This document shows, one piece after another, positions 1 through 64,000 of a DNA stretch of 64,000 nucleotides. How positions within the stretch are numbered: position 1 is the stretch's first letter; the number at the start of each line of letters is the position of its first letter. The position numbers and the translations under genes are program-made. Location: positions 62,001-126,000 of IMG/VR virus record IMGVR_UViG_3300023296_000874; one strand, given 5' to 3'. The notes beneath the pieces are model-generated. The model did not search any database. It saw only the letters and a list, made by a program, of their open reading frames with translations, and was not told the DNA's origin.

Positions 1-36
1 ATGCTCATAATTCCTCGGGTGTCCAGTTACTCCATC

Positions 37-63
37 AACGACGGATACCCCGAGGAAGTTAGA
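37..63 (-). promoter_or_regulatory. Class A (ECF-like) promoter motif TCTAACT-N16-CGTT with RBS-sequestering hairpin; drives a gene starting at nt 8 that runs out of the window
   Basis: Minus strand reads tctaact-tcctcggggtatccgt-cgtt. A 9-bp inverted repeat (ttcctcggg/cccgaggaa, nt 11-57) covers the GAGGA upstream of the ATG at nt 8. Confidence 0.7.
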
Positions 64-84
64 GAGAACTTGTAGGTTTCGAAC

Positions 85-1005
85 TCAGCGGCGGGTACCA
101 GTACGCACCATCAGGTTGAGGGTCTTCCCGCTCACTTTGAAGGTGGCTGTCTGTCCCCATGCGAACTCCAGCCGGTCAGATTCGATGCCGTCCCCGAAGA
201 TGACTCCACCTTCCTGCATACGCGACGTCACCTTGAGAGGAGCATCCGGCTCCACATACCCTTGCTGGATTGAAACGCCTGAGAAGGGGCTGTCCCAAGC
301 CTCTCTCACCTGAAAGATCAGCACTCCCTCTTCGGGATCTGGGAAGGGCAGAGGGTTCCGGCGCTGTGATGCGACGGAGCTTGCCCAACCCGTACAACCC
401 GTACCGGAGCTGATGATCATACCAGAGGAGCTCTGGTACTCGGTGTGCTGCTCGTAGGCGATGTCGTACTTGGCGCTCTGATGGGAGTGGTGTCCGCAGA
501 ACAGCTCGTTGAGGGCGATGATCTTCCGTCCCTCCTCTTGCGTTTCGTCGTCCTTGATCTCCACCTCCACCATTGAGCGGCGCTGAAGCTTGGCGGTGTT
601 GTTCTTGAGGTAGCCGTAGAGCAAGGGGATCTCCCGCTCACGCCACACCATCATCTTCGCCTTGTAGGAGGTGTCGGGGTTGATCCCGGCGACAGTCTGC
701 CCGTCCAGGTACTTGGCTACGTTCGGGACCAAGCCGTCCTGCCCCACAGCAACGATGATGTCACCGGGCTGAAAGACAAACCTGTCCAGATCGCTCCGGA
801 GGCAGCTCGTCTTTCGCCAGGTGTGTGGTACATCGCGGAGGGCACGGGCAGCAACTTTCAAGGTGACGGCGTGCATCCGTTCCACCTTGTCCATCGACTG
901 CCCCATCAGCTCAAGCCTGAACCTCGCCATCTGAACGGTCCCGTGCTCTACGAGCAGAGATTCGTACTCGGTGGTTCTGCGAACCACTACTACTCGAGGT
1001 TCCAC
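85..1005 (-). CDS. NAD kinase-like protein (SPFH-associated subfamily)
   Basis: GQDG in place of the NADK GGDG motif (VAVGQDGLVPNVAKY), ALNE motif and SSGMIISSGTGCTGW. Lies directly downstream of the SPFH gene, as in bacterial NUDIX-SPFH-NADK-like operons. Confidence 0.8.
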   Translation of the reverse strand: MEPRVVVVRRTTEYESLLVEHGTVQMARFRLELMGQSMDKVERMHAVTLKVAARALRDVPHTWRKTSCLRSDLDRFVFQPGDIIVAVGQDGLVPNVAKYLDGQTVAGINPDTSYKAKMMVWREREIPLLYGYLKNNTAKLQRRSMVEVEIKDDETQEEGRKIIALNELFCGHHSHQSAKYDIAYEQHTEYQSSSGMIISSGTGCTGWASSVASQRRNPLPFPDPEEGVLIFQVREAWDSPFSGVSIQQGYVEPDAPLKVTSRMQEGGVIFGDGIESDRLEFAWGQTATFKVSGKTLNLMVRTGTRR

Positions 1006-1014
1006 GGCTGCCTC

Positions 1015-2133
1015 CTACTTGCTGAGCTGCTGCACAGCTTCCAGCAGTCCGCCACCAATGGTCACGGAGCTGAGGTTGCTGAGGCCTGCGGGGATGCCCT
1101 GGATGGCCAGTGCGAGTGCGGCTTCACCCTTCTCCTCGAAGGCTGCGAGCTGAGCCTCAACCTCGGCCACGCGGGCTTCACCGAGCGCCTCTTCCTGAGC
1201 GACGGTCTGAGCGTCCACGGAGATCCGAATGGCGAGTGCCTGCTCGTCGGAAGCAGCCTTGTTCTCGAGGCGCTGGGCCTCGGCGTTGGCGGCGTCCTCG
1301 AGCTGACGTGCGGAGGTGAGCTCCTGAGCCCTGAGGTTGGCCTCAGTCTTCTTGCGCCCCTGCTCCAACTCGGCGTCCGTGCGGATGCTCACAACAGCAG
1401 CGGAGCTGGCTTCCGAGGCCTCACTGTTCACGCGGTCCTGAGCGATCAGGGCCTCGCGCTGCTTGGCGAGCAGAAGCTTGTTGTTCAGTGCCGCTTCCTC
1501 GATGGCACGCTCCTTCTCAGTAGCGTTGGCACGCCGGTCGAAGGTGGCCTCGTCAGCTTCCTGCTTGAGGCGCTCGTTGGTCTTGGTCTGGAGGGCCTGA
1601 GCAACGTCCCGGTTGGGCTTGATGCTGGTCACGCTTGCGGCGAACACCTCGATGCCGATGTCCAGCGCCTGGAGGGCGGCAAGCACAACGTCGGAGATGG
1701 CCTTGGGGTCATCCACAAGCAGCGGCTCGAGCTCCTGCTGGGAGATGTAGCTCCACGCCGCCTGCTGCGCCGTGTTGGTCAGCACCGTGGCGATGTCCGT
1801 GGAAGGGTCGCCCAGCGGAGTGCCGGTGTCGGTGTCCACAGCGAAGTTGAAGCGGGAGGCGATGTTGAGCGCCGCTTCAACTCCTACGCGCCACTGGCCC
1901 GTCGCGCTGACGGTGACGTCCTGGAAGTCCTTGGTGCGGCAGTTGAAGGTCAGCGGGACGGTCTGGTCCACGACTGGTACCTCAGAGAGGCTCGTGCCCT
2001 TGGTCCAGAACCACAGCCAGAAGCTGAGGCCGGTGCCGCTCTTGGTGACCTTGCCACCTGCAGATGCGATCAGAAAAGTGTGAGCCTCGCCACGCACGTT
2101 GCGTAGAGGCCCGAAGGTTGAGATGGTTGCCAT
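1015..2133 (-). CDS. SPFH/band 7 (flotillin-like) domain protein
   Basis: N-terminal band-7 signature (GLSFW...TKDFQDVTV), ALQT...LKQEADEATFDRRA..EKERAIEE motif, long Ala/Glu coiled coil. Confidence 0.85.
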   Translation of the reverse strand: MATISTFGPLRNVRGEAHTFLIASAGGKVTKSGTGLSFWLWFWTKGTSLSEVPVVDQTVPLTFNCRTKDFQDVTVSATGQWRVGVEAALNIASRFNFAVDTDTGTPLGDPSTDIATVLTNTAQQAAWSYISQQELEPLLVDDPKAISDVVLAALQALDIGIEVFAASVTSIKPNRDVAQALQTKTNERLKQEADEATFDRRANATEKERAIEEAALNNKLLLAKQREALIAQDRVNSEASEASSAAVVSIRTDAELEQGRKKTEANLRAQELTSARQLEDAANAEAQRLENKAASDEQALAIRISVDAQTVAQEEALGEARVAEVEAQLAAFEEKGEAALALAIQGIPAGLSNLSSVTIGGGLLEAVQQLSK

Positions 2134-2230
2134 CTTGTGTCTCCGTGATTGGGCTTGTCGCCCTTGGGTTCATACCCTCCTACTGTTCACGGTTGAAGGC
2201 GGGATAGGTTCCCGCCGACGCACATACTTT

Positions 2231-2449
2231 TCAAACGCCCTTGATGTCCCGTAGTCGCTTGAGCTCAAACGGGCTCGCGTGTTCGGTCCAATGGGTCCAC
2301 GGGTCCACACCCAGTTCCTTGCCGACGTACTCGATGTTCTCGAGCTCCTTGCCCAGATCCGTTTCCCCGACGCCATGTGGGTCGTCGGAGAAGAGGTCGA
2401 GGTAGAGCTCGAACAGCTCGGCAACGAATTCCTGGGTGCGTGGTGTCAC
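2231..2449 (-). CDS. hypothetical protein (72 aa, acidic)
   Basis: Start overlaps the stop of the upstream DUF3228 gene (GTGA); codon style typical of the window. Confidence 0.6.
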   Translation of the reverse strand: MTPRTQEFVAELFELYLDLFSDDPHGVGETDLGKELENIEYVGKELGVDPWTHWTEHASPFELKRLRDIKGV

Positions 2450-3090
2450 TCGGCAGTCTCCCGCGCGGCGAGCATTCCCTTGCCGTTCCAGAAGGTCACG
2501 GCAGCACGCAGGGCAGCTTCAAACTGCACGGCGTCCATGTTGGTGCTCGAGCCGCCGTCGAGGCCGAAGTGGTTCGCCATGAGCGTACCCGGCGTCATCG
2601 GCTGGTCGCCTTCGGTCAGCTTGCCGAGAAGTGTCACCACCTCCCACTCGCTGCCGTTCAGCTCGTCCAGACGCTCCGTGTCCTCTTCGAGAACCGAGCG
2701 GTTGTAGAGCACCACATCCACCCACATCGCCGCAGAAGGGATGCGCGGGCTTCCCAGCTTGTTGATGCGAGCCACCTTGGAGCTCTTGCGGGGCTTCTCA
2801 CCCTCGCGCCGAGCCTTGTACTCCACCACGAAGCGGTCGTCCGGGGTGATGTCCACCACGGGGCAGGTGAAGAAGGTCTCGTCGAACAGCGCGAACACGT
2901 TCAGCGGTACGATGATCACACCGTCCCGGTAGCCCTCACGCTGAGCCGCCCATTCGAGCTGCACTGCCTCCACAAGGATGTCCCACCGCTGGGTGCCCGC
3001 GTCGTCCAAGCACAGGAACTCCGTGAAAGAGGTTCCGGTGCGGTGGTGGTTCTTGCAGAAGCCACTGACGGTGATATCTTGTTTCGGCAT
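2446..3090 (-). CDS. DUF3228-like protein
   Basis: Motifs Y.ARR..E.P, DVVLYNR, WEVV, QPMTPGTLMAN..G..GGS, AV.FW resemble DUF3228. Start moved to ATG 3090 (AAGGA RBS), downstream of the promoter at 3131-3157. Confidence 0.65.
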   Translation of the reverse strand: MPKQDITVSGFCKNHHRTGTSFTEFLCLDDAGTQRWDILVEAVQLEWAAQREGYRDGVIIVPLNVFALFDETFFTCPVVDITPDDRFVVEYKARREGEKPRKSSKVARINKLGSPRIPSAAMWVDVVLYNRSVLEEDTERLDELNGSEWEVVTLLGKLTEGDQPMTPGTLMANHFGLDGGSSTNMDAVQFEAALRAAVTFWNGKGMLAARETAE

Positions 3091-3130
3091 TTGGGTCCGT
3101 TCCTTGGGTCGTTGTCCGTAGTGCTCCCCC

Positions 3131-3157
3131 AACGCATCACGCGGGGGAGCACTCAGA
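3131..3157 (-). promoter_or_regulatory. Class A promoter motif TCTGAGT-N16-CGTT overlapped by a 10-bp GC hairpin
   Basis: Minus strand reads tctgagt-gctcccccgcgtgatg-cgtt; inverted repeat gtgctccccc/gggggagcac at 3121-3152. Confidence 0.65.
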
Positions 3158-3165
3158 GGTTTTCT

Positions 3166-3855
3166 CTACTCGTCGGCCTCGGCTGCAGCGGCAGCAGCTT
3201 CCCGCGCGGTCTTGTTGGCGCGGTCGCAGCCTTCGATCTTGTCGATGAGCCCGTACTCCAGAGCCTCCTCGGCGGTCATCCAGTTGTCGAGCTGCATGTC
3301 GGCTTCGAGCTTCTCGAAGCTCTGGCCGCAGTTCTCGGCCAGCAGCCGGGTCAGCTTCTGGTGGAGGCGGTCTGTGTGCGCCATCGCCGCCTTCATGTCC
3401 TTGTACTTGCCCTGGTTGCCCGAGCTCAGCTCGTGGATCATGATCTCGCTGTTGGGGAGCGCCGAGCGGTTGCCCGCCGAGCCCGCACTGAGCAGGAAGC
3501 TACCCATGGAAGCCGCCATACCCACGACGGTCGTGTGGACGGGGCTGTCGATGAGCTGCATGGTGTCGTAGAGCGCGAGGCCGTCGATCACCGAGCCACC
3601 GGGGCTGTTGATGTACATCATGATGGGCTTGCCGGGAGCGTCCGCCTCGAGGAAGAGGAGCTGCCCAATGGCGATGCGCATCGAAACGCTGTCCACCTGG
3701 GTGCCGACGTAGATGATGCGGTCCCGCATGAGCCGGGAGAACAGGTCGAAACTCCGCTCCATTCGGCCATCGGATTCCACCACGACGGGGATGTTGTAGT
3801 TGGCAGGCAGTCCGCCGAGGGAGGCGAGTACTTCGAGCTGTTCACGAGTGGGCAT
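3166..3855 (-). CDS. clpP: ATP-dependent Clp protease proteolytic subunit
   Basis: IPVVVE..GRMERSFDLFSRLMRDRII, YINSPGGSV, catalytic AASMG (Ser), IMIHE (His), DNWMTAEEALEYGLID. Start set at ATG 3855 after ACGGAG. Confidence 0.95.
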   Translation of the reverse strand: MPTREQLEVLASLGGLPANYNIPVVVESDGRMERSFDLFSRLMRDRIIYVGTQVDSVSMRIAIGQLLFLEADAPGKPIMMYINSPGGSVIDGLALYDTMQLIDSPVHTTVVGMAASMGSFLLSAGSAGNRSALPNSEIMIHELSSGNQGKYKDMKAAMAHTDRLHQKLTRLLAENCGQSFEKLEADMQLDNWMTAEEALEYGLIDKIEGCDRANKTAREAAAAAAEADE

Positions 3856-3909
3856 TTGGTGCTCCGTTGAGGTCATTTTCACAGGACGGTGATCGGGTTT
3901 CAATAGTGC

Positions 3910-3937
3910 AACGAGTTCAACCGGCGTCGAACTCAGA
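3910..3937 (-). promoter_or_regulatory. Class A promoter motif (17-nt spacer) upstream of clpP
   Basis: Minus strand reads tctgagt-N17-cgtt. Confidence 0.55.
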
Positions 3938-3948
3938 GCGTTTCTGGA

Positions 3949-4674
3949 TCAGCCCGTCGCCCGAGCCTTGTCGCCCAACACGCTGTCGGCCGTCACGAAG
4001 GTTGCGCCCGCATCACCGAGGGTGCGGAGGCTGAAGTTCATGCCACCCTCGTCACCGCTCACGGGAGGCACATCGAGCGCCACACAGGCGTCGGTCACCA
4101 CTTCCACGGTGTAGCCACGCTCGAGCAGTCCGGTCACGAAGCCGTCAACGCAGAAGCCGCCGAGGCAGTAGCCAAACACGCGGAAGATCACGTTGTCCTT
4201 GCCGCCCATCTCTTCCACGAGGTGTGCGATGTACGCCTCAGCGATGGGGTTGCTGAAGGCGCTGTACACCTCCTTCTCGAAGTAGAGGCCGACGCCCGCA
4301 AGAGCCTCGGTCGTGAACTCCGTGGAGCCGTACACGCGGGGGCCGTTCCCAGCCTTGTCCTCGCCGATGCAGCCGTCGCCACCCCAGCTCATGGGGAGGA
4401 AGCGGAAGCGGGGAGGCAGCGTGCCGTCGAGCTTCAGCCAGTCCCAGGTGCCCTTGACGGCGTGGGTGGGGAAGATGCCACCGTTGTCGATGAACTCCCA
4501 AGCGTCGTAGCTGTGGCTGTCCACGCAGCCAATGAGGGGCTCGTTGGTGGCAAGGGCGCGAGCCACAAGGCCACGAATGCGGTCGTTGACGGTGTCGTCA
4601 GCGACGGAGAGGTTGCCGTCCTTGTGTGCGAAGGCGTTGGCGGTGTCGACGTCGACGTTGATGTAGCGGGCCAT
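3949..4674 (-). CDS. Nicotinamidase/isochorismatase-family cysteine hydrolase (PncA-like)
   Basis: Catalytic Asp (INVD), Lys (FEKEVYSAF) and Cys (GFCV); metal ligands DSH and FPTHAVKGT; G.L.V and VVTDAC motifs. Confidence 0.8.
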   Translation of the reverse strand: MARYINVDVDTANAFAHKDGNLSVADDTVNDRIRGLVARALATNEPLIGCVDSHSYDAWEFIDNGGIFPTHAVKGTWDWLKLDGTLPPRFRFLPMSWGGDGCIGEDKAGNGPRVYGSTEFTTEALAGVGLYFEKEVYSAFSNPIAEAYIAHLVEEMGGKDNVIFRVFGYCLGGFCVDGFVTGLLERGYTVEVVTDACVALDVPPVSGDEGGMNFSLRTLGDAGATFVTADSVLGDKARATG

Positions 4675-4676
4675 GA

Positions 4677-5336
4677 TCAGGTCTCCTTGGAGAAGCGGTA
4701 GGTTGTTCGTCGGCCTTTGCTCTGCTCAGTCACCGGTTCGATGACGCCCAGCGCAGTAGCCTTCTTTCTCAAGTTCGAGCTGTCTTCCGCCTTGCCCGTG
4801 ATGTGTCCCATCAGGTCGCGGTAGTCGCTCATGTTGAAGTTCATGTAGAGGAAGCCCGCAACCACGTCCGGGTCGTAGCGGTGCTTCTTGAGGAATTCCT
4901 GAGCGAACTCAAGGATGCCCCGATGGTCGAATGCAAGGTCCATGTTCAGCGCAGCGGCGAGTGGCGTCCACCCGTCGTGTCCCCTGAATACGTGGGAGAT
5001 CGGGCAGATGTGCGCCACGCTGAGCACCTTGTCGCGGGTGTCCCGGTCGAAGCCGTCAAAGACGTGCATCTGTACCGGTTGAACCTGCGCGTGTGCCTCG
5101 GGCACGTAGCGTCGTAGGGAGCGGCGTACCGCATCAAAGAGGAGTTCGTTGGGCTTCACAAACGCGCCGGGGAGCGCCAACTGGCCCATCGCCGGAGGGT
5201 TGCGCCGCCTGATGAGCTTCACGCGGAGCTCAGGGTCTACCACTACAACGTCCACCGCCAGAGGCGGGTTCTTGTACTGCGAACGGTCGTAGTCCGCAAA
5301 GTACTCTTCGTCGGTGATGTGGGTTTCGTCGGGCAC
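4677..5336 (-). CDS. NrtR-like regulator (Nudix + winged helix) with degenerate Nudix box
   Basis: Y..P.LAVDVVV, LIRR..PP..GQLALPGAFV, RD.R, LAFDH..I, C-terminal wHTH (SNLRKK...GRRTTYRF). The Nudix box reads E.LFDAVRRSLRRY and lacks the REUXEE glutamates. Confidence 0.8.
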   Translation of the reverse strand: MPDETHITDEEYFADYDRSQYKNPPLAVDVVVVDPELRVKLIRRRNPPAMGQLALPGAFVKPNELLFDAVRRSLRRYVPEAHAQVQPVQMHVFDGFDRDTRDKVLSVAHICPISHVFRGHDGWTPLAAALNMDLAFDHRGILEFAQEFLKKHRYDPDVVAGFLYMNFNMSDYRDLMGHITGKAEDSSNLRKKATALGVIEPVTEQSKGRRTTYRFSKET

Positions 5337-5356
5337 GCTGGTTATTCCTACTTGTT

Positions 5357-5413
5357 ACTTGGTACGTTTTACCTTGTTGTCAGTATAACGCCAGCGATGT
5401 GCAGAAAGTTAGA
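5357..5413 (-). promoter_or_regulatory. Class A promoter (5387-5413) with two GT-N7-AC cores, candidate NrtR operators
   Basis: tctaact-ttctgcacatcgctgg-cgtt. GT-N7-AC cores at 5362-5372 and 5379-5389 in an AT-rich intergenic stretch; the flanking palindromy is only partial. Confidence 0.55.
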
Positions 5414-5426
5414 CTTTCATTTCGAA

Positions 5427-5762
5427 CTATTCGCCATCCAATTCGCTCTTGAGGTAGGAGATGGTGCGGTCGATGTCCGGGTCGGCCAGGTAGAACCGAG
5501 CCGTGTGGTAGGGAGTGGCGTCATGGTGGCGATACATCACCACGAACCAGCCTTGTGCCTCGAAATACGTCCGGAAGCCCTCATGGTCAGGGGGCCGCAG
5601 CGACACGTCTCGGTCGCTGTACCCTCGCTCTCGGAGTCGGGCCACCCAACTGGGGTAGCGAGAGAATCCCTGGATAGTGCTCTGCGCGGCTTGGTGAGCC
5701 TCTACGGTCAGTCCCACGATCTCCGGAATGAACGGGATCGGTACCTCACAGGTGTCAAGCAT
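5427..5762 (-). CDS. hypothetical protein
   Basis: ATG 5762 preceded by GGGGAG; the longer ORF-track version overlaps the neighbouring gene. Confidence 0.55.
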   Translation of the reverse strand: MLDTCEVPIPFIPEIVGLTVEAHQAAQSTIQGFSRYPSWVARLRERGYSDRDVSLRPPDHEGFRTYFEAQGWFVVMYRHHDATPYHTARFYLADPDIDRTISYLKSELDGE

Positions 5763-5805
5763 GTACTCCCCTTCTAAGCACTCAACGTGGTCAGGTACGG
5801 AATAC

Positions 5806-6120
5806 TCAGAGGTATTTCGGGTCCTGCCACCAGTCCTGGCTTTCCAAATCAAGCATCTCGTAGAGGCGGTCTGGAAGTTCCGACAGCCCTTCCTCCCTGA
5901 ACCACTCCCCACGCCACCGAATGCGGTAGCTGCGAAGTCGCCCATGGATGTAGAACTCGGTGGGTCCCTCTTTGGGGACGAGCAGGATGACCTTCAGCGT
6001 GTAGGGGTTCCCGGTCTGAAGCTCGTTGAGGCGGCGCTCAATGTCCTTGGTGCGTCCGATCTTCACCACCCCGGTCACCGCCGCTTGGATGATGTACAGG
6101 TCCTCCCCAAACGATTTCAC
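5806..6120 (-). CDS. T5orf172 / GIY-YIG superfamily nuclease
   Basis: LYIIQ....VKIGRT.DIERRL.ELQTGNP..L, E..IH..L, RGEWF. Confidence 0.85.
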   Translation of the reverse strand: MKSFGEDLYIIQAAVTGVVKIGRTKDIERRLNELQTGNPYTLKVILLVPKEGPTEFYIHGRLRSYRIRWRGEWFREEGLSELPDRLYEMLDLESQDWWQDPKYL

Positions 6121-7073
6121 AGGAAGAACGGGCTCTCCTCTACTACCGGCTGAGCAGGCAGGAGGAAAGAGACGTAGCGGGGTGAGGGGTCGAACGGATT
6201 GAACTTGCGCTTGTAGGTCGCGTTGAAGCCATGCTTGCCACCTTCACCGATGGCTACTCCATCAGCTACGTGGGTCACACCCTGTCGCGCCATGTCGGCA
6301 AAGCAGTCGTGTTGAGCCCATGCACTCAGGTTCGGTATGCCTCTGTCACATGCCATGCCTGTCGTGTGGCCCCAGCACGTTTCTGTCATGGGTTGGTTGA
6401 GGTGGATCACGAGCGGCTCTCCGTCAATGCGGTAGAGCCGGTTGATGCCGTCCTCGTAGTGCCGGTCGAGAATGTACTCGTATTTCCGGTAGTTGATGTT
6501 CATGCCGCCGCGCTCCTTGGACTCCTTGACCCAACGCTTCATCACCGCGCGGGCCTCCTCCAGGTTTCCGGAGTCGATGGGCTCAGCCGTGTAGCCGGTG
6601 GTGGTCCGCTTGAAGGCGTTGATGTCAGCTCGGAGGCGACGCCACTTCTTTCCAGAGAGTGTGTCGATCCCTGCAATGTCGTAGGTGTACTCGCCGTACT
6701 CACTGAATTTCCCAGGAGTGAGCTTGACGCCCTCTGCCATGAAGGCCGCAGCGATATCAGCGGCCCAGGAGGCTGGGACGTTCTCAATCTTGAGGTTCTT
6801 GTCCGTGCTTCCCTTGTACGCCTGCCACCACGCAACCAACTCGGGAATGACTGCGTCCTTGTCACCGTAGGCTCGGTAGACACGGTAGTATTTCCCGTAC
6901 TTCACACTGAAGAGGAGAAGCGTGTCCTCGCTGACGACCTTGTTGCCCTTGAACACTCCGTGGTTGATGAACCCGTAAGTGTAGGGGAGGCAGTCGGTCA
7001 TTGTAGCTACACCGTCCATACGTGAACGGATGAAGGGGATGTCTGCCGTGGTCAGCGGGGTAGTTTCACTCAT
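6117..7073 (-). CDS. DUF2156 / LPG-synthase C-terminal-like double-GNAT protein (putative aa-tRNA-dependent transferase), copy 2
   Basis: EYTYD....LSGKKWRRLRADINAFKR, W....K, GVTHVADG...G...K.KF.P match the DUF2156 pattern; paralogous to 7791-8759. Confidence 0.65.
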   Translation of the reverse strand: MSETTPLTTADIPFIRSRMDGVATMTDCLPYTYGFINHGVFKGNKVVSEDTLLLFSVKYGKYYRVYRAYGDKDAVIPELVAWWQAYKGSTDKNLKIENVPASWAADIAAAFMAEGVKLTPGKFSEYGEYTYDIAGIDTLSGKKWRRLRADINAFKRTTTGYTAEPIDSGNLEEARAVMKRWVKESKERGGMNINYRKYEYILDRHYEDGINRLYRIDGEPLVIHLNQPMTETCWGHTTGMACDRGIPNLSAWAQHDCFADMARQGVTHVADGVAIGEGGKHGFNATYKRKFNPFDPSPRYVSFLLPAQPVVEESPFFL

Positions 7074-7809
7074 CGAAGAGGCTCATGTATTCGTGGTCAT
7101 CACCACCCAAGATGTCCGGGTGGATCAGGCGCTCGGGAACGTCGGGAGCTTCTGCGCCGCCTGAGGTCTCCCGGTGAAGGTAGAAGGGCCGGTTGTACTT
7201 GAGAACCGTCGTAGGGAGGAAGTCCCTCGGGCCTGTGTAGTAGAAACCGTCCACGCCGGTAGATGCAGCGATGGCTGCTTCCATGCGCGGGTCAAGAGTG
7301 GCAACCGGAATGCCCTGGCTCTTGAACTTGAGCGTGATGACTGCGTAGCCCTTCTCGGCCTTGGCGTTCAAGAGGTCGAACAGCATCCCAACGTCTTCGG
7401 GTCCGGTGGTGGTGAACAGCACGCCGCAAGAGAGGACGAAGTCCCACGTCGGGGCCTTGTTCAGCTCTTCCCAGTAGTTCCCGATGCGGAAGTCGTACTC
7501 CGGCACTCGGGTTCGGGCGTCCAGCACGTTGGCAGGGACGATGTCGAACCCTTGGTACTTCAGCTCGGGCCTCTGGTCGCGTAGCATCTCAGCCAGCGTG
7601 CCCGTGCCGCACCCACACTCGAGAATGGAGGTGGCGTTGGCTGGGATCAGGTCGATGAGGCCCTGCCAATGAGCAACCATGTCCTCGGGAGAGTACTTGT
7701 ACCACTTGAAGCGGGTGGTGTCGTCAGGGTCCTCGTACTTCCCGGCTGACCGAGTGTAGGAGTCCCGCCAACGGAGGATCGTTTCATCTGCTACTGGAAT
7801 GGAAGACAT
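7066..7809 (-). CDS. Class I SAM-dependent methyltransferase
   Basis: SILECGCGTG motif I, YQGFDI motif II, WDFVLSCGVL. Confidence 0.85.
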   Translation of the reverse strand: MSSIPVADETILRWRDSYTRSAGKYEDPDDTTRFKWYKYSPEDMVAHWQGLIDLIPANATSILECGCGTGTLAEMLRDQRPELKYQGFDIVPANVLDARTRVPEYDFRIGNYWEELNKAPTWDFVLSCGVLFTTTGPEDVGMLFDLLNAKAEKGYAVITLKFKSQGIPVATLDPRMEAAIAASTGVDGFYYTGPRDFLPTTVLKYNRPFYLHRETSGGAEAPDVPERLIHPDILGGDDHEYMSLFDE

Positions 7810-8759
7810 TCATCATCCTCATACTTGCCGTCAATGGCCAGCCTGACACCGGACACGGCACCCTCGATAGGGCGGAATTTGTCCTTGTTCTTGAAGTTGG
7901 CGACACGCTGTCCATCTGCGATGTGCGTGACGCCGCGTTGCTGAAGAAGGCAGAACGCCTCCCAGCTTGACCACTCCCACAGGCCTCGGGGCCTGAACAG
8001 CGTGCCGTCTTCCTGCTCGGTGCCCAAAGCAATCCCAAGAGTGTGAGCCCAGCACGTGTCGGTGATCTTGTGCATGATCTGAAGGGCTACGGGCTCTCCC
8101 GCCACCTTGTAGAGCAGATGCATACAATCGTCGGTCCTGAAGTTGTCGAAGGCGTAGGTGTACTGCTTGAAGTTGAGGTTGAAGACGTTCCTCACCTTCC
8201 TTGCCTGACGTGCCCACTCCTTGATGACGTACCATGCCTCCGTGTGCGTGACGTCCTCTACAACCTGGATCACTTCCCGTTCGGGGTTGTCCCTCTTGAA
8301 CTTATTGAGGTCCCGGCGAAGCCTGACGTACTTCTTGCCCGGCATCTCGGTGATGCAGTCGATGGGAATCACGTCCTCGGGCCACACGTTGCGCTCCACG
8401 GAGCCAGCGATGGTGTCGAGGTACGGGAAGAGTGCCTGTCCGGTCTCCTCCGCGAGGTACATGAAGATCAGCTTGTCAGCCTCGTCGCGATAGCGGGCAA
8501 TCCACGCCTTGAGCAGCTCAAGCTGGTCAGGCAGTGGTCCCCAAGAGCGGTAGACGCGGTAGTAGGTCTTCCCCTTGCCACGTTTGATGTGAAACAGCAA
8601 TGCCGCCGTGTCACTCTCGTAGAGATGCGCCTTGAAGGAGCTGTTCGCTCCCAGTGCGTAGGGAGGGCAGTCGTAGTAGCTCAGACTGTCCTCAGGTACG
8701 AGCGAGGCTACACGCGCCGCTGACGCTGGGGTCATGTCTGTCGTCTGAATGTCAGTCAT
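7791..8759 (-). CDS. DUF2156-like double-GNAT protein, copy 1
   Basis: EMPGKKYVRLRRDLNKFKR, YYRVYR, TCWAHTLG, GVTHIADG, K.KFRP. Clear paralog of 6117-7073. Confidence 0.65.
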   Translation of the reverse strand: MTDIQTTDMTPASAARVASLVPEDSLSYYDCPPYALGANSSFKAHLYESDTAALLFHIKRGKGKTYYRVYRSWGPLPDQLELLKAWIARYRDEADKLIFMYLAEETGQALFPYLDTIAGSVERNVWPEDVIPIDCITEMPGKKYVRLRRDLNKFKRDNPEREVIQVVEDVTHTEAWYVIKEWARQARKVRNVFNLNFKQYTYAFDNFRTDDCMHLLYKVAGEPVALQIMHKITDTCWAHTLGIALGTEQEDGTLFRPRGLWEWSSWEAFCLLQQRGVTHIADGQRVANFKNKDKFRPIEGAVSGVRLAIDGKYEDDECLPFQ

Positions 8760-9603
8760 TCATCTTGTCCGGCTGCATGAAGGTTTGCCTCACTCCGATT
8801 ACCCAGAACAAGTCACCTGGCTCGATAAAGGGAATCGATTTCGCTTCATAGATCGGGTCAAGAGCGATACCACGCCAATACGGGTCCTTGTAGGGCTGAT
8901 GGTAGTCGAGAGGAGAGCGAACGAGCGTGACCATGTCCTTCCAATGGGTGTCACGGATGTTGACCATGACGTCGCTGTCAGCTTCTTCCCACATGGAGGA
9001 GTAGTCGTTGGTGATGGGAGCGTACTTTCCAAGCCTGTCGTTGGGGTCTGCGCCCACTACAACGCCGAGCACGGGTACGTCCCACCCAATGTCGAGCAGT
9101 CCGTGGAGAAGGCCGGACAGGCTCATAGCTGAACCCACAGGAATGACGATGCGCTTCGCTTCTCGTGGAAGGTTCGCTGCCTGCCCACGGGTCTGCTGCA
9201 CGGCTTCCCAGCAATCCATTCCGAAGGGGATGTCTGCCCACCCGAGCCTCTTGGCGTCTTCCCGAGCTCGAGAGATGATGACGCTGTTGTAGCCCGCGCG
9301 GTGTTGAACCACCTCAGCTCCAGCGGCCTTGGCAGCGAGTACCTCGGGCGACAATTCACCTTCGGGAGTGTGAACCCTACACGGAATGCCGAGCTTCTGG
9401 GCGATGTGGGCGACGATGTTCACCTGCGGGCTGGATCGGCTACCCGCCGTCACCAAACCCTTCGCTCCTTGAGCGAGGTGCCAACAGGTGCGAACTTTCC
9501 CACCCGGTACTCCTCCTACAATGAACTTGTCGTCGCGCTTGACCCACACATCCCCGTGTTTCTCAACAGGGGTGAGGGCCTTGGGGTCCGTTACATGATC
9601 CAC
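8752..9603 (-). CDS. Fold-type II PLP-dependent enzyme (ACC-deaminase/TrpB-like; phage hypermodification-type)
   Basis: LTPVE...VWVKRDD....GGKVR (PLP lysine), VIPVGSAMSLSG phosphate loop, LDPIYEAK, LFWVIG. Confidence 0.85.
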   Translation of the reverse strand: MDHVTDPKALTPVEKHGDVWVKRDDKFIVGGVPGGKVRTCWHLAQGAKGLVTAGSRSSPQVNIVAHIAQKLGIPCRVHTPEGELSPEVLAAKAAGAEVVQHRAGYNSVIISRAREDAKRLGWADIPFGMDCWEAVQQTRGQAANLPREAKRIVIPVGSAMSLSGLLHGLLDIGWDVPVLGVVVGADPNDRLGKYAPITNDYSSMWEEADSDVMVNIRDTHWKDMVTLVRSPLDYHQPYKDPYWRGIALDPIYEAKSIPFIEPGDLFWVIGVRQTFMQPDKMND

Positions 9604-9664
9604 GTACTGTCCTCCGAGTGGTGCTCAGAGTCCAGTAACGGTCGAAAACGGTCCAAGTAGGCAA

Positions 9665-9994
9665 TCAGACCCGCTTCGTCACCTTGACTACTGCTTGGTA
9701 GAGGTCCGGCAGGCTCTCTTTGCCGCCCTTGGACTCTACGTTGTCCCAGTGAATGAGTGCCACAACCTGCGCGGTGTGGTCTCCATCAGCCATCCGCCTG
9801 GCAAGCTGTCCACCATCTCGAGCAGCGCCCTTCCGATCCGCGTCGGGAGAGGTGTACTCGTACTTGCCGGAGTCGGTCAAGCCTCGTGGTCGTCGGTCAG
9901 CGGCCCGGAGGATGTCCTTCCAGTTCGGATGGGGGAGGTCAGCCAGCAGTTCAGCGTGCTTCAAGGTGTCAATTCGGATGACGTGGTCTTGCAT
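9665..9994 (-). CDS. hypothetical protein
   Basis: Translationally coupled to rmlA (TGATG overlap). Confidence 0.6.
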   Translation of the reverse strand: MQDHVIRIDTLKHAELLADLPHPNWKDILRAADRRPRGLTDSGKYEYTSPDADRKGAARDGGQLARRMADGDHTAQVVALIHWDNVESKGGKESLPDLYQAVVKVTKRV

Positions 9995-10719
9995 CAGATC
10001 TCCCTCAGGGTGTCACGGATGTACGCGCCAGCTCTGAACAGTGATTCAAACGTTCCAGCGTCCGTCCACCACCCGTCACATACCCTGAAGCTGAGCTCGC
10101 CGCTTCGGAGGTAGTAGAGATGGAGGTCGGTCACTTCGAGCTCGCCCCGTTCGGAGGGCTCAAGTCGGTCAATCACGTCCCACACACGCCGGTCAAAGCA
10201 GTAGAGGCCCGTGATTGCGAGTGGGGAGATGTACTCTTTCGGCTTCTCGATGATGTGGGTCACCTTGGGGCCGCGCACCACAGCTACGCCGAAGCGGTGA
10301 GGGTCGTCCACCTCTTTGAGGAGGATGCGCCCACCACTGTCGAAGGAGCGGATGAAGTCCTCGGTCACACCAGGCTCGAACACGTTGTCGCCCAAGATGA
10401 CACACACGTCATCCCCGTCAACGAAGTCCTTGGCGTAATGCAGAGCAGCGGGGATACCGCCAGCTCCATCCTGGTAGGTGTAGTGGATGTTCACCTCGGG
10501 GCCGAAGGTCTTCTTCCCGTTGCCCAAGAGCTGAAGGAAGTCACCTGCCCAGTTGCCCCCGGTCACGATCATGATCTCTGTCACCCCTGCGCCCACGAGT
10601 GTCGCGATTGGGTAGTGAATCATGGGCTTGTCGTAGATCGGAAGCAGGTGCTTGTTGGTGACGGCGGTCAGCGGTAGTAGTCGCGAGCCGTACCCGCCTG
10701 CCAAGATGACTCCTTTCAT
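9994..10719 (-). CDS. rmlA: Glucose-1-phosphate thymidylyltransferase (RmlA/SpsI short form)
   Basis: MKGVILAGGYGSRLLPLT..TNKHLLPIYDKPMI, LGDN, IIEKP, SERGELEVTD, WTDAGT. Confidence 0.9.
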   Translation of the reverse strand: MKGVILAGGYGSRLLPLTAVTNKHLLPIYDKPMIHYPIATLVGAGVTEIMIVTGGNWAGDFLQLLGNGKKTFGPEVNIHYTYQDGAGGIPAALHYAKDFVDGDDVCVILGDNVFEPGVTEDFIRSFDSGGRILLKEVDDPHRFGVAVVRGPKVTHIIEKPKEYISPLAITGLYCFDRRVWDVIDRLEPSERGELEVTDLHLYYLRSGELSFRVCDGWWTDAGTFESLFRAGAYIRDTLREI

Positions 10720-10745
10720 GTGTATCTCCTTCTGGAGAGCCAGAC

Positions 10746-10773
10746 CTACAAATGGATCATGATCCTTTTGTAG
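10746..10773. promoter_or_regulatory. Back-to-back pair of class B (putative late) promoter motifs
   Basis: Near-palindrome ctacaaatggaTCATGAtccttttgtag gives TCATGATCCATTTGTAG on minus (toward rmlA) and TCATGATCCTTTTGTAG on plus (toward 10810). Confidence 0.7.
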
Positions 10774-10809
10774 ACGCCGGATGCAAGACCAGTCGTCTCC
10801 GGAGGCATC

Positions 10810-11376
10810 ATGGACCGCATTGCATTTGCTCAGAAGATCAGCCTACTCGCCGACAAGGTGGCGCTGGGCAGCAAGGAGCCTCTCGAGCTCGTACCGGAGG
10901 GAGGCAAGACCCCTTCGAAGAAGGAGATCTCGAAGGCGTGGCCGAACCTCACCTACAAGGGCGACACCATCCACCCTATGAAGAGTGGAAACCTCTACGA
11001 GAAGTGGCAGGACAAGGCTGAGGACAAGCTCCGAGACGATGAGGGCATCGACAGCTTCCAAGAGGTGTATCTCGGGTACGACCCCAAGAAGGACCTCTTC
11101 GTCATGGGTTGGGACCTGTGGCCCGGTGAGGAAGAGTACGACGAGGATGACGAGTACGGAGAAGACGAGGATGGCTACGGACGCTACTCCTCAGAGGGAC
11201 CTCGGAAGGCTGCCGTCAAGAAGCAGGCGAACGACATGGGCTACGCACTCGCCACCATCAAGGATGGCAGGGTGAAGAGCGTTGAGGACTACTGGCCCGG
11301 AGGTGGCTTCTACCGCCACGGGCTCAAGATTGTTCACTCCCACTACAACGGAATCCTCGACCTCAGGCTCGACTGA
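10810..11376 (+). CDS. hypothetical protein with shared N-terminal leader (putative internal virion protein)
   Basis: GGAGG RBS; N-terminus AQKISLLADKVA; acidic central tract. Confidence 0.7.
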   Translation: MDRIAFAQKISLLADKVALGSKEPLELVPEGGKTPSKKEISKAWPNLTYKGDTIHPMKSGNLYEKWQDKAEDKLRDDEGIDSFQEVYLGYDPKKDLFVMGWDLWPGEEEYDEDDEYGEDEDGYGRYSSEGPRKAAVKKQANDMGYALATIKDGRVKSVEDYWPGGGFYRHGLKIVHSHYNGILDLRLD

Positions 11377-12275
11377 TGCACCCAACCCTGAACAGACTTG
11401 CACTCCTTGAGGTCCGGCTCCGCACGGCTGAGATCAGGGAGGCGGTCCGCCATGTGGTAGCCAAGAGCTTCTACCGTAGGCGGGAGGCATCTGTTCGACA
11501 CCTCACTCCGGAGGTGCTGACTGCCTTTGCAGAGGGATTCTGTGAGCAGCCACACAACGTCCGTGAGGCAGGCATTGGCGACATCGTCAAGAAGCTCTCC
11601 AAGCTGGTGAAGCTGTTCCGTCGCGCGCCCAAGCTGCTCGAGCGGATGAAAGAGTTCCTGGGAGATCTTGACCCTCGCACGATCCTGAAGTGGGCGAAGG
11701 ACGGTGTACGTGCTGCCGGGCGGAAGATTCAGAAGGCCGTCAAGTCATGGCCGCTGGCCATGTTCTTCTTCCCCAAGAGCAAGCTTCCGTCACTGAGCGA
11801 CATGATCGCCAACATCGTCAACGGCACCCGGATTGGAGACCTGCTCAAGAAGGTACAGAGCAAGGCGGTGTCGGTAGATGTATGGCTTGAAAAGCACCCT
11901 ATCATCAAGGGGATGTCGAAGCCGGTGCTTGCGGCAGCATTCATCTTCATCTGGATCAACGTCTCTGAGATCTCGTGGGACATGGAGAGCATCTTCCGTG
12001 GCTTCACGGGGCAGATGCCCTTCAGCGAGGTACTGACCTCACTGCCTGAGAGTGCAATCGGCCTGGTGTTTGCCAGCATGGGGATTGGATACGGCTTCAT
12101 GGGACCGGTTCTCATGGCGCGCATCATTTGGCTTGTGGCCTCGAACTACGTCGAGTACGTCCCCGGACGTGGCTTCAAGGTGTTCTGGGACGTCATGGGC
12201 AAGTACACACCGGAGAGCGGTACGTTCCTCGACCGGACGCCTGACGTACAGTTCTTCAAGTGGAGCCCCTCATGA
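11376..12275 (+). CDS. hypothetical protein with hydrophobic C-terminal helices (putative virion/membrane protein)
   Basis: Coupled to the upstream gene; N-terminus LNRLALLEVRLRTA; hydrophobic segments in the C-terminal third. Confidence 0.65.
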   Translation: MHPTLNRLALLEVRLRTAEIREAVRHVVAKSFYRRREASVRHLTPEVLTAFAEGFCEQPHNVREAGIGDIVKKLSKLVKLFRRAPKLLERMKEFLGDLDPRTILKWAKDGVRAAGRKIQKAVKSWPLAMFFFPKSKLPSLSDMIANIVNGTRIGDLLKKVQSKAVSVDVWLEKHPIIKGMSKPVLAAAFIFIWINVSEISWDMESIFRGFTGQMPFSEVLTSLPESAIGLVFASMGIGYGFMGPVLMARIIWLVASNYVEYVPGRGFKVFWDVMGKYTPESGTFLDRTPDVQFFKWSPS

Positions 12276-12685
12276 GCGACAAGACCGCCGCCCGCACCCT
12301 ACGTGAGTTCCTCCTGGCCGGGCAGACTGGACAGGACGATACTCGTGAGCTGCTCCCCTACTCAGGTGTGAACGGACCCAAGGTTCGGACCCTCCCAGAG
12401 GCCATCGCACACTCCAAGACCACGTCAGAGGACAGTGAGGAGTGGTTCAAGGCGAACACCCCGTACCACGGGCGTGATGTGATCGAGCACTTCGACGAGC
12501 TTGTGGGGCAGTTCACCGGGGCAGAGGTACGACCTCGTCCCGGTAGGGACGTTGACCTCATCTCAGGGAAGAGCGGACTCCAAACAAAGGGCTACAGCGA
12601 GGACCACTACACCGCTGTGCCTCAGACCTTCGAGGAGCTTTGCCTCGCGGCAATGGACCAAGAAGGCAAGACACCAAGGGAGTAG
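12272..12685 (+). CDS. hypothetical protein
   Basis: ATGA overlap with the upstream stop; begins MSDKTAART. Confidence 0.6.
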   Translation: MSDKTAARTLREFLLAGQTGQDDTRELLPYSGVNGPKVRTLPEAIAHSKTTSEDSEEWFKANTPYHGRDVIEHFDELVGQFTGAEVRPRPGRDVDLISGKSGLQTKGYSEDHYTAVPQTFEELCLAAMDQEGKTPRE

Positions 12686-12686
12686 C

Positions 12687-13499
12687 GTGAAGCTTTCAAC
12701 TGAAATCGCAGGACTCACCCGTCGCGCGAACGTCGAGAGTGTGACCAAGCACATCCAGACGTGGGGTGACAACGAACTTCGTCACCCGACCCGGTGGCAG
12801 AACGTCATCTACCTCTGCTATGAGCTCGCCAAGAGCACTCAGACCATCGCGGTTGGCGGACCTACATGGGACGGGCCGATGCGAGAGTGGGTCTACGTCA
12901 TGCCTGATGGCATTGGTGTAGAGATGAAGGGCCTTGTGTTCAATCTTGAGCCTGAGGCCTGGTACTACGAGGTTGGGATGGCACCCTGGCCCGACGCCCG
13001 GTCGCTTGAGTTCATCGGCCACAGAGACCACTGGACCCGTGTGTGGTACTGGGTGCTTGCGACGTTGGCTGTCCACGCCGCGAACGGAAAGCCCTATGCC
13101 GGTGTGGAGCGAGTAGTCAAAGGCCGACTCGCGGGCGTGACGTACTTGCAGGGCATGGTTGACCGCATCCTCCCCAAAGCTATTGAGGCGTACCGCAAGG
13201 TTCGCGGCTTTGACCCCAGCCTTGGTGAGTTGAGCGTGTCCTTTTCGGAGATCGTTCCGCCCGATGGGAAGATCGCCGTCTACCAACGGTTCGACTGCAA
13301 AGCCAAGCAGTGCGAGGGTGCCATCAGCATTCACCCGAAGGCTCTACGTGACGAGGGTGGTGAACAGTATCTCGAAACGGTACTCACCCATGAACTTGTC
13401 CACTATCTACTCAACTCGACCAACGCGGCTGACGCCCACGGAGGAGAATTCCAAGCAGTTTCAACACTGCTCGGAATCCCCCGTGAATTCCAGGACTAA
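12687..13499 (+). CDS. SprT-like zinc metalloprotease domain protein with shared leader
   Basis: C-terminal ISIHP...LETVLTHELVH....HGGEF (SprT HExxH...HG..F). GTG start at 12687 after GGGAG gives the leader STEIAGLTRRA. Confidence 0.7.
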   Translation: MKLSTEIAGLTRRANVESVTKHIQTWGDNELRHPTRWQNVIYLCYELAKSTQTIAVGGPTWDGPMREWVYVMPDGIGVEMKGLVFNLEPEAWYYEVGMAPWPDARSLEFIGHRDHWTRVWYWVLATLAVHAANGKPYAGVERVVKGRLAGVTYLQGMVDRILPKAIEAYRKVRGFDPSLGELSVSFSEIVPPDGKIAVYQRFDCKAKQCEGAISIHPKALRDEGGEQYLETVLTHELVHYLLNSTNAADAHGGEFQAVSTLLGIPREFQD

Positions 13500-13502
13500 C
13501 CA

Positions 13503-14024
13503 ATGACAACATCAGCGAACATCAAGAACCTCTCCGGCACCGTTAGTGCTCGCAAGCCACGCGCCCCGAAGCCTGGCGAGGTGTACCAGGACCCTGAGTC
13601 GAAAGAGTGGCTTCTGCTCCCCAAGAAGTACAACTCCAAGCCTGTGCGGATTGACGCACTGCTCCAGGTAGGCGGACTACCTCGACGTCAGGGCGACAAG
13701 GTGACACTCTGGTTCTTCAGGGACCCACCCGAGGGACACAGGTACTGGACCGACATGCACGATCCCGGCGTGGAGATTGACTACAGCAACTACCACATCG
13801 CTCTGGACTACGGACGGTACTTCTTCAGGAAGCAGGACGCTCTCAAGAACGCGAGCACCTGGGACACAGGCAAGGTGGTTGGCCTCATGTCGCTGGACCT
13901 TGACCGCCTGATGCAGAATGGACAGTTCAAGCGCAACGTCGCCCTCAAGACGAAGGGGCGCGGTGCCTCCGGAGGTACGGACGTCACCTCCGGACCGTAC
14001 CTCTACGTGAAGGGCAAGTTCTAA
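13503..14024 (+). CDS. hypothetical protein with shared leader
   Basis: Begins MTTSANIKNLSGTVSA, similar to MTTSAEISLLARSYIA of 53958-54194. Confidence 0.65.
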   Translation: MTTSANIKNLSGTVSARKPRAPKPGEVYQDPESKEWLLLPKKYNSKPVRIDALLQVGGLPRRQGDKVTLWFFRDPPEGHRYWTDMHDPGVEIDYSNYHIALDYGRYFFRKQDALKNASTWDTGKVVGLMSLDLDRLMQNGQFKRNVALKTKGRGASGGTDVTSGPYLYVKGKF

Positions 14025-14299
14025 GCCTGAAGGTTCGTGACGCCGATGAGCTCCCCGAGCAGCGTGCGGCTGAGAGGTTTGCCAGGCTTGTCCTCGTACA
14101 CCTCCCGAACCACGATGCGCTGTGGCGTGCTCTTGGGCACGGACCCCCAGCCCTTGGTGTTGGGAGTGACGTCTGCTGCTGCTTCGTCCCGCATCTTGCA
14201 GTAGACGGCTTGCAGGGTGAGGTCACTGGCATGTCGCATGGTGCCGAAGACGGGCGTCTTGGACGTCAGCCGGTACAGCACATAGATGTATCCGTTCAT
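14021..14299 (-). CDS. hypothetical protein
   Basis: ATG 14299 with GAGG RBS, overlapping the stop of 14296-14487. Confidence 0.55.
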   Translation of the reverse strand: MNGYIYVLYRLTSKTPVFGTMRHASDLTLQAVYCKMRDEAAADVTPNTKGWGSVPKSTPQRIVVREVYEDKPGKPLSRTLLGELIGVTNLQA

Positions 14300-14487
14300 C
14301 GCACAACCTCGAGCGTGTAAGCGGTGAGGCCGAAGCCGCAACCGACGTGATCCTCGGCCCAGGCAATCGCCTGCTCGATGCGGGTGAAGGTCTTGCGGCG
14401 CTTGGGGTCGTCGGTGCGCTGCACACATTGGTGCTCTTCACTGAAGCCCGCGATGTCTTTGCCGCTTTGGTCTTTGAGGTAGTGCAT
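14296..14487 (-). CDS. hypothetical protein (63 aa)
   Basis: ATG 14487 preceded by CGGAG, downstream of a class A promoter. Confidence 0.6.
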   Translation of the reverse strand: MHYLKDQSGKDIAGFSEEHQCVQRTDDPKRRKTFTRIEQAIAWAEDHVGCGFGLTAYTLEVVR

Positions 14488-14492
14488 GGTGT

Positions 14493-14533
14493 CTCCGTAC
14501 CCACTCAACGAGAGCAGGTACGGAGGACTCAGA
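14493..14533 (-). promoter_or_regulatory. Class A promoter TCTGAGT-N16-CGTT (14507-14533) with RBS-sequestering hairpin
   Basis: tctgagt-cctccgtacctgctct-cgtt; inverted repeat ctccgtacc/ggtacggag (14493-14525) pairs with the GGAG RBS. Confidence 0.7.
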
Positions 14534-14535
14534 GA

Positions 14536-14703
14536 CTATGACACGTCCTTCACGTAGCTACCCGGACAGGCGAGGTTCCCGTCCTTGTCTTGAATGGACG
14601 TGTTGGTACACCTCTTCCGGAGGGGGAGTCTGGTCCACCTCACTCTGAACCCGCAGGTGTCGCAGATGTACATCGACTTCAGCAGTGGCATTCGGAACCG
14701 CAT
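14536..14703 (-). CDS. 55-aa zinc-ribbon microprotein (below the ORF-track cutoff)
   Basis: Hand translation MRFRMPLLKSMYICDTCGFRVRWTRLPLRKRCTNTSIQDKDGNLACPGSYVKDVS; GAGGTG RBS. Confidence 0.6.
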   Translation of the reverse strand: MRFRMPLLKSMYICDTCGFRVRWTRLPLRKRCTNTSIQDKDGNLACPGSYVKDVS

Positions 14704-14707
14704 CGGA

Positions 14708-14887
14708 TCACCTCTTCTTGAGAGCGATGCCGTAGCAGATCATCCGGGTGCCACAGGGCTCAACGACCTGCCTCCCGTTTCTTCCTGCGTACTCGACGGG
14801 GTTGGGGCATGAGGGGCGCAGGATGAGCCCGCGCTTGATGAAGGTGTGCCCACATGAGGGGCAGCGGTATTCCTTGGGGACGATCAT
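14708..14887 (-). CDS. 59-aa zinc-ribbon microprotein
   Basis: YRCPSCG...CPN...PCG; same Cys layout as 14536-14703. Confidence 0.6.
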   Translation of the reverse strand: MIVPKEYRCPSCGHTFIKRGLILRPSCPNPVEYAGRNGRQVVEPCGTRMICYGIALKKR

Positions 14888-14889
14888 CG

Positions 14890-15235
14890 GAGTCTTTCCA
14901 GCCGCGAACGGGCTGTCCAGCCTACACATTCCGTGCGGCTGTAATCAAGGGTCTCTGACCGACGAAGGCACCCCGCTCACGTCCAACCCCATTCTTTGCA
15001 CGGAGGAGGGAAGGTGTGAGCGGGGTGCCCAGTCGAAAGATCGCCAGTCCACTCGCTCCCTTGCCTTGGGAGTCCGCTTCGCATACAGGGGGCTGGCATG
15101 GCTCCCATCTAACCGCCCATGGTGCTCAGGCCCCTCTCGAGGCGCTGATCCATAGAGTGCATAACACTTGCCGGGTTCGAACCGGCCACTCACAGGCGCT
15201 GGCAAAAGTCTTCGGGGCTTCTCAGCCCCTTACAT
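14890..15235 (-). ncRNA. candidate structured ncRNA or long structured leader (~350 nt)
   Basis: Own class A promoter at 15242-15268; GNRA-capped hairpins (ggggct-GAGA-agcccc, gcctc-GAGA-ggggc); canonical T-arm gccgg-TTCGAAC-ccggc (15170-15186); 14-bp perfect stem 14967-14980/15016-15029; no credible ORF. Confidence 0.5.
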
Positions 15236-15241
15236 CTCTAC

Positions 15242-15268
15242 AACGAGGCGAGAGCGGCAGCACTCAGA
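15242..15268 (-). promoter_or_regulatory. Class A promoter TCTGAGT-N16-CGTT
   Basis: tctgagt-gctgccgctctcgcct-cgtt. Confidence 0.7.
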
Positions 15269-15270
15269 GA

Positions 15271-15642
15271 CTATTCCGCCCTTTCTTTGGCATCCGCCTC
15301 GTGATCGTCGATTGCCCTCTTGAGCTCAACCAGTTCGTCGTTGGCGCGGTCAAGAGCAGCTTCCAGAGAGCGTCCCGCACGTTGAAGGTCCTCTGCCACC
15401 TCTTCAGCGGCGAGTACCTTCTCCGAGGCAGCGTCGAGCAGCTCCCTCAAACTCTCAATCGAGCCGAGGTGTGGGCGGTAAAACTTGAGCTGTCCCTGCA
15501 CGTACTCAATCGAGTTGCTGGGGTCAGTGTGGTTGATCCTGTTCGCAAGATCCCAAACCATTCGGACGGCCGCAGCCAGGTCGGACTTTGAGTACCTGCT
15601 CGCCTGTCGGGAGAGATGGCTGATGCGGTCTGAAACGTTCAT
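15271..15642 (-). CDS. coiled-coil protein with shared leader (putative internal virion protein)
   Basis: GGAGG RBS; begins MNVSDRISHLSRQA; class B motif 25 nt upstream. Confidence 0.7.
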   Translation of the reverse strand: MNVSDRISHLSRQASRYSKSDLAAAVRMVWDLANRINHTDPSNSIEYVQGQLKFYRPHLGSIESLRELLDAASEKVLAAEEVAEDLQRAGRSLEAALDRANDELVELKRAIDDHEADAKERAE

Positions 15643-15666
15643 GAGGCCTCCGTTGATGAGGCGGGT

Positions 15667-15683
15667 CTACAAACGGATTATGT
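15667..15683 (-). promoter_or_regulatory. Class B (putative late) promoter motif
   Basis: Minus strand ACATAATCCGTTTGTAG, overlapping the topA stop. Confidence 0.7.
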
Positions 15684-17963
15684 CGCAGGCGTCTCGGGAA
15701 GAGGGTTGTAGTCCCCTATGGCGTTGCACACGAAGTCGCAGTGCTCGCTCCACTTCTTGCAAGCGTAGAAGGCCTTCTTCTTTTTCTTGCTGTACCGCTC
15801 CACCACGAAGTCTTCACACTTCGGGCAGATGCCACATGGAACCGGGTGCGTACCACGGCAGCCTTCGCCAGTACACTTCAGGTACTCGCCGTAGCGTCCC
15901 GTCGTCTTGACCATCGGATCTTCACACTTGTCACACACGATGCCTGGATAGATCTCGTCAGGCACAACCTCGACGTTCGGGTCAACCCATGAGGCCTTCC
16001 CCTTGCACTTCGTCTCCTTGTACTTGGTGCATCCCCACCAGTTGCCCCACTTACCCGCCTTGAGCTCCATTGGAGCCTCGCACTTCGGGCACTCAGGGAT
16101 CTCAACTCCCTCGCCAACCTCAGGAGGTGGCTCAGGGACGTGGATCTGAGGGAGGCCGTTGGCGTCACGGAGCAGAACTCCGGCGTCATCAGTCAGGCAG
16201 GTAGTCTTGCAGTCCGGGTACTGGTCGCATGTGTACCAGAAGCTTTCACCACCGGTCTCAGGCTTCTTGAGGATGTACCCGACGCCGCACGCTGGGCACT
16301 TGTCCTCAGTGCGGAAGAGGAACTTGGCGTCACCCTCGCGGGCTCCCTTGAGGTCCGCCTTGAAGGGTGTGTACCACTCCTCGAGCACGCTGACGTAGGT
16401 GGCGCTTCCGGCAGCCACTTCATCGAGCTTGTCTTCCATCTCAGCGGTGAAGGTGGGGTCAACCAGCTTCGGGAAGAAGGTCACCATGTAGTCGAACACC
16501 ATCTTGCCGAGGTCTGTCGCCTGGAAAGAGCGTCCGGCCTTGACGGCGAACTTGCGGGTCAGGAGCGTCTTGAGGGTGGACGCGTAGGTAGCGGGTCGCC
16601 CAACTCCGTCGCTCTCCATCTTCTTCACCAGCGAGGCGTCGCTGTATCGGCCCGGAGGCTGGGTGAACTTCTGCTCCAGCTCGATGTCGGTGAAGGGAAT
16701 CTCGTCGCCTTCGTTGATGTCAGGGAGGATCACGTCCGCCGTACCGGAGCCGTACACCTTCAGGAAGCCGTCGAACAGCATCTTGGAGCCGTTGAGCTTG
16801 AAGTTGACGGGCAGCTTGGTGTCGATGCTCACAAGCTCAACCCGGAGCTGCTCGAAGACGGCGTCTGCCATCTGAGATGCCCAGTAGCGGTTGCGGATGA
16901 GCTCGAACAGTCTGAACTGGTCACCGGTCAATGCGCCGGGGTCTTCACCCGTGGGGCGAATGGCCTCGTGAGCCTCCTGGCTGGCCTTCTTGTTCTTGTA
17001 CTTGTTCTCCGAGTCGGAGATGTGGTCCTTGCCTTGAGCCTTCTCAAGCTCGTCCCTCATGGCAGCCATCTTCTCCTTGTCGATGGAGGTGCTGTCTGTA
17101 CGGTGGTAGGTGATGACGCCCGCTTCGAAGATCTTCTGCGCGGTGATCATCGTCTTGTCGACGCTCCAGCCGAGCATGTTGTTCCCGGCCTGCTGAAGGG
17201 TCGCGGTGGTGAAGGGAGCGGCGGGCTTGCGCCTACGCTCTGAACGCTTCACGCTCGACACACGGAGCTTCTTGCAGCTCTCGTTCATGAGCTGCCGGAT
17301 GCCTTGAGAGGTCTTCGCCGTGCGAATGGTCTTCGCCTTGTTGTTGACGCCGTACAGCCGAGGCTTGTAGCCGTCGCACACTGCGTCAATCAGCCAGTAC
17401 TCCTCAGGGATGAAGGCTTCGATCTCCCTCTCCCTATCGACAACGTACTTGAGCGCCACGCTCTGCACACGTCCGGCTGAGGCACCGGCAATGCCCTTAC
17501 GCCACATGATAGGGCTGACACGGTAGCCGACAAGGCGGTCAATCACGCGCCTGCCCTGCTGAGCCTCGAACAGGTTGTTGTCGATCTCACCCGGATCAGC
17601 GATGGCTGCGAGTACGGCAGGCTTCGTGATGGAGTGGAACAGGACGCGGTGGACGGTCTTCCCGCGCTTGGGAAGCTTGGAGGCGATGTGTACGGCAATA
17701 GCCTCGCCTTCACGGTCGGGGTCAAGAGCGAGATAGATGATCTCGTGCTTCTTGGCCTCATCGACAATCGCCTTGATCGTACCACCTTTGCCACTGATGA
17801 CTTCGTAGGTGGGATCGTAGGTCTTGCTACGGGTGTTGACTCCGACCTTCTTGGGCGGAAGATCAATCACATGGCCCTTGGTTGCCATGATCTTGAAACT
17901 CCCGCCCAAGATGGAACTGAGCTTGCGGATTTTGTTCGGGCTTTCGATGATTACGAGCGGCAC
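15678..17963 (-). CDS. topA: DNA topoisomerase I (type IA) with C-terminal zinc ribbons
   Basis: LVIIESPNK, DPDREGEAIA, SAGRVQS, ITYHRTDS (catalytic Tyr), QEAHEAIRPT, GVGRPATYA; four C4 zinc ribbons. Confidence 0.97.
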   Translation of the reverse strand: MPLVIIESPNKIRKLSSILGGSFKIMATKGHVIDLPPKKVGVNTRSKTYDPTYEVISGKGGTIKAIVDEAKKHEIIYLALDPDREGEAIAVHIASKLPKRGKTVHRVLFHSITKPAVLAAIADPGEIDNNLFEAQQGRRVIDRLVGYRVSPIMWRKGIAGASAGRVQSVALKYVVDREREIEAFIPEEYWLIDAVCDGYKPRLYGVNNKAKTIRTAKTSQGIRQLMNESCKKLRVSSVKRSERRRKPAAPFTTATLQQAGNNMLGWSVDKTMITAQKIFEAGVITYHRTDSTSIDKEKMAAMRDELEKAQGKDHISDSENKYKNKKASQEAHEAIRPTGEDPGALTGDQFRLFELIRNRYWASQMADAVFEQLRVELVSIDTKLPVNFKLNGSKMLFDGFLKVYGSGTADVILPDINEGDEIPFTDIELEQKFTQPPGRYSDASLVKKMESDGVGRPATYASTLKTLLTRKFAVKAGRSFQATDLGKMVFDYMVTFFPKLVDPTFTAEMEDKLDEVAAGSATYVSVLEEWYTPFKADLKGAREGDAKFLFRTEDKCPACGVGYILKKPETGGESFWYTCDQYPDCKTTCLTDDAGVLLRDANGLPQIHVPEPPPEVGEGVEIPECPKCEAPMELKAGKWGNWWGCTKYKETKCKGKASWVDPNVEVVPDEIYPGIVCDKCEDPMVKTTGRYGEYLKCTGEGCRGTHPVPCGICPKCEDFVVERYSKKKKKAFYACKKWSEHCDFVCNAIGDYNPLPETPAT

Positions 17964-18025
17964 AGGTATTCCTCCATCGCTCCATCAAATGCCAAAATCA
18001 AGCCCGCAGTAGCGAACTCAACTTC

Positions 18026-18316
18026 TCAGCGACGGCCGTTCACCTTGTCGGCCATGAGGTTCGAGCTCTTGTAGGTGACCTTCAGGTAGGGCTCGACGTA
18101 GCTCTTCTCACCCGTGCGCGGGTTGCGGGCCTGGCGGTCGCCCTTCTTGACGGAGCGGAAGGTACCGAGGCCGGTGACGGTCACAGCGCCTCCCTCTTCG
18201 TTGAGCTCACCCTGCAGGGAGCCGACGAAGCCCTTCAGGGCTTCACGCACCTGGGCGTCGTTGAGGTTGGTGGAGCCGACGATGTCAGCGACGAGGGTAT
18301 TCATGGTAAGTGCCAT
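18026..18316 (-). CDS. HU/IHF-family DNA-binding protein
   Basis: VTVTGLGTF....R.ARNPRTGE. Confidence 0.9.
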   Translation of the reverse strand: MALTMNTLVADIVGSTNLNDAQVREALKGFVGSLQGELNEEGGAVTVTGLGTFRSVKKGDRQARNPRTGEKSYVEPYLKVTYKSSNLMADKVNGRR

Positions 18317-18426
18317 GTTGGAATCTCCAGATTCGTTGTCTGTTAAGTACTCAGGCCCGTACCTTGGACCACATCACTCAGACACCGGAATCATGCAGAA
18401 ACCTAAAATCTACACCTCGAACTCGC

Positions 18427-19251
18427 TTAGAAAGCCACGGCGGTCACCCCATCAAGGATGAAAGCGTAGCGGAAGGTCAACCCTACCACTGCTGGGTCCC
18501 CAGGCCGCTCAGGGTCCTGGCTTTGTACGCTCGGTCCGTCCATGCAAAGCCACCCCAATCCATCCACTATAGTCACAGGACACCCTACCAGCGAGACAGT
18601 GCGAATGCCTCGATACATATCGAGACCCGTACCAAGGTTCGATAGGTCTTGCACCTCACGAACCATCAGGGCGTTGAGCAGTCCGGGGTCGCCTACGACG
18701 CGTGCTCGGTCGTGGTCGCGAATGTTCATCCAGGCCTCGTTGAAGGTGCCGGGGACGGAGATTGCGGTGAGCTGCTCGTAGTATGCCTCCTCAAGCTCCC
18801 TGTCCATCATAGAGCGCGCCAGGCTGAGTGCTCTGTCGATCGCCTCCATGCTTCGGTCACGTCGCACTTCATCGGTGATCTCTACTGGGATGGTGCGGGT
18901 GATGACCGGGGTCACTACGCGCTCACTGCTTTCGTCAGTGAGGACGCGGTGGGTGATGAACTCCTGCTCCAGAGGGGAGATGTTCCGGACCATGATGTTG
19001 GTCAGGACGGGAGACCGTGACTGTTCGGTGTTGCCCGACCACACGCTCTGGTCTTCGTGGAGGTAGTCTGCTACCTCAGCCGTGAAGCTACCGCTGGTCC
19101 CGCCGCTGAAGTCAGCCGCGTCGTCGTAGTAGGCTACGAGGTTGGACTGCCCTCGAAGCCGTGAGCTTGGCTCCGGTGGTGTTGGAGCTTTGGGTGGTTG
19201 TGGCGGTGGTTGCCACACTCCCAGCAGTAGTTCAAGCTTCGGATGTGCCAT
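18427..19251 (-). CDS. hypothetical protein
   Basis: 274-aa ORF with ACGGAG RBS; no recognised motif. Confidence 0.55.
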   Translation of the reverse strand: MAHPKLELLLGVWQPPPQPPKAPTPPEPSSRLRGQSNLVAYYDDAADFSGGTSGSFTAEVADYLHEDQSVWSGNTEQSRSPVLTNIMVRNISPLEQEFITHRVLTDESSERVVTPVITRTIPVEITDEVRRDRSMEAIDRALSLARSMMDRELEEAYYEQLTAISVPGTFNEAWMNIRDHDRARVVGDPGLLNALMVREVQDLSNLGTGLDMYRGIRTVSLVGCPVTIVDGLGWLCMDGPSVQSQDPERPGDPAVVGLTFRYAFILDGVTAVAF

Positions 19252-19330
19252 GCTCCGTCAGACAAGCGACAGCCCCCAAAGTCGTGAAACTCAAGGGGCT
19301 GCCGGGGAGGCCTCAAAGGCTTATGGAGGG

Positions 19331-20917
19331 CTATTCCACCTCGAAGCTGTCTCCCGAATCAACCGCGTGGGCAAACCGGGCGCGGACGCCGTCTCCGGTC
19401 TCCTCGTCCTTACCCACCCACTCGATGATTCCTTCGAGCTGCTCGCGCATGGTCACCAGGAGGCTGGGCTTGGCACGCACAGCGTTCACAAGGTCCTCCG
19501 TGCTGAGTCCGCGCTTCCCGTCGGAGTACGCCGTGAAGAGCGCGGAGCCAACCGCACCTTCGATCTCGGAGCCGGAGCGTGTGGGCGAGGCCTGCACGAG
19601 GGCGTCGAGGTCGAAGTCAGCCGGGTCGCGGCCCTTCGCACGGATCTGAATCTCCCAAATCTGCTTCCGCTGGGCTTCCTCGGGGAGGCCCACAAAGAAG
19701 ATCTCGTCGAAGCGCCGGAGCAGTTCGGGCGGGAGCTCCGTGATGTTGTTGGCCGTTGCCATCAGGATCACGTCGTCCTCGCACTCCTGCATCCAGTTGA
19801 GGAAGGTACCGATCACGCGGGCGGTGGTGCCGGAGTCGCTGAAGGAGCTGCTCTGCATACCCGCGAGGCCCTTCTCAATCTCGTCGATCCACACGATGCA
19901 CGGAGCCATGCTCTCCATCGTGTTGAGCGCGCGCCGCATGTTGCTCTCGCTCTGTCCAACCTGCCCGCCGAAGAGGCGTGCGGGGTCGAACTTGATGAGC
20001 GGCAGTCCGTAGCGGGAGGCGATGGCCTTGCAGATGAGGCTCTTGCCGTTGCCGGGGAGGCCAACCTGCATGACGCCCTTGAAGCGCGGCAGTCCGTAGT
20101 CCTTGGCTTCCTGGAGCCAGGAGCCGTTGCGCTCGTCGAGGTACTTCTTGAGGGCACCCATGCCGCCCACGTCCTCGAAGGTGAGGTTGGGGTTCACCAG
20201 TTCGAGCAGCGGGTTCTTCTTGATCACCTCGCGCTTGGCGAGGCGAACGTGGGCTGCGGTCAGCATCTTGAACTGAGCCAGCGAAGCGAGGGCGCACTGC
20301 TCGGCCTCGTAGTGGGTCATGCCCGCCATGGCCTCAGCCACATCCTGCGTGTTCACAGGCCCCTTCAGCCGTCGGCTGAGGTGGTCGGAGCTGAGGATGC
20401 CGTCGAGCATCGCCTTGTGGTCGGCCACCGTCGGGAGGTCGAAGTACACAACACGGAACATGCGCTCCATGCCAGCGGGGATCTGGAGGGTGTGCCCCAC
20501 GAAGATCAGGCTCTTGAAGGCCTGCCGGTTCATCTGGCACTGTTCGGCGAGGTCCTCGAGGCGGCGGCTCAGCATCGGGTCACGCCCGCTGAGGATCGTC
20601 TTCTCGGCCCCGAGCATCACCGTGTAGAGGCGTCCGTCGGGGGTCGGCTCGGTCAGGAGCCCGGCGAGGAAGGTGTTGGGGTCGCTGGTCGCGGTGTCCA
20701 GTCGGGCACCCGCCACGTTGTCCCAGAAGCCGATGTACTCGGCCAGCGTCTTGCGGCCCAGGCTCTGCTTCCAAACGCGGAAGTCGTGGCGCTTCTTGCT
20801 GGAGTACTCGGTGTGGAGCCACTTCAGGAAGCGTCCGGGCTCGTCAGTCACCACGTAGATGAAAGGAGCCAGGGTGGAAACTACCTGGCGAACTTCGGGA
20901 TTGTCTGTCTTCGGCAT
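19331..20917 (-). CDS. Ycf46-like AAA+ ATPase
   Basis: Degenerate N-terminal AAA module, then TFEDVGGM..LK, Walker A GLPGNGKS, Walker B IVWIDEIEK, ATAN....LPPELLRRFDEIFFV.LP, SGSEIE. Confidence 0.9.
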   Translation of the reverse strand: MPKTDNPEVRQVVSTLAPFIYVVTDEPGRFLKWLHTEYSSKKRHDFRVWKQSLGRKTLAEYIGFWDNVAGARLDTATSDPNTFLAGLLTEPTPDGRLYTVMLGAEKTILSGRDPMLSRRLEDLAEQCQMNRQAFKSLIFVGHTLQIPAGMERMFRVVYFDLPTVADHKAMLDGILSSDHLSRRLKGPVNTQDVAEAMAGMTHYEAEQCALASLAQFKMLTAAHVRLAKREVIKKNPLLELVNPNLTFEDVGGMGALKKYLDERNGSWLQEAKDYGLPRFKGVMQVGLPGNGKSLICKAIASRYGLPLIKFDPARLFGGQVGQSESNMRRALNTMESMAPCIVWIDEIEKGLAGMQSSSFSDSGTTARVIGTFLNWMQECEDDVILMATANNITELPPELLRRFDEIFFVGLPEEAQRKQIWEIQIRAKGRDPADFDLDALVQASPTRSGSEIEGAVGSALFTAYSDGKRGLSTEDLVNAVRAKPSLLVTMREQLEGIIEWVGKDEETGDGVRARFAHAVDSGDSFEVE

Positions 20918-20929
20918 TTTGGAGGCCCT

Positions 20930-21075
20930 CCTGTCGGGGGAGAAACCCGACGTGCCGTGTTGATTGTATGTGTTGTCTGCACTGGCCCAACCCCGTCCCG
21001 CTTGGCTTGCGCCTTGCGGGTACGGGGGAGGGGGTCCTGGTACCGGTCTCCGTCCGCCGCCCGAAGGCGGCTTCA
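20930..21075 (-). other. structured intergenic RNA element (UUCG and GCAA tetraloop hairpins)
   Basis: gccgcc-TTCG-ggcggc (21056-21071); ccccgt.cccgc-aa-ggc-GCAA-gcc-aa-gcggg.acgggg (20991-21027); gtcggg/cccgac hairpin next to the AAA RBS. Confidence 0.5.
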
Positions 21076-21085
21076 GGAGGCAGCA

Positions 21086-21427
21086 TCAGCCAACGGCAAC
21101 CTGCAGCACGATCTCGCCGCGCTCGGTCACCTCGGAGAGAACCGTGTGGCCCTGCATCGCGAGGTTGTAGCGGACGTGGCGGGCCATGGAGTTGCGGTAC
21201 CACTCGCCCACAACGTAGGCGATGTCCGAGTCCATGGAGGACGCCGAGGGGTTGTCGAGGTTCAGCTTGAGGGCGTTGCCGTAGCGGTTGAACTTCCGGT
21301 CGGAGAAGGTCAGGACGGTGTCGCCACCCTCCTTGCTCTCGCTGAACGCGATGCCGCGATCGTTGAGCTCGTCCTTGAGGGAGTCTGCGCTGCCGAAGTG
21401 GCCCTGAACGGTGATCTTGTGGCTCAT
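21086..21427 (-). CDS. DUF1257 (Ycf35)-like protein
   Basis: Begins MSH...L...L..RG, ends Y......A.QG..V.E....GEIVLQV; adjacent to a Ycf46 AAA gene. Confidence 0.6.
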   Translation of the reverse strand: MSHKITVQGHFGSADSLKDELNDRGIAFSESKEGGDTVLTFSDRKFNRYGNALKLNLDNPSASSMDSDIAYVVGEWYRNSMARHVRYNLAMQGHTVLSEVTERGEIVLQVAVG

Positions 21428-21497
21428 GGTGTTGTCCTTGCTCGAGTTAGGGGCTCTTGAAGTCCCCTTGGGTTACGCACTTGTTGTCCACTCCTCT

Positions 21498-21524
21498 AAC
21501 GCTCGTAAACGCGGAGAAGTTAGA
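21498..21524 (-). promoter_or_regulatory. Class A promoter TCTAACT-N16-CGTT
   Basis: tctaact-tctccgcgtttacgag-cgtt. Confidence 0.7.
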
Positions 21525-21536
21525 ATCGAAGTCGGA

Positions 21537-21743
21537 TCAGTTGACGCCGGGGATGCTGAGGCCGACGTTCACGGGCTGCGGGGTTCCCTGCAGCTCATCG
21601 TGGCCGGTCACCTGGCCCAACGAACGGGTGAGGGTGAGGATCTTGGCGCAGGCCTGGGTCTGCTGGGTGCCCTCGGTCTTGAGGTCGGTCGTAACCGTGC
21701 CCTTGTCGCCAATGCGGATCTCGTAGATGCTTCGCTCGCTCAT
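21537..21743 (-). CDS. DUF2997-like small protein
   Basis: 68 aa; I.I...G.V.......G....C...T..LG.V pattern; gene context. Confidence 0.55.
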   Translation of the reverse strand: MSERSIYEIRIGDKGTVTTDLKTEGTQQTQACAKILTLTRSLGQVTGHDELQGTPQPVNVGLSIPGVN

Positions 21744-21805
21744 GTCGTTGTCCTTCTGAAGTCGGTCCGGCTTGCTTGCCGGGCCAGGTTGCTTGCTTCC
21801 CCTCT

Positions 21806-21832
21806 AACGCGCTCACCTCGTGGAGAGTTAGA
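21806..21832 (-). promoter_or_regulatory. Class A promoter TCTAACT-N16-CGTT
   Basis: tctaact-ctccacgaggtgagcg-cgtt. Confidence 0.7.
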
Positions 21833-22223
21833 GAGTTTCTTTTCGCTTTCTAATTCGAACCAGAGTCTGCTCTGCTACCGGACAAGATGGTGTTGTGCTT
21901 CTCGGCGTACCGTCTGCGGATTCCTCAGGAGCTTCGTAGTCGATCGTCAACCCTTCCCCATCAGTCTGGCTTGCTTCTGCTTCAAGAGCCACTCCCTCGG
22001 CGTGGATTTGTTCCACGAGGGCAGTAGGATCGCTGACAGACACGGCGCAGACGCGGAACGAGCACTTGCCGCCCGGCTCAATGTCGAGGCCCCGGATCAC
22101 GGATGACTCAGGGAACACACCCGCGCGGCGCAGTTCATCAGCTCCAAAGCGGTCCAGTAGGAAACGGAGCAGCTCCGTCTCATCGATGGGCACGGTCAGC
22201 TCTACTTTCTGAACATCAGACAT
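21828..22223 (-). CDS. hypothetical protein
   Basis: Coupled ORF in the polA-downstream operon. Confidence 0.55.
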   Translation of the reverse strand: MSDVQKVELTVPIDETELLRFLLDRFGADELRRAGVFPESSVIRGLDIEPGGKCSFRVCAVSVSDPTALVEQIHAEGVALEAEASQTDGEGLTIDYEAPEESADGTPRSTTPSCPVAEQTLVRIRKRKETL

Positions 22224-22527
22224 CTGCGAACACCACTCTGAGTCGGGATTTGATGATGGCTTCCACTTCCCACTTGCCCAGCGTGTACATCAGGCGGGGA
22301 TCGGAACCCAGCCGGTCTTGAACGTACTGAAGCACTTCCACACGGAGGAGCTCGTACTGGTCTGTCGTCAAGACAACGTCGTGGGTCTGATACCGGATTC
22401 GAACTCCAGCACCCTTCCGGTTGCCCGGTGTGGGATGCCCTACCTCGCAGAGGTCTCTGATCAGGGGAATGACGAGGGGTGTCAGCAACGTCTCAATCTG
22501 TAGTAGGTCGAGTGTGGCTGTCATCAC
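22216..22527 (-). CDS. hypothetical protein
   Basis: Overlapping start/stop with both neighbours. Confidence 0.55.
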   Translation of the reverse strand: MMTATLDLLQIETLLTPLVIPLIRDLCEVGHPTPGNRKGAGVRIRYQTHDVVLTTDQYELLRVEVLQYVQDRLGSDPRLMYTLGKWEVEAIIKSRLRVVFADV

Positions 22528-23018
22528 TTCCTCTTCTTGCCGGGGATGCGGATGGTGGCATTCTTGCCCACCTTCGCGTCAATAGCACCCGAAAAGTCCA
22601 CACTCCATGGGTCCTGCTCAGGCGTCTCCCATTCCTTGTGCATGGTCGCAGCGGTAGGCGCTGACCAAGGGTCCTTCGGGCGCTGTGCGGCTTTCTGGGC
22701 CTTGTCGAGGTCATCAACCGCCGCGTCTACCTTTACGGAGGGCTCTACCACTGTGTCGGGGTCTGCGCGGTGTACGATCTCGTCCGGGTAGTTCGACAGC
22801 GGACTGAGTGGTTGTTCAGCCTCGGGATCTACGAACTCAAGGAGGTGCTCGTGTCGCTTGATCTTCGCCTGTGTGGCGTTGTCGGTGTAGCCCGAGCGGA
22901 AACATCGGTTGTTGACGCACCCTTGGGTACAGACGACAGCCACAAACTCGTCGATGTTGACCTTGCTTCCGGGGTTGCATTCCCCCATCAAGTCAACCTG
23001 GCCTCTTAGAGTCCCCAT
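22524..23018 (-). CDS. hypothetical protein with Cys-rich N-terminus
   Basis: C...F...C...C....C cluster; overlaps the polA stop. Confidence 0.6.
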   Translation of the reverse strand: MGTLRGQVDLMGECNPGSKVNIDEFVAVVCTQGCVNNRCFRSGYTDNATQAKIKRHEHLLEFVDPEAEQPLSPLSNYPDEIVHRADPDTVVEPSVKVDAAVDDLDKAQKAAQRPKDPWSAPTAATMHKEWETPEQDPWSVDFSGAIDAKVGKNATIRIPGKKRK

Positions 23019-25594
23019 TCAACCGCCTTGTACTGGAAGTACTGTGAGTCCACCCTGATTTCACGGGTGGCGTTCAGCACGGCTCCCGTCTCACTCTTGA
23101 GTACGAGCTTCGTGGTGCCTGAACCGGTCAGGATGAACAGAGCCTCGAGCTTCCGGAGCTTGTTCTTCGTGTACGGTCCGCACACTACGTATTCAAGCAC
23201 CTCATCACCGGATGCAACAGTGGGAACCTCCTGAACCGGCTCCGGCTCCGCTTCCGGTGCGCTTCCGGAAGCTTCCGGTGCGGGCGCTGACGTCTCCACG
23301 TTCTCTGGAGTAGGTGGAGGAGTGGAAGCTTCCGGTGCGCTTCCGGATACTTCCGGAGCAGCAGGCGTCGGTGGTGCCTCACCTGCGGGCGTCGGGTCCT
23401 GGTCAGGTCCGTTGTAGGTGCGTCCGTCAAAGTAGAGGTCTCCGGGGTGCAGGGGCTTCACACCTTCTCGCAGACACTTCAGTACGGGAGCGGGCGGCTT
23501 CCATGCGTTGTTCGCTTCGCCCCAGTTCGATCCCCACTCGATGTCCACGGTCAGCGGGATCTTCCACCCCTTCGGTCCGCAGCGGCTCATTACCAGGCCC
23601 AGCTCAGGCATGATGATGAACTTCATGCTGTCCCGCACCTCGAACACGATTTCATCGTGTACGGTGAGGAGGATGCGGCAGTCCTCGCGCCAGCCATTCC
23701 TCTCGATCAGCTTGTCGCACATCACCATCGCGATCTTCGTGATGTCTGCCGACGTACCCTGAACCACCGTGTTCACGGAGGTGCGCTCACCGAACGAGCG
23801 GAGGCGCTTGTCGTCCTCCAACATCTCGGGGATCAGCCGGATGCGCCCGAACGAGGTCTTCACCATCTGGGTCTTGGCGGCTTGCGAGTGCTGCTTCTTG
23901 ATCCACCGCTTGATGCCCGGCAGGTTGTCGAGGAAGCTCTTCTGGATGCGGTAGCCCTCATCCTCGGGGACGCCAATGTTGCGCGCCAGCGTCTTGCCAC
24001 CGGCTCCGTAGAGGATGCCGAAGTTGACGCCCTTGCTCTTGCCACGGTACGGCTCTTCAGAGGTGCCGAACACCGCCACACTGGTCTGGGAGTGAATGTC
24101 CCCTACCTTCTCGTGACAGTAGGGGCAGTGATGCCATAGCGGGCTGTTGCCGATGATCTCGTAGTCGTCGCCGTACTTCTTCTTGCACTCGTTGTGGTTG
24201 AACTCGGTCACCCATTTCGACTCACCGCTCTGGTTGCCCGCAATGCGGAGCTCAACACCAGCGAAGTCGATCGCGGCAATGACGAAGCCGTCTCGAGCAA
24301 TGAACCCCTTGCGGATATTCGGCTTGCCCTTCTTGACTTTCGGTACCGCCTGTGCGTTGACGCCCGTGTACCCCTGGTCGGAGCGTCCACCGGGAGCAGC
24401 AAACCGCCCAGTAGGAGCGCCACAAGCCATGATGCCGAAGCGGCCGTCGTTGAACTGGTCGACGTTGTTGATGAGGTTGTTGAGGTAGGTGCCGCGCAGC
24501 TTGAGGAGCTGTCGGTACTTCACCACCATCGTCAGAGCGGGATACTTGCCCTTGTACTTGGAGTCCAACTCCTCGAGCGTGCCCGCGTCTGTCTTCCACT
24601 GCGCGCCGCTGGGTGTCTTGCCCGCGTTGGGGACGCTGAGCTTGTCGAACAGGGCCTCACCGAGTGCCTTGGCACTCCCGATGTTGAGCTCGCTGTCGCC
24701 TACGAGCTTCCGGATGTCGGTCTCCATCTGCTCCGCTTCGAGCTTCAGTCCGTCATCCAAGCCCTGAAGGTAGTCAACGTCAATGCGGAACCTGTTGCGG
24801 CTCATGCGGCGCAAGACTCCAATCAACATCTTCTCGATCTTGTAGATCGTGCCCTGAGCCTTCAGGTTGAGGTTGTCCTTGTAGAGGTTCCAGAGGTGCC
24901 AGGTGCAGATGCCGTCACCGGAGGCATACACGTAGGCTTCCTCGGGGTGCAGCTCCTCGAACTGAGGGATCTTGGTCCCCTTGGGGAACAGGCTCTTGAA
25001 CTCGATCATCTGCCAACCGAGAATGTCCTTGCTCTGCGACTTGAGGCCGATCCGCTTCCTGTTGCTGTCTACCAGCCAACCCATGACCTGCGTGTCGTCG
25101 AACTTGTCGGGCTGCTCCGGTACGTTGAAGCCCTCGCCCCACATCATCTCCGTGTCGAAGGTGGCGTTGTGGTAGATGCAGATGCAGTTGTCGAGTAGAC
25201 GCTGGATCTGCTCAGCCACCGGCTTCCACGGGAGGTTTCCGTTGTCCGGGTTGGAGATGCTGTCGTGAGCGGAAACGTGCCTGACGGGCGCGTAGAAGCC
25301 GACCTCACCGTCGTAGCAGAGAGCGAACCCTACGATGTGGTGGACGGGTCTACCGCCTTCCAAGGGGTGTCCTCCGTAGACACGGGTATCCAGCCCCTGG
25401 GTCTCGAGGTCGATGACCACCGCGCCGGATGCAATAGCAGCATCCACCACTTCGGTCAGCACCGCGAGATCGTCGATCAGTACGAAGGCCTTCTCCTGCA
25501 TCCATGGCTGGATGGCCTCTTCACTGAGCCCGCCTACGGCATTACCAAAGGGGTCGAATTGGACTTCAATGCCCTTCTTCCATTCACGAGCCAT
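23006..25594 (-). CDS. polA: Family A DNA polymerase (3'-5' exonuclease + polymerase, no 5'-3' exonuclease)
   Basis: ExoI DLET, ExoII YHNATFD, ExoIII YASGD; motif A IDFAGVELRI, motif B RGKSKGVNFGILYG, motif C TVHDEI. Confidence 0.95.
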   Translation of the reverse strand: MAREWKKGIEVQFDPFGNAVGGLSEEAIQPWMQEKAFVLIDDLAVLTEVVDAAIASGAVVIDLETQGLDTRVYGGHPLEGGRPVHHIVGFALCYDGEVGFYAPVRHVSAHDSISNPDNGNLPWKPVAEQIQRLLDNCICIYHNATFDTEMMWGEGFNVPEQPDKFDDTQVMGWLVDSNRKRIGLKSQSKDILGWQMIEFKSLFPKGTKIPQFEELHPEEAYVYASGDGICTWHLWNLYKDNLNLKAQGTIYKIEKMLIGVLRRMSRNRFRIDVDYLQGLDDGLKLEAEQMETDIRKLVGDSELNIGSAKALGEALFDKLSVPNAGKTPSGAQWKTDAGTLEELDSKYKGKYPALTMVVKYRQLLKLRGTYLNNLINNVDQFNDGRFGIMACGAPTGRFAAPGGRSDQGYTGVNAQAVPKVKKGKPNIRKGFIARDGFVIAAIDFAGVELRIAGNQSGESKWVTEFNHNECKKKYGDDYEIIGNSPLWHHCPYCHEKVGDIHSQTSVAVFGTSEEPYRGKSKGVNFGILYGAGGKTLARNIGVPEDEGYRIQKSFLDNLPGIKRWIKKQHSQAAKTQMVKTSFGRIRLIPEMLEDDKRLRSFGERTSVNTVVQGTSADITKIAMVMCDKLIERNGWREDCRILLTVHDEIVFEVRDSMKFIIMPELGLVMSRCGPKGWKIPLTVDIEWGSNWGEANNAWKPPAPVLKCLREGVKPLHPGDLYFDGRTYNGPDQDPTPAGEAPPTPAAPEVSGSAPEASTPPPTPENVETSAPAPEASGSAPEAEPEPVQEVPTVASGDEVLEYVVCGPYTKNKLRKLEALFILTGSGTTKLVLKSETGAVLNATREIRVDSQYFQYKAVEWGL
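23240..23360 (-). repeat. imperfect direct repeat encoding the PolA Pro/Ala linker (APE.SGSAPEA x2)
   Basis: cttccggtgcgcttccgga occurs twice. Confidence 0.7.
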
Positions 25595-25642
25595 GGGGCG
25601 TCCTTGCTTGTAGGTTCATCATGTGCCCTCAAACGGCGAGGT

Positions 25643-26062
25643 TCACTCGCTTCCACCGTTCTTGTTTGCCACGCGGACCGCAATATATCCATCCCGCCAC
25701 AGGTTGATGAGTTCCGTCAGCTCCGGGGAGTGCTCGTCGTTGGCGTCCACTATGCGGAGGAGGTCGCAGGCGTTGTTCCGCAGGTCCTGACACTTCTTCT
25801 CGTGCCAGCCAAAGCAGCCCGGCCCCCAGAGATGACATCGCCTGTTCGGGACTCGGTCCAGACACTGCTTCGGGTAGTAGCGCACCTGAAGCAGCAGTGG
25901 AACCGCGTACCTGTCAAGGGCGAGGCGTATGTCATTGACGAGGACCAAACTGACGAGACTATCGACCCACTCAGGAGCGTCGGTGTACGCTACCTGTGCT
26001 ATCTTGTGTACCTTCTCGAACTCGTCGTAGACCGAGAAGCGTTGCGTGATGCTGAACTTCAT
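25643..26062 (-). CDS. hypothetical protein (Cys-containing)
   Basis: GGAG RBS; lies upstream of polA. Confidence 0.6.
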   Translation of the reverse strand: MKFSITQRFSVYDEFEKVHKIAQVAYTDAPEWVDSLVSLVLVNDIRLALDRYAVPLLLQVRYYPKQCLDRVPNRRCHLWGPGCFGWHEKKCQDLRNNACDLLRIVDANDEHSPELTELINLWRDGYIAVRVANKNGGSE

Positions 26063-26141
26063 GCTCCATTTTACACTGGGATTAGGGCTCGAGCCGTGAA
26101 ACAGAGGTCACATCAGTTCCATGACCCACGGAGGTCAATGA

Positions 26142-27035
26142 ATGTCTGAAGCCAATTCCACTGCGTTCCACCACAGCCCTGACGGCCACTGGGAATTCCA
26201 CGACGGACGTGCGGTCTTTGAGAAGCTGCCCGCCAACCTGTACTCCCTGTCTACGGGGCGGTTCGGAGCTATTCATCTCGTACCCGCCACCATGGAGGTA
26301 GACGAGGTGGTGCCCTTGCCGAACCCTCAGGCGCTCCGCGCCAAGACTCTCGCATCTCGCTTCCTTTCAGGGGAGTTCGATGAGAGCCTCAAGAGCATGG
26401 GCCTTCTGAAGAAGATGGCGATGTTGCTGTGGGGTGTGCCGGGGACAAGCAAGTCGGTGACGATCTTCGAGATCACCGGAGACGCCATCAGGAAGGGATG
26501 GATCGTCATCCGTGCCACCACGAACGTCGACCTACTGGTGGACGCCTTGCGCGCCATCCGTGCGGTTGAGCCGGATCGTGGCATCATGGTGATCTGGGAA
26601 GAGTTCGAGGACGTAGTGACGCACCGGGAGGCTTCCTTGTTGGAGCTGCTCGACGGTGGGAACCAGATCCCCGGCGTCTTCTACATCATGACCACCAACT
26701 ACATCAAGATGATCCCGCCCCGGATCTTCCTCCGCATGAGGCGCATCCCCTTCCAGGTGGAGTTCATGTACCCCGGCGACGATGAGCGTCGTGCCTTCTT
26801 CAATGCGAAGATCCCCACCGCTCGCGCGGCAGAGATCGACGTAGAGGATTGGGTGATCAAGACGAAGGGCTTCAGCCTGGATCAATGCGCCCAGGTGATC
26901 CTCGCGGTGTTTGCTTTCCAGAGCACCATCGAGGCCGTCATTGAGGATCTCGCCTTGCGCTTGGCTGCCGTCGGTGCGGAAGATCCCGAAGCTGACGATG
27001 CCGAGGATGATGAGTACTACGAAGAGGATGAATGA
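26142..27035 (+). CDS. AAA+ ATPase
   Basis: Walker A WGVPGTSKS, Walker B variant VIWEEFE, LLELLDG, MTTNY; acidic tail. Confidence 0.8.
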   Translation: MSEANSTAFHHSPDGHWEFHDGRAVFEKLPANLYSLSTGRFGAIHLVPATMEVDEVVPLPNPQALRAKTLASRFLSGEFDESLKSMGLLKKMAMLLWGVPGTSKSVTIFEITGDAIRKGWIVIRATTNVDLLVDALRAIRAVEPDRGIMVIWEEFEDVVTHREASLLELLDGGNQIPGVFYIMTTNYIKMIPPRIFLRMRRIPFQVEFMYPGDDERRAFFNAKIPTARAAEIDVEDWVIKTKGFSLDQCAQVILAVFAFQSTIEAVIEDLALRLAAVGAEDPEADDAEDDEYYEEDE

Positions 27036-27042
27036 GGGCCGG

Positions 27043-27843
27043 TTAGGAGTCCTTACGCTCCACCGGGAGTGTACTCCTGATGCCCCATGTGTTCTTCGCC
27101 CAGAAGGTCTCGAGTGCGAAGTAGCCGCCGAGCATGGTGATCTGGTACGTGAGAACGGGCACCCAAGGCACCGAGCCGAGTAGGGCGGTAAACACTCCCA
27201 GCATCACCACCGCGCTTGTTGTCCGGTACGTCAGGGCCTTGGCGGCGCTGCGCTTGGTCTCTACCTGATCGTCCTCGGTGATGCCGAAGTTGCTGTCGTG
27301 CCACAGGCGCTCATGCACCAGGCTGAAGAAGGTCATCATCACCGAGTAGCCGGTGAGCAGCCACAGGCTCAGTCCGAGCTTCCAAAGCACAAGGGAAAAT
27401 ACTCCGAGTGCGAGGGTGCGGTAGAGCAGCATCTTGGCTGCCGTCCGGTAGCCGGTGCTCATGGCGCTGCGGTCCGGTTCCCAAGGCACACGTCCACGGC
27501 ACCGGTCGTAGGTGCGGAAGCCGAAGATGGCGATGGGGTACACGATGGGCTCACCGTGTAGGAGCAGCACGATGGGGATGAGCTCGGGGAGGCCGACGTT
27601 CCAGAGGATGATGGGGATCACCACGTCCTCGAACAGTTCCCACACCACGGCGAAGACGAAGAAGCGGGGGCCTTGGCTCTTGAGCAGCTTCTTGAGCTCG
27701 CGCCAAGTTTCGAAGATGTTGACCTTCTCCCAGATCTCTCCGGCAGCCCAGCACCATGCACGTCGTAGATGTTTCAGCACTTCTGAACCTCCGTGTTGTA
27801 CTGGAAACGCATCCAGTGTCCGGAAACTCAGAGGTGTGGTCAA
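27043..27843 (-). CDS. membrane protein with two DUF2061-like repeats
   Basis: RTAAKMLLYR...VHERLW and RSAAKALTYR...ALETFW repeats; several TM helices. Confidence 0.6.
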   Translation of the reverse strand: MTTPLSFRTLDAFPVQHGGSEVLKHLRRAWCWAAGEIWEKVNIFETWRELKKLLKSQGPRFFVFAVVWELFEDVVIPIILWNVGLPELIPIVLLLHGEPIVYPIAIFGFRTYDRCRGRVPWEPDRSAMSTGYRTAAKMLLYRTLALGVFSLVLWKLGLSLWLLTGYSVMMTFFSLVHERLWHDSNFGITEDDQVETKRSAAKALTYRTTSAVVMLGVFTALLGSVPWVPVLTYQITMLGGYFALETFWAKNTWGIRSTLPVERKDS

Positions 27844-28106
27844 TCGTCCTTGAAGAGCAGGTCGATGCGGTTGGAGGGCTGTACTTCCTCGACACCCTTG
27901 GCGGTGTCCTCAAAGGCCACTGAGAGGGTCACGTCGTAGGTGTTGACGTTGATGAGGTCTACGTCGTCCATCCGTGCAATCTTGGCTTCCATCCGTGCTA
28001 CCGCAAGGGTGAGAGCCTGCTTGAGTGTGGTGCAACCCTCTTCAATCAGATTGCCGACGACCTCGTGGTCGATGTCGATGTGTAGCGTGATTTTACCGTG
28101 CGGCAT
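27840..28106 (-). CDS. hypothetical protein
   Basis: Coupled ORF. Confidence 0.55.
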   Translation of the reverse strand: MPHGKITLHIDIDHEVVGNLIEEGCTTLKQALTLAVARMEAKIARMDDVDLINVNTYDVTLSVAFEDTAKGVEEVQPSNRIDLLFKDD

Positions 28107-28722
28107 CGAAGTCCTCTTCGGGGGGTAGCATGTCCCGAACCTTGCCTATCCACTGTAGGAGGCGCTTGTTGGTGGGGCCTGGCTTCTCGTCGTCGTACAT
28201 GAAATAGATCTTGTCAAGTACATAGGACACACGAACGAACCTCTTCAGGCCAATCGATGTCCGATTGGTGCGGAGCATTGCCTCGCAGACGGCGAACTGT
28301 CTCTTGGGGTCCACCGCAACAACGCGGTTTGATATGCCCTTGAGCTCGTCAGCTACATCAGCCGCGAGTTCGATATCATCGTACCTGATTCGGTACTGTT
28401 GCTCGAGGTACCGGAGGGACTCAACGAAGCTGGCTTCACGCGCACGCTGGATGAAGCCGATCACGTCCAAGGGGCGTTCAGTACAGACCCAGCAGTAGTA
28501 GGTCTCGTAGTCGTCCCTCTCGCCTGCCGGGTAGTACCGAGCAGACGGCTTGAGGTCTTTGCCTGACTTGGCGTGGCTGGTGCTGAAGCAGCAGCGCATC
28601 TGAGCAGAGCGGTCCTCGAACCTGGGCTCAGCACCGTACTCAATCATCGCTGAGTGGAGCGATGCGGTCTCCTTCACCCGGTCAATGCGGTGCCGGAAGA
28701 AGTCCTCGCGGGACAGAAGCAT
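28093..28722 (-). CDS. stand-alone primase-type CHC2 zinc-finger protein
   Basis: C.F..H....D.KPSA......YYCWVC....DVIGFIQ......F.E....L; no TOPRIM domain. Confidence 0.75.
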   Translation of the reverse strand: MLLSREDFFRHRIDRVKETASLHSAMIEYGAEPRFEDRSAQMRCCFSTSHAKSGKDLKPSARYYPAGERDDYETYYCWVCTERPLDVIGFIQRAREASFVESLRYLEQQYRIRYDDIELAADVADELKGISNRVVAVDPKRQFAVCEAMLRTNRTSIGLKRFVRVSYVLDKIYFMYDDEKPGPTNKRLLQWIGKVRDMLPPEEDFDAAR

Positions 28723-29037
28723 TCAAGCAACCGCGCGAAGGAGGATCGGTACTACCTGCTCTTGTACCTCGACGGAGGGGATGGAGAACACGCGACTCAT
28801 GCAGTGCTTGCACTTCATGATGTGGTTCAAGTGGCCGAGCGATGCGCTATCCCAATGGTAGCTCGCGTCTTGCACCGAGCTGTCGTCGGTATAGAGGCTG
28901 AGCCAGCCGAGAAGAGCTTCGTGACCCATGTAGGTGCAGGGGTCGGAGTAATCCGTCCCCACTACGAGCCTTTTGCCGTGGATGATGAGTCTGTCGTAGA
29001 CTCTCAACATTCTCAGATGTGCTGTTACGGGTGCCAT
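28723..29037 (-). CDS. hypothetical protein
   Basis: H...CxxC motif; lies between dnaB and the Zn-finger gene. Confidence 0.5.
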   Translation of the reverse strand: MAPVTAHLRMLRVYDRLIIHGKRLVVGTDYSDPCTYMGHEALLGWLSLYTDDSSVQDASYHWDSASLGHLNHIMKCKHCMSRVFSIPSVEVQEQVVPILLRAVA

Positions 29038-29044
29038 GTGGGTC

Positions 29045-30520
29045 CTACTCGTTTACCAGTGAGTCCCCGATGCCGAGCTCGTCGAGGATGTTGCCATCAT
29101 CATCTTCTGAGTCCACGGGGTTCCGGATTCGGCGCGATTGGAAGTGAACTGAAGCGGTGAATGGCTTGAAGTGGTTGCCGTCTCTGTTCTTTAGACAACC
29201 AATCTTCACTTCGTTGTTATCTCGAAGTTCAGTCGTGTCCCCGAGGAAGGTGTAGGTGATCAGGCTGGCGCTACGTTCTGCCTCGTTTGCCCACGAGAGA
29301 GCGTCGAGCTTGTAGTGCCCCTGGTTCTTGCAGGCTTCCTTCCAACCGTTACGGTTGGCCTGGAAGGGAGTACACACCGGGATACCCTCGCCGTCGTTGA
29401 AGTTCAGCGCCAGCAGGCTGAGGTCCTTCATCACGTAGTTCATAGCCATGGCGAAGTTGTTCACCGAGCGGCCCGTCGAGTTCTCAATGAGTCCGGCGTG
29501 ATCTGCGATGATCAATCCGAGTTCAGCCTTGCGGTGCTCCACTTCAGCCTTCAGCTTCATTTCGGGCACGGTGATCTCGCCAGCGGGGCGCTCAACGATG
29601 ATGCGTCCGTAGTCCTGCGACATCCGGTCCTCAAAGTCAGCCGCCACGTCGCGTAGCAGAGCCTCTTCCTCTCCAGTCAGCTCACCATCACGGAGCCGTC
29701 CGTAGTCGATGTAGCGGGCGTTGCCGGAGCGTGTCCGGAACTTGTCGTGGGTGGAGTGGATGCAGTAGAGGATGCGCCGTACCTGCTCGTACTTCATCTC
29801 GAGGCTGAAGTACATGCAGTTCCATCCGTAGTGGATGGCGGTGTTGTAGGCGTAGTTGAGGGCCAGCGTGGTCTTGAGCTCTCCAACGAACCCCAGCATC
29901 AACATCAGCTCGCCAGGACGTAGTCCCTTGGTGATGTGGTCGATGTTGCTGAGGCCCATGAGCCGTCCGATCTTCGGGTTGGTCTTCTGGAGCTCGTACT
30001 CCTGAAGTACCTCGTCGCCGTCCTCAACGATGTTGCCCTTGAGCTTGCCGTTGCTCTCTACGGTGAGTAGCTCGTCGGCCCCAGCAATGAAGTGCTCAAC
30101 CGCGTCACGCACGCCCTTCTTCAAGGGGCCGCGTTTCTCGAACCTCATGCCGCTGCTCTTGATGACGGCGGTCTCACGGAGCAGGCTGTCGAGCTTGCGC
30201 TGCTTCTGCTCTGCGTAGAGCGTCTTGCACAACCGTCTGAAGTTGGAGCGGATGTAGCCTGAGCCCTCCCGAATCTCCGCAAGACGCTCCGACACATCGG
30301 GTCTCCCCTCAGCCTCGAAGTAGTCAATCACGGATTGGTTGGAGGGCAGCTCGCTCTCACGGCTCTCGCCGAAAAAGTCTTGCACGTACCGGTAGATGTC
30401 TTCGTCCTGCTCCCGTAGGAACTCGATCCCGCTCTCAACGAACTGAAAGTAGTTCGAACGCAGGTTCTCTTGGGACGTACCATCGGCATAGTCAATGAGG
30501 GAGTGGAGGATGCGCTTCAT
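29045..30520 (-). CDS. Replicative DnaB-like (SF4) helicase
   Basis: GLRPGEL, Walker A GFVGELKTT, YFSLEM, IIADH, QANR, KNRDG. Confidence 0.9.
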   Translation of the reverse strand: MKRILHSLIDYADGTSQENLRSNYFQFVESGIEFLREQDEDIYRYVQDFFGESRESELPSNQSVIDYFEAEGRPDVSERLAEIREGSGYIRSNFRRLCKTLYAEQKQRKLDSLLRETAVIKSSGMRFEKRGPLKKGVRDAVEHFIAGADELLTVESNGKLKGNIVEDGDEVLQEYELQKTNPKIGRLMGLSNIDHITKGLRPGELMLMLGFVGELKTTLALNYAYNTAIHYGWNCMYFSLEMKYEQVRRILYCIHSTHDKFRTRSGNARYIDYGRLRDGELTGEEEALLRDVAADFEDRMSQDYGRIIVERPAGEITVPEMKLKAEVEHRKAELGLIIADHAGLIENSTGRSVNNFAMAMNYVMKDLSLLALNFNDGEGIPVCTPFQANRNGWKEACKNQGHYKLDALSWANEAERSASLITYTFLGDTTELRDNNEVKIGCLKNRDGNHFKPFTASVHFQSRRIRNPVDSEDDDGNILDELGIGDSLVNE

Positions 30521-30526
30521 GTGGGC

Positions 30527-31375
30527 CTACAGCTTGAAATCTTTGATGATGTTGTTGGTGCGCGAGTTGTGGCTACGGTCACCGCCGCCACCCTTCCCGT
30601 CTTCACCGTTCCGGGTACGCTTGGAGGTGAACTCCGCAAGGTCCTTCTCAGGCTCGTAGTCCGGGTCGTCGTCGGGGTCATACGTGTCTTCCCAATCAGG
30701 CTCGGCCTGCACCTTCTCCCTGATCACTTCCGCGCGGATAGCAGCAACCCGTGCCTCGGGCCTGTGGGCCTCATCCTTCTTGCGCTTCCACCCGTTGCTC
30801 TCGAAATTCCGGCGCAACAGGTTGTCCAGTTCATCGCTCCACTCAAGGCACTGCTCAGTGAGTGGGCGTGGGCTAACGATCCAGGTGGTGCGGAAGCTGA
30901 TTAGCCGGAGCATGAGCAGCTCGCAGATCACTCCGGAGAGGGCGATGTTCTTGTAGCCCTGCACTCCGAGGCGTAGCACCAAGAAGGGGTACTCAGCGAT
31001 CTCGGCAACGTTCTGGGCGCTGATGGAGTTGGGGTTGCCCAGGAAGGCTTGCAACACGTCGGTGTCAGTGACGTAGGCCCAGCGGGCGTTCAGGCCGAGC
31101 TTGATGAACGCTGACTTGAGGTGGGGGTTGATATCGTCATCGTCCACCACGAGGAACGTGTTGGTCTTGAGCTTCTTGAGCAGGGAGCTGTTCTTCGCGG
31201 GAGGCACACGGTACAGATGCATTCCGAGCTTGCGGGCATAGAGGCTCCGCTGCAGGCAGATGCATCTCTTCGCGTTCAGGCTGTCCACGAAGATGTGCCC
31301 CGTGCCGCCACAGCGTTTGCAGTTGGCATCTGCGGGCATTATTCCTCCGGTTGGGTGGGGTTGGTCACAGGCCAT
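30527..31375 (-). CDS. DnaC/DnaI-like helicase loader, degenerate ATPase
   Basis: N-terminal CKRCGGTG...CIC zinc motif; LVLRLG and ELL..R.....TWI echo the DnaC Walker B region; immediately upstream of the helicase. Confidence 0.5.
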   Translation of the reverse strand: MACDQPHPTGGIMPADANCKRCGGTGHIFVDSLNAKRCICLQRSLYARKLGMHLYRVPPAKNSSLLKKLKTNTFLVVDDDDINPHLKSAFIKLGLNARWAYVTDTDVLQAFLGNPNSISAQNVAEIAEYPFLVLRLGVQGYKNIALSGVICELLMLRLISFRTTWIVSPRPLTEQCLEWSDELDNLLRRNFESNGWKRKKDEAHRPEARVAAIRAEVIREKVQAEPDWEDTYDPDDDPDYEPEKDLAEFTSKRTRNGEDGKGGGGDRSHNSRTNNIIKDFKL

Positions 31376-31421
31376 TCAACCGTTCGACCACCCGTGACAC
31401 GGCGAACTTGGATAGTGTTCA

Positions 31422-33155
31422 TCAAGTCGTACTCGCCTTGAACTTCTTCTTGCCGCCCGCACGGAGCCTTTCAGCGTCCGCTCGAATGCTGTTCATGAGG
31501 TCCTTGAGGTTTGACGAGGTGTCAAACTGGAGCGCGCCCTTGGTCTGCTCTCCAAGCACTTGCTTGATCACCTTGCTCTTCTTCTTCACGGCGGCGAGCA
31601 CGTAGTCGTCAATGGTGCCCTTGCACATGAGGTGGAAGGCTACGACGGTCTCATGCACCGAGCCAATGCGGATCATCCGTCCGAGTAGCTGGTCGTAGTC
31701 ACCGGGGCTCCACGGGATGTCGTAGAACACAAAGGCGGACGCAGCTTGAAGGTTGAGAGCCTCGGTTCCAGCCGGTGTCAGCAGAATGACGTTCGGCCAC
31801 TGCTTGTCACGTATGCCTCGAAGCTGAGAGCGGCACGTCCGCATTACTTCGCGCTTGGTACGCTCATCGGCCCCTGGTCCAACCGTCTTGGTGAGGAAAC
31901 GCTTGAGAGCGGCGTGGTCTTCCGTGAACATGAGCTTGTTCAGTGTGCGCTGATGCTCGTTCTCGTCTCCGGTGATCCGGGCGGTGTTGTAGTCTTGGTG
32001 CTGCAACTCGCGCTGTAGGATGTTGATCATCTTCTTGTAGCGGCTGAAGATGATCACCTTCTCGCCCTTGAGCTCGTCGTTGAGCAGTCGGTAGAGCTCC
32101 TTCTCCTTCTCGGAGGTGCCCGGCATACCGATACATTCAGGGTGGTTGACGATCTGCTGGAAGTACCCGATGCGGGTCAGCGGCGTCATCTCCTTCTCAA
32201 CCTCTTCCCCGGTGTCCGCAGCTACGACGGTCAGTACGTCGCCCAGAGCCTGGGTGTAGAGGTCCCACTGGCCTGGGCTCATGCCGCACGGGATTTCCTT
32301 GGTCACCAGGTCAGGCAACTCGGTCGACACGTCGTACTTGTTGCGCCCAAGGAAGAAGGGGTCGATCATGTCGCGGAAATGGTCGACGTTCTTGTAGCCC
32401 ACGACCATCGGGATCTTGCGTCCGCCGATGTCCCGCTTCTTCTCAATGCAATAGTGGAGCTTGAACTTCGTGATGCCCTGGAAGAGGGGCGGGTAGACCA
32501 CCTTGAAGATGCCGTAGCCCTCGAGCAGGCTGTTCTTGAGCAGGGTGGCGGTCAGCCCGTACACGCGCCGGGCCTTGTCCGATACCATCCGAGCTACCTT
32601 GTGGGTCTTGCTCGTGTAGGTCTTGCACGCCGTCACCTCGTCCATGACGAGCATGAAGTTGCCGTTGGCGTTGATGTGGTGCTCGTAGAGCCGGTAGTCT
32701 TCCCTGTAGAAGTGGTAGTGCATCACAAGGACGTTGGCGGTGGGGTCGTTCCAGAAGTCCTCGTACTGCTTGACCCGGCTGGCCTTGCCGAAGTTCTCAA
32801 GGCGGCGGCAGTCGATGCCATCCGTGAACTTCTCAAACTCATCCACCCACTGCGCCGTAGCGGACTTGGGTGCGATCACGATCATCTTGAGCGTCGGGTC
32901 CTTCTCCAGAAGGTACGAGTACGCGCCGATCACCTCAATGGTCTTGCCGAGACCGGTTCCATCCCCCAGTACCATGCGGCTCATCTTGAGCATGTGCATG
33001 ATGCCGATGACTTGGTAGTACCTGAAGTCTACCCAGTCCTTGATGAATCGATTCCCCTTCAGCTTGACGCCCGTTTGGCCCCGAAGCTTCAGAAGCGACG
33101 GGTATGCCTTCGGGCGCGGCGGTTGGGGTAGAACTACTTTCGGTGGTGGAGCCAT
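31422..33155 (-). CDS. SNF2-family helicase
   Basis: YQ, LGDGTGLGKT, IAPKS...QW..E, VMDEV, LTATLLKN, KVIIFS, ALNLQAA, WSPG...Q..GR..RIG. Confidence 0.9.
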   Translation of the reverse strand: MAPPPKVVLPQPPRPKAYPSLLKLRGQTGVKLKGNRFIKDWVDFRYYQVIGIMHMLKMSRMVLGDGTGLGKTIEVIGAYSYLLEKDPTLKMIVIAPKSATAQWVDEFEKFTDGIDCRRLENFGKASRVKQYEDFWNDPTANVLVMHYHFYREDYRLYEHHINANGNFMLVMDEVTACKTYTSKTHKVARMVSDKARRVYGLTATLLKNSLLEGYGIFKVVYPPLFQGITKFKLHYCIEKKRDIGGRKIPMVVGYKNVDHFRDMIDPFFLGRNKYDVSTELPDLVTKEIPCGMSPGQWDLYTQALGDVLTVVAADTGEEVEKEMTPLTRIGYFQQIVNHPECIGMPGTSEKEKELYRLLNDELKGEKVIIFSRYKKMINILQRELQHQDYNTARITGDENEHQRTLNKLMFTEDHAALKRFLTKTVGPGADERTKREVMRTCRSQLRGIRDKQWPNVILLTPAGTEALNLQAASAFVFYDIPWSPGDYDQLLGRMIRIGSVHETVVAFHLMCKGTIDDYVLAAVKKKSKVIKQVLGEQTKGALQFDTSSNLKDLMNSIRADAERLRAGGKKKFKASTT

Positions 33156-33208
33156 GCTCCCCTGAACGGGAGCATTTTGGCCTCAGTCGCGATTCTGCAG
33201 GGGGAATC

Positions 33209-33703
33209 TCAATCCTCGTAACCGCCGCCATCCTCCCAGGGAAGTCGCCGCAAGCTCCGAAGGATTGTCATGTGCTCCGGTGAAACTCGATCCTGTACCT
33301 GCTGCACAAACGCGTCGTAGCCGGGCATGAGGATGTCGGAGTAGTTTCCCGCCAGGCGATCGTACACGGAGCGAAGCTCTGCGGCCTCTGGAGATCCCAT
33401 CCCCAGCACGGTCGATTCCAGGACAATGGCTTCAATCTCGCGCAGCAGAGCCAACCGAGGCCCTCGATTGAAGGGTACCCGGTCAGCACCCGCTGGAAGG
33501 AGGAGGTTCGGGTGTGCCCGTTCCTCCTCCGTCGCTACGAGCCAGTGACAGATCTCGTGCCGGACGCCAGGCGCGTCATCGCAGAAGATGCTGGTGTAGT
33601 TCTGTTGGGAAAACGGCTTCGGGGAGGGTGGGGTCTGTACCCATTCCTTCCCGGTGATGAGATTCGCTGCCTCTTCTACACTGTCAACTGCGCTGAAACT
33701 CAA
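33209..33703 (-). CDS. hypothetical protein
   Basis: Start reassigned to TTG 33703 (ACGGAG RBS) because the ORF-track ATG lies inside the promoter motif. Confidence 0.5.
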   Translation of the reverse strand: MSFSAVDSVEEAANLITGKEWVQTPPSPKPFSQQNYTSIFCDDAPGVRHEICHWLVATEEERAHPNLLLPAGADRVPFNRGPRLALLREIEAIVLESTVLGMGSPEAAELRSVYDRLAGNYSDILMPGYDAFVQQVQDRVSPEHMTILRSLRRLPWEDGGGYED

Positions 33704-33753
33704 ATGGTACTCCGTGTTGTATATCCAACGGAGTACCATTGAGAAAACTCAGA
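33703..33753 (-). promoter_or_regulatory. Class A promoter TCTGAGT-N16-CGTT (33727-33753) with 13-bp RBS-sequestering hairpin
   Basis: tctgagt-tttctcaatggtactc-cgtt; perfect inverted repeat aatggtactccgt/acggagtaccatt. Confidence 0.7.
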
Positions 33754-35035
33754 GCAGTTCTGCCGCCAAAGCCGCCAGAGCACTACGTTCACCCTTGGTG
33801 AGCGTCACGTGTCCTGCCATGGCATGTCCCTTGAACCGCTCAATGACGTACGTCAATCCGTTGCTCAGGCTGTCAACGTAGGGATTGTCGATCTGTGCCG
33901 GGTCACCCGTGAGCACAATCTTGGTCCCTTCGCCAGCGCGCGTGAGGATCGTCTTCACCTCGTGAGGTGTGAGGTTCTGAGCCTCGTCGATGATCATGAA
34001 CTGGTTGGGGATCGAGCGGCCTCGGATGTAGGTCAGAGGCTCTACCTCAACCACCCCGGTGTCAAGCAGGTACTGGTAGTTCTTGCCACCGCGCCCATTG
34101 GCGTCCTTCTTGGTGGATCCAACCATCAGCTCAAGGTTGTCGAAGATCGGCTTCATCCAGGGATTCAGCTTCTCTTCGATGGTGCCCGGCAGGTAGCCGA
34201 GGTCCTTGCCCATGGGGAAGATGGGCCTACTCACCAGCACCTTGCGGTACTTGTGCGCGTCAGCCGTGAGCGCCATTCCTGCGGCCAGAGCAAGTAGCGT
34301 CTTGCCTGTACCAGCGATGCCGCTGATGGTCACGAGGTTGATGTCGGGATTCATCAGGAGGTGGAGAGCGAAGAGCTGCTCCTTGTTGCGCGGGTGAATG
34401 CCCCACACACCTTCATCGTTCTTGGGCAGGAGGTGTAGCTCATCATCCTGAAGCTGAGCGAGGCCGCTCTGCTTCCCGTTCTTCACCAGCACAAACTGGT
34501 TCTCAACCAACCCCTCAAAGTCGTTGGGAAGGAAACAGTCGCGGAACAGACGGTCGACGGTGGCGGTGTCTACATGCACTTCAGCGAAGCCAGTGTAGAG
34601 GCCATCACTCTCGACGCCTACTCCGGCAGTCTGGTAATCCTCCGAGGTCACGCCAATGGCGTCACCCTTGATCCTCATGTTGGTGTCCCGGCTCACGAGA
34701 ATGACGTTGTCGTCGTCCTTGCGGAGGTCCTGGGCTACACGGATGATCTGATTGTCGTTGCTGCTCTCAGCCAATGGGTCGTCAGTGAACGCTACGCGCA
34801 GGGTGCCGCCTCCTGGGAGGTCGACGCCTTCCCTGAGGGATCCCTGCTCGCGAAGTCCATCGAGGAAACGGGATACATACCTTGCGGCGTACCCAATCTC
34901 ACTCATGTCCTTCTTGAAGGTATCGATCTCTTCAATCACCGTCATGGGGATTACAAGATCGTTCTCTTCGAAGCGGCTGAGTGCCGTGTGGTCGTATAGC
35001 AGAACGTTGGTGTCGAGGACGTAGGTTCGCTTCAC
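33749..35035 (-). CDS. phoH: PIN-PhoH (PhoH2/YlaK-type) protein
   Basis: YVLDTNVLL PIN domain, RNKEQ, GIAGTGKT, GYLPG..EEK, YIRGRS, IIDEAQN, GD..QID. Confidence 0.95.
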   Translation of the reverse strand: MKRTYVLDTNVLLYDHTALSRFEENDLVIPMTVIEEIDTFKKDMSEIGYAARYVSRFLDGLREQGSLREGVDLPGGGTLRVAFTDDPLAESSNDNQIIRVAQDLRKDDDNVILVSRDTNMRIKGDAIGVTSEDYQTAGVGVESDGLYTGFAEVHVDTATVDRLFRDCFLPNDFEGLVENQFVLVKNGKQSGLAQLQDDELHLLPKNDEGVWGIHPRNKEQLFALHLLMNPDINLVTISGIAGTGKTLLALAAGMALTADAHKYRKVLVSRPIFPMGKDLGYLPGTIEEKLNPWMKPIFDNLELMVGSTKKDANGRGGKNYQYLLDTGVVEVEPLTYIRGRSIPNQFMIIDEAQNLTPHEVKTILTRAGEGTKIVLTGDPAQIDNPYVDSLSNGLTYVIERFKGHAMAGHVTLTKGERSALAALAAELL

Positions 35036-35135
35036 TCCAAACTCCTGGTTCAGTGGTCTACGCTCTTGTGTCTAATCGCGCGCACCTATGGCGCACGAGT
35101 ACCTTACAACTCGTTTGTCTCCTTGAGGGTCTGTA

Positions 35136-35774
35136 TTAGAACGCGAAGTACCAGCCGAGGGACGGTGTGAACACCGGGGGCGTGATCTCTGCCTCTCCCA
35201 ACTTGAACGGCCAAGTCCACCTCGCATCGATTTCGATACCGCTGTTACGGAAGACGTCAAAGCCCACACCAGCTCCGAAGCTGCGTGCGCCGACGTACGC
35301 ATTGACATTGAACTTGCGGAAGTAGAGGAAGTCCAGCGATACGCCCAGGTCAAACAGACGCATCGGGTCTTCTACAATGTGAGGACTCTCAAGAACCAGC
35401 CAACTGAGCTGAAGCTTGGGTCGCGCGCGGAAGCCTCCCTGGGGCGGCTCCTTCCTCCGCACATCTACATCAACACCAAGCTCAAGCTCTGCGCTGAGCG
35501 TGCCCCAAGTCAACAGGCCCGGAATGAGCTGCGCGCCCGTGCCGTTGCTGTACACTCGGTAGCGTTCATCCGTAGTGATCACTACGGGCTCGCTGAATGT
35601 GATTGTTGGGGTGCCTTCCTCAATGACGGCAAACTCCTCGAGCTTGTCATGCACGTCGGCGTACTGCTCATCCGTGAGGCACACGTAGCCTTCGGGGCAA
35701 TCCACCGGGAGCGGCTCTTGCGCCAAAGCAGGCACAGAGAGGAGGGTCAGTAGAGCAACAAGCAGTAGTCTCAT
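35136..35774 (-). CDS. secreted protein with C-terminal beta-barrel (outer-membrane) signature; spanin-like candidate
   Basis: Sec signal MRLLLVALLTLLSVPALA; amphipathic beta strands ending PSLGWYFAF. Confidence 0.55.
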   Translation of the reverse strand: MRLLLVALLTLLSVPALAQEPLPVDCPEGYVCLTDEQYADVHDKLEEFAVIEEGTPTITFSEPVVITTDERYRVYSNGTGAQLIPGLLTWGTLSAELELGVDVDVRRKEPPQGGFRARPKLQLSWLVLESPHIVEDPMRLFDLGVSLDFLYFRKFNVNAYVGARSFGAGVGFDVFRNSGIEIDARWTWPFKLGEAEITPPVFTPSLGWYFAF

Positions 35775-35823
35775 GTGGTACAGCTTACCGTCGTAGATGG
35801 CGATTGGGAAGTTTCTCGAGGGA

Positions 35824-36381
35824 TCAAGCCCTCGGAGTAGGCAGTCCGTTCAGTAGGTCCCGCGCTGAGTGCTTGGACTCACTATTGGTCTTCACCACGT
35901 ACACCTGCGGGCGTACCTCAATCACACTCTCAACATCCGTGTCCTGAATTCCCGTGGGGAGCTGCACTTCGTGGTCCTTCCCCTCAGCGGTGGTCACTGT
36001 GATGGTTCCCTTGTCACGGAAGGGGTTGGTGGGCGTGGTCCACTCGCGTGTTTCCCACTGCGTCCACCCGTTGTCGTCTGCTTCACCGACAGGGATCTCG
36101 CTGCCATCCTCACGAACGCGCTTGTCGGAGACGGTGTTGGCAGCCGCTACCACACTCTCGGAGCCTTTGGGACGTCCGAACAGGTACTTGAGGATGCCGC
36201 CGATGTTGATGTCGATACCCGACTTGAGCAGCATGAAGCCGCCTACAACCACGAAGATCGCAAGCACCAACGCTACGGGGTAACGAACCAGCCAGGTCAG
36301 AACGGTCTTGAAACCGTTGAGGAGGTTCTGGAAGAAGAGCTTGGTGATGTCACCAAAGGTCGGCTCAGTAGTCTCGGGCAT
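35824..36381 (-). CDS. single-TM inner-membrane protein (i-spanin-like candidate)
   Basis: TM segment YPVALVLAIFVVVGGFML followed by a soluble domain; GGGG RBS before ATG 36381. Confidence 0.5.
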   Translation of the reverse strand: MPETTEPTFGDITKLFFQNLLNGFKTVLTWLVRYPVALVLAIFVVVGGFMLLKSGIDINIGGILKYLFGRPKGSESVVAAANTVSDKRVREDGSEIPVGEADDNGWTQWETREWTTPTNPFRDKGTITVTTAEGKDHEVQLPTGIQDTDVESVIEVRPQVYVVKTNSESKHSARDLLNGLPTPRA

Positions 36382-36389
36382 CTTGCCCC

Positions 36390-38429
36390 CTATCGGCGTC
36401 GGATGTCTGTTGGCATGTCTCGCTTGTTGCCACGAGTGTAGATGTCGGTCAGCCACTTCTTCTGTCGGTCGCTGAGGTCGTCCCAGTTCTTCACACGGCG
36501 GCGCTTCACAAGGCTGTTGATGAACCCTGCCTCGCTACCCGCCCGCATCGTCTGCGTGCAGGAGGTGAAGAACTCATCGAGTGTCATGCGTCCGTTGGTG
36601 GGCGTCTTCGTGAAGCTGCCAGGCGCGGCTACGGGAGCGGCGCTCGAAGCAGAGGCGGGAGCAGTCGGTACCACACTACGGGAGCTGATGCCTCGGAGCC
36701 AACGGAGCTGTCCGGGGCTGAGGTCCTTGATCCTCTTGTACCGGCGCTGCATGTCCTCTACGAACTGTACCTCGCGCTGGGCGCTTGGGTCCTTCAGGCG
36801 GTCAGCTTCCGCAACCAGGTCCTTGTACTCCTGAAGGTCGCGGATATCCTGCTGCTCGGCTGCGGCTGCACGCTTGGCTTCCAGCTTGGCAGCGTCGTCG
36901 TCTGCCTTGGTCTGCTGCTGCTGTGCCGCGCGGGCGTCTGCAATGGCGTCACGGAAGGCGTCTGAGCTACCCATGAGGCGGTTCAGAAGGTCACCGTTCC
37001 GTACCAATGCTTCGGCGGGGACGCTGCATCGCTGGTAGGTGGCGGAGAGGCCGAGGCGCGTGAGGTCGGAGAGCTTGATGTCACCCGCGTCGATGGTGCT
37101 GAACACAGCGGCCTTCAAATCCACCGAGGAGATCGTGGTCACCTTGCGGATGGGGTGGTCGGGTGGAACTGAGCTGCTCCACGAGCTCGCGGGGCGGTAA
37201 TCCCAGCTTGAGCACTTGAGCATGTTGTAGAGCTGAGCGTGTCCGGGGTTTCGGCTGATCCAGTCTCCATAGGTCCACTGCCGGATGAACACGTTGGCGT
37301 CAGTGCTTGGCGCGGTCAGGTTGTGCCTGCGGCCTCCACTGTTGGTGAGCATGGCGTCGATGTTGGTCAGCCGTGCCTCGTAGTCGCTGTACTGCTCATC
37401 TACGATGTGGATCGTTGCTTCCTTCCACTCGTCGATGTACCCCTTGAGGCGGGTACGGTTTCCCACTTCCTTCTTCATGGTGGCGAAGTGGGAGATCACA
37501 TCCCCTTCCACGTCGCTTTGCTTGTCCTCAAGGTCATCAATCTGGCCCTGAATGAAGTTGCGGTACTCACGGAGGATGAGGTCGTATGCCTGCGTAGGCG
37601 TGCCGTACTGCAAGAGCAGTCGGAGCTGCGTCTCGTACTCAACGAAGAGCTGAAGCTTCTTCTCGTCGCTCACCTTCACCCGGTCGATCTTCTGCTTCCT
37701 ACGAATCTTGTCGGGGATTTCCTTCACCAACGTAGTCCTGTAGGTGTCTTCCATCACGCGGCGCATGACGCTCACGTTCCGTACCCACTTGGCGAAGGAG
37801 TCAGAGAGCTGGAACCCCGCCACGCGGCGGAAGGTAGCGAGCTTCGCCTGGAACTCGCCAATGTCGAATCCGTTGGGGAGGTCAGCCTGAAGGGTCTTCA
37901 GCGAGGCGAAGATGGCGTCCTGTCGGTCCCACACGTCAAGGGTGGTGGCATCAACGGCATCGAAGCGCCTGTCCTGCAACCGGGCACGCAACCTGTTGAG
38001 GTAGATGTTCAGTTCCTGCTTGGTGAACCCGCTGAGGACCACGTAGGTCAGGATGCAAGAGGAGCCCAGAACCATCGTGTGATGGTTGAGCTTGTTCTCG
38101 ATCTGGAAGTGGTAGACGATCGGGTTGTGTCCACAGAGCTCGCACTTGCCGTTGCTCTCTGCCCACTGCTTCTTCAGCGCCCACTCCATCTTCGCATCGT
38201 CGTAGGAGTCAGCGTTGGAAACGGCAATCAGGCTGCGCTTCTGCTTCTCTTCAAAGCCTGAGCCTGATGCACCATCGAGGGCAGCGGAGAGGTCGTCAAC
38301 GGCGCTCTCAAGTTCTGCGACCGTGTCGAGGTCGCTGTCGTTACGGAAAGACATTCCCTTCTTAGACCCAGGCTGAGCCGGGTCCGTGCGAAAGAAAAGC
38401 ATCTCATCACGAGCAAATCGAAGAGCCAT
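36390..38429 (-). CDS. 679-aa hypothetical protein with CxxC-H-C zinc motif and two C-terminal helical repeats
   Basis: CELCGHNPIVYHF...LGSSCI; repeats E..F...M......LS..Q..WL..I; class B motif upstream. Confidence 0.7.
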   Translation of the reverse strand: MALRFARDEMLFFRTDPAQPGSKKGMSFRNDSDLDTVAELESAVDDLSAALDGASGSGFEEKQKRSLIAVSNADSYDDAKMEWALKKQWAESNGKCELCGHNPIVYHFQIENKLNHHTMVLGSSCILTYVVLSGFTKQELNIYLNRLRARLQDRRFDAVDATTLDVWDRQDAIFASLKTLQADLPNGFDIGEFQAKLATFRRVAGFQLSDSFAKWVRNVSVMRRVMEDTYRTTLVKEIPDKIRRKQKIDRVKVSDEKKLQLFVEYETQLRLLLQYGTPTQAYDLILREYRNFIQGQIDDLEDKQSDVEGDVISHFATMKKEVGNRTRLKGYIDEWKEATIHIVDEQYSDYEARLTNIDAMLTNSGGRRHNLTAPSTDANVFIRQWTYGDWISRNPGHAQLYNMLKCSSWDYRPASSWSSSVPPDHPIRKVTTISSVDLKAAVFSTIDAGDIKLSDLTRLGLSATYQRCSVPAEALVRNGDLLNRLMGSSDAFRDAIADARAAQQQQTKADDDAAKLEAKRAAAAEQQDIRDLQEYKDLVAEADRLKDPSAQREVQFVEDMQRRYKRIKDLSPGQLRWLRGISSRSVVPTAPASASSAAPVAAPGSFTKTPTNGRMTLDEFFTSCTQTMRAGSEAGFINSLVKRRRVKNWDDLSDRQKKWLTDIYTRGNKRDMPTDIRRR

Positions 38430-38443
38430 AGTGCCAGACCTCT

Positions 38444-38487
38444 GCGGGGGAAGGTTCTACCCCTCCCCCGCCACAAAACGATTATGA
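38444..38487 (-). promoter_or_regulatory. Class B motif (38471-38487) followed by a GC-rich hairpin
   Basis: TCATAATCGTTTTGTGG; hairpin gcggggga.gg/cc.tcccccgc. Confidence 0.6.
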
Positions 38488-38494
38488 ACCGACG

Positions 38495-39247
38495 CTACGG
38501 AGTATCGCCCCAAGGAGGAGCATCACCAACGGTAGGCTGCGTCTCTCCAATCACCATGCCGGGATCGGTACGCTCGTCTACGGGCTCCATGGCGTCGTCT
38601 GGCAAGTCGAACGGTACGTCCCGCCCCGGTGCCCCACCACCGCCACTAAAGCCGCCTCCGTAGCCACCACCGCCGCCTCCACCACCTGGGAGGCTAAAGC
38701 CCCCAGCGTTCTTGCTGCTCCAGGAATCAATGAACGCCTTCATGGGCTCAGTGAACTTGGTTCCGAGGTTGTAAGCCAGCAGTCCAAGGTTGGTCAGGAA
38801 CAGCATGGATAGCACGCCAAGGTACAGCGTAGCAAGCGGGCTGTTCACGTCCTGAGAGGTACGCAGCGAAACCATCGCCATCACACACATCGTGAGGAAC
38901 GTCACCATCGTGAGCCAGAAGCTCACACGTCCAAGGCTGACCTTCCACCTGCCGTCCTTGCTCTTCTCATAGAACAGAGGGGCAATGCGGTCAAACCTCT
39001 TTCGAGGACGGTGTTCAGCACCCGCACCGGGTCCGTCGATGTCGTTGTGGTCGTCGAAATGGAGCGGTGACTCTCGACGCGCGGTGATGACCGGGGCGCG
39101 AGAAGTTGTCGCTCGGGGAGCTGACAACTGTTGACGTGTCTTCTTCACCGCGAAGACCACGGCGAGTACTACAAGAAGGATGAGTGCGGAAACCAGGCCG
39201 GTTCCAAGCCAGGGCACACCGAACAGATCCCAGTGGATAAAGTCCAT
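38495..39247 (-). CDS. putative holin (3 TM helices)
   Basis: Three hydrophobic segments, E..DG...SLGRV.F motif, directly downstream of the endolysin. Confidence 0.55.
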   Translation of the reverse strand: MDFIHWDLFGVPWLGTGLVSALILLVVLAVVFAVKKTRQQLSAPRATTSRAPVITARRESPLHFDDHNDIDGPGAGAEHRPRKRFDRIAPLFYEKSKDGRWKVSLGRVSFWLTMVTFLTMCVMAMVSLRTSQDVNSPLATLYLGVLSMLFLTNLGLLAYNLGTKFTEPMKAFIDSWSSKNAGGFSLPGGGGGGGGYGGGFSGGGGAPGRDVPFDLPDDAMEPVDERTDPGMVIGETQPTVGDAPPWGDTP

Positions 39248-39284
39248 GAGATTTACCTACAGAATAGGGTTGTCGTGTTGGTGT

Positions 39285-40019
39285 CTATGTGTTTGGGACG
39301 GACGCGCCGTTTGCCTTCAAGAAGGATACAAGCCAACTGTCGATCATCTCCAGTGCATCCGGGTCACGGGTAGCAGATACCCATCCGTTTGCCTGCTTGA
39401 TCTGCGTGATGGCTGCCTTGGTGTTCCTACCGACAATGCCGTCGATAGTACCGATGTCAATTCCGTAGGCGAGGATCTGGCCCTGCACCCACGCGGCCTC
39501 ATCGTCCTTCACTTCTCGAATGTCAACGCCGATGTCCAGGATGGCTGCACGTACCGCCATCTTGTAGCCTTCAAGGCGTCGGACGTTCTGGAACTCCCCA
39601 CGACACTCGAAGTGCCAGGCCTCGCTCTTGCGGGAGTTGGGCTCAGAGATGATCGGCACCACGTTGTAGCGTGCGGCGATACCCCAGAACACCTCAAGGA
39701 AGTTGTCACCCAAGGGTCGGAGTGCCCCAAGGTCAACGTCCATTGCTCGGCCAGCCTCATGGAAACTTGATCCGGGCGGTGGAGAGTAGCTCCTCTTTCG
39801 GCCCGTCTTGTAGTCCATGTGAGCCTTGAGCTGCATGTCGTAGGATCGGAACAGGTCCGAGAGCCTCAACTTGCCGCCCGCCACCCTCACATCATCTTCG
39901 ATGTTTCGAATGGAGCTGATGAAGTCAGGGGTGCAGAGGGCCATCCGCTTCGGGAGCGCAACGAAGTTGCCCTTCACCTTGTAGATGGATTCAATGCTGA
40001 TCGGAATGAGTTCAGTCAC
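39285..40019 (-). CDS. Endolysin, peptidase M15 family with PG-binding domain
   Basis: FRSY..Q, PGSSFHEAGRAMD (SxHxxGxAxD), EAWH, IDGIVGRNT..AI. Confidence 0.85.
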   Translation of the reverse strand: MTELIPISIESIYKVKGNFVALPKRMALCTPDFISSIRNIEDDVRVAGGKLRLSDLFRSYDMQLKAHMDYKTGRKRSYSPPPGSSFHEAGRAMDVDLGALRPLGDNFLEVFWGIAARYNVVPIISEPNSRKSEAWHFECRGEFQNVRRLEGYKMAVRAAILDIGVDIREVKDDEAAWVQGQILAYGIDIGTIDGIVGRNTKAAITQIKQANGWVSATRDPDALEMIDSWLVSFLKANGASVPNT

Positions 40020-40029
40020 TTAGCGTCTC

Positions 40030-43000
40030 CTACACCTTGGTTGCGTAGAGCCTGTCGACGTAACAGCTCACGGCAGTATTGGCTGCCGAGCCCGTGTTGT
40101 CGATAACAAAGCGCCCTACAACATCTCCTGAGGTGATGGTAGTACCGGAAAAGGTGCCAGTGCCCACTGTAGTCAGGTCCCAGCTCACGGAAGTTGTACC
40201 TCCCGCAGATACCAGGATTCCAACGCGGTGCCACTCAGTATCCAGCACCGTCGTGGTGAGGATGGTCACATCACCCGTGCCAGTCAGCTCGTTGTGGACG
40301 GTGATGGTGTAGAAGCTCGTCGCAGGGTTGAACGTTACGCTGATCAGGTCGTTGTAGGTGCTTCCCTGCCTGCTCTGGTACTTGAGGTCAAAGGTGTTTC
40401 CGGTCGGGATTGTGGAGCTGAGCAGCTTGAAGCTGAACTGCAGGTTCACAAGATCCGTACCGAACTCGCCCGCCGAAGAGCTGATCTCTCGGAACGCGGT
40501 GTCTGTACCAACCCGTCCGGTTCCCGTGAACAACCCGCTGCGATCCCCAATGAAGGATTCTGCGTCAGATACCCTGAAGGCTCGTGGGTGGTTCGTGCTC
40601 CAGCCTTCGGATGCGCTCAGGGCTTGTACGGGGAACTTGCCCACCGGGTATGACATGAAGTTGTCAAGGAAGCTCACTTCAAAGACGCCGGGCTGCGTGG
40701 TGCCTACTGAGAAGGCGTCTTCGAGGATGGATACCTTACCGTCACCTGCTCGGGCCATGAGGTCAAAGGCCCCAAGAGATCCGATGTTGCGGAACACCAC
40801 CTGGGTGTCAGTGTAGTCCACAATCCACTGGTCAAGCTGGATCCAGTCAGCGGTGGCTCCAGCCGCGCGGGATCGGATGAAGTACTCGACGCCGTTGCCC
40901 TTGTCCGCTGCCTTAACGGGAGCGAGGTTGACGCCCGAAACGGTCATGGCGTCCCCTACAGACATGACGCGTGGGTACACCTCGTAGAGGTTGGGCATCC
41001 CAACCCGCGCCGTAGCAGATGGCACCACCACCTGAGTATCGTCTTCCATGAAGGGTACGAGGAGGGGCTGGTGGGTCAGGGGCCGTCCGATGCAGCGGTA
41101 CCGGTCGATAGCAGAGGCTCCCTCACCCACACCTGCGGAGCTGATGTGGGCTACCGCGCGCTGTTCCCGGTAGAGGTTCTGTACGTTGAACACTGGGTTC
41201 ACAACTGAGGTGAGAATCACCATCTGGAGCTCGCCTCCACGTCCCTTGAGTACCTTCGGGTTGGTGGTGACGTGCTCAGGCAGTGCAAAGTTCGAGGGCG
41301 CTTCTTCCTTGAAGTTCCTCACCAACATCGCGGTGCAGTAGAGCCCACGGAACCCCACCTTGATGTCCCTGTTGCCAGTTTCCAAAGAGCCTCCGGAGAA
41401 GTCTCCGGCCTGGTTGTACCCGGCACCTCCTCGAGTCACTCGGAACTGAGTCAGAGTGCTGGTGGAGATGTTGCCCTGGCTGAGGGTGATCATAGAACCC
41501 GCACCCAAAGCGTCGGAGGCGCGGGTGCTGTCCTGAATCTCACTACTGGGGTTGCTGCCTTGCCCACCGATGAAGAAGAAGCTGCCTCCTCCGGAGCCGG
41601 ATTCGAGATCCTCACCTACGAAGTCGGCATCGCGGTAGCGTGCGCCAAGGGGGAGTCGGGTGATGAATCCAGCCCGGTCAGGGGATACGTCACTCAGGGG
41701 GAGGGTCTCATGCCGAGGTGCGTCTGCCGGGATGCTGTTCCCGATGTTCCTCTGGTCATAGTACCGCCCGCCCGCAAGCCCACTGAACCGTGCGGTGCCC
41801 AGGGAGGTGAAGAACTCAGCGGTGGCGAGTACCTCGTAGTGGAAGGGCGTCCCCAGATCGTAGCCGGTCAGTGCGGTGTCCAGGTCCGTGAGATCGGTGG
41901 GGCTCACGAGGCCGCGATTGTTGAACGGCTCGGGTGTCGTGGAGCCAAAGGGCTCGTACCTGTCGTAGATGCTTCCCTGGTATGGGACGCGGGTGTAGGT
42001 GATCTGAGCAATGGCGCTTGCGGGCAGTGCCTGTGGCACCACAACACTCAACGTCACAGTCTCATCCACTCCAGTCACCTGTTCGTGTGCGGCAAGGATG
42101 CCGTTCGAGGTGATGAACCCTTCTCGGAAGCCAAACAGGTTCGCTACCACCACGTACTCGGTCGCTGCCGCGTATCCAGTGATTGCGCCGGGGAGGATCG
42201 TGAAGGTCACGTCCAGGTTGGTCCCGGTGCGTCCAATCCAGATGTTCGGGTCGATGTTCGAGGTCTCAATGCTGGCATTGAGGAGGTTGGTACCCGCGAT
42301 GCTGTTGGTGTCAAAGTCACTCGCCTCGAAGATGCCAATCACCCGTCCCAGTCCGATGTACTGAGGAAGCTCGATGCCTCCTGTGACGGTGTTCACCTTG
42401 CAGCCAATCTTGTCCGGGGTGCCGGAGTCAAGGGCCTCGTAGGCGATGCTGTCTTCCCTGGCGAGTACGCTGTTCCCTACGAAGGTGTCGTCGTCGAAGT
42501 CGGAGCGCCCAAGTAGGTTGAGCACCACTTCCGAGGAGGCATCTGATTCGTCAATGGCCCAAACGTGCAGGCCCGTGTGGAACACGCCAGTAGAGGCAGC
42601 CACAATGGGGATCGCATGGGAGCCAAGACTCGGGAGGTACGCCTTGGGTACCTCGAGGCAGTACCGTGTGTCAAACAGGCTGTAGAAGGCGTGTGTCGGG
42701 GAGAAGGTAGCGTTCTCTCGGGGTACAAGAGCTACGTTCACCCTCTGGAAGGGCTGTACTACGGCGGTCTTGGAGCTCTCGTCGAAGTATGCCTCTGCCT
42801 CAACCCAGGCAGCGCTGGATGCGGCGGGGTTGGCGAAGTCGGGGCTCTCAGCCAAGCTGCGCACGTCGAGGTAGTTGATACCTGAGGTGCTCGCCAACCG
42901 TGTCAGCACGGAGCTGGTGGGGTTGGTGTAGTTGATCTGATGCACCTTGCGCGGGATCACGGAGAGGCCCTGTCCGGCTGGGTAGTGCATCAAGAAGTCA

Positions 43001-44862
43001 ATCCACAGGTCGAGCTGTAGGTTGGCAGTCTGAAGCGTCGAGGAGGAAGAAGAGGTCTCACCGTTGATGCTGGTAAGAGTCACGAGCATCTCTGTCGTGG
43101 TTGCCACAGCCGTACCAACAAACACGGGGGGTCGAATGATGAAGTTCGACGTCGTGTCTGGGTTGGTTCCCCACACCGGGTCGACGCTGATCTGGTTCGC
43201 GCTGTCGATCAGGGTGATGGTGCGCTGCTGCCCCTGTCCCAATCCGCTTGTGATCTCTACGGCCCATCCTGCCCACTGGTCAGAGTCAGCAGAGAAGGTG
43301 GTGAAGGATCCCGTGCTCACCAGCGTACTCGAAGTAGAGGAGGCAACCGCTCCTGCCGCTACGGGCTCATGTCCGAGGTAGGTCAACTCAATCTCACCCG
43401 TCAGCATCTGGGAAGGGTAGTCCTCACCGTTGAGGCTGTCGGGGTGTGTGATCGAGATGATGTCGCCGGGCATCCACTTGCTGGGGTCCACACCGAACGA
43501 GGGGCTCGTTGCTTCCTTGGAGGCTGCAGCGGTGATGTTCAGGTTCCGGCCCTGGTACATAGGCACGTCAGTGAACAGGCGGCGGGTGCCGTCGGGCTCG
43601 CCAATCAGGATGGTGGAAGCGTTGTCCGTGCCCGTGTTGTTCAGCTCGTCAGTCACGAGGTAGGAGGTGCCGAACTGGCTGCCGCCAACGGTCGTGAACT
43701 TCGGAGTGGTCTGAAGGAAGTTGCTGAACAGGCTCTGAAGGTTCTCCATCAGGATGGAGTCGTAGTCATGCGCGCCGGGCTGAACGTGTGCTCGGAGGTC
43801 AATGACGTCGTCAGAGGTCACGAAGTCCGAGAACATGCCGTCCGGTCGGTCCGAGACGGGAGCAGCGGAAAGCTCACCCGATGTCAGGGGGCAGCCGTTG
43901 ACGGGATCTCCTTCAACGTACCCGGTCGGGGGTGATGTGCGAGCTACGCCGCCGTTGATGGTGCTGATGCCCCAACCGCCCCGGTTCCTGCGTCGCACCA
44001 TGCACACTGGAATCGCGTAGGTGTAGCCGTCAACGCTCACAAGGCCGTTGGTGGGGTCGCCGTCTCCGGCCCGCCACAAGCCTTCGTCTCCGTCCACGGG
44101 GTAGAATGCCATATCAGCCGCGCCCGCCAACGTCAGGGCGTCTCCGGGCGTCAGGTTGGCACGAGCGGTGACGTTGGCTGTGTCCTCAAACCCGGTGGGG
44201 AATGAAACGGCGTCAATGGAGTCCACCATGCGGAGTCGGTACTGGATCTGAACGCGCTTGGTGGTCTCTGCTCCAATGTCTGCGCGGAGCAGGTCATCGG
44301 TGAGGTTGGTGCCTCCGAACTCGGTGTTGCCGTACTTGTAGATGCCCGTTGCGCTGGGCTTCCCTTCAGTGCTGCTGTTCACCGTGATGAGCTTCTTCCA
44401 CACTTCGAGGAACACGAAGTTGGTCTCAAAGCCGCTGGTCGGTCCGTAGGGGAGGAGGATCTTGTTCCGGAAGTCGTCGTCGTTGAGGGTCAGCTCCTCA
44501 TTGACGTTGGTTCCCACAACGGGAATCATCCAGCCGTTCACGTTGGCCCAGGTGATGGGCTCAAGTCCTGCCGTCTCGTTGGACGCAGTGTCGGTCACTA
44601 CCTCCTTCTGCCGTCCGAAGAACAGGTAGTTCGAGAAGCTGGTGTGGAAGTGCCAATCCTGGTGGGCCAGGTTGGGAGCGCCAATGAAGCCGGAGGGCAT
44701 GAGCGCGCGGATGTTCTTGGCGCGCTCCTCATTGTTGATCTGACCGACAAGGTTCAGCTCTGCGTCCGTTGGCGGCATGTTGCGCTGCCAAACGAGGAGC
44801 TGATACGCTGTGTCCTTGGGATCAAGGACGATGGTTACGTCGGTGCCGAGATTGTCAGCCAT
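40030..44862 (-). CDS. large baseplate/tail-fibre-attachment structural protein (1610 aa)
   Basis: PP.D.E.N, VFLEVW, ETTKRVQIQYRLR, VDG..YAIP.C.V.RRN, DRPDG motifs; paralog of 50310-52886; C-terminal Ig-like and lectin-like beta domains. Confidence 0.75.
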   Translation of the reverse strand: MADNLGTDVTIVLDPKDTAYQLLVWQRNMPPTDAELNLVGQINNEERAKNIRALMPSGFIGAPNLAHQDWHFHTSFSNYLFFGRQKEVVTDTASNETAGLEPITWANVNGWMIPVVGTNVNEELTLNDDDFRNKILLPYGPTSGFETNFVFLEVWKKLITVNSSTEGKPSATGIYKYGNTEFGGTNLTDDLLRADIGAETTKRVQIQYRLRMVDSIDAVSFPTGFEDTANVTARANLTPGDALTLAGAADMAFYPVDGDEGLWRAGDGDPTNGLVSVDGYTYAIPVCMVRRRNRGGWGISTINGGVARTSPPTGYVEGDPVNGCPLTSGELSAAPVSDRPDGMFSDFVTSDDVIDLRAHVQPGAHDYDSILMENLQSLFSNFLQTTPKFTTVGGSQFGTSYLVTDELNNTGTDNASTILIGEPDGTRRLFTDVPMYQGRNLNITAAASKEATSPSFGVDPSKWMPGDIISITHPDSLNGEDYPSQMLTGEIELTYLGHEPVAAGAVASSTSSTLVSTGSFTTFSADSDQWAGWAVEITSGLGQGQQRTITLIDSANQISVDPVWGTNPDTTSNFIIRPPVFVGTAVATTTEMLVTLTSINGETSSSSSTLQTANLQLDLWIDFLMHYPAGQGLSVIPRKVHQINYTNPTSSVLTRLASTSGINYLDVRSLAESPDFANPAASSAAWVEAEAYFDESSKTAVVQPFQRVNVALVPRENATFSPTHAFYSLFDTRYCLEVPKAYLPSLGSHAIPIVAASTGVFHTGLHVWAIDESDASSEVVLNLLGRSDFDDDTFVGNSVLAREDSIAYEALDSGTPDKIGCKVNTVTGGIELPQYIGLGRVIGIFEASDFDTNSIAGTNLLNASIETSNIDPNIWIGRTGTNLDVTFTILPGAITGYAAATEYVVVANLFGFREGFITSNGILAAHEQVTGVDETVTLSVVVPQALPASAIAQITYTRVPYQGSIYDRYEPFGSTTPEPFNNRGLVSPTDLTDLDTALTGYDLGTPFHYEVLATAEFFTSLGTARFSGLAGGRYYDQRNIGNSIPADAPRHETLPLSDVSPDRAGFITRLPLGARYRDADFVGEDLESGSGGGSFFFIGGQGSNPSSEIQDSTRASDALGAGSMITLSQGNISTSTLTQFRVTRGGAGYNQAGDFSGGSLETGNRDIKVGFRGLYCTAMLVRNFKEEAPSNFALPEHVTTNPKVLKGRGGELQMVILTSVVNPVFNVQNLYREQRAVAHISSAGVGEGASAIDRYRCIGRPLTHQPLLVPFMEDDTQVVVPSATARVGMPNLYEVYPRVMSVGDAMTVSGVNLAPVKAADKGNGVEYFIRSRAAGATADWIQLDQWIVDYTDTQVVFRNIGSLGAFDLMARAGDGKVSILEDAFSVGTTQPGVFEVSFLDNFMSYPVGKFPVQALSASEGWSTNHPRAFRVSDAESFIGDRSGLFTGTGRVGTDTAFREISSSAGEFGTDLVNLQFSFKLLSSTIPTGNTFDLKYQSRQGSTYNDLISVTFNPATSFYTITVHNELTGTGDVTILTTTVLDTEWHRVGILVSAGGTTSVSWDLTTVGTGTFSGTTITSGDVVGRFVIDNTGSAANTAVSCYVDRLYATKV

Positions 44863-44892
44863 TAGGTGTCCTCATCTGATTTGATTTTGATC

Positions 44893-45510
44893 TCAGGTCC
44901 GCCACAGCACAGCGTAGTACCCGAGGTACAAATCACGAGCTGTCGTGTTGGTGAACCGTAGGCGAAGATTGGTGCTCGGGTTCGAAGAGGTGAACGCCGT
45001 CTGGTCCGTGATGGTGTCCCAGTTGGAGCCGTTGTCTGTAGAAGCTTCAACCTTGATGGCTGAGGACGCTTCCTCAACGTACTGAGCCTGCGTGTCGTTG
45101 GCTTGTCCCATTGCGTAGGTCAGGCTGTAGACACTGAAGTATGGCACAAGCTGCACGGGCGTCCCGCCCATTGCTACGGCCTTGGTAGTGAGCTCTCCAT
45201 CACTGGTGCCCTGAGCCTTCACCATCCACTCGTAGGCACCAACCTCGGCACGGTGCGAACCGACGGTGTCGTCCACCTTCGTCGCGTTGTCGAGTTCGTT
45301 GTACTCGATGTTGGGGAAGTCCGGGTAGAACGCTACCAACTCAGCCTGCTTCGCAGTCTTGAGGTCGGCATAGGTCGCCGGAGTGTCGATGGCAAACCCG
45401 TCAGGCAGGTCCACAAGGAACAGCCCGGTGACAGAGAAGTTCACGTCGCCCACGAAGGGGTGGACGATGCTCTCGTCGAACTTGCTGATCAGAAAGTGCA
45501 GGCTACTCAT
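44893..45510 (-). CDS. tail structural protein (beta-sandwich)
   Basis: S.DNG.NW...LRLRF pattern; located in the tail operon. Confidence 0.6.
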   Translation of the reverse strand: MSSLHFLISKFDESIVHPFVGDVNFSVTGLFLVDLPDGFAIDTPATYADLKTAKQAELVAFYPDFPNIEYNELDNATKVDDTVGSHRAEVGAYEWMVKAQGTSDGELTTKAVAMGGTPVQLVPYFSVYSLTYAMGQANDTQAQYVEEASSAIKVEASTDNGSNWDTITDQTAFTSSNPSTNLRLRFTNTTARDLYLGYYAVLWRT

Positions 45511-45525
45511 GTGTGTTCCTCAGTA

Positions 45526-48500
45526 TCAAACAACGGTGAGGTTGTTGGCGGAATTGGTCCAGGTGTTGTCATGGAGATCGGGCCACTGGTCATCGCCAGA
45601 ATCACTGTCGATGTTGCCTACCATGACGCCCTGAGCGGGTGGCCAGTTGGTCCCCCGCTGTCCACCGTCGATGCTGTTGTTCACATCCTCGGTGGCATTG
45701 TCTCGAGCAATGTTCCCATTGATGATCACGCCTCCGGGGATGGTCCCCGCGATGGTGGAAACCAGGGATCCGCCTCCATCCTGCTCTCCCGCAACTCCGG
45801 TGTAGATCCGGAAGCCGTTGGAGTTCACGTTCAAGGTGTTGTTGCACACGCTCAACTCCATCACGCGGCCACGCATGATGAGGTACATGCCGTACTCACC
45901 GTTGCCGTAGCAGTTGTTGTCGTTGAACAGGATGCCCGTCATCTGCGCGTTGACGCTGGCCGAGCTCGTTGAGTGTCGCCATCGAATGCCGTCCTCACCG
46001 TTGCTGGTGCATACGTTGGAGCACACGCTCATTCCGCGCACGGAGAATTGAGTGGCGGTGTTCACTCCGTCAATGAAAATGCCGTGGTTGGTGTTGTCGC
46101 TACAGGAGTTTCCAGTGATGCTGAGCCCGCGTAGCTGGCCCGTGGCAGTCGTCGAAGGGGAAATGTAGATGCCGTGATCACCGCAGCTCCAGATGTTGTT
46201 CCCATTCACGTGGATGCCATCAGGGCTGGCGGTCTCCGAAAGGTCCAGGAGGATGCCCGAGCCGCCACAATCCCAGATGGAATTGTTGCTGATGTTGATC
46301 TGATCCGGGGAGGTAGTCGTAGTCCCAAACTCAACCAGAATGCCGTCCGCCTCTGTCTCAATCCGGTTCGAGCAGATTGAGATGTTCTGAAACTCGGATA
46401 GGATGGGGTCTTCAATGTCGAGGTGGATACCGTGGCCGTTGCCACCGGTAAGCATGTTCCCACTGATATCCACATCGGAGATGCCCATGTCACCGGTTGA
46501 GCTGCCGAGGCGGATCTGCCCAACGGCTGCGCCCGAGGTCCCACAGTTGTCGAAGAAGTTGGAGATGATCTGAATCTGAGTCACCCGAATACCAGTCGGG
46601 TTGATGTAGATAGCGCTGTAGTTGACGCTCGTGTAGGCAACCAGGTGGAACGTGTTGTTCTGAATCCGAATGTCGTCCATGGTACCGCTCGCGGCGTCGA
46701 TATCCTCAATGTGGATTCCATACGAGCCAATCAGGTAGAACGTGTTGTCGGTGATGGTCAGCATCCGGAGGTGCGGTGAGGTGCCACCCGCGAGGTTCAG
46801 CTTGATGCCTTCAAGAGTCGCTGTGCTGAATGTGTCCTCGAAGTTGTTGCCCGTGATGGTGGTTCGGTACACCGTATCTGTCTCAAAATGCACCATCCGG
46901 CCACCGGAGCCTACGAACTGGTTCCCCTTCACGGTGGCTCGAACAACGCCGCCCGTCGTGGATCCGAAGTAGAGGTGGTCCGACAGGGAGTCGCTCAGCG
47001 CCTCAGCGATGTTGTCTGAGATGTTGACGTTCGTGATGTCGTTCTGAGCCTCAATAGAGAAGCTCATGTCATCCGTCTTGTAGATGTTGTTGCCCAGGGC
47101 AATCAACCTGTTCAGGTTGCCAGCTCCGGTGTGTCCGGCGTAGATCTTGAGGAACGTGTTCCACTCAGTGCAGTGGTTGTTGTTCACGGTGACGTTGTCG
47201 ATATCCGCAGTGTGTGAGCTCAAAGAGATCGCAGCGCCGTGCGAGGATCCCTGGAACTGGTTGCCGCTGATCACGAAGTCCTTGAAGTCTCCACTGTTGA
47301 TGCTCTGCGCGGATAGGTTGATGCCGTCATCCGTGCCTGCTGTCGCATCCGTAATGTGGTTGCCGGTGATGGTCACGGAGTAGAAGCTACCGTACCCATC
47401 AGTGCCTCCCTCAATGGCGTTATCGGTGATGAGGTCAAGCTGGTTGTCGCTGATCACCAAGTTCCGGAGAACACACGGGTCGCCCACAGTCCCATCCGCC
47501 AGTACGGCAATTCCGTTGCCTCGGACATTGTCAATGGTGTTGTCGGTGACGGTCACCATCTTCAGCACAAAGGTTCCGGCTGAGATGGTTCCGGGCTCCA
47601 CCCGCACCACAATACCGGCGTCGTCCGTGTTGGTGATAGAGTTGCCAGTCACCTTGTGGCCCTGCTTGGTGGTCGTACCGGAGCTATCGTTCCTGTACGC
47701 AACCTCGATGCCCACGCCGCGAGCGGTACCCTTGATGAGGCACTGTGCGATGACGTTGCTTGTGATGTTCAACCTATCGCAGTTCTCAGCGTAGATCCCG
47801 TAGGCGTTCACGTGAGTGCCAGACGGCTGGTAGCTCGTGCCCGTGTTGTTCACGAGCTGGCCAATGTCGTAGATGTTGTTGCCTGAAACAAGGGCTCCTG
47901 TCACATACTCGAGGCCGATGGCCTTGGTGCCCGTGTTCTCCCAGGTCTCACCGCTCGTGGTAGAGGCTACGGCAATGTTCGAGATCGTGTTCCCTGAGAT
48001 GGTCAAGTGGCTCAGCATCGAGGCATTGGAGCCCTGAGCTTCAATGCCCGTAATCAGCCGGGTGATCTGGTTGTTGTTGATTGAGATGTGACGATGTCCG
48101 GGAGATCCGCCGCTGTAAGAAGCATGGATACCAACACCGGTCACATCAGTGCTGGATCCAATGAACCCGTCAATGATGTTGTCGCTGATGTTGGTGTTTC
48201 GAACGTACTGGGAGAGTGAGATACCGAAGGTGGCAACCGAGTTGATCTGGTTCCCTACGATACTCATTCCGATGGTGCGGTCACTGGCTGAGTTCGCACC
48301 TTCAAGGTAGATGCCGCCGCCCACGTCGTTGCAGTCCATCACGTTGTCGTTGATGGTACCGCTGGTGATCTCGTCGAGGTACACGTAGAACGCGCCCGCC
48401 TCTGCCACCCCTGAGCGGAAGTGGTTGCCCGTCACCTGTACCTCATTGGCAGTGGTGATGAAGATCGAGTGGTTCTCTGCTGCCTCAAACTGGCAACCCG

Positions 48501-50280
48501 TCACTACAACCTTGTCGATCGCGTTGCTGGTCGAATTGTAGATGTCGTAGTAGTTGCCGATGAACGTACATCCCTGAAGGACGGTGATGTCAGAGCCACT
48601 CTTCAGAGTGATGCCACAGCCCTTGGGAGTGCCGGAGTCGTTGTACCAGTTGCCGAACGTAGTGTTGGTGATGGTGCAGTTCTGAGCCCGAAGGTCGATG
48701 CCGAAGGGGTCTTCGGTAGTCCAGGAGGTCTTGGTGCAAACGAGCTGGCAGTCAACAATCCGGGTACCCGATCCGTCGATTCGAATTCCAACGATACCGT
48801 CAGCCGCTCGGCCCGTAACCGAGGAGGTGGATACCACCGTGTTCCCGCCCTGCAAGTACATCCCCGTTGCCGTGTCAACCATCTGGCAGTCGGAGATGAT
48901 CAAGCCATCAACGCTACCGTCAGTCTCAAGGCCCGTGGTTGCATCTCGGACGGTACACCCGCTGACCGTGTTCCCCAGCGTGGCACCACCAAGCTCAATT
49001 CCTACCGTGCCCCCGAAGAGGTCGATGACGGTGTCAGATAGCGTGTTGCTCTCACTACGGAGAAATACACCCGTATCGAACTTCGAGATGTAGCAGGCGT
49101 CTACCTTGTTGGATCCCTCGCCCGGCGTAGGAGCCTGAGCCGTAGTACCAATCTCGATAGCCGAGCCGGATCCCCCACCGACGCTCTTGATGATGCAATC
49201 ACGGATGATGCACCGATCCGGCCGTCGGATGCTGATGCCCGTGTCAGATACATCCTGAACGTTGCAGTTGAACATCCGGAATCGCTGTGTGGCCGATCCA
49301 AACTCAGCGAGGTTCACTGCATACGTGTAGGGAGTGCCACCGTCCACGAAGACGCAGTGGTCAATAGTCAGCCCATCGGAGTTCCCCGTCGAGTCACTGA
49401 TCGCCTCGCAGCCCGTGTGCTTGCTGCTGAAGGCCAGGTCCTTGAAGGTGACGTTGTCCTGTCCGTTGAGCAGGAAGTTCGAGGTGGTGTTCGCCCCCGT
49501 CTCAATGATGGTGCCTGAGCCCTCACCACGGATGGTGATGTTGCCTACGGGGAGCACTACGTCCTGAAGTACATGCCCACCACGGAGGACGATCTCGGAG
49601 CGGAGTTCGCTTCCGCTCGGCTGGTAGGTCTCGATCCAGGCAAGCGCGGCCTCAACACTCATGAAGTTGCCTTCAGAGCGCTCGTCGTGTGTCGGGTTGG
49701 AGGATCCGGCCCGTACCGTGATGGAGGGCTTGCGGTCAGCTCCGTACACGAACATACGGAGATCGCTGACGTCCGTGACGCCCGATCCGTCAGTAGTCAG
49801 CTTCCACAGTACGACGTTGCCGCTGCTTGCGGAAGGGATGCCCGCACTCTGCTTCATGTCGTTGTCAGCGGGGTCGATGTAGAGGTATCGCGTAGCTGTG
49901 GCGTCTACCGTCACTTGCTGTCCGGATACGTCCGTGGCGGTACCGTTGATGAGTACCTTGGAGTTCGCCACCAAGGTCACGGAGAGTCCTGCGGTGTTGG
50001 TACCGCACTCTCCGAGCACGCCAGGCGAGCTGTGCTCGTCAAGGGTCGCCCCAACCTGCGTCAGTGCAGACTCAACCTCATCCCCGTCGTAGCGGTCCTG
50101 AGTGTCGAGCAGGCTGATTGCCGACGCATCGTGAGCATCGACAGGGTCAAGCAGGTGGGCGGTGAGCCCTGAGGATGTCGTCAGATCAAAATCAAGGGCT
50201 TGCTCAGAAACGGTCTTGTCGAGATCGCGTCCGGGTCGGCCAACCTTGTTGAGATCAATCGGGTCCTTGGATACTGGCAT
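45526..50280 (-). CDS. tailspike / receptor-binding protein with very long right-handed beta-helix
   Basis: H......HDASAIS fibre motif, then more than 1200 aa of I.GN.I/GI PbH1-type repeats. Confidence 0.85.
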   Translation of the reverse strand: MPVSKDPIDLNKVGRPGRDLDKTVSEQALDFDLTTSSGLTAHLLDPVDAHDASAISLLDTQDRYDGDEVESALTQVGATLDEHSSPGVLGECGTNTAGLSVTLVANSKVLINGTATDVSGQQVTVDATATRYLYIDPADNDMKQSAGIPSASSGNVVLWKLTTDGSGVTDVSDLRMFVYGADRKPSITVRAGSSNPTHDERSEGNFMSVEAALAWIETYQPSGSELRSEIVLRGGHVLQDVVLPVGNITIRGEGSGTIIETGANTTSNFLLNGQDNVTFKDLAFSSKHTGCEAISDSTGNSDGLTIDHCVFVDGGTPYTYAVNLAEFGSATQRFRMFNCNVQDVSDTGISIRRPDRCIIRDCIIKSVGGGSGSAIEIGTTAQAPTPGEGSNKVDACYISKFDTGVFLRSESNTLSDTVIDLFGGTVGIELGGATLGNTVSGCTVRDATTGLETDGSVDGLIISDCQMVDTATGMYLQGGNTVVSTSSVTGRAADGIVGIRIDGSGTRIVDCQLVCTKTSWTTEDPFGIDLRAQNCTITNTTFGNWYNDSGTPKGCGITLKSGSDITVLQGCTFIGNYYDIYNSTSNAIDKVVVTGCQFEAAENHSIFITTANEVQVTGNHFRSGVAEAGAFYVYLDEITSGTINDNVMDCNDVGGGIYLEGANSASDRTIGMSIVGNQINSVATFGISLSQYVRNTNISDNIIDGFIGSSTDVTGVGIHASYSGGSPGHRHISINNNQITRLITGIEAQGSNASMLSHLTISGNTISNIAVASTTSGETWENTGTKAIGLEYVTGALVSGNNIYDIGQLVNNTGTSYQPSGTHVNAYGIYAENCDRLNITSNVIAQCLIKGTARGVGIEVAYRNDSSGTTTKQGHKVTGNSITNTDDAGIVVRVEPGTISAGTFVLKMVTVTDNTIDNVRGNGIAVLADGTVGDPCVLRNLVISDNQLDLITDNAIEGGTDGYGSFYSVTITGNHITDATAGTDDGINLSAQSINSGDFKDFVISGNQFQGSSHGAAISLSSHTADIDNVTVNNNHCTEWNTFLKIYAGHTGAGNLNRLIALGNNIYKTDDMSFSIEAQNDITNVNISDNIAEALSDSLSDHLYFGSTTGGVVRATVKGNQFVGSGGRMVHFETDTVYRTTITGNNFEDTFSTATLEGIKLNLAGGTSPHLRMLTITDNTFYLIGSYGIHIEDIDAASGTMDDIRIQNNTFHLVAYTSVNYSAIYINPTGIRVTQIQIISNFFDNCGTSGAAVGQIRLGSSTGDMGISDVDISGNMLTGGNGHGIHLDIEDPILSEFQNISICSNRIETEADGILVEFGTTTTSPDQINISNNSIWDCGGSGILLDLSETASPDGIHVNGNNIWSCGDHGIYISPSTTATGQLRGLSITGNSCSDNTNHGIFIDGVNTATQFSVRGMSVCSNVCTSNGEDGIRWRHSTSSASVNAQMTGILFNDNNCYGNGEYGMYLIMRGRVMELSVCNNTLNVNSNGFRIYTGVAGEQDGGGSLVSTIAGTIPGGVIINGNIARDNATEDVNNSIDGGQRGTNWPPAQGVMVGNIDSDSGDDQWPDLHDNTWTNSANNLTVV

Positions 50281-50309
50281 TGGTGTTCTTTCCTATGCTT
50301 CTGAGTCTA

Positions 50310-52886
50310 TCAGAGGAGGCCGAGGCCGATCTGGTACTTCCGGGGGCTAACGATGGGGTTGCCCTTCAGTCGGTACAGAGCGACACAGCTATCTCCGCCA
50401 CCAGCCAGGTCAAAGGCTACGGCGTTTTGTTCGTCATTTGATGTACGGGTGAAAACCATGAGGAGCAAAGTTCCTCGCTTTCCAACCAGTGTGTCTTCTA
50501 CGCAAACAGCGATGCATGGGTAGAGCACACGATGTGGCTTGTCGCCTTGAAGGGATTTGGCGTGGACGCTGGGCTGGTAGATAACCGGGCTTCCAAGCAC
50601 CACATCGTCGTAGGCGCTGCCTCTCAACTCGCTGTAGTAGCTCCGTCCCTCGCCGTCTGTACCCACACTCGTGAAGGCCAGGAAGGGTACGTGCGCCAAG
50701 GGCACATTCACGGGCAACCTGATGAGGCCCCCGTCCGTACCAAAGTCATCCACGCTCAACGCCTGATCGAAGTTCAGGAGGTGGTCTCCGGCATTCATGG
50801 AGGCGTTTGAGGAAGGGAACTGGGAGGCTGGCGAAACGTAGGGGTAGCCCGCGTTGTGTCCACCCGATCCAGCGGTAGTGGTGTAGAGCCAATCAGGAGC
50901 GTAGAGCATGTGGAGGTTCACGTCGGCTACGTTCAAGCCGCCCGCGCCCACGTTGAGGCTCTGCTGTGCGGGGCTCTGGTAGTACAGGGAGCACTGCGAA
51001 ACTGCGGGGAGCGGCTCCTTGCTGATGTAGTCCACGATCATCGCACGGTGAGCAGCGGGTACTGCGGTGTGGAGGATGATGTTGTCCTCCGTGCCGATGC
51101 CCAGATACAGGTTGGTGCTCTTGCCGGGGTCTGCCACGCCGTCGTAGATGCCGGTCACCGTTCGGATCTGGTGAGGCAGGTGTGTCTCTCCTGTAGTCCG
51201 AGAGGTGATGGCGAGGTCCGTGTAGGTGAACTGCACCACCAGGCACGCGGTCCGGCTGGGCTTGTAGAACAGGCTGTCGGGATCCATGGTAGTCGATACC
51301 ATGCCGCCTGGAACCACGTTCTCGTACACCAAGCCATCACCCGCAGTCAGCGTAGTGATGTCACCCGAAGTGCCGATGCCTTCCTGGTAGAGGTGCGGTG
51401 TGCGGCTGAGGCCCGCGTCACCGGGGAACATGACGCCCACCTTCACGAATAGCGTGCCGCCTGTGCGGCTACCTACCGGGATGTTGGTGTCAAAGTCCGG
51501 GGAGAGTACGACGGTCAGGGTCTTGGTGTTCAAACCCGTCACGGAGAAGTCAACGGAGGAGTACCCACTGAGGGTCCCCATCACTTCAATGCGCTCAAAC
51601 AGCCCGTCAGATGCCACCGGGAGGCCGATGTCGAACGTGTCTCCGGCTCCCCAGATGCCGCCCGTGATGGCTACGGTTCGGTCACCGAGTGTGATCTCTT
51701 GGAACACCTCGTTGCCGGTCACCGCGTCGCTGAAGTGCTTGCGGAAGGCGTCTGCCTCCCCAATGAGCGTAGCGCCAGGAGTGTCAACGGGTCCAACCTC
51801 GTCGATTGCCCGGATGTACGTGCCGCGCCCACCACCGCCGAGGTTGTGGTCCTCGAAGTCGGTCTTGAGCTTGTTGTCGAGCAGCCAGGCGAAGTTCCTC
51901 TTGAGCATGGCTTCCATGTCCCAATCAGCGCTCACCGTCTTGCGGAGGTCCAGGATGTCCTGCTCAACGACGTCATCGTGAGCAAAGCCGGTGGGTGAGG
52001 TGCCCGAGCCACCGTTCTGGTTGGTGTCCTGAGCCCAGGTGGTCTGGTTCCGACGTGCCACGGCGCAGAGCGGGATCGCGTAGATGTTCCCGTCTACCGT
52101 GTGGGTGGTCGTGTTGTGTCCGCTGGATACCCAAAGGCCGGGGTCACCATCGACGTTGCTGCTGGTAAATGCGATGGCTGACGGGGAGGAGTCAGGGCCT
52201 TGTGCCAGTACGTTGCCGGTGTCGTCCAGCCCGTCGGGGTAGGAGTACATGTCCACGTCTTCAACGATGCGGATGCGCCACTGGATCTGCACACGCCTGG
52301 ATGTCTCCGCACCTACACCGCCGTCCAACACGTCATCGACGAAGTTGTCAGCGGTAGGGGAGTCTACCCAACCGTTGTAGAAGATCTTGCCGTTGGCGTC
52401 ACGGTGTCCGTTGGTGGTGTCCGTGGCAGCGGTGCCCGTCAGGGGCGCACGCCATACCTCAATGAACACGAGGTCCCAGCGCTTCGCACCAACGCCTGTC
52501 GGGGCCGCTGGTAGCGTGATGGTGAGCCACTCTTCGTTCTTCTCCTGCAGGTTCACGAGCATGTCAGCTACGTGAGCTACCTGTCCGGGTCCGAAGTAGA
52601 AGGTATTGGCAGTGGTGCCGCCGCCGAAGGTCTTTTCGTTCCTGAAGTTGCCTGGCTCATCGATGTAGCCAGTGCCGACAGGGAACACGTCGGGGCTGAA
52701 GTAGTCCCGGCTGAACAGAAATCCCGAGCAGATCTGCCCGGATCGGTAGAGGTGCTTGAGGAAAAGTTCGCCCGCGAGGTTGAACTCTTTGTCCAGCGGT
52801 GGTCTGCCCGTGCGCCAGGTTACCTGTTCGAGCGACTTGTTGTCGGGCTCGAGGTATCCGCTCACGGGACCGAAGTCCTTGCTCAT
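50310..52886 (-). CDS. baseplate/tail structural protein (858 aa), paralog of 40030-44862
   Basis: GRPPLDKEFN, VFIEVW, GAETSRRVQIQWRIR, DPGLW, VDGNIYAIPLCAVARRN. Confidence 0.75.
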   Translation of the reverse strand: MSKDFGPVSGYLEPDNKSLEQVTWRTGRPPLDKEFNLAGELFLKHLYRSGQICSGFLFSRDYFSPDVFPVGTGYIDEPGNFRNEKTFGGGTTANTFYFGPGQVAHVADMLVNLQEKNEEWLTITLPAAPTGVGAKRWDLVFIEVWRAPLTGTAATDTTNGHRDANGKIFYNGWVDSPTADNFVDDVLDGGVGAETSRRVQIQWRIRIVEDVDMYSYPDGLDDTGNVLAQGPDSSPSAIAFTSSNVDGDPGLWVSSGHNTTTHTVDGNIYAIPLCAVARRNQTTWAQDTNQNGGSGTSPTGFAHDDVVEQDILDLRKTVSADWDMEAMLKRNFAWLLDNKLKTDFEDHNLGGGGRGTYIRAIDEVGPVDTPGATLIGEADAFRKHFSDAVTGNEVFQEITLGDRTVAITGGIWGAGDTFDIGLPVASDGLFERIEVMGTLSGYSSVDFSVTGLNTKTLTVVLSPDFDTNIPVGSRTGGTLFVKVGVMFPGDAGLSRTPHLYQEGIGTSGDITTLTAGDGLVYENVVPGGMVSTTMDPDSLFYKPSRTACLVVQFTYTDLAITSRTTGETHLPHQIRTVTGIYDGVADPGKSTNLYLGIGTEDNIILHTAVPAAHRAMIVDYISKEPLPAVSQCSLYYQSPAQQSLNVGAGGLNVADVNLHMLYAPDWLYTTTAGSGGHNAGYPYVSPASQFPSSNASMNAGDHLLNFDQALSVDDFGTDGGLIRLPVNVPLAHVPFLAFTSVGTDGEGRSYYSELRGSAYDDVVLGSPVIYQPSVHAKSLQGDKPHRVLYPCIAVCVEDTLVGKRGTLLLMVFTRTSNDEQNAVAFDLAGGGDSCVALYRLKGNPIVSPRKYQIGLGLL

Positions 52887-52925
52887 GTTGCTCCTCTAAT
52901 CTGGATGTGGTGTGTATTTGGGGGT

Positions 52926-52965
52926 GGAACAGGGCGCTGGGGTCCGGGGTCCCAGCACCCATTCC
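52926..52965. terminator. GC-rich intergenic hairpin
   Basis: ggaa..ggg.gctggg/cccagc.ccc.ttcc; no clear U-tract. Confidence 0.35.
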
Positions 52966-52980
52966 GATCTTCAGGTTGGA

Positions 52981-53193
52981 TCAACCACCAGCACCCGGAC
53001 CACCGCTCTCCTGGTTCGCGCCGACAGCGGCACTTGCAGAAGCAGTGTTGTTCACGGTGAGGCCTGCACGCAGGCCGGGGTTGAGCTTGGGAGGACCACC
53101 GCCGAGAGACGGGATGTGCGTGTTGACGCTGGTCTTCACCTTGCCATTGAGGCTGATGCTTCGCATCTTGAGCCGGTTGTAGTAAACAGCCAT
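52981..53193 (-). CDS. small hypothetical protein
   Basis: GGAGAG RBS; located in the structural operon. Confidence 0.5.
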   Translation of the reverse strand: MAVYYNRLKMRSISLNGKVKTSVNTHIPSLGGGPPKLNPGLRAGLTVNNTASASAAVGANQESGGPGAGG

Positions 53194-53274
53194 GAGTTTC
53201 TCTCCAGTTTGGTTTTTCGACGTCGAATTGCCTGATGGATGTGTGTATCTGAGGAGTATAGCCTCGTAAGGTCC

Positions 53275-53949
53275 CTACTCCGAATTACTGCTCTCATGGA
53301 TTTCGTAGGACAACTCTCCAAGCTTCAAGGCAGTCTTCTGGATCTCGGCCCGAAGGGATTTCAGTTGGCGGTCCTGTCCATCGAGTAGGGGGCCGTAGCC
53401 GGAGAGGAGCTCAAGTTCGTGAGCGATACCTCCGATGCCTCTGTGGAGCCAGTTGACAGAATCCTTGAAGTGGGTTTCGTAGTACCTATCGCCGCCGCGC
53501 GAGTGTTTGGCTGAAGTCACAGCCTTGTCAGCAGCAGTCGTGCCCCCACCGAGCATTCCTGAAATGTCTCCGAGTCCCGAGTCGAGGTCCTCAATGGCAT
53601 CTTGTACCGCCACGATCTCAGAGTGGAAGGCGTCCATGGCACTGGAGCCTCCCATCTCGTCCGGTAGCTTATCAAACTCTTCAGTCACGTCACCGAGCGC
53701 GTCGGTAAGTCGGCTCATGGCACGCTTGAAGTGCTTGCGGTAGATCGGGTCCGACGAGGCCTGCACCGTCCGCGCAAGGCGGCTGATGTTGTCAGAAAGG
53801 CTCGCCTTGAAGGTGTGGTCAGGCTTCATGTTCTTGTAGATTCCCATGATGTACGCATAGTTGCCGCCCTTGCCCGCTTCAGCAGCGATTTCCTTGGCAC
53901 GGTCCCACTTGTGTTCGTCGCGGGGTGTGTCAACTACGCCACCGGGCAT
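53275..53949 (-). CDS. putative virion protein with an internal copy of the shared leader
   Basis: N-terminal E..W..AK......YAYIMGIYK.M module, then KA-SLSDNISRLARTVQA, then helical domains. Confidence 0.7.
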   Translation of the reverse strand: MPGGVVDTPRDEHKWDRAKEIAAEAGKGGNYAYIMGIYKNMKPDHTFKASLSDNISRLARTVQASSDPIYRKHFKRAMSRLTDALGDVTEEFDKLPDEMGGSSAMDAFHSEIVAVQDAIEDLDSGLGDISGMLGGGTTAADKAVTSAKHSRGGDRYYETHFKDSVNWLHRGIGGIAHELELLSGYGPLLDGQDRQLKSLRAEIQKTALKLGELSYEIHESSNSE

Positions 53950-53957
53950 GTCAGCTC

Positions 53958-54194
53958 CTACTTGTTTTCTTGGATGGAAGAGAACCTGTGCAACGTCTTC
54001 CGCATGTCCTGCAGCCGGTCACGCGCCTTTTCGGGCGAGTAGCTCAGCAGAGCCAGAATCTCATCAACTTCCTTCACAAGAGGCTTCACAACTACGGTCG
54101 GCTTGCCGGTGTCGCGGACGTCCATGTCCATGTAGCGAGCGCGGTCGGCAATGTAGGAGCGAGCAAGGAGGGAAATCTCAGCGGATGTGGTCAC
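53958..54194 (-). CDS. small protein with shared leader
   Basis: GAGG RBS, GTG start, MTTSAEISLLARSYIA. Confidence 0.65.
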   Translation of the reverse strand: MTTSAEISLLARSYIADRARYMDMDVRDTGKPTVVVKPLVKEVDEILALLSYSPEKARDRLQDMRKTLHRFSSIQENK

Positions 54195-54210
54195 AATCGG
54201 TACCTCTCTA

Positions 54211-54816
54211 TCAGAAGGTCACGCGCCACACAAACGTCAGGGTCATGGAGCCTGGCTTGTTGATGACGTTGAAGTTGCGGACGTTGAGGAACGAGTCGTA
54301 GTTCCTACGGTCCACCGAGGGGTCATTCCAAGAGCCTTGAGCAATCGGAGTAGCCACAAGCGGCGGGGTGATGTCTACAGCGGCACACACGATGCCCATC
54401 TCAACCAGAGGCCCTACGGCTTCAGACGTGCTGTACGTCACAGTGAAGTCGAGGATGTTGGTCGGGATGGCCGATGTGGAGCCACCAGCGTCGATGAAGT
54501 CAATGGCACTGAACTGCTTGCGGTCGATCTCAGCGTAGAGGGAGCCCTGTGTGGCTGCCGCTGCTGGGACGCTCTGTAGGTCCCACCCGGCGTCCCCAGT
54601 TCCTACTGCGAGTGCAAACGCACCAGCCGAGGGCTCTGTAGGGTCAGCCACCAAACGGGCCACGAGGATGCTCGCGTCGTTGGTGATGACGTTCTTGCCG
54701 AGGTAGGTGAAGGCCTTCTTCTCACCCGGACGCTCCATCTTGTACCAGATCTGACCCGTGAAAGGGATCGACCGAGATACTTCAATGAGCGGGGGGTGTG
54801 CAAGCTGCTCAATCAT
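54211..54816 (-). CDS. tail-collar/fibre-attachment protein
   Basis: KNVITN....LVARL, AVGTG, L..EI.RK, EA.GPL.EMG, F.VINK.....LT..W..TF. Confidence 0.7.
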   Translation of the reverse strand: MIEQLAHPPLIEVSRSIPFTGQIWYKMERPGEKKAFTYLGKNVITNDASILVARLVADPTEPSAGAFALAVGTGDAGWDLQSVPAAAATQGSLYAEIDRKQFSAIDFIDAGGSTSAIPTNILDFTVTYSTSEAVGPLVEMGIVCAAVDITPPLVATPIAQGSWNDPSVDRRNYDSFLNVRNFNVINKPGSMTLTFVWRVTF

Positions 54817-54970
54817 TGGTCTTCTTCTCTGGCTTTGGTTTTGTGTCTTCCTTGGCAGTGTAGCCCTGACGCAGGTCAACGTTCACGGCCTTGCCGTCCG
54901 GCTCTTGTAGCCTGACGACCATTACATCCGCACGGATGGGCTTCTGAAATCTGTCCGACGCTCTGGGCAT
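54809..54970 (-). CDS. small hypothetical protein (53 aa)
   Basis: GGGAG RBS, ATG 54970, first gene after a class B motif. Confidence 0.55.
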   Translation of the reverse strand: MPRASDRFQKPIRADVMVVRLQEPDGKAVNVDLRQGYTAKEDTKPKPEKKTND

Positions 54971-54996
54971 GGTGTCTCCCAAGTGAACTGCCCCAG

Positions 54997-55013
54997 CTAC
55001 AAACGGATTATGA
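54997..55013 (-). promoter_or_regulatory. Class B (putative late) promoter motif
   Basis: TCATAATCCGTTTGTAG at the head of the tail operon. Confidence 0.75.
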
Positions 55014-55042
55014 CAGCGAGGGAATCTGGCCGTCATACGGTC

Positions 55043-55474
55043 ATGCCACATGATGTCGACAAGCGTATCTGGGTTCTGACTGATGACGGCTCTGAGGAGC
55101 CGCCAGCAGACCTATTTCCTGAGGACGCCCCGGAATCGGCTCCTCAGGTAGAAACCATTCCTGACCGTTCGTATGGGGGTCCAATACCCCTGCAGCAGGG
55201 AGTAGCCTTGCCGGATGTGCCTACGACCAGGGTCACCATTCAGGGTCCCTACGCGGATGCTGTAGCGGCAGCTATCTTGATGCACGCGGCACCGGGGCTC
55301 AGGCTACAGTCGCAGGCCACTACGGAGGGGAGAGTGGACCTGCTGTTCGACACGAACTCGGACATGCTGTGGCGGGTGCTCAATGGGGAAGCAGTCGAGG
55401 ACGAAGAGGCCGAAGCTGACTCGAACAGTGACGCGGTCAACCCTCCAGAGGATCCCTACGACATGTTCCTCTGA
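55043..55474 (+). CDS. acidic hypothetical protein
   Basis: Fills the gap between minus-strand genes; start uncertain. Confidence 0.5.
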   Translation: MPHDVDKRIWVLTDDGSEEPPADLFPEDAPESAPQVETIPDRSYGGPIPLQQGVALPDVPTTRVTIQGPYADAVAAAILMHAAPGLRLQSQATTEGRVDLLFDTNSDMLWRVLNGEAVEDEEAEADSNSDAVNPPEDPYDMFL

Positions 55475-55476
55475 TC

Positions 55477-57549
55477 CTACGGCGGTGAGCCCAGCACCAA
55501 GTCCCGCTCGTTTGAGGGAAGGTGGCTTGTGGTTGCTCCGAGGATCACCGTGATGTCACCCTCGTCATTCCAATGCCCCAGCAGCTCGTTGTTGAACAGG
55601 ACGTCCGAGCCGTTGAAGTTGCTCTCGTTCATCACGAACATGCCGGTCAGATCGTAGCTCTCGCCTCGCCCTGTCTCGCCGCCGATGCCCAAGTTGGAGA
55701 GTGGGGAGTCTGTAATGGCTGCGGTGTCAAAGTCGTCGGAGTCAGGTACGGTCACTGAGGCTGTCTGCGTGAGCTGACATCCCTCTACTCCCTCGAAGTT
55801 GTTGAGCAGGTCCGTACCGTTGAGGTCGCTCTGGTTGAAGATGAACAGCCCATCTTCGTCGCAGAAGGGGATGCTCGGGAAGGTGAACGTCTCTTCCAAG
55901 CCGTCATCGATGCTCAGCCCAACGAGTCCATCGTCACAGGCCACATGGATGAGGCCTTCCTCTCCGGTCTCCGTCTTGGACAGGTTCAGAGGAGCGCTGA
56001 AGTGCTCGCCCGGTGTGAGGGTCACCCATGTCAGTGCTGGGTTCTCGGATGCTACTTCTTGAGGTGTGTCGCCGCCCCATGCAGAGGAACCCCAATCCAC
56101 ATCGCCGAAGGAGCCGTACTCGGAGAGGTCAATGCCGTCCTCAAGCTCGAACACCGGGTTGCCCGCGATCTTCGTCTCGACGATCGGTGTCCCTTCGTTC
56201 AGTGGGTGCTCGAGTCCGCTCGCATCGGTCTGGTCCGGAGATAGAACGTAGTTGGCCCAGTTGAGTACGTGACGGTGTCCGAAGATTCGGCCGTCCGTAT
56301 CGCTGATCTGGTGCGGGGGCTCGTTCAGTACGAGGCGCGTGGGGTCGTTGAGGCCTGCGGTGTAGGCGGTCTCAAAGCCCTCGTAGCTCCAGTACACCTG
56401 CTTCGGGTTGATGGCCTGTACGGAGTTGAGTACCCAACGTACCGGGAACTTCTCGTAGCCACCGCCCCAGATGGTCCGGCCCGGCTGGTTGAGCAGCAGT
56501 CCGAAGGAGGTGTTCTTCCAGTAGTTGTACTCGACAACTACCGTGTCTGAAGGGACCACGGGTGCCGACAGGGTGATGATGCCGGATGCACCATCCACGT
56601 CCGCTACCGTCACGACGGTGCCGTTGACGGTGACTGTCACGTCGTCAGCGCCGCCGATGTTGGGGCTGGTGTCCGCGTCCGTGATGGGGCCGTTGGACGT
56701 GTAGATGAGTAGCCCCGCCATGCCCGAGAAGTCCTCGGTGACCGGGATGGCCTTGTTGACGCCCAAGCGGTCGCGGCCCTCTACTCCCTCACAGTACTTG
56801 CGTGCATCGTCGTAGTCGTGGTCCCAGATGTTCTCGGTCTTCACCGTGTCGTCGGCGTTCTTCACCAACTCCATCAGGTCAGTGAAGATGAACCTGAGCA
56901 CGTAGAGCGTGTGTGCGGGCTTCACCAGCTTGAGCAGGAAGTCCAGCTTGACGCTGATGTCCTGGAAGTTGCGGCTGATGTTCTCGGTGAGCTCGAAGTC
57001 CACCCGGAAGCCGAACTGATCGCTGATGTCAAAGGCGCTCAGCGGGTTGCGTGCGTCCTTGAAGTTCTCACTGAGCGTAACCACGCCCTCTTCGCCCACG
57101 AAGCGCTCGATGCCCGCCACGATGTTCGCGGGGGTGGATCCTCCGAAGAAGATCGCCACAAGCGACTGAACGAAGTCGCAGAACTCCTGGCTACTGAAGA
57201 TGCTGAGCTGAAGATTCTTGTTCAACGCCAGCATGGAGCCGAGCTTCTGGTAGGCCAGGTCAGCGCGGTTGTCGCAGTATGCCGGTGTGTTGAAGTAGGT
57301 GTCGCCCTCGAGGTCCTCAATCGCCAACCGGATGCGAGCGAACTCGATGGCGTAGGCCCGGAGTGCGATGGCGTAGTTGGGTCCGGTGATCGAGCTCTGG
57401 TAGTTGGAGGGGAGGACGTTGCGGAGATCCTTCTCAATCTCGAGCGACTTGTCCTTCAACCTTGTCCTAAAGACCTTGCCTTCCCGACCGACCTGGCTGA
57501 ACGCCCGTCGGTTCCGGATGTCAAGTAGTCTGAAGAAATCAACGGCCAT
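55477..57549 (-). CDS. baseplate wedge protein (gpI/gp7-like)
   Basis: LPSNY, F.GSTP.NI, L.LVKPAHT motifs typical of the partner of baseplate J; FxxN.S..NG repeats. Confidence 0.7.
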   Translation of the reverse strand: MAVDFFRLLDIRNRRAFSQVGREGKVFRTRLKDKSLEIEKDLRNVLPSNYQSSITGPNYAIALRAYAIEFARIRLAIEDLEGDTYFNTPAYCDNRADLAYQKLGSMLALNKNLQLSIFSSQEFCDFVQSLVAIFFGGSTPANIVAGIERFVGEEGVVTLSENFKDARNPLSAFDISDQFGFRVDFELTENISRNFQDISVKLDFLLKLVKPAHTLYVLRFIFTDLMELVKNADDTVKTENIWDHDYDDARKYCEGVEGRDRLGVNKAIPVTEDFSGMAGLLIYTSNGPITDADTSPNIGGADDVTVTVNGTVVTVADVDGASGIITLSAPVVPSDTVVVEYNYWKNTSFGLLLNQPGRTIWGGGYEKFPVRWVLNSVQAINPKQVYWSYEGFETAYTAGLNDPTRLVLNEPPHQISDTDGRIFGHRHVLNWANYVLSPDQTDASGLEHPLNEGTPIVETKIAGNPVFELEDGIDLSEYGSFGDVDWGSSAWGGDTPQEVASENPALTWVTLTPGEHFSAPLNLSKTETGEEGLIHVACDDGLVGLSIDDGLEETFTFPSIPFCDEDGLFIFNQSDLNGTDLLNNFEGVEGCQLTQTASVTVPDSDDFDTAAITDSPLSNLGIGGETGRGESYDLTGMFVMNESNFNGSDVLFNNELLGHWNDEGDITVILGATTSHLPSNERDLVLGSPP

Positions 57550-57587
57550 GTTCGGTCCTCTTATGGATCTGATCTGTCAAGCCTGAC

Positions 57588-57604
57588 CTACAAATGCAGT
57601 ATGA
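57588..57604 (-). promoter_or_regulatory. Class B promoter motif variant
   Basis: TCATACTGCATTTGTAG, 39 nt upstream of the baseplate gene. Confidence 0.6.
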
Positions 57605-57616
57605 CAGCATTTCCAT

Positions 57617-57643
57617 TCTGACTTCCAGCACCACATCACCGTT
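57617..57643 (+). promoter_or_regulatory. Class A promoter TCTGACT-N16-CGTT
   Basis: tctgact-tccagcaccacatcac-cgtt. Confidence 0.7.
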
Positions 57644-57668
57644 ATATGAGAAATCGGAGGAACGACAC

Positions 57669-58100
57669 ATGCCCAAAACCCTCGCCGTCTATGCAGGCGC
57701 ATTCCTGACCTCCCGTGGCAAGACCGCGCTGCGCCTTTGGTGGCAAGCCAACGTCAGTCCGCTGGAGAGTAAGAGCTTCGGCCATCACATGACCATCAAG
57801 TTCAAGCCCTCAGATGAGGAGCTGTACGAGTTGATGGAGCGCCTCGGTGGCGTAGGTGAGACCGTTCAGTTGCGCATCGTGGGCTACGCCGAGGACGCGG
57901 ACCTGGGAGTGCAGGCGGTGGTTGTGGAAGGCGTCTACTCCACCAACGACAACCCCCACGTCACTGTCGCCACGGACGGAGCCAAGCCTTTCCTGAGCAA
58001 CAAGCTCCTCAAGCGGGGCTATACCGACGTGCGCGGAGCCGCCCTCGAAGCTCGGCTCGGATACTTCGACGGACGCGCCGACCGCTTCGAGCTGCCTTAG
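57669..58100 (+). CDS. 2H phosphoesterase (cyclic phosphodiesterase fold)
   Basis: Two HxT motifs (HHMTI, PHVTV) and P..SN.LL; GGAGG RBS before ATG 57669. Confidence 0.75.
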   Translation: MPKTLAVYAGAFLTSRGKTALRLWWQANVSPLESKSFGHHMTIKFKPSDEELYELMERLGGVGETVQLRIVGYAEDADLGVQAVVVEGVYSTNDNPHVTVATDGAKPFLSNKLLKRGYTDVRGAALEARLGYFDGRADRFELP

Positions 58101-58205
58101 TATTCCACACTATCAACGGCTTTCCGTTGTAGAATGGAGTACTGGCATTCTGTCATCACACGAGAAGAGACTATTCCCACTCCCTGCGAAAAAGACGACC
58201 CCTTC

Positions 58206-58232
58206 CCTGAGAATACGGGCACATGGTCCGTT
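58206..58232 (+). promoter_or_regulatory. degenerate class A promoter CCTGAGA-N16-CGTT
   Basis: Same spacing as the consensus, two mismatches. Confidence 0.45.
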
Positions 58233-58270
58233 GAGTCTCTGAACCCCTTTCGGAGACCCAATACCCAACC

Positions 58271-59275
58271 ATGATACTCCTTGTAATCGCTGTAACCGCA
58301 GTTGTACTTGCCTCGGCGCTCTGCTCCGGCTCTGAAGCCGCCTTGATGGCAATGCCCAACGTGCGTGTTCGCCAGCTCGCGGAGGAAGGTGGCTCAACAG
58401 CCGCCATACTGCTCCGGTTGAAAGACAACCTCGACAGGCCCATTGCTGCCATCGTGGTTCTCAACAACATCGCCAACATCGTCGGCTCCATCGTGGTTGG
58501 TGGGATTGCTACTGACGTGCTCGGAAGTGCCTACCTCGGTGCCTTCTCAGCCGTGTTGACCTTCGCCATCATCCTCTTCGCAGAGATCATCCCCAAGAGC
58601 ATCGGCACCAACTACCCGGAGCGCATCAGCCTCCTGATTGCACGACCGCTCAGTGCGATCTCGTGGTTGCTGACCCCGGCACTCTGGATGCTCGAACAGG
58701 TGACCAAGCTCATTGGCGGACCCAACGGTGCTACGGCAGCGGACGAGGCTACCTTGCGCTTCATGGTGCGGGAAGCCGGACGTGAGGACCAGATTGAGGA
58801 GGATGAGCGCGACATGATCCTCCGGGTGTTCAGCCTCAACGACCTGACCGCCAGCGACATCATGACTCCCCGTACCGCGATGACCTACCTCCGCGCTGAC
58901 CTGACTGCCAAGGAGCAGGAGGCCCAGATCAAGGCGTCACAGCACTCCCGCATCATCGTTGTGGGTGAGACGCTCGACGACGTGGTGGGCGTGGTGATGC
59001 TGAGGGACTTGCTCCTCTCGCTCATGAATGGCGGACTGCTACCGAAGCCTGTGCCTGCCGCCTTTGTCAGCCCCGACATGCCCGCCGATGAGCTCATGCG
59101 GCACTTCCTACCCGCGCGGAACCACATGGCTCTCGTGCGGGGAGAGTACGGCGCGGTACATGGCTTGGTGACCCTCGAGGACGTCCTTGAGATCGTTGTT
59201 GGCGAAGAGATTGTTGACGAGACTGACCGTGACGACGACATGCAGGCTGTTGCACGGGACCGCGCTACATCCTGA
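58271..59275 (+). CDS. CNNM/CorB-family (DUF21 + CBS) Mg2+/metal transport protein
   Basis: SALCSGSEAAL, LNNIANI, IILFAEIIPKS, DIMTPR, HSRI.V, EYG...GLVTLEDVLE.VVG.EIVDETD. Confidence 0.92.
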   Translation: MILLVIAVTAVVLASALCSGSEAALMAMPNVRVRQLAEEGGSTAAILLRLKDNLDRPIAAIVVLNNIANIVGSIVVGGIATDVLGSAYLGAFSAVLTFAIILFAEIIPKSIGTNYPERISLLIARPLSAISWLLTPALWMLEQVTKLIGGPNGATAADEATLRFMVREAGREDQIEEDERDMILRVFSLNDLTASDIMTPRTAMTYLRADLTAKEQEAQIKASQHSRIIVVGETLDDVVGVVMLRDLLLSLMNGGLLPKPVPAAFVSPDMPADELMRHFLPARNHMALVRGEYGAVHGLVTLEDVLEIVVGEEIVDETDRDDDMQAVARDRATS

Positions 59276-59281
59276 ATAGCC

Positions 59282-59326
59282 TCTGAGTGATCAGGCGCTC
59301 CGTCCGTTACCTGTGCAGCACGGAGC
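59282..59326 (+). promoter_or_regulatory. Class A promoter TCTGAGT-N16-CGTT (59282-59308) with RBS-sequestering hairpin
   Basis: tctgagt-gatcaggcgctccgtc-cgtt; gctccgt/acggagc pairs with the GGAG RBS. Confidence 0.7.
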
Positions 59327-59331
59327 ACAAC

Positions 59332-59553
59332 ATGGCCCTCGCCCAGCGACAAGACAGCACCACCGACCAGATCGAAACCGTCATCGAAGAGGCGCGCAAG
59401 CAGGACTTCCCCGTGGCATGGCTCGAGGACTGGGAAGACTGGACGCGCTCAGAGAGCGCGGACCTCGTGGGGTGCTACTGCATCATCGCTGATGAGGCCG
59501 GGTGCTACGACGCCAAGGACGCCATCATGCGCAAGTGGGAAGCTGCCTCATGA
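59332..59553 (+). CDS. hypothetical protein
   Basis: ATG 59332 after ACGGAG. Confidence 0.6.
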   Translation: MALAQRQDSTTDQIETVIEEARKQDFPVAWLEDWEDWTRSESADLVGCYCIIADEAGCYDAKDAIMRKWEAAS

Positions 59554-59837
59554 TCGGACGCACCATCACCTGCTACCCGATGGACGGGACCAAGCCCCAG
59601 TTCGAACTCGAAATCACGAACAGTGGGCGCGGGCTCATTGATCTTCGTGTCAAAGGGACAGGCGACGGTGTGAACTGGACCGGATTCCAGTTCGACGGCT
59701 ACAACCGACCGCATCAGTTCAAACCCGAGTGGCTGCATACAGTCCGCTTCCACGGCTACCTCATCAAGGGCAGCGGCAAAAACCGCGACGTGATGGAGGT
59801 GGACTTCTGGCTGAAGGAGATAGACAGTGCCGACTGA
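59550..59837 (+). CDS. hypothetical protein
   Basis: ATGA coupling with the upstream gene. Confidence 0.55.
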   Translation: MIGRTITCYPMDGTKPQFELEITNSGRGLIDLRVKGTGDGVNWTGFQFDGYNRPHQFKPEWLHTVRFHGYLIKGSGKNRDVMEVDFWLKEIDSAD

Positions 59838-60741
59838 GACCATCGCAAACCCCAACTTCAGCATCGTCCTACCCGGAGCCTGTCAGGCTCGTTGTGGGTT
59901 CTGCTATTGGAAACGCTCGGACAATGAGCTACGCCTCAAGGCGTGGGCATCTGAGCTGAACCGCGTGCTGGGAGCCCTGCCCCCACAGTTCAAGACCCTC
60001 TCCCTCACCGGAGGAGAGACTGTACTCAGCCCCTACCTCAAGCGTGCGCTGAGTGTGATCGAGCTCCACAAGGAGCGCTTCGACCGAGTGGTGCTGACCA
60101 CCAACGGGGGGTCTCCCAAGAACTTCGACAAGCTGAGGGACCTGTTCGACGGGGTGGTGGACCACATCAACCTCTCACGTCACGCCCTCAACGAGCTTGA
60201 GAACCGTGCGGCCTTCGGAGACTGCAAGACCATCAACTGGGAAGAGACCGAGACCTTCTGCACCAAGATGGCTGAGGTTGGAATCGACGTGACCATCAGC
60301 GCCGTGCTCGGCATCTGGTGGGGAGAGATGATCCTCGGAGAGTGGGTAGGAGCCGACAAGGCATACACCCGCGCATTCCTCGCCAAGTGCAAGAGCGTTG
60401 GAGCCGGAGCGGTATTCCTCCGCAAGCTTCACGGCACGCTCGACACTCACCCGTTGCAGGACAACTTCAGCGAAGAGGCCACGGTGGAGCATGGCTGCCC
60501 GACGTGCAAGGACTTCGTCATGACCATCGACGGGGTGCGCGTGCATTGGAAGTACAGCACGCTCGAGCCAAGCGATGATCTCGGCCTTGTGTACGAGGTG
60601 ATTCTGCAGCCCGACGGTAGGATGACTACCGGATGGACCACCGACGAGCCCTACGAGCTCCCAGTGCCCGAGCCAGTGCGGGCCTCGGTGGCAAGCTCTA
60701 CATCAGGGTGCGGAGGTACTACTCGGAGCTGCGGTAGCTGA
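59827..60741 (+). CDS. radical SAM enzyme
   Basis: CQARCGFC (CxxxCxxC), SLTGGE, LTTNG, HINLSRH. Confidence 0.9.
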   Translation: MPTETIANPNFSIVLPGACQARCGFCYWKRSDNELRLKAWASELNRVLGALPPQFKTLSLTGGETVLSPYLKRALSVIELHKERFDRVVLTTNGGSPKNFDKLRDLFDGVVDHINLSRHALNELENRAAFGDCKTINWEETETFCTKMAEVGIDVTISAVLGIWWGEMILGEWVGADKAYTRAFLAKCKSVGAGAVFLRKLHGTLDTHPLQDNFSEEATVEHGCPTCKDFVMTIDGVRVHWKYSTLEPSDDLGLVYEVILQPDGRMTTGWTTDEPYELPVPEPVRASVASSTSGCGGTTRSCGS

Positions 60742-63700
60742 TCAGAAATCGTTGCCGTACTCATCGCCCGTGCCGGTGTAGGTCATCTGCACCTGGCCGA
60801 GTGTGAGGTACTCCATCACGAAAGCCTCAATGTCACCCGTGCCGCTCTCGCCATCAACGATGTAGGAAGCCGCCCAGGTGTGGTCCTCAGGCGTTTCTCC
60901 CTTCGGCAAACTCACCAACACGCGGTTCGCTGTCACAATGCCAGCATCCAACAGCAAACCGCCCAGGCCGCAGTCACATACGTCGAAGCCCAAACGTCCA
61001 ACGATCAGAGCGGAGCCGGGGTTGCTCTCCAGCTCGCAGAAGTCGCTCTCAAGCTCAAACAGCGTCATCGGCTGGTCGTCCATGAAGACGCCACGGTGAA
61101 GTGTGTTGGGTCCTCCACCCGTTGAGGTGTTGAAGGTGAGCTGCTGGTTGATGAGCCACACGTCCGCTTCCTGTCCCTCAACTACCTTTGTGGAGTCGGA
61201 GTCCAGAGCGTCACGGAGGATCAGGGAGCCGTCGCTCTTGTGCATCAGGGTGAGTGGGAGCACCACGTAGCTCACCTCATTCACTTCCTCGATGGCGTGG
61301 ATCACATCCGATTGGTGCAGATCCTCTCCAATCTGGAGACGGTTCACGAGGTGGGAGAGGTTGGTGCGGATGTCAATGTCCACGTCCGCCTGATCTGCAT
61401 TGTCCTTGAGCACTACGGTCGCCGAGATCTCCACCTCGTTCTCAATGCTCTGCTTCACCAGCACATCCGCCGTCACATGCCGCATCACGTCCACCTTGGC
61501 GGCTACGAGCTGGAGCACGTTGTTCACGGAGTAGGATACGGTGAAGTTCTCCTCAGCCGTGTAGGCCACAATCACCTTCTCACCGTTGAGAATGGTGCCT
61601 GACTCGTTGCGGGCGATCTTCGGAGCCGTGGTTAGGTCTCCTCCGGTGAGGAACACGTCGGGTGTTGCAGAATCCCCCTGGTCGGTGGTGTAGGTGACGG
61701 TGCCCGCCGTGTTGGTGATCACGATGGTCGTCTCGTCGACGCCTACAGATCCGAGCTTGACGGAGGTGCTGCCTACGAGCACTACACCCTCGTCCGTCAC
61801 CGTGGTCGGGTCGCCTGTGGGAACCCCGTTCGCCTGTACCACGTTGATCTGGTCGCTGGCCTCAACGGAGTAGCCGAACAGGAGTGGGTCTTCGGTCTTG
61901 CTGAGCGAGTAGTTCTCCGTGGTCAACGTGCTTGCAGAGCTTGTGATGCCGGAGATATCTCGGATGGGTTGCACTACGGGCTCGAACGGATCGCTGTCCC
62001 GGTACTTGTAGTCGCCGATGAGGATGTCATCTTCATCCACATCAGGCTGAGGAATGTTCACGTCAAGCTGGATGGTGCGGTAGTCCGTGATCGTCACGCC
62101 GCTCAGGTCAAAGTCCTGTCCCGTAGAAGTGTTCCTCAGCCCGTAGCCCAAGGAAGCATCGTTCAGCATGGCGAAGATCGGAGTGGCCTCGGTCACTGCG
62201 GCAGAAGTCGTCCGGAAGGTCAGGAGCGAGGCCTCGCCCACTGCTTCAAAACGCACGTTGAGGTCTTGGAGGTACTGGAAGGCAAAGGTCTCCTGCACCT
62301 CGATGATTGCCGTGCCCTGGATCCAGAGGTCCACCTTGCCGCCGATGTGCTTCTCACGTACATCGTCCCAGTCCCGCATCATCAGGCTCTCACCCGCTTC
62401 CTCAACACGGGCGCGGTGTACGCCGGAGGTGTCAAGTGCCGTGCGGAGGTAGCCTCCTGAGGTGCCACGGTCCACACTGACGTAGGAGAGCATGGCTCGC
62501 TCAGCGAGACTGAGGTTGCTCTCCTGATCCTGTCCAAAGGTGGTGGCCTCGTTGTTGACGACACTGCTGAACCCGGAGGCTGAGGTAGATGTGATGGCTC
62601 CCGCCGCCACGTTTCCCGTCGCCCCTGCGGTCACGGCAGAGATGGAGACGGTCAGCTCGTAGAAGCCCGTGTTCGCGTTGAAATACGAGCTACCATTGGC
62701 CGCTGACATGGTCTTGCTCGCAGAGGTCACGAAACTCTGCGAGCTGGTGCCCGCAGCGCTATCTCCTCGGCTTGTCAGTGTGGTGCCCGCATCCACAACC
62801 AAGTCCTTACTCGGGGCCGACGTCCGGCGCATGACGGCCTGTCCGATGGCCTTGGTTGCTCCCATACGCTCAGTGAGCGAGTTCATGGCGAGCTTGGTGA
62901 ACGTCTCGTCGATGAGCGTCTGCACCTCAGCTTCGGTCAGAGCTACCGCAAGGGCGAGTGCCTGCTTGTAGTTCGATTCCTTGTAGGCGATGCTGGTGCC
63001 CGTCTGCTGAGGGTCATCGATCTGAATGAGCGTCAGGAAGCTCTGGGCTCGGCTCATGAAGTCGATGAGCAGCCAGATGCGGTTCATCTCCCACGCGGGC
63101 GGGTCTACGTGGATGTCACGGGTCACTGAGCCGGGGCGCACATCGATGTTCGACTGAACCCTGAGGATCTCGGTGATGAGTCCCTGCTGGATGGTGTTCA
63201 GGTTGCGGGGCGTGAGGTCCTTGACCCGCGTGCTCAGCACCAACGGCAGTCCTACAAGCTCACTCGAGAAGGTGCTCTCGTACTCAATGGCCAGGCTTGG
63301 GTCGTAGGCCAATGCCGTAGCGACGTAGTAGATCTCCTGGGTCAGTGCGATAGGGCTGAACAGAGCCTGCGCCGCATCCTGCTGCGGGTAGTCCGTCGCT
63401 GTGGAGTCGTTGGCGCGGACGTGGTTGAAGGCGTACACGTAGAACTTGTTCAGGGTCTGAACGTTGATGCTCGTGTCGATGATGACGTTGCTGTCGTCTG
63501 GGTCCACTTCTCGGTCGGTGGTTTCCACCGTGGACACTACCTTCTCCACCACCTCTTTGTAGTCATCTACGAGGCGGGTGTTGAGCAGTGTGTAGCCCGC
63601 AAGTCCGCCACCCGGCTCGGAAGCTGAGTAGAAGTTGAATCCTACGGTCATCGTGTCGCGCTCTACATCAGCGAGCAGCACGTCCTCAATGTGGGTAGCC

Positions 63701-64000
63701 AGGAACTCCACGCGGTTCGCGTACCGGTCAATCTTGATGCCGGTTGGTGCGTCAATGAGGAACCCAAGGGAGCCGTCAGAGACGTAATGAATGGTGAGCG
63801 TAGCTGCCGTGCTGAGGGAGCCGTCGTACCCTTCCGCCTGGATGAGGAAGACGTTCTGCCCCTCCACAAGCTGCGGGTTCGAGGGAAGTGTCAAGCTCCA
63901 CTCGCCATCTGAGAGTACAATGCCGCCTGTTGACCCTGTCGAACCGGTGGATCCGGTAGAGCCCGTGGTGCCCGTAGTCCCGGTACCTCCGGTTGTACCA
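60742..64000 (-). CDS. baseplate J-like (gp6-like) wedge protein, 5' end outside the window
   Basis: DVRPGSVTRD, R.GAT.A.G, A...G..GNV..G.I, V.N......G.D.ESN..L..R, GGKVDLW; the frame stays open to nt 63999 with G-x-T repeats. Confidence 0.85.
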   Translation of the reverse strand, partial: GTTGGTGTTGTTGSTGSTGSTGSTGGIVLSDGEWSLTLPSNPQLVEGQNVFLIQAEGYDGSLSTAATLTIHYVSDGSLGFLIDAPTGIKIDRYANRVEFLATHIEDVLLADVERDTMTVGFNFYSASEPGGGLAGYTLLNTRLVDDYKEVVEKVVSTVETTDREVDPDDSNVIIDTSINVQTLNKFYVYAFNHVRANDSTATDYPQQDAAQALFSPIALTQEIYYVATALAYDPSLAIEYESTFSSELVGLPLVLSTRVKDLTPRNLNTIQQGLITEILRVQSNIDVRPGSVTRDIHVDPPAWEMNRIWLLIDFMSRAQSFLTLIQIDDPQQTGTSIAYKESNYKQALALAVALTEAEVQTLIDETFTKLAMNSLTERMGATKAIGQAVMRRTSAPSKDLVVDAGTTLTSRGDSAAGTSSQSFVTSASKTMSAANGSSYFNANTGFYELTVSISAVTAGATGNVAAGAITSTSASGFSSVVNNEATTFGQDQESNLSLAERAMLSYVSVDRGTSGGYLRTALDTSGVHRARVEEAGESLMMRDWDDVREKHIGGKVDLWIQGTAIIEVQETFAFQYLQDLNVRFEAVGEASLLTFRTTSAAVTEATPIFAMLNDASLGYGLRNTSTGQDFDLSGVTITDYRTIQLDVNIPQPDVDEDDILIGDYKYRDSDPFEPVVQPIRDISGITSSASTLTTENYSLSKTEDPLLFGYSVEASDQINVVQANGVPTGDPTTVTDEGVVLVGSTSVKLGSVGVDETTIVITNTAGTVTYTTDQGDSATPDVFLTGGDLTTAPKIARNESGTILNGEKVIVAYTAEENFTVSYSVNNVLQLVAAKVDVMRHVTADVLVKQSIENEVEISATVVLKDNADQADVDIDIRTNLSHLVNRLQIGEDLHQSDVIHAIEEVNEVSYVVLPLTLMHKSDGSLILRDALDSDSTKVVEGQEADVWLINQQLTFNTSTGGGPNTLHRGVFMDDQPMTLFELESDFCELESNPGSALIVGRLGFDVCDCGLGGLLLDAGIVTANRVLVSLPKGETPEDHTWAASYIVDGESGTGDIEAFVMEYLTLGQVQMTYTGTGDEYGNDF

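What the first reader, a model, noticed from the sequence alone, without database searches (positions are those of the whole stretch)
19331..21832. DUF2997 - DUF1257 - Ycf46 AAA+ triad with dedicated promoters
Three genes resemble a conserved but functionally uncharacterised module known from cyanobacteria, plastids (ycf35/ycf46) and mobile elements. Both small genes have their own near-identical class A promoter, implying high early expression. Inference: two adaptors plus an unfoldase, or a polymer remodelled by the AAA, used in host takeover.
Basis: partly seen in the sequence, partly recalled or inferred. Interest (0 to 1): 0.6.

Follow-up and report, generated by a model that had tools for sequence, protein, structure and literature searches.

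The report
Phage Ycf46-type ATPase with two partners
A giant phage from a salt lake carries, inside its DNA-replication genes, a very diverged copy of a widespread but unexplained three-gene set: a Ycf46-type AAA+ ATPase and two small proteins that are predicted to pair with each other.

Summary
The three genes are real and lie on the minus strand: AAA+ 19331-20917, p113 21086-21427 and p68 21537-21743.

- **AAA+:** it is 40% identical over 372 residues to cyanobacterial proteins named Ycf46.
- **Small proteins:** neither matches any family library, even at E<=10. Profile-profile comparison links p113 to DUF1257 (94% probability, full length, shared N-terminal MSH). It links p68 to DUF2997 more weakly (53%, E 1e-4, conserved Cys aligned).
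- **Module:** relatives of this ATPase in 80 bacterial and archaeal genomes sit beside Pfam-verified DUF1257 and DUF2997 genes. One Clostridia genome fuses the two small domains. A complex prediction supports p68-p113 binding (0.70 against 0.00 for controls).
- **Conservation:** all five sequenced relatives and two gene tables keep p68-p113-AAA+ after DNA polymerase I and before topoisomerase I.
- **"Promoter":** it is a real 32-nt element (TCTAACTYY-N14-CGTTAGAGG), found five times in 257 kb, twice here. It does not resemble a sigma-70 promoter, and no RNA data exist.

The family assignments are supported. Promoter function, early expression and host takeover are unproven. The mechanism is inferred: an ATP-driven remodeller working with a small heterodimer.

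The parts
19331..20917 (-). Ycf46-type classical AAA+ ATPase, 528 aa. It has an N-terminal domain of about 240 aa and one AAA module at residues 285-410, followed by a lid.
   Evidence: PF00004 E 9e-25 and phrog_8638 E 3.6e-97. 40% identity over 372 aa, E 3e-82, to P0035, which NCBI and UniRef name 'stress-responsive protein Ycf46'. The nearest solved relatives are Cdc48/p97 D2 domains. Walker A is GLPGNGKS, Walker B is WIDEIEK, sensor-1 is N and the Arg pair is LLRRFDE. Pore loop 1 reads GQVG, with no aromatic residue.
20990..21085 (-). Structured spacer between p113 and the AAA+ gene, with two strong stem-loops. Possibly an attenuator or an mRNA-end hairpin.
   Evidence: Minimum free energy -53.4 kcal/mol, z -3.6, with 0 of 200 shuffles folding as well. 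Hairpins of unrelated sequence occupy the same spacer in five relatives (z -1.8 to -3.0). It has no U-tract and the simple terminator scan does not call it.
21086..21427 (-). p113, a remote DUF1257 (Ycf35-like) homologue with an invariant N-terminal Met-Ser-His.
   Evidence: No library hit at E<=10. The family of 25 (A7) against a DUF1257 reference (A5, 12 of 15 members verified by Pfam) gives probability 94.3%, E 1e-7, 106 columns. Cross-control 0.3%. The AF2 model has pLDDT 84.8. The best ESM Atlas match is a DUF1257 cluster, TM 0.63/0.59 over 108 residues.
21428..21492 (-). Conserved leader of p113: a CAAGTGCG box (21476-21483) followed by a GGGG...CCCC hairpin and the ribosome-binding site.
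   Evidence: Nearly invariant in the 78%-identical relative L043. The same box plus a hairpin precedes the AAA+ gene in L051 and L052.
21493..21524 (-). Copy 1 of the 32-nt element TCTAACTTC-N14-CGTTAGAGG, 65 nt upstream of the p113 ATG.
   Evidence: Conserved in L043 and L044.
21537..21743 (-). p68, a probable DUF2997 homologue and the predicted binding partner of p113.
   Evidence: No library hit. The family (A6) against a DUF2997 reference (A8) gives probability 53.5%, E 1.3e-4, 43 columns, with the Cys aligned. Control 0.3%. The intermediate 65-aa ORF of L008 scores 81% to A6, 30% to A8 and Pfam DUF2997 E 0.21. Predicted complex with p113: ipSAE 0.70 against 0.00 for controls.
21801..21832 (-). 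Copy 2 of the 32-nt element, TCTAACTCT-N14-CGTTAGAGG, 57 nt upstream of the p68 ATG. It overlaps the stop codon of the upstream gene.
   Evidence: Partly conserved in L043, and a TCTAAC box is present before the p68 genes of L050 and L051.
21828..23018 (-). Three unannotated genes (131, 103 and 164 aa) lying between DNA polymerase I and p68; in three relatives (L050, L051, L052) and one gene table, genes of like size fill these slots, while the others have shorter ones.
   Evidence: Synteny. No Pfam or PHROG hit. It is unknown whether they belong to the module.

Best explanation
This is a jumbo-phage version of the Ycf46-type AAA+ module. It comprises one classical AAA+ ATPase and two small partner proteins that are very diverged members of DUF1257 (p113) and DUF2997 (p68).

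The two small proteins most likely form a heterodimer by strand pairing, between the C-terminal strand of p113 and the N-terminal hairpin of p68. That heterodimer would work with the ATPase as its adaptor, regulator or client, and the ATPase would use ATP to remodel a protein or nucleoprotein assembly.

In this phage clade the module is a fixed part of the DNA-replication gene block, so its target is more likely a replication or DNA-metabolism complex than a host-takeover target. The small genes have their own conserved upstream elements, and a structured spacer separates them from the ATPase gene. This would let them be made in excess of the ATPase.

- **Shown here:** gene reality, family relationships and conservation of the module.
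- **Predicted only:** the p68-p113 heterodimer.
- **Inferred:** contact with the ATPase, the target and the expression pattern.
For: **ATPase**
- PF00004 and phrog_8638 matches.
- 40% identity, E 3e-82, to a named Ycf46.
- Catalytic motifs intact.

**The module elsewhere**
- 80 genome loci hold relatives of the ATPase.
- The neighbouring small ORFs are Pfam DUF2997 in 5 of 5 tested and DUF1257 in 2 of 5 tested. 12 of 15 reference members are Pfam DUF1257.
- DUF2997 lies within 4 kb in 47 of 80 loci, and DUF1257 in 27 of 80 with a strict model.
- Phages SM1, L338C, RcMenchie and JP1 also carry both families.
- In cyanobacteria the gene after Ycf46 is annotated DUF1257.

**p113**
- hhalign 94.3%, E 1e-7.
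- Shared N-terminal MSH.
- Best Atlas fold match is a DUF1257 cluster.

**p68**
- hhalign 53.5%, E 1.3e-4.
- An intermediate sequence in L008.

**Pairing of the two small proteins**
- A natural DUF1257-DUF2997 fusion, P0089, lies directly after an AAA+ gene.
- Predicted complex ipSAE 0.70 against a best control of 0.00. In calibration the mark was reached by 58 of 80 solved complexes and 2 of 110 mismatched pairs. The runs share at least 71% of their contacts and the partner's pLDDT is at least 63.

**Position and literature**
- Synteny PolA ... p68-p113-AAA+ ... TopoI (HU in five of seven) in seven relatives' gene tables, five of them with DNA.
- The surrounding genes are a replication module.
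- One relative has an intein inside the AAA+ gene.
- ycf35 and ycf46 are each lost mainly from freshwater red-algal plastids (PMC5940233).
- A DUF2997-ycf35-fed7 cluster exists in cyanobacteria (PMC4284462).
Against: - Neither small protein reaches any curated family threshold.
- The DUF2997 link is only moderate (53%).
- No solved structure resembles p113: Foldseek finds nothing at E<=0.001 and the best VIA Z is 5.2. The fold therefore gives no hint of function.
- Binding to the ATPase was not tested.
- The pore-loop aromatic residue typical of threading unfoldases is Gln here and Met in cyanobacterial Ycf46.
- Relatives of the ATPase elsewhere pair with quite different neighbours, namely an SF1 helicase, DUF3150 and an unnamed 250-310 aa family. 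The small proteins are therefore not obligatory partners of the family.
- There are no expression data.
- The complex prediction used my own shallow alignments, so its calibration holds only roughly.
Confidence: 0.6

Rival explanations
1. The small heterodimer, or a polymer of it, is the client of the ATPase rather than its adaptor. The ATPase would engage the invariant free N-terminus (Met-Ser-His) of the DUF1257 protein and disassemble or recycle an abundant p68-p113 assembly, as Vps4 does with ESCRT-III.
For: M1-S2-H3 is invariant in all 25 p113 family members, and MSH is the consensus of bona fide DUF1257. The small genes have their own upstream elements, and hairpins separate them from the ATPase gene, which is compatible with excess production. 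The N-terminus lies outside the predicted p68 interface.
Against: The pore loop lacks the aromatic residue used to grip substrates. No evidence of polymerisation was obtained. Expression was not measured. The conserved N-terminus could equally be a metal-binding or catalytic site.
Confidence: 0.2
2. The module is an early host-takeover or anti-defence device driven by dedicated strong early promoters.
For: The repeated 32-nt element before both small genes is real and conserved. The AAA domain resembles the IetA defence ATPases at domain level.
Against: The element has only five strong copies in 257 kb, so it is not a general promoter class. It does not resemble a sigma-70 promoter. Four of the five relatives have a short p68-p113 spacer without the element. 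The genes are fixed inside the replication block between DNA polymerase I and topoisomerase I. The IetA match covers only the generic AAA domain and no IetS-like protease is nearby. Cellular genomes carry the same module, so it is not specific to phages.
Confidence: 0.1
3. The two small ORFs are unrelated lineage-specific phage proteins, and their resemblance to DUF1257 and DUF2997 is chance. Only the ATPase belongs to a known family.
For: There are no hits in Pfam, PHROGs, NCBIfam or PADLOC, even at E<=10. The DUF2997 probability is only 53%. ESM Atlas feature scores are below 0.9.
Against: Independent lines agree. These are the full-length hhalign match at 94% with 0.3% cross-controls, the shared MSH terminus, the top structural match to a DUF1257 cluster, matching sizes and adjacency to an orthologous ATPase as in 47 of 80 cellular loci, a predicted interface that places the C-terminus of p113 next to the N-terminus of p68 as in the natural fusion, and weak direct HMM hits of the p113 model that fall only on ORFs adjacent to AAA+ genes.
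Confidence: 0.07

Closest known systems
Cyanobacterial and plastid Ycf46 (AAA+) with Ycf35 (DUF1257) and the DUF2997 protein
   Same: The ATPase family is the same: 40% identity over 372 aa to a protein named Ycf46. The small-protein families are the same at profile level. In cyanobacterial loci L119, L120 and L132 the gene after Ycf46 is DUF1257. Cyanobacteria also have a DUF2997-ycf35-fed7 cluster (PMC4284462). Function is unknown in both cases. Published work links Ycf46 to stress response, KaiC interaction and carbon concentration (PMC13683863).
   Different: Here the small proteins fall below every curated threshold. The gene order is reversed (DUF2997-like, DUF1257-like, then AAA+). The setting is a phage replication module, not a cellular stress operon, and no ferredoxin is nearby. 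The first ~130 residues of the ATPase do not align with the cyanobacterial protein.
AAA+ / DUF1257 / DUF2997 cassettes of diverse bacteria, archaea and other phages (e.g. loci L083, L055, L062; Pseudomonas phage SM1 genes SM1_026, 029 and 030)
   Same: The ATPase is 34-43% identical. A DUF1257-sized and a DUF2997-sized gene lie on the same strand next to it.
   Different: The usual order is AAA+, DUF1257, DUF2997, often with an extra gene between them. Those small proteins pass Pfam thresholds. The window's clade forms its own subfamilies, with no direct HMM cross-hits at E<=1e-3.
Classical AAA unfoldases with adaptors (Cdc48/p97, FtsH, PAN, Vps4)
   Same: The AAA module, Walker motifs, sensor-1 and arginine fingers match. 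The best solved relatives are p97/Cdc48 D2 domains, E 4e-42.
   Different: There is a single AAA module preceded by a family-specific N-domain. Pore loop 1 reads GQVG instead of aromatic-hydrophobic-Gly, and two residues are deleted between the arginines. There is no protease domain or protease partner.
Iet anti-phage system (IetA AAA+ with IetS protease)
   Same: There is a domain-level match of the AAA module to the IetA models, E 5.8e-23.
   Different: The match covers only residues 272-485 and scores below NCBIfam's cut-off (71.8 against 510 bits). No protease partner is present, and the small proteins have no PADLOC match.

Membership tests
DUF1257 / Ycf35 (PF06868), for p113 | Match to the Pfam model above its gathering score | tested here: not met
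   There is no hit even at E<=10 by hmmscan, nor by a six-frame search of the whole phage genome. None of four homologues hits either. p113 is therefore filed as a remote homologue, not as a Pfam member.
DUF1257 / Ycf35 (PF06868), for p113 | Full-length profile-profile similarity to verified members | tested here: met
   A7 against A5 gives probability 94.3%, E 1e-7, 106 of 113 columns. A5 is 12 of 15 Pfam-positive. The cross-control against DUF2997 is 0.3%. A local repeat gave 95%.
DUF1257 / Ycf35 (PF06868), for p113 | Conserved extreme N-terminus Met-Ser-His | tested here: met
   M1, S2 and H3 are invariant in A7. MSHF is the consensus of A5, with S2 invariant.
DUF1257 / Ycf35 (PF06868), for p113 | Same fold as predicted DUF1257 structures | tested here: inconclusive
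   The best Atlas row is a DUF1257 cluster, TM 0.63/0.59, 108 residues, rmsd 3.6. Both sides are predictions, and no solved structure exists for comparison.
DUF2997 (PF11211), for p68 | Match to the Pfam model above its gathering score | tested here: not met
   No hit at E<=10. The syntenic 65-aa ORF of L008 reaches only E 0.21.
DUF2997 (PF11211), for p68 | Profile-profile similarity over the 47-residue domain, including the invariant Cys | tested here: inconclusive
   A6 against A8 gives probability 53.5%, E 1.3e-4, 43 columns, and C32 of p68 aligns with the invariant Cys. The invariant Gly three residues before that Cys is not kept. Control 0.3%. The intermediate L008 ORF scores 81% to A6 and 30% to A8.
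DUF2997 (PF11211), for p68 | Encoded next to a DUF1257 gene and physically paired with it | tested here: met
   The genes are adjacent in the window and in all relatives. The predicted complex scores 0.70 against 0.00 for controls. A natural fusion of the two domains exists. Binding is predicted, not measured.
Ycf46-type AAA+ ATPase | Single classical AAA module in the C-terminal half with intact Walker A, Walker B, sensor-1 and Arg fingers | tested here: met
   PF00004 at residues 285-410. Motifs read from alignment A4.
Ycf46-type AAA+ ATPase | Closest named relatives are Ycf46, with similarity reaching beyond the generic AAA core | tested here: met
   E 3e-82 and 40% identity over residues 135-500 to P0035, named Ycf46. 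Residues 1-500 align with other family members. Generic AAA families score far lower.
Substrate-threading AAA unfoldase (working analogy) | Aromatic-hydrophobic-Gly pore loop 1 | tested here: not met
   The window and its two closest relatives read GQVG. Other phage relatives read KFVG, SLVG or ALVG, and cyanobacterial Ycf46 reads SMVG.
Sigma-70-type promoter (for the two upstream elements) | -35 and -10 hexamers with 16-18 nt spacing | tested here: not met
   0 sites in 19200-22400. The element is a 32-nt bipartite, partly palindromic motif. Its hairpin energy does not stand out from shuffles. Promoter activity itself cannot be tested with these tools.
Iet defence system | IetA ATPase together with an IetS protease partner | tested here: not met
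   Only an AAA-domain match to IetA was found. No protease is among the neighbouring ORFs.

The most novel reading that the evidence does not exclude
The Ycf46-type ATPase with its DUF1257-DUF2997 heterodimer is a remodeller of RecA-fold hexameric ATPases. In cyanobacteria it is reported to interact with KaiC. In this phage clade, where it is locked into the replication block a few genes from a DnaB-like helicase that also matches the KaiC-type ATPase family, it would load, unload or recycle the replicative helicase. That would give the orphan plastid genes ycf35 and ycf46 a first concrete biochemical role.
Probability: 0.1. Interest if true: 0.75.

Novelty: new member of a known kind. Interest (0 to 1): 0.45.

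Why it matters
ycf35 (DUF1257), ycf46 and DUF2997 are old "conserved hypothetical" genes of cyanobacteria and algal plastids with no known biochemistry.

This locus and the comparison it prompted show three things:
- The three families travel together across bacteria, archaea and phages.
- The two small proteins are predicted to form a heterodimer and are sometimes fused into one chain.
- A clade of giant phages keeps a highly diverged copy inside its replication genes.

That turns a vague association into testable proposals: pull-downs, ATPase stimulation, and knock-outs in tractable phages such as Pseudomonas phage SM1 or in Synechocystis. It also shows that the current Pfam models miss whole phage subfamilies of both small proteins.

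The locus itself is a member of an existing, uncharacterised module. It is not a new kind of system.

Tried and rejected
**Searches for the small proteins that found nothing**
- Direct family scans (Pfam, PHROGs, NCBIfam, PADLOC).
- Six-frame searches of the phage genome with PF06868 and PF11211.
- tblastn of p113 against 50,697 phage records and megablast of the locus.
- The word-indexed protein search returned only p113 itself. The full phmmer scan of 1.84 billion representatives returned four true homologues plus one spurious repeat protein, P0008.

**Structure**
- Single-sequence AF2 of p113 was too poor to use (pLDDT 53.6). It was replaced by a 25-sequence model.
- Foldseek against PDB and BFVD gave nothing at E<=0.001.
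- VIA-align against 48,161 chains gave a best Z of 5.2 (KA1/TBP-like alpha+beta domains), within the noise range. No fold-based function is claimed.

**The 32-nt element**
- An RNA hairpin or terminator reading was rejected. Fold energies are ordinary (z -1.0 and -1.6), and the left arm is not kept in L043.
- A sigma-70 promoter reading was rejected.
- A 9-mer count of the intergenic regions was uninformative because of G+C bias.

**Other**
- The downstream 274-aa gene (18427-19251) was considered as a fourth component and rejected. It has no homologue among the downstream genes of other loci, and its slot is variable or empty in relatives.
- Expression could not be tested. All 24 runs that hold the sequence are salt-lake DNA metagenomes kept as contigs.
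Full report
**What is there.** The window is bases 62001-126000 of a 257,533-base virus record (IMG/VR, estimated 81% complete), that is, a jumbo phage. Runs that hold the sequence are all salt-lake DNA metagenomes.

Three minus-strand ORFs match the finding's coordinates: a 528-aa AAA+ protein (19331-20917), a 113-aa protein (p113, 21086-21427) and a 68-aa protein (p68, 21537-21743). The 772-aa plus-strand ORF across the same region is an antisense artefact of the 61% G+C content.

The surrounding minus-strand genes form a replication module:
- PhoH/PIN at 33749-35035
- SNF2 helicase at 31422-33155
- DnaB-like helicase at 29045-30520
- DNA polymerase I at 23006-25594
- three unannotated genes
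- p68, p113 and the AAA+
- a 274-aa gene
- HU at 18026-18316
- topoisomerase I at 15678-17963

.

**The ATPase.** It has one classical AAA module (PF00004, residues 285-410) and matches phrog_8638 over its full length. The nearest solved relatives are Cdc48/p97 D2 domains.

A scan of 185,579 species genomes with an alignment of phage relatives kept 80 loci with 33-43% identity, spread across bacteria and archaea and including cyanobacteria. The cyanobacterial protein at L119 belongs to a cluster that NCBI and UniRef name "stress-responsive protein Ycf46". The window protein is 40% identical to such a member over 372 residues (E 3e-82).

Walker A, Walker B, sensor-1 and the arginine pair are intact. 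However, pore loop 1 reads GQVG rather than aromatic-hydrophobic-Gly, and two residues are missing between the arginines. "Unfoldase" is an analogy that one hallmark does not support.

**The small proteins.**
- *Library searches.* Neither protein matches Pfam, PHROGs, NCBIfam or PADLOC, even at E<=10. PF06868 and PF11211 find nothing in the whole phage genome. ESM Atlas look-ups gave only weak leads to DUF1257 and DUF2997.
- *Homologues.* A full phmmer scan found four homologues of p113. A profile search raised this to 25 family members (alignment A7).
- *Reference sets.* In the 80 cellular loci, the ORFs next to the ATPase gene turned out to be Pfam-verified DUF2997 (5 of 5 tested) and DUF1257 (2 of 5 tested, the other three being diverged). 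From these I built reference alignments A5 (DUF1257, 12 of 15 members Pfam-positive) and A8 (DUF2997).
- *p113.* The p113 family matches DUF1257 at 94.3% probability, E 1e-7, over 106 of 113 columns. Both families start with an invariant Met-Ser-His. A 25-sequence AF2 model (pLDDT 84.8) has a DUF1257 cluster as its best Atlas match (TM 0.63/0.59).
- *p68.* The p68 family (A6, seven members taken from relatives) matches DUF2997 at 53.5% probability, E 1.3e-4, over 43 columns, with the invariant Cys aligned.
- *Controls and intermediates.* Cross-controls score 0.3%. The small ORFs of the viral locus L008, which has the best-scoring ATPase relative among the viral contigs scanned, act as intermediates.
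- *Conclusion.* I regard p113 as a secure remote DUF1257 homologue. p68 is a probable DUF2997 homologue.

**The module.** With strict models, DUF2997 lies within 4 kb of the ATPase gene in 47 of 80 cellular loci and DUF1257 in 27 of 80. An iterated model finds more DUF1257-position genes. Phages SM1, L338C, RcMenchie and JP1 carry both families a few genes downstream of their ATPase.

In one Clostridia genome the two small domains are fused into a single 184-aa protein directly after the ATPase gene. Residues 1-119 match DUF1257 at 98.8% and residues 124-175 match DUF2997 at 97.8%.

A complex prediction of p113 with p68 scored ipSAE 0.70, against 0.00 for the best of three controls. In the tool's calibration that mark was reached by 58 of 80 solved complexes and 2 of 110 mismatched pairs. 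The runs share at least 71% of their contacts and the partner's pLDDT is at least 63. My own alignments were used, so these counts hold only roughly. The interface pairs the last strand of p113 (residues 105-111) with the first strand of p68 (residues 5-11), which is the geometry the natural fusion implies.

Published context agrees with a functional link:
- Cyanobacteria have a DUF2997-ycf35-fed7 gene cluster (PMC4284462).
- ycf35 and ycf46 are each lost mainly from freshwater red-algal plastids (PMC5940233).
- Ycf46 is described as stress-induced and KaiC-interacting in Synechococcus (PMC13683863).

I found no paper that describes the triad in phages.

**Conservation in the phage clade.** All seven relatives whose gene tables could be read (five of them with DNA) keep the order polymerase I, three small genes, p68 (63-76 aa), p113 (108-113 aa), AAA+ (527-559 aa), a variable slot, HU (in five of the seven) and topoisomerase I. 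The contigs reach 478 kb. One relative has an intein inside the AAA module. The 274-aa gene downstream in the window is not conserved.

**Cis elements.**
Only five strong copies exist in the 257-kb genome; weaker matches are at background level. So it is real and rare, not a broad promoter class.
- *What it is not.* It does not resemble a sigma-70 promoter. As RNA it folds no better than shuffled sequence.
- *Conservation.* It is conserved in 78-97%-identical relatives. A TCTAAC box precedes p68 in two more distant relatives. The p68-p113 spacer in four of the five more distant relatives is short and lacks the element (L133 has a TTAG-rich stretch there). A separate p113 element is therefore specific to the window's lineage.
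- *Other elements.* A CAAGTGCG box plus hairpin precedes p113 here and precedes the AAA+ gene in two relatives. Every genome has strong hairpins of unrelated sequence in the spacer between p113 and the AAA+ gene (z -1.8 to -3.6).
- *Reading.* Together these suggest that the small genes are expressed separately from the ATPase, and perhaps more strongly. No RNA data exist to test this.

**Mechanism.** The most likely picture is an ATP-driven remodeller (Ycf46-type hexamer) that works with a p68-p113 heterodimer. In this clade it probably acts on a replication or DNA-metabolism complex.

Whether the heterodimer is an adaptor, a regulator or a client is open. The invariant free MSH terminus and the possible excess expression favour a client or engagement role. 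The non-aromatic pore loop argues against classical threading. Host takeover is not supported by the position of the genes.

**Verdict.** The expression and takeover inferences are unproven. The locus is a diverged new member of a known but uncharacterised module. Its main value is that it sharpens testable hypotheses for ycf35, ycf46 and DUF2997.

Noticed in passing
L051:5428-8256 (relative of the window's AAA+ gene): The AAA+ gene of one relative is 942 aa long and carries an intein (Intein_splicing, LAGLIDADG) between two halves of the AAA domain.
   Followed up: no
L073:5200-5754 (Clostridia MAG): A natural single-chain fusion of DUF1257 (residues 1-119) and DUF2997 (residues 124-175) lies directly after a Ycf46-like AAA+ gene and overlaps its stop codon by 4 nt.
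   Followed up: yes
Loci L082, L084, L090, L104, L108, L128, L131; L015, L024-L026, L035; L010-L014, L016-L018, L022, L029, L030, L033, L034: Relatives of the same ATPase have other downstream neighbours instead of, or besides, the small proteins. Seven genomes have a related 600-1150-aa protein there, shown to be an SF1 helicase (AAA_11/AAA_12) in the one tested, five viral contigs have one ~300-aa family, DUF3150 in the member tested (L024), and 13 viral contigs have an unnamed 250-310-aa family.
   Followed up: partly
window 21476-21483 (minus strand); L051:5387; L052:4229: A CAAGTGCG box followed by a GC-rich hairpin lies 20-60 nt before the start codon of p113 in the window, and before the AAA+ gene in two relatives. 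It may be a shared regulatory site.
   Followed up: partly
Genome positions 27917-27948, 36998-37029 and 170520-170553 (outside the window): These are the other three strong copies of the 32-nt TCTAAC...GTTAGAGG element. One lies 3 nt before an ORF that starts MGQLTAIIGDVHG, which looks like a metallophosphatase motif. One is a palindromic copy in what looks like an intergenic stretch; I did not check the flanking genes.
   Followed up: partly
window 18427-19251 (minus strand): This 274-aa gene between the AAA+ and HU genes has only a sub-threshold Phage_capsid_4 match (E 0.0027). The slot holds unrelated genes or none in relatives.
   Followed up: partly
window 29045-30520 (minus strand): The DnaB-like replicative helicase also matches the KaiC-type ATPase family PF06745 (E 7e-7). 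This is of note because cyanobacterial Ycf46 is reported to interact with KaiC.
   Followed up: no
window 19142-21460 (plus strand): A 772-aa open frame lies antisense to the AAA+ and p113 genes. It has no support and is typical of high-G+C DNA.
   Followed up: yes
window 7791-10719 and 12501-13499: Other genes in the window include an LPG_synthase_C-like protein, a PLP-dependent enzyme, a nucleotidyl transferase and a SprT-like protein.
   Followed up: no

Follow-up and report, generated by a model that had tools for sequence, protein, structure and literature searches.

We describe a conserved gene pair in the genome of an uncultured jumbo phage from a salt lake (IMG/VR record IMGVR_UViG_3300023296_000874, 257 kb, with about 19% of the genome missing), located in a window of 64,000 nucleotides that spans positions 62,001 to 126,000 of that record. 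The two genes, here called B and A, lie on the minus strand and encode a single-pass membrane protein and a small exported protein predicted to sit in the outer membrane as a beta-barrel (features and coordinates within the window in Table 1). A starts 49 bp after B. The signal peptide of A has one Arg and a 15-residue hydrophobic core and is followed by QEP, and the first Cys is residue 26. The first-pass annotation had described a single-TM protein and a Sec-exported protein without a lipobox, ending in LGWYFAF, downstream of an endolysin and a holin, and this observation is confirmed. Its description of the neighboring genes, however, needs correction, as the "endolysin" is an M15/VanY-type peptidase, the "holin" has no family match, and a 679-aa protein lies between the latter and B, such that the pair is not directly adjacent to the putative holin.

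Table 1. Predicted features of the B-A locus (window positions, all on the minus strand)
Position	Strand	Feature	Basis
35136..35774	-	Gene A, 212-aa exported protein: Sec signal peptide, periplasmic head and C-terminal six-strand barrel-type domain ending in LGWYFAF	ORF and sequence; family of 97 clusters; AlphaFold2 model (pLDDT 91.7); outer-membrane-barrel neighbors in structure searches
35718..35774	-	A residues 1-19, Sec (signal peptidase I) signal peptide with an A-L-A site before Q; no lipobox Cys	Sequence; recurs across the family
35439..35717	-	A residues 20-112, periplasmic head with a C-x5-C pair (CPEGYVC), an amphipathic helix at 35-53 and short strands at 57-99	Model secondary structure; C26 and C32 invariant in close relatives; second Cys pair at positions ~52 and 91 in many relatives
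35139..35438	-	A residues 113-212, six long amphipathic beta strands (113-126, 141-152, 155-162, 165-173, 178-187, 202-211), the predicted membrane barrel unit with a C-terminal beta-signal	Model; alignment columns; structure searches
35824..36381	-	Gene B (ATG at 36381), 185-aa single-pass inner-membrane protein, partner of A: W-L-V-R-Y-P at the start of the TM, an amphipathic N-I-G-G-x-L-x-x-L-F-G segment after it, and a ~120-aa beta/Pro-rich domain ending in D-L-L-x-x-L-P	Sequence; fused to A in at least nine 50% clusters
36226..36282	-	B residues 34-52, transmembrane helix	Kyte-Doolittle 19-residue mean of 2.53
36390..38429	-	679-aa protein of unknown function between the 3-TM protein and B, without a membrane segment; probably not a core part of the module	Conserved only in the closest relatives
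38495..39247	-	250-aa protein with three membrane segments and a Gly-rich tail; holin candidate by position only	46% identical to the 229-aa protein at the same place in locus L002
39285..40019	-	244-aa M15/VanY-type peptidase with a C-terminal PG_binding_1 domain and no signal peptide; endolysin candidate	Weak family scores; metal-site motifs

A and B were searched against Pfam, PHROG, NCBIfam and PADLOC, and neither matches any family, with no Pfam or PHROG hit for B at E <= 0.1; the B-A fusions described below likewise gave nothing in NCBIfam and PADLOC. Profile searches of A and B against PDB sequences returned nothing significant, and an ESM Atlas search with B gave no usable hit. A belongs to a family of 97 clusters found only in uncultured phages. 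No match was found by tblastn of A (cyanophages included), or of the fusions P0033 and P0066, against 50,697 isolated-phage records, and a search of viral and metagenome contigs with an alignment of close relatives of A, or with P0033, found no relatives. The signal peptide recurs across the family, and only 6 of 103 members have anything lipobox-like.

A structural model of A predicted with AlphaFold2 from 78 sequences consists of a periplasmic helix-plus-sheet head followed by six strands of 8-14 residues; a run with only 7 sequences had been poor (pLDDT 59). Across the 78 aligned sequences, alternating columns of the strands show a conserved polar, charged and Gly-rich face (R116, R118, K120, D142, E148, G167, G171, D173, G183, G207) and a variable hydrophobic face, as judged from column statistics and not from the coordinates of the model. 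Aromatic residues sit at strand ends, and the terminal G-x-x-F-x-F is conserved, with Gly at 207 in 82%, an aromatic residue at 210 in 68% and Phe at 212 in 83%. This is the signature of an outer-membrane barrel. Six predicted strands fall short of the eight of a self-sufficient barrel, so A probably needs to oligomerize. The hairpin at residues 84-105 has a variable charged face and in many relatives is disulfide-linked to the head, so it is probably periplasmic.

Structure searches place A closest to a designed soluble six-strand barrel (9xzt; Z 9.1, rmsd 2.4 over 79 residues), then to a designed TM barrel, PagL, CarO, NspA, OmpW, OmpA and TamA (Z 4-6 for PagL, NspA, OmpW, OmpA and TamA). 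Foldseek found no significant match in the PDB. Neighbors in the ESM Atlas are OMP_b-brl, OmpA_membrane and PagL clusters along with unnamed phage clusters, and neighbors in BFVD are phage proteins annotated as outer-membrane beta-barrels. A itself has no match to PF13505 (OMP_b-brl) or related Pfam families, and two of 78 relatives hit OMP_b-brl weakly (best E 4.4e-4). It remains possible, though unlikely, that the C-terminal domain of A is instead a soluble six-strand barrel in the periplasm and that the soluble domain of B is cytoplasmic, in which case the two would never touch and their function would be unrelated to bridging. The best structural match is a soluble protein, and no natural outer-membrane barrel with six strands has been solved. 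However, a conserved polar face and a variable hydrophobic face are the reverse of a soluble core, and the aromatic girdles, the conserved terminal Phe, the strand lengths and the dominance of outer-membrane barrel families among the weaker structural and language-model neighbors also argue against this reading.

Comparison of the loci of relatives (numbered L002 to L018) shows that B precedes A in every locus where the upstream gene could be read: the window, L002-L006, L008 and L013. Homology to B was shown by sequence in L002, L005, L008 and L013, and further loci have a 145-242-aa gene in the same position; stop and start often overlap. The two genes overlap or abut in L008 and L013 and are separated by one 140-aa gene in L002 and L005. 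The relatives examined range in GC content from 36 to 59%. At least nine 50% clusters (P0033, P0045, P0055, P0066, P0067, P0070, P0074, P0080 and P0082) encode B-A as one protein, and P0033 and P0070 are seamless fusions, homologous to the B of the window (E 8e-9 and 2e-12, respectively), with P0033 also homologous to A (E 3e-22). Consequently, B and A are considered partners. A complex prediction of A(20-212) with B(56-185) from purpose-built alignments gave scores of 0.39, 0.01 and 0.00, which count neither for nor against binding.

B has no hydrophobic segment other than its transmembrane helix. Across 16 homologs there are more K/R before this helix than after it, which favors an N-in/C-out orientation. 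The seamless fusions P0033 and P0070 require this orientation, and they have no second hydrophobic segment, so their B and A parts must share a compartment. In contrast, seven fusion clusters keep a fully hydrophobic, signal-peptide-like segment between B and A, which, with B oriented N-in, would strand A in the cytoplasm; this is simplest if the domain of B is cytoplasmic. By composition alone, residues 70-185 of B are 6.9% Pro, 6.9% Gly and 26.7% V/I/T, with only 34.5% helix-favoring residues, and thus do not resemble a helical or coiled-coil domain.

The M15/VanY-type peptidase, located 3.5 kb upstream of the pair, is the only cell-wall hydrolase detected in the 257-kb record, and no SLT, phage lysozyme or Amidase_2 was found elsewhere. 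Its family scores are weak (VanY E 4.8e-5; 24-25 bits in a six-frame search), but the S-x-H-x-x-G-x-A-x-D and W-H-F-E metal-site motifs are present. Unrelated small multi-TM proteins sit just upstream of B in L008 and L009, and these and the 3-TM protein of the window are not detectably related to one another. The fusion P0033, found in an unrelated temperate phage, starts behind a GGAGG site inside the 3' end of a GH25 endolysin gene (PHROG endolysin E 2.5e-30). That gene follows a partial TM-containing ORF and precedes a serine integrase, which is the classical holin-endolysin-spanin order, although this lysis-cassette context rests on one contig.

The presence of canonical spanins elsewhere had been named beforehand as grounds for rejecting a spanin role, and none was found in the 257-kb record. 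Six-frame searches gave no match to Rz (PF03245) or Rz1 (PF06085), and no ORF with a lipobox lies next to or inside a gene for a type-II membrane protein. A lipobox scan of all ORFs found lipoproteins at genome positions 180739, 185993 and 194315, none of which lies next to a type-II membrane protein with a periplasmic helical domain or has a C-terminal TM. A weak Rz-like candidate, a 104-aa TM plus helical protein at genome positions 8571-8885 (60.9% helix-favoring residues), has only unspecific Rz-like scores, and its neighbor lacks a lipobox.

In the window, the pair lies at the end of the tail-gene block, after a 1584-aa protein (PHROG tail spike E 2.6e-20) with a baseplate wedge gene further up. 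Similarly, in all huge-phage relatives the pair lies directly after giant tail-spike and tail-fiber genes, and in most relatives (L007-L009, L013, L017 and L018) no endolysin lies near it, the constant neighbors being giant tail-fiber-like proteins and the replication genes. This context fits just as well the alternative raised by the first-pass annotation, Lom/Ail-like superinfection exclusion, in which A, inserted in the outer membrane of the infected cell and with B as an inner-membrane helper, would block or hide the receptor or DNA entry route used by the same or competing phages, as do lambda Lom, T5 Llp and the Cor proteins. The lom, llp and cor genes sit directly after tail-spike and tail-fiber genes, and, like A, their products are phage-encoded and Sec-exported, with an outer-membrane location that is predicted for A. 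A preprint on huge-phage outer-membrane proteins proposes this role and cites Lom binding LamB (10.64898/2026.10.24.761521). Nevertheless, we regard exclusion as unlikely overall. The pair is conserved by sequence across phages of very different GC content, which presumably have different hosts and receptors, whereas exclusion genes are usually sporadic. The predicted external loops of A are very short (2 residues, ~3-14 residues and 14 residues), leaving little surface for receptor binding and suggesting an outer-membrane anchor rather than a surface binder. Lom is a self-sufficient eight-strand barrel with long external loops and no inner-membrane partner, and Llp and Cor are lipoproteins or small proteins; an obligatory inner-membrane partner, and fusion to it, is not a feature of Lom, Llp or Cor. 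A has six predicted strands, minimal loops, no Ail_Lom profile match, and is genetically coupled or fused to B. P0033 also lies after an endolysin and not after a tail fiber.

An equally unlikely alternative is a trans-envelope tether or conduit with a non-lytic role, such as a TonB/TolA-like energy or contact link, a site holding the membranes together during replication and assembly of a very large virion, or a route for export or import during infection. B has a TonB-like layout, with an N-terminal anchor carrying a conserved motif, a Pro-containing spacer and a C-terminal beta domain, and the pair behaves as a core gene set of a whole clade of 250-480-kb phages, at a fixed position between the tail and replication modules. 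The fusions are also taken to show that a single chain can reach both membranes. However, no similarity to TonB, TolA, Lpt, Tam or secretin families was found in Pfam, NCBIfam or PDB sequence searches, no ExbBD-like or ATPase partner lies next to the pair, and the one context outside huge phages is a lysis cassette.

The best explanation, held tentatively and at less than even confidence, is that B and A are the two halves of one trans-envelope module with a spanin-like role. In this view, B is inserted in the inner membrane by its N-terminal helix (N-in) and extends a beta- and proline-rich domain of ~130 residues into the periplasm. A would be exported by Sec, its N-terminal Cys pair oxidized in the periplasm, and its six-strand unit inserted into the outer membrane by the BAM machinery, probably as a dimer or trimer closing a 12- or 18-strand barrel, with its head remaining in the periplasm to meet the C-terminal end of B. 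The pair, or the single fused chain, would link the two membranes through the cell-wall meshwork, and once the holin has released the M15 endolysin and the wall is degraded, the tethers would be free to cluster and pull the membranes together, breaking or fusing the outer membrane and releasing the virions. The sequence features, the family and its confinement to uncultured phage records, the conserved gene order, the fusions, the lysis-cassette position of one fusion and the absence of canonical spanins in this record rest directly on the analysis, while outer-membrane insertion, oligomerization, contact between B and A, the orientation of B and the role in lysis are inferred. The interpretation of the first-pass annotation, a two-component spanin with a beta-barrel outer-membrane subunit, is therefore partly supported; its inference of a diderm host is reasonable but indirect. 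Against a spanin role, there is no sequence or profile similarity of the pair to any spanin family, membrane fusion driven from a beta-barrel anchor has no precedent, and the 679-aa or 140-aa genes can interrupt the cluster.

Like two-component spanins (lambda Rz/Rz1 and their many families), the pair consists of an inner-membrane protein with one N-terminal helix, followed by a gene for an exported protein predicted to be targeted to the outer membrane, in a tight or overlapping arrangement, with conserved periplasmic cysteines and with one homolog directly after an endolysin gene. It differs in that the outer component has no lipid anchor and is 193 residues of beta structure with a barrel-type C-terminus, not a proline-rich lipoprotein of 40-60 residues, and in that the predicted periplasmic part of the inner component is beta/Pro-rich by composition and not coiled coil. 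Spanin families are, however, diverse in fold, more than 120 i-spanins have no coiled coil, and periplasmic Cys residues matter (PMC6139136). P0033 and P0070 resemble the unimolecular spanin of phage T1 (gp11), described by Kongari et al. (PMC6139136), as single chains with one predicted end in each membrane and a beta-rich periplasmic middle, but with reversed polarity: the fusions have an N-terminal inner-membrane helix and a C-terminal barrel unit, where gp11 has an N-terminal lipoyl-Cys and a C-terminal transmembrane helix. The architecture of A, a signal peptide plus six strands, is the same as that of the six-stranded outer-membrane-like proteins of huge phages (IPR056410/"DUF680" type), for which a dimer has been modeled as a 12-strand barrel (10.64898/2026.10.24.761521); a Pfam scan of A and 78 relatives, in a library not confirmed to include that entry's model, found nothing beyond the two weak OMP_b-brl hits, and in the portion of the preprint consulted we found no inner-membrane partner, fusions or lysis context described. 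Disruptin (phage phiKT gp28) is likewise an alternative for the outer-membrane step of lysis in a phage without spanin genes, but it is a small cationic amphipathic peptide that acts directly on the outer membrane and not a membrane-anchored two-part bridge (bioRxiv 10.1101/515445).

About 15% of phages of Gram-negative hosts have no recognizable spanin, and so far only one alternative, the cationic peptide, has been worked out (bioRxiv 10.1101/515445). A further possibility, more speculative than the spanin-like role itself, is that B-A defines a third structural class of spanin, with an integral, BAM-inserted beta-barrel unit in place of a lipoprotein, existing both as two genes and as a single chain of polarity opposite to the T1 u-spanin, widespread in uncultured huge phages (250-480 kb) and present in at least one temperate phage. 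The barrel unit would then be a natural six-strand protomer that closes only by oligomerization, and clustering of tethers after wall degradation could be coupled directly to barrel assembly or rearrangement in the outer membrane. A barrel-anchored bridge would be a new answer to how the outer membrane is breached, would extend spanin annotation to many huge phages that currently appear to lack spanins, and would raise the question of how an integral beta-barrel could take part in membrane rupture or fusion. Even if the function proves to be exclusion or tethering, there remain a conserved, sometimes fused, pair of predicted inner- and outer-membrane proteins, a candidate natural six-strand barrel protomer, and a marker for diderm hosts in a large clade of uncultured jumbo phages.

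A promoter and terminator scan and folding of the 100-bp gap after A gave nothing above shuffled controls, and no RNA run covers the region. By blastn, the 8-kb region gave only a 137-bp match in the PhoH region. A search with the tRNA-synthetase-like gene of the phage, made to infer the host, found nothing, and the only hints as to the host are the salt-lake habitat and a weak Myxococcota label on the ESM Atlas neighbors of A.

The window occupies bases 62001-126000 of a 257.5-kb IMG/VR virus record that is rated 81% complete by CheckV, has a G+C content of 59%, and recurs in many salt-lake metagenomes. No tRNA was detected in the window. Genes A and B lie in a long run of minus-strand genes, preceded in order by a baseplate-wedge homologue, a 1584-aa tail-spike homologue, a 205-aa protein, a 1610-aa protein, a 244-aa M15/VanY peptidase with a PG_binding_1 domain, a 250-aa protein with three membrane segments, and a 679-aa protein of unknown function. 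B and A follow, and after A come a PIN-PhoH protein, a 176-aa protein, an SNF2 helicase, DnaB and a family-A DNA polymerase. The 679-aa protein, wedged between the three-segment membrane protein and B, is conserved only in the closest relatives (L002 and L005) and has a Cys cluster near the N-terminus, a long charged helical middle and a C-terminal D-L-S-x-x-Q-x-x-W-L motif that occurs twice; by analogy with the cytoplasmic lysis regulator in the phiKZ cassette (PMC12894885), it could be a regulator. The PIN-PhoH protein, a PIN domain fused to a PhoH-like ATPase (PF13638, E 1.3e-32; PF02562, E 4e-50) directly downstream of A, is absent at this position in L002 and L005, which have a lysine/glutamate-rich 419-475-aa protein instead. 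Coordinates of the features are listed in the table.

Coordinates of the gene pair and of other features in the window, in the whole record (G000:C1) and in loci (L numbers) from this record and other phages
Feature	Sequence	Coordinates	Strand	Length
Gene A	window	35136-35774	-	212 aa
Gene B	window	35824-36381	-	185 aa (from the ATG)
Protein of unknown function	window	36390-38429	-	679 aa
PIN-PhoH protein	window	33749-35035	-	
DnaB	window	29045-30520		
Protein between the giant tail-fibre-like proteins	window	44893-45510	-	~205 aa
Its homologues	L002; L007; L009	1745-2368; 4965-5573; 4340-4951		
TM-plus-helix protein	G000:C1 (outside the window)	8571-8885		104 aa
The same protein with its overlapping Sec-signal neighbour	G000:C1 (L010:1571-2289)	8571-9289		104 and 135 aa
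Three predicted lipoproteins	G000:C1 (outside the window; L011, L012)	180739-181737, 185993-186301, 194315-194539		
Aminoacyl-tRNA-synthetase-like gene	G000:C1 (L014)	191579-193189		
Intein-bearing DnaB genes	L007; L017	13594-16227; 13141-15885		
N-terminus of the B-A fusion P0033	L016	729-830		

The first-pass annotation had described a single-TM protein and a Sec-exported protein without a lipobox, and this observation was confirmed. A begins with a Sec signal peptide that ends A-L-A before QEP, has no lipobox, carries the pair CPEGYVC at residues 26-32, and ends in LGWYFAF, while B has one strong hydrophobic helix at residues 34-52. Neither protein matches any Pfam, PHROG, NCBIfam or PADLOC family, or any solved structure by sequence, and neither A nor its fused relatives match any of 50,697 isolated-phage records. 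A word-based search found six close relatives of A, and a profile search of 1.84 billion cluster representatives found 97 clusters, 51 of them at E <= 1e-10. Nearly all are about 200 aa with a signal peptide, usually one or two Cys pairs, and C-termini of the types Y-F-A-F, S-F-N, F-D-F or L-W. One distant hit (P0085, 843 aa) matches the barrel-hairpin part of the A profile in six separate stretches, suggesting a protein built from repeated copies of the barrel unit.

With a 78-sequence alignment, AlphaFold2 gave a model of A (pLDDT 91.7, pTM 0.63) with a helix at 35-53, short strands at 57-99, and six long strands between 113 and 211. Column statistics show strict alternation through the six strands, with one face conserved and polar or glycine (R116, R118, K120, D142, E148, N156, N158, G167, G171, D173, G183, G207), the other face variable and hydrophobic, and aromatic residues concentrated at strand ends (W113/F115, Y151/Y152, W188, F210, F212). 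This is the pattern of a membrane barrel with a polar lumen and the opposite of a soluble core. Exhaustive structural alignment to 48,161 PDB chains placed a designed six-strand barrel first (9xzt, Z 9.1, rmsd 2.4 over 79 residues), followed by a designed transmembrane barrel, PagL, a Dot/Icm porin, CarO, OmpU, TamA, NspA, OmpW and OmpA at Z 4-6, values that are in the unspecific range. As 9xzt is soluble (PMC12478100), A could instead be a soluble barrel, with the B domain in the cytoplasm, although we consider this the least likely of the readings. The ESM Atlas placed A next to unnamed phage clusters and to OMP_b-brl, OmpA_membrane and PagL clusters, BFVD returned an uncharacterized 324-aa phage protein (E 5e-5) and then phage proteins annotated as outer-membrane barrels, and Foldseek found no significant match in the PDB. 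If the C-terminus is periplasmic, as in all known barrels, the external loops are 14, 2 and about 3-14 residues, so that very little is exposed. Six strands cannot close a normal membrane barrel alone, and an oligomer is therefore expected; a 2026 preprint reports six-strand barrel-like proteins in aquatic huge phages and models a dimer as a 12-strand barrel (10.64898/2026.10.24.761521). Overall, A is likely to be an exported protein of the outer-membrane-barrel type.

B precedes A in every locus where the neighboring gene could be read. Close relatives include a 478-kb contig, L002-L006, where a non-conserved 140-aa gene sits between B and A. In L008 the two genes abut, in L013 (a 322-kb contig with 36% GC) the 142-aa upstream protein has B's motifs, and four further loci, including 458-kb and 382-kb contigs, have a 145-242-aa gene in the same position. 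In the huge phages the neighborhood is invariant, with giant tail-fibre-like proteins, then B and A, then SNF2, DnaB, primase and PolA. A conserved protein with weak F5/8 type C (discoidin) hits always sits between the two giant tail-fibre-like proteins in the window, L002, L007 and L009, and may be a fibre-associated carbohydrate-binding or assembly protein. At least nine 50% clusters encode B and A as one chain. Seven of these keep A's signal-peptide-like segment in the middle, while two, P0070 and P0033, join B's domain seamlessly to A's head with no second hydrophobic segment. BLASTP confirms homology of these two to the window's B (P0033, E 8e-9; P0070, E 2e-12) and of P0033 to A (E 3e-22). 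Consequently, in the seamless fusions B's domain and A must lie in the same compartment, and one chain then carries an inner-membrane helix at one end and a barrel-type C-terminus at the other. The helix of P0033 ends in L-G-W-S-C, which resembles the unusual A-W-A-C lipobox verified for PB1-type u-spanins (PMC6139136), and could be a lipoprotein signal rather than a plain anchor. We regard B and A as functional partners with high confidence, and consider it more likely than not that they bridge the envelope; a tether or conduit with a non-lytic role appears unlikely.

Across 16 homologues of B, the N-terminal flank of the helix carries more K/R than the C-terminal flank, and one homologue has seven K/R and no acidic residue before the helix, which favors an N-in, C-out orientation. 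The seven fusions that retain the signal-like segment do not fit this orientation. The segment is at least as hydrophobic as real signal peptides of the family (11-residue maximum of 2.7-3.3 against a mean of 2.4), with K/R before it and Q-D/E-C after it, and with B oriented N-in it should stop transfer and leave A inside the cell. This may be explained by an internal start codon, for which L009 (a locus from a related huge phage) has a weak ribosome-binding site before an in-frame ATG, by failure of a short proline-containing segment to stop transfer, or by a cytoplasmic B domain in those lineages.

The strongest clue to function comes from outside the huge phages. P0033 lies on a 10.7-kb contig (L016, 58% GC), where its GTG start sits 4 nt after a GGAGGG site and inside the last 40 nt of a GH25 muramidase gene (PHROG endolysin, E 2.5e-30), which in turn overlaps the end of a partial ORF with a membrane segment. 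Right after P0033, on the other strand, lies a large serine integrase (E 3e-83). This order, read as holin, endolysin and then a periplasm-spanning protein at the end of a temperate phage genome, is where spanins are found. In the window, the pair lies 3.5 kb downstream of the only cell-wall hydrolase detected in 257 kb, where VanY was found but SLT, phage lysozyme and Amidase_2 were not. That enzyme has the M15 metal-site motifs and no export signal, so it would need a holin. The next gene encodes the protein with three membrane segments, and unrelated small multi-TM proteins precede B in L008 and L009, much as non-homologous holins replace each other.

A canonical spanin elsewhere in the record would have spoken against the reading proposed in the first-pass annotation, but no Rz or Rz1 profile match was found, and no lipobox ORF is paired with a type-II membrane protein. 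A protein with an N-terminal TM and a helical, coiled-coil-like tail, outside the window, scores weakly and unspecifically against Rz-like PHROGs. It is overlapped (ATGA) by a gene for a Sec-signal protein without a lipobox, making a second inner-membrane plus exported pair in the same phage, and no lysis gene is nearby. Three predicted lipoproteins, of which one is 332 aa with three MopE-type metal-binding motifs (PF11617, E 2.5e-19) and long acidic runs and one is 74 aa and almost entirely poly-Asp repeats, indicate that the phage uses the host lipoprotein pathway, but none of them looks like a spanin. Spanin families differ widely in fold, with more than 120 i-spanins lacking coiled coils, a beta-rich T1 u-spanin, and periplasmic cysteines that matter (Kongari et al., PMC6139136), and the non-helical composition of B therefore does not exclude a spanin role.

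The interpretation of the pair as a two-component spanin without a lipoprotein, as the first-pass annotation had proposed, is only partly supported. There is no homology to any spanin, other genes can interrupt the cluster, the lysis-cassette context rests on one contig, a complex prediction gave no verdict, and no mechanism is known by which a barrel anchor could drive membrane rupture. In most relatives no endolysin lies near the pair, and the constant neighbor is the tail-fibre block, where exclusion genes such as lom, llp and cor also sit; superinfection exclusion or receptor masking thus remains as an alternative, although an unlikely one. The sequence features, the conserved gene order, the fusions and the position of P0033 are direct observations, whereas outer-membrane insertion, oligomerization, the orientation of B, bridging of the envelope and any part in lysis are inferred. 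A role of the bridge in the outer-membrane step of lysis is our preferred reading, but a tentative one. Neither protein can be filed in a known spanin or barrel family, as there is no lipobox, no profile match and only six strands, yet what the pair is inferred to work like is closest to a spanin.

Elsewhere in the record, a class-I aminoacyl-tRNA-synthetase-like gene (HIGH-type motif) has no close relative in 185,579 reference genomes by a pattern scan, and so gave no clue to the host. The DnaB helicase genes of two related huge phages (L007 and L017) carry inteins with LAGLIDADG homing-endonuclease domains, while the window's DnaB does not.
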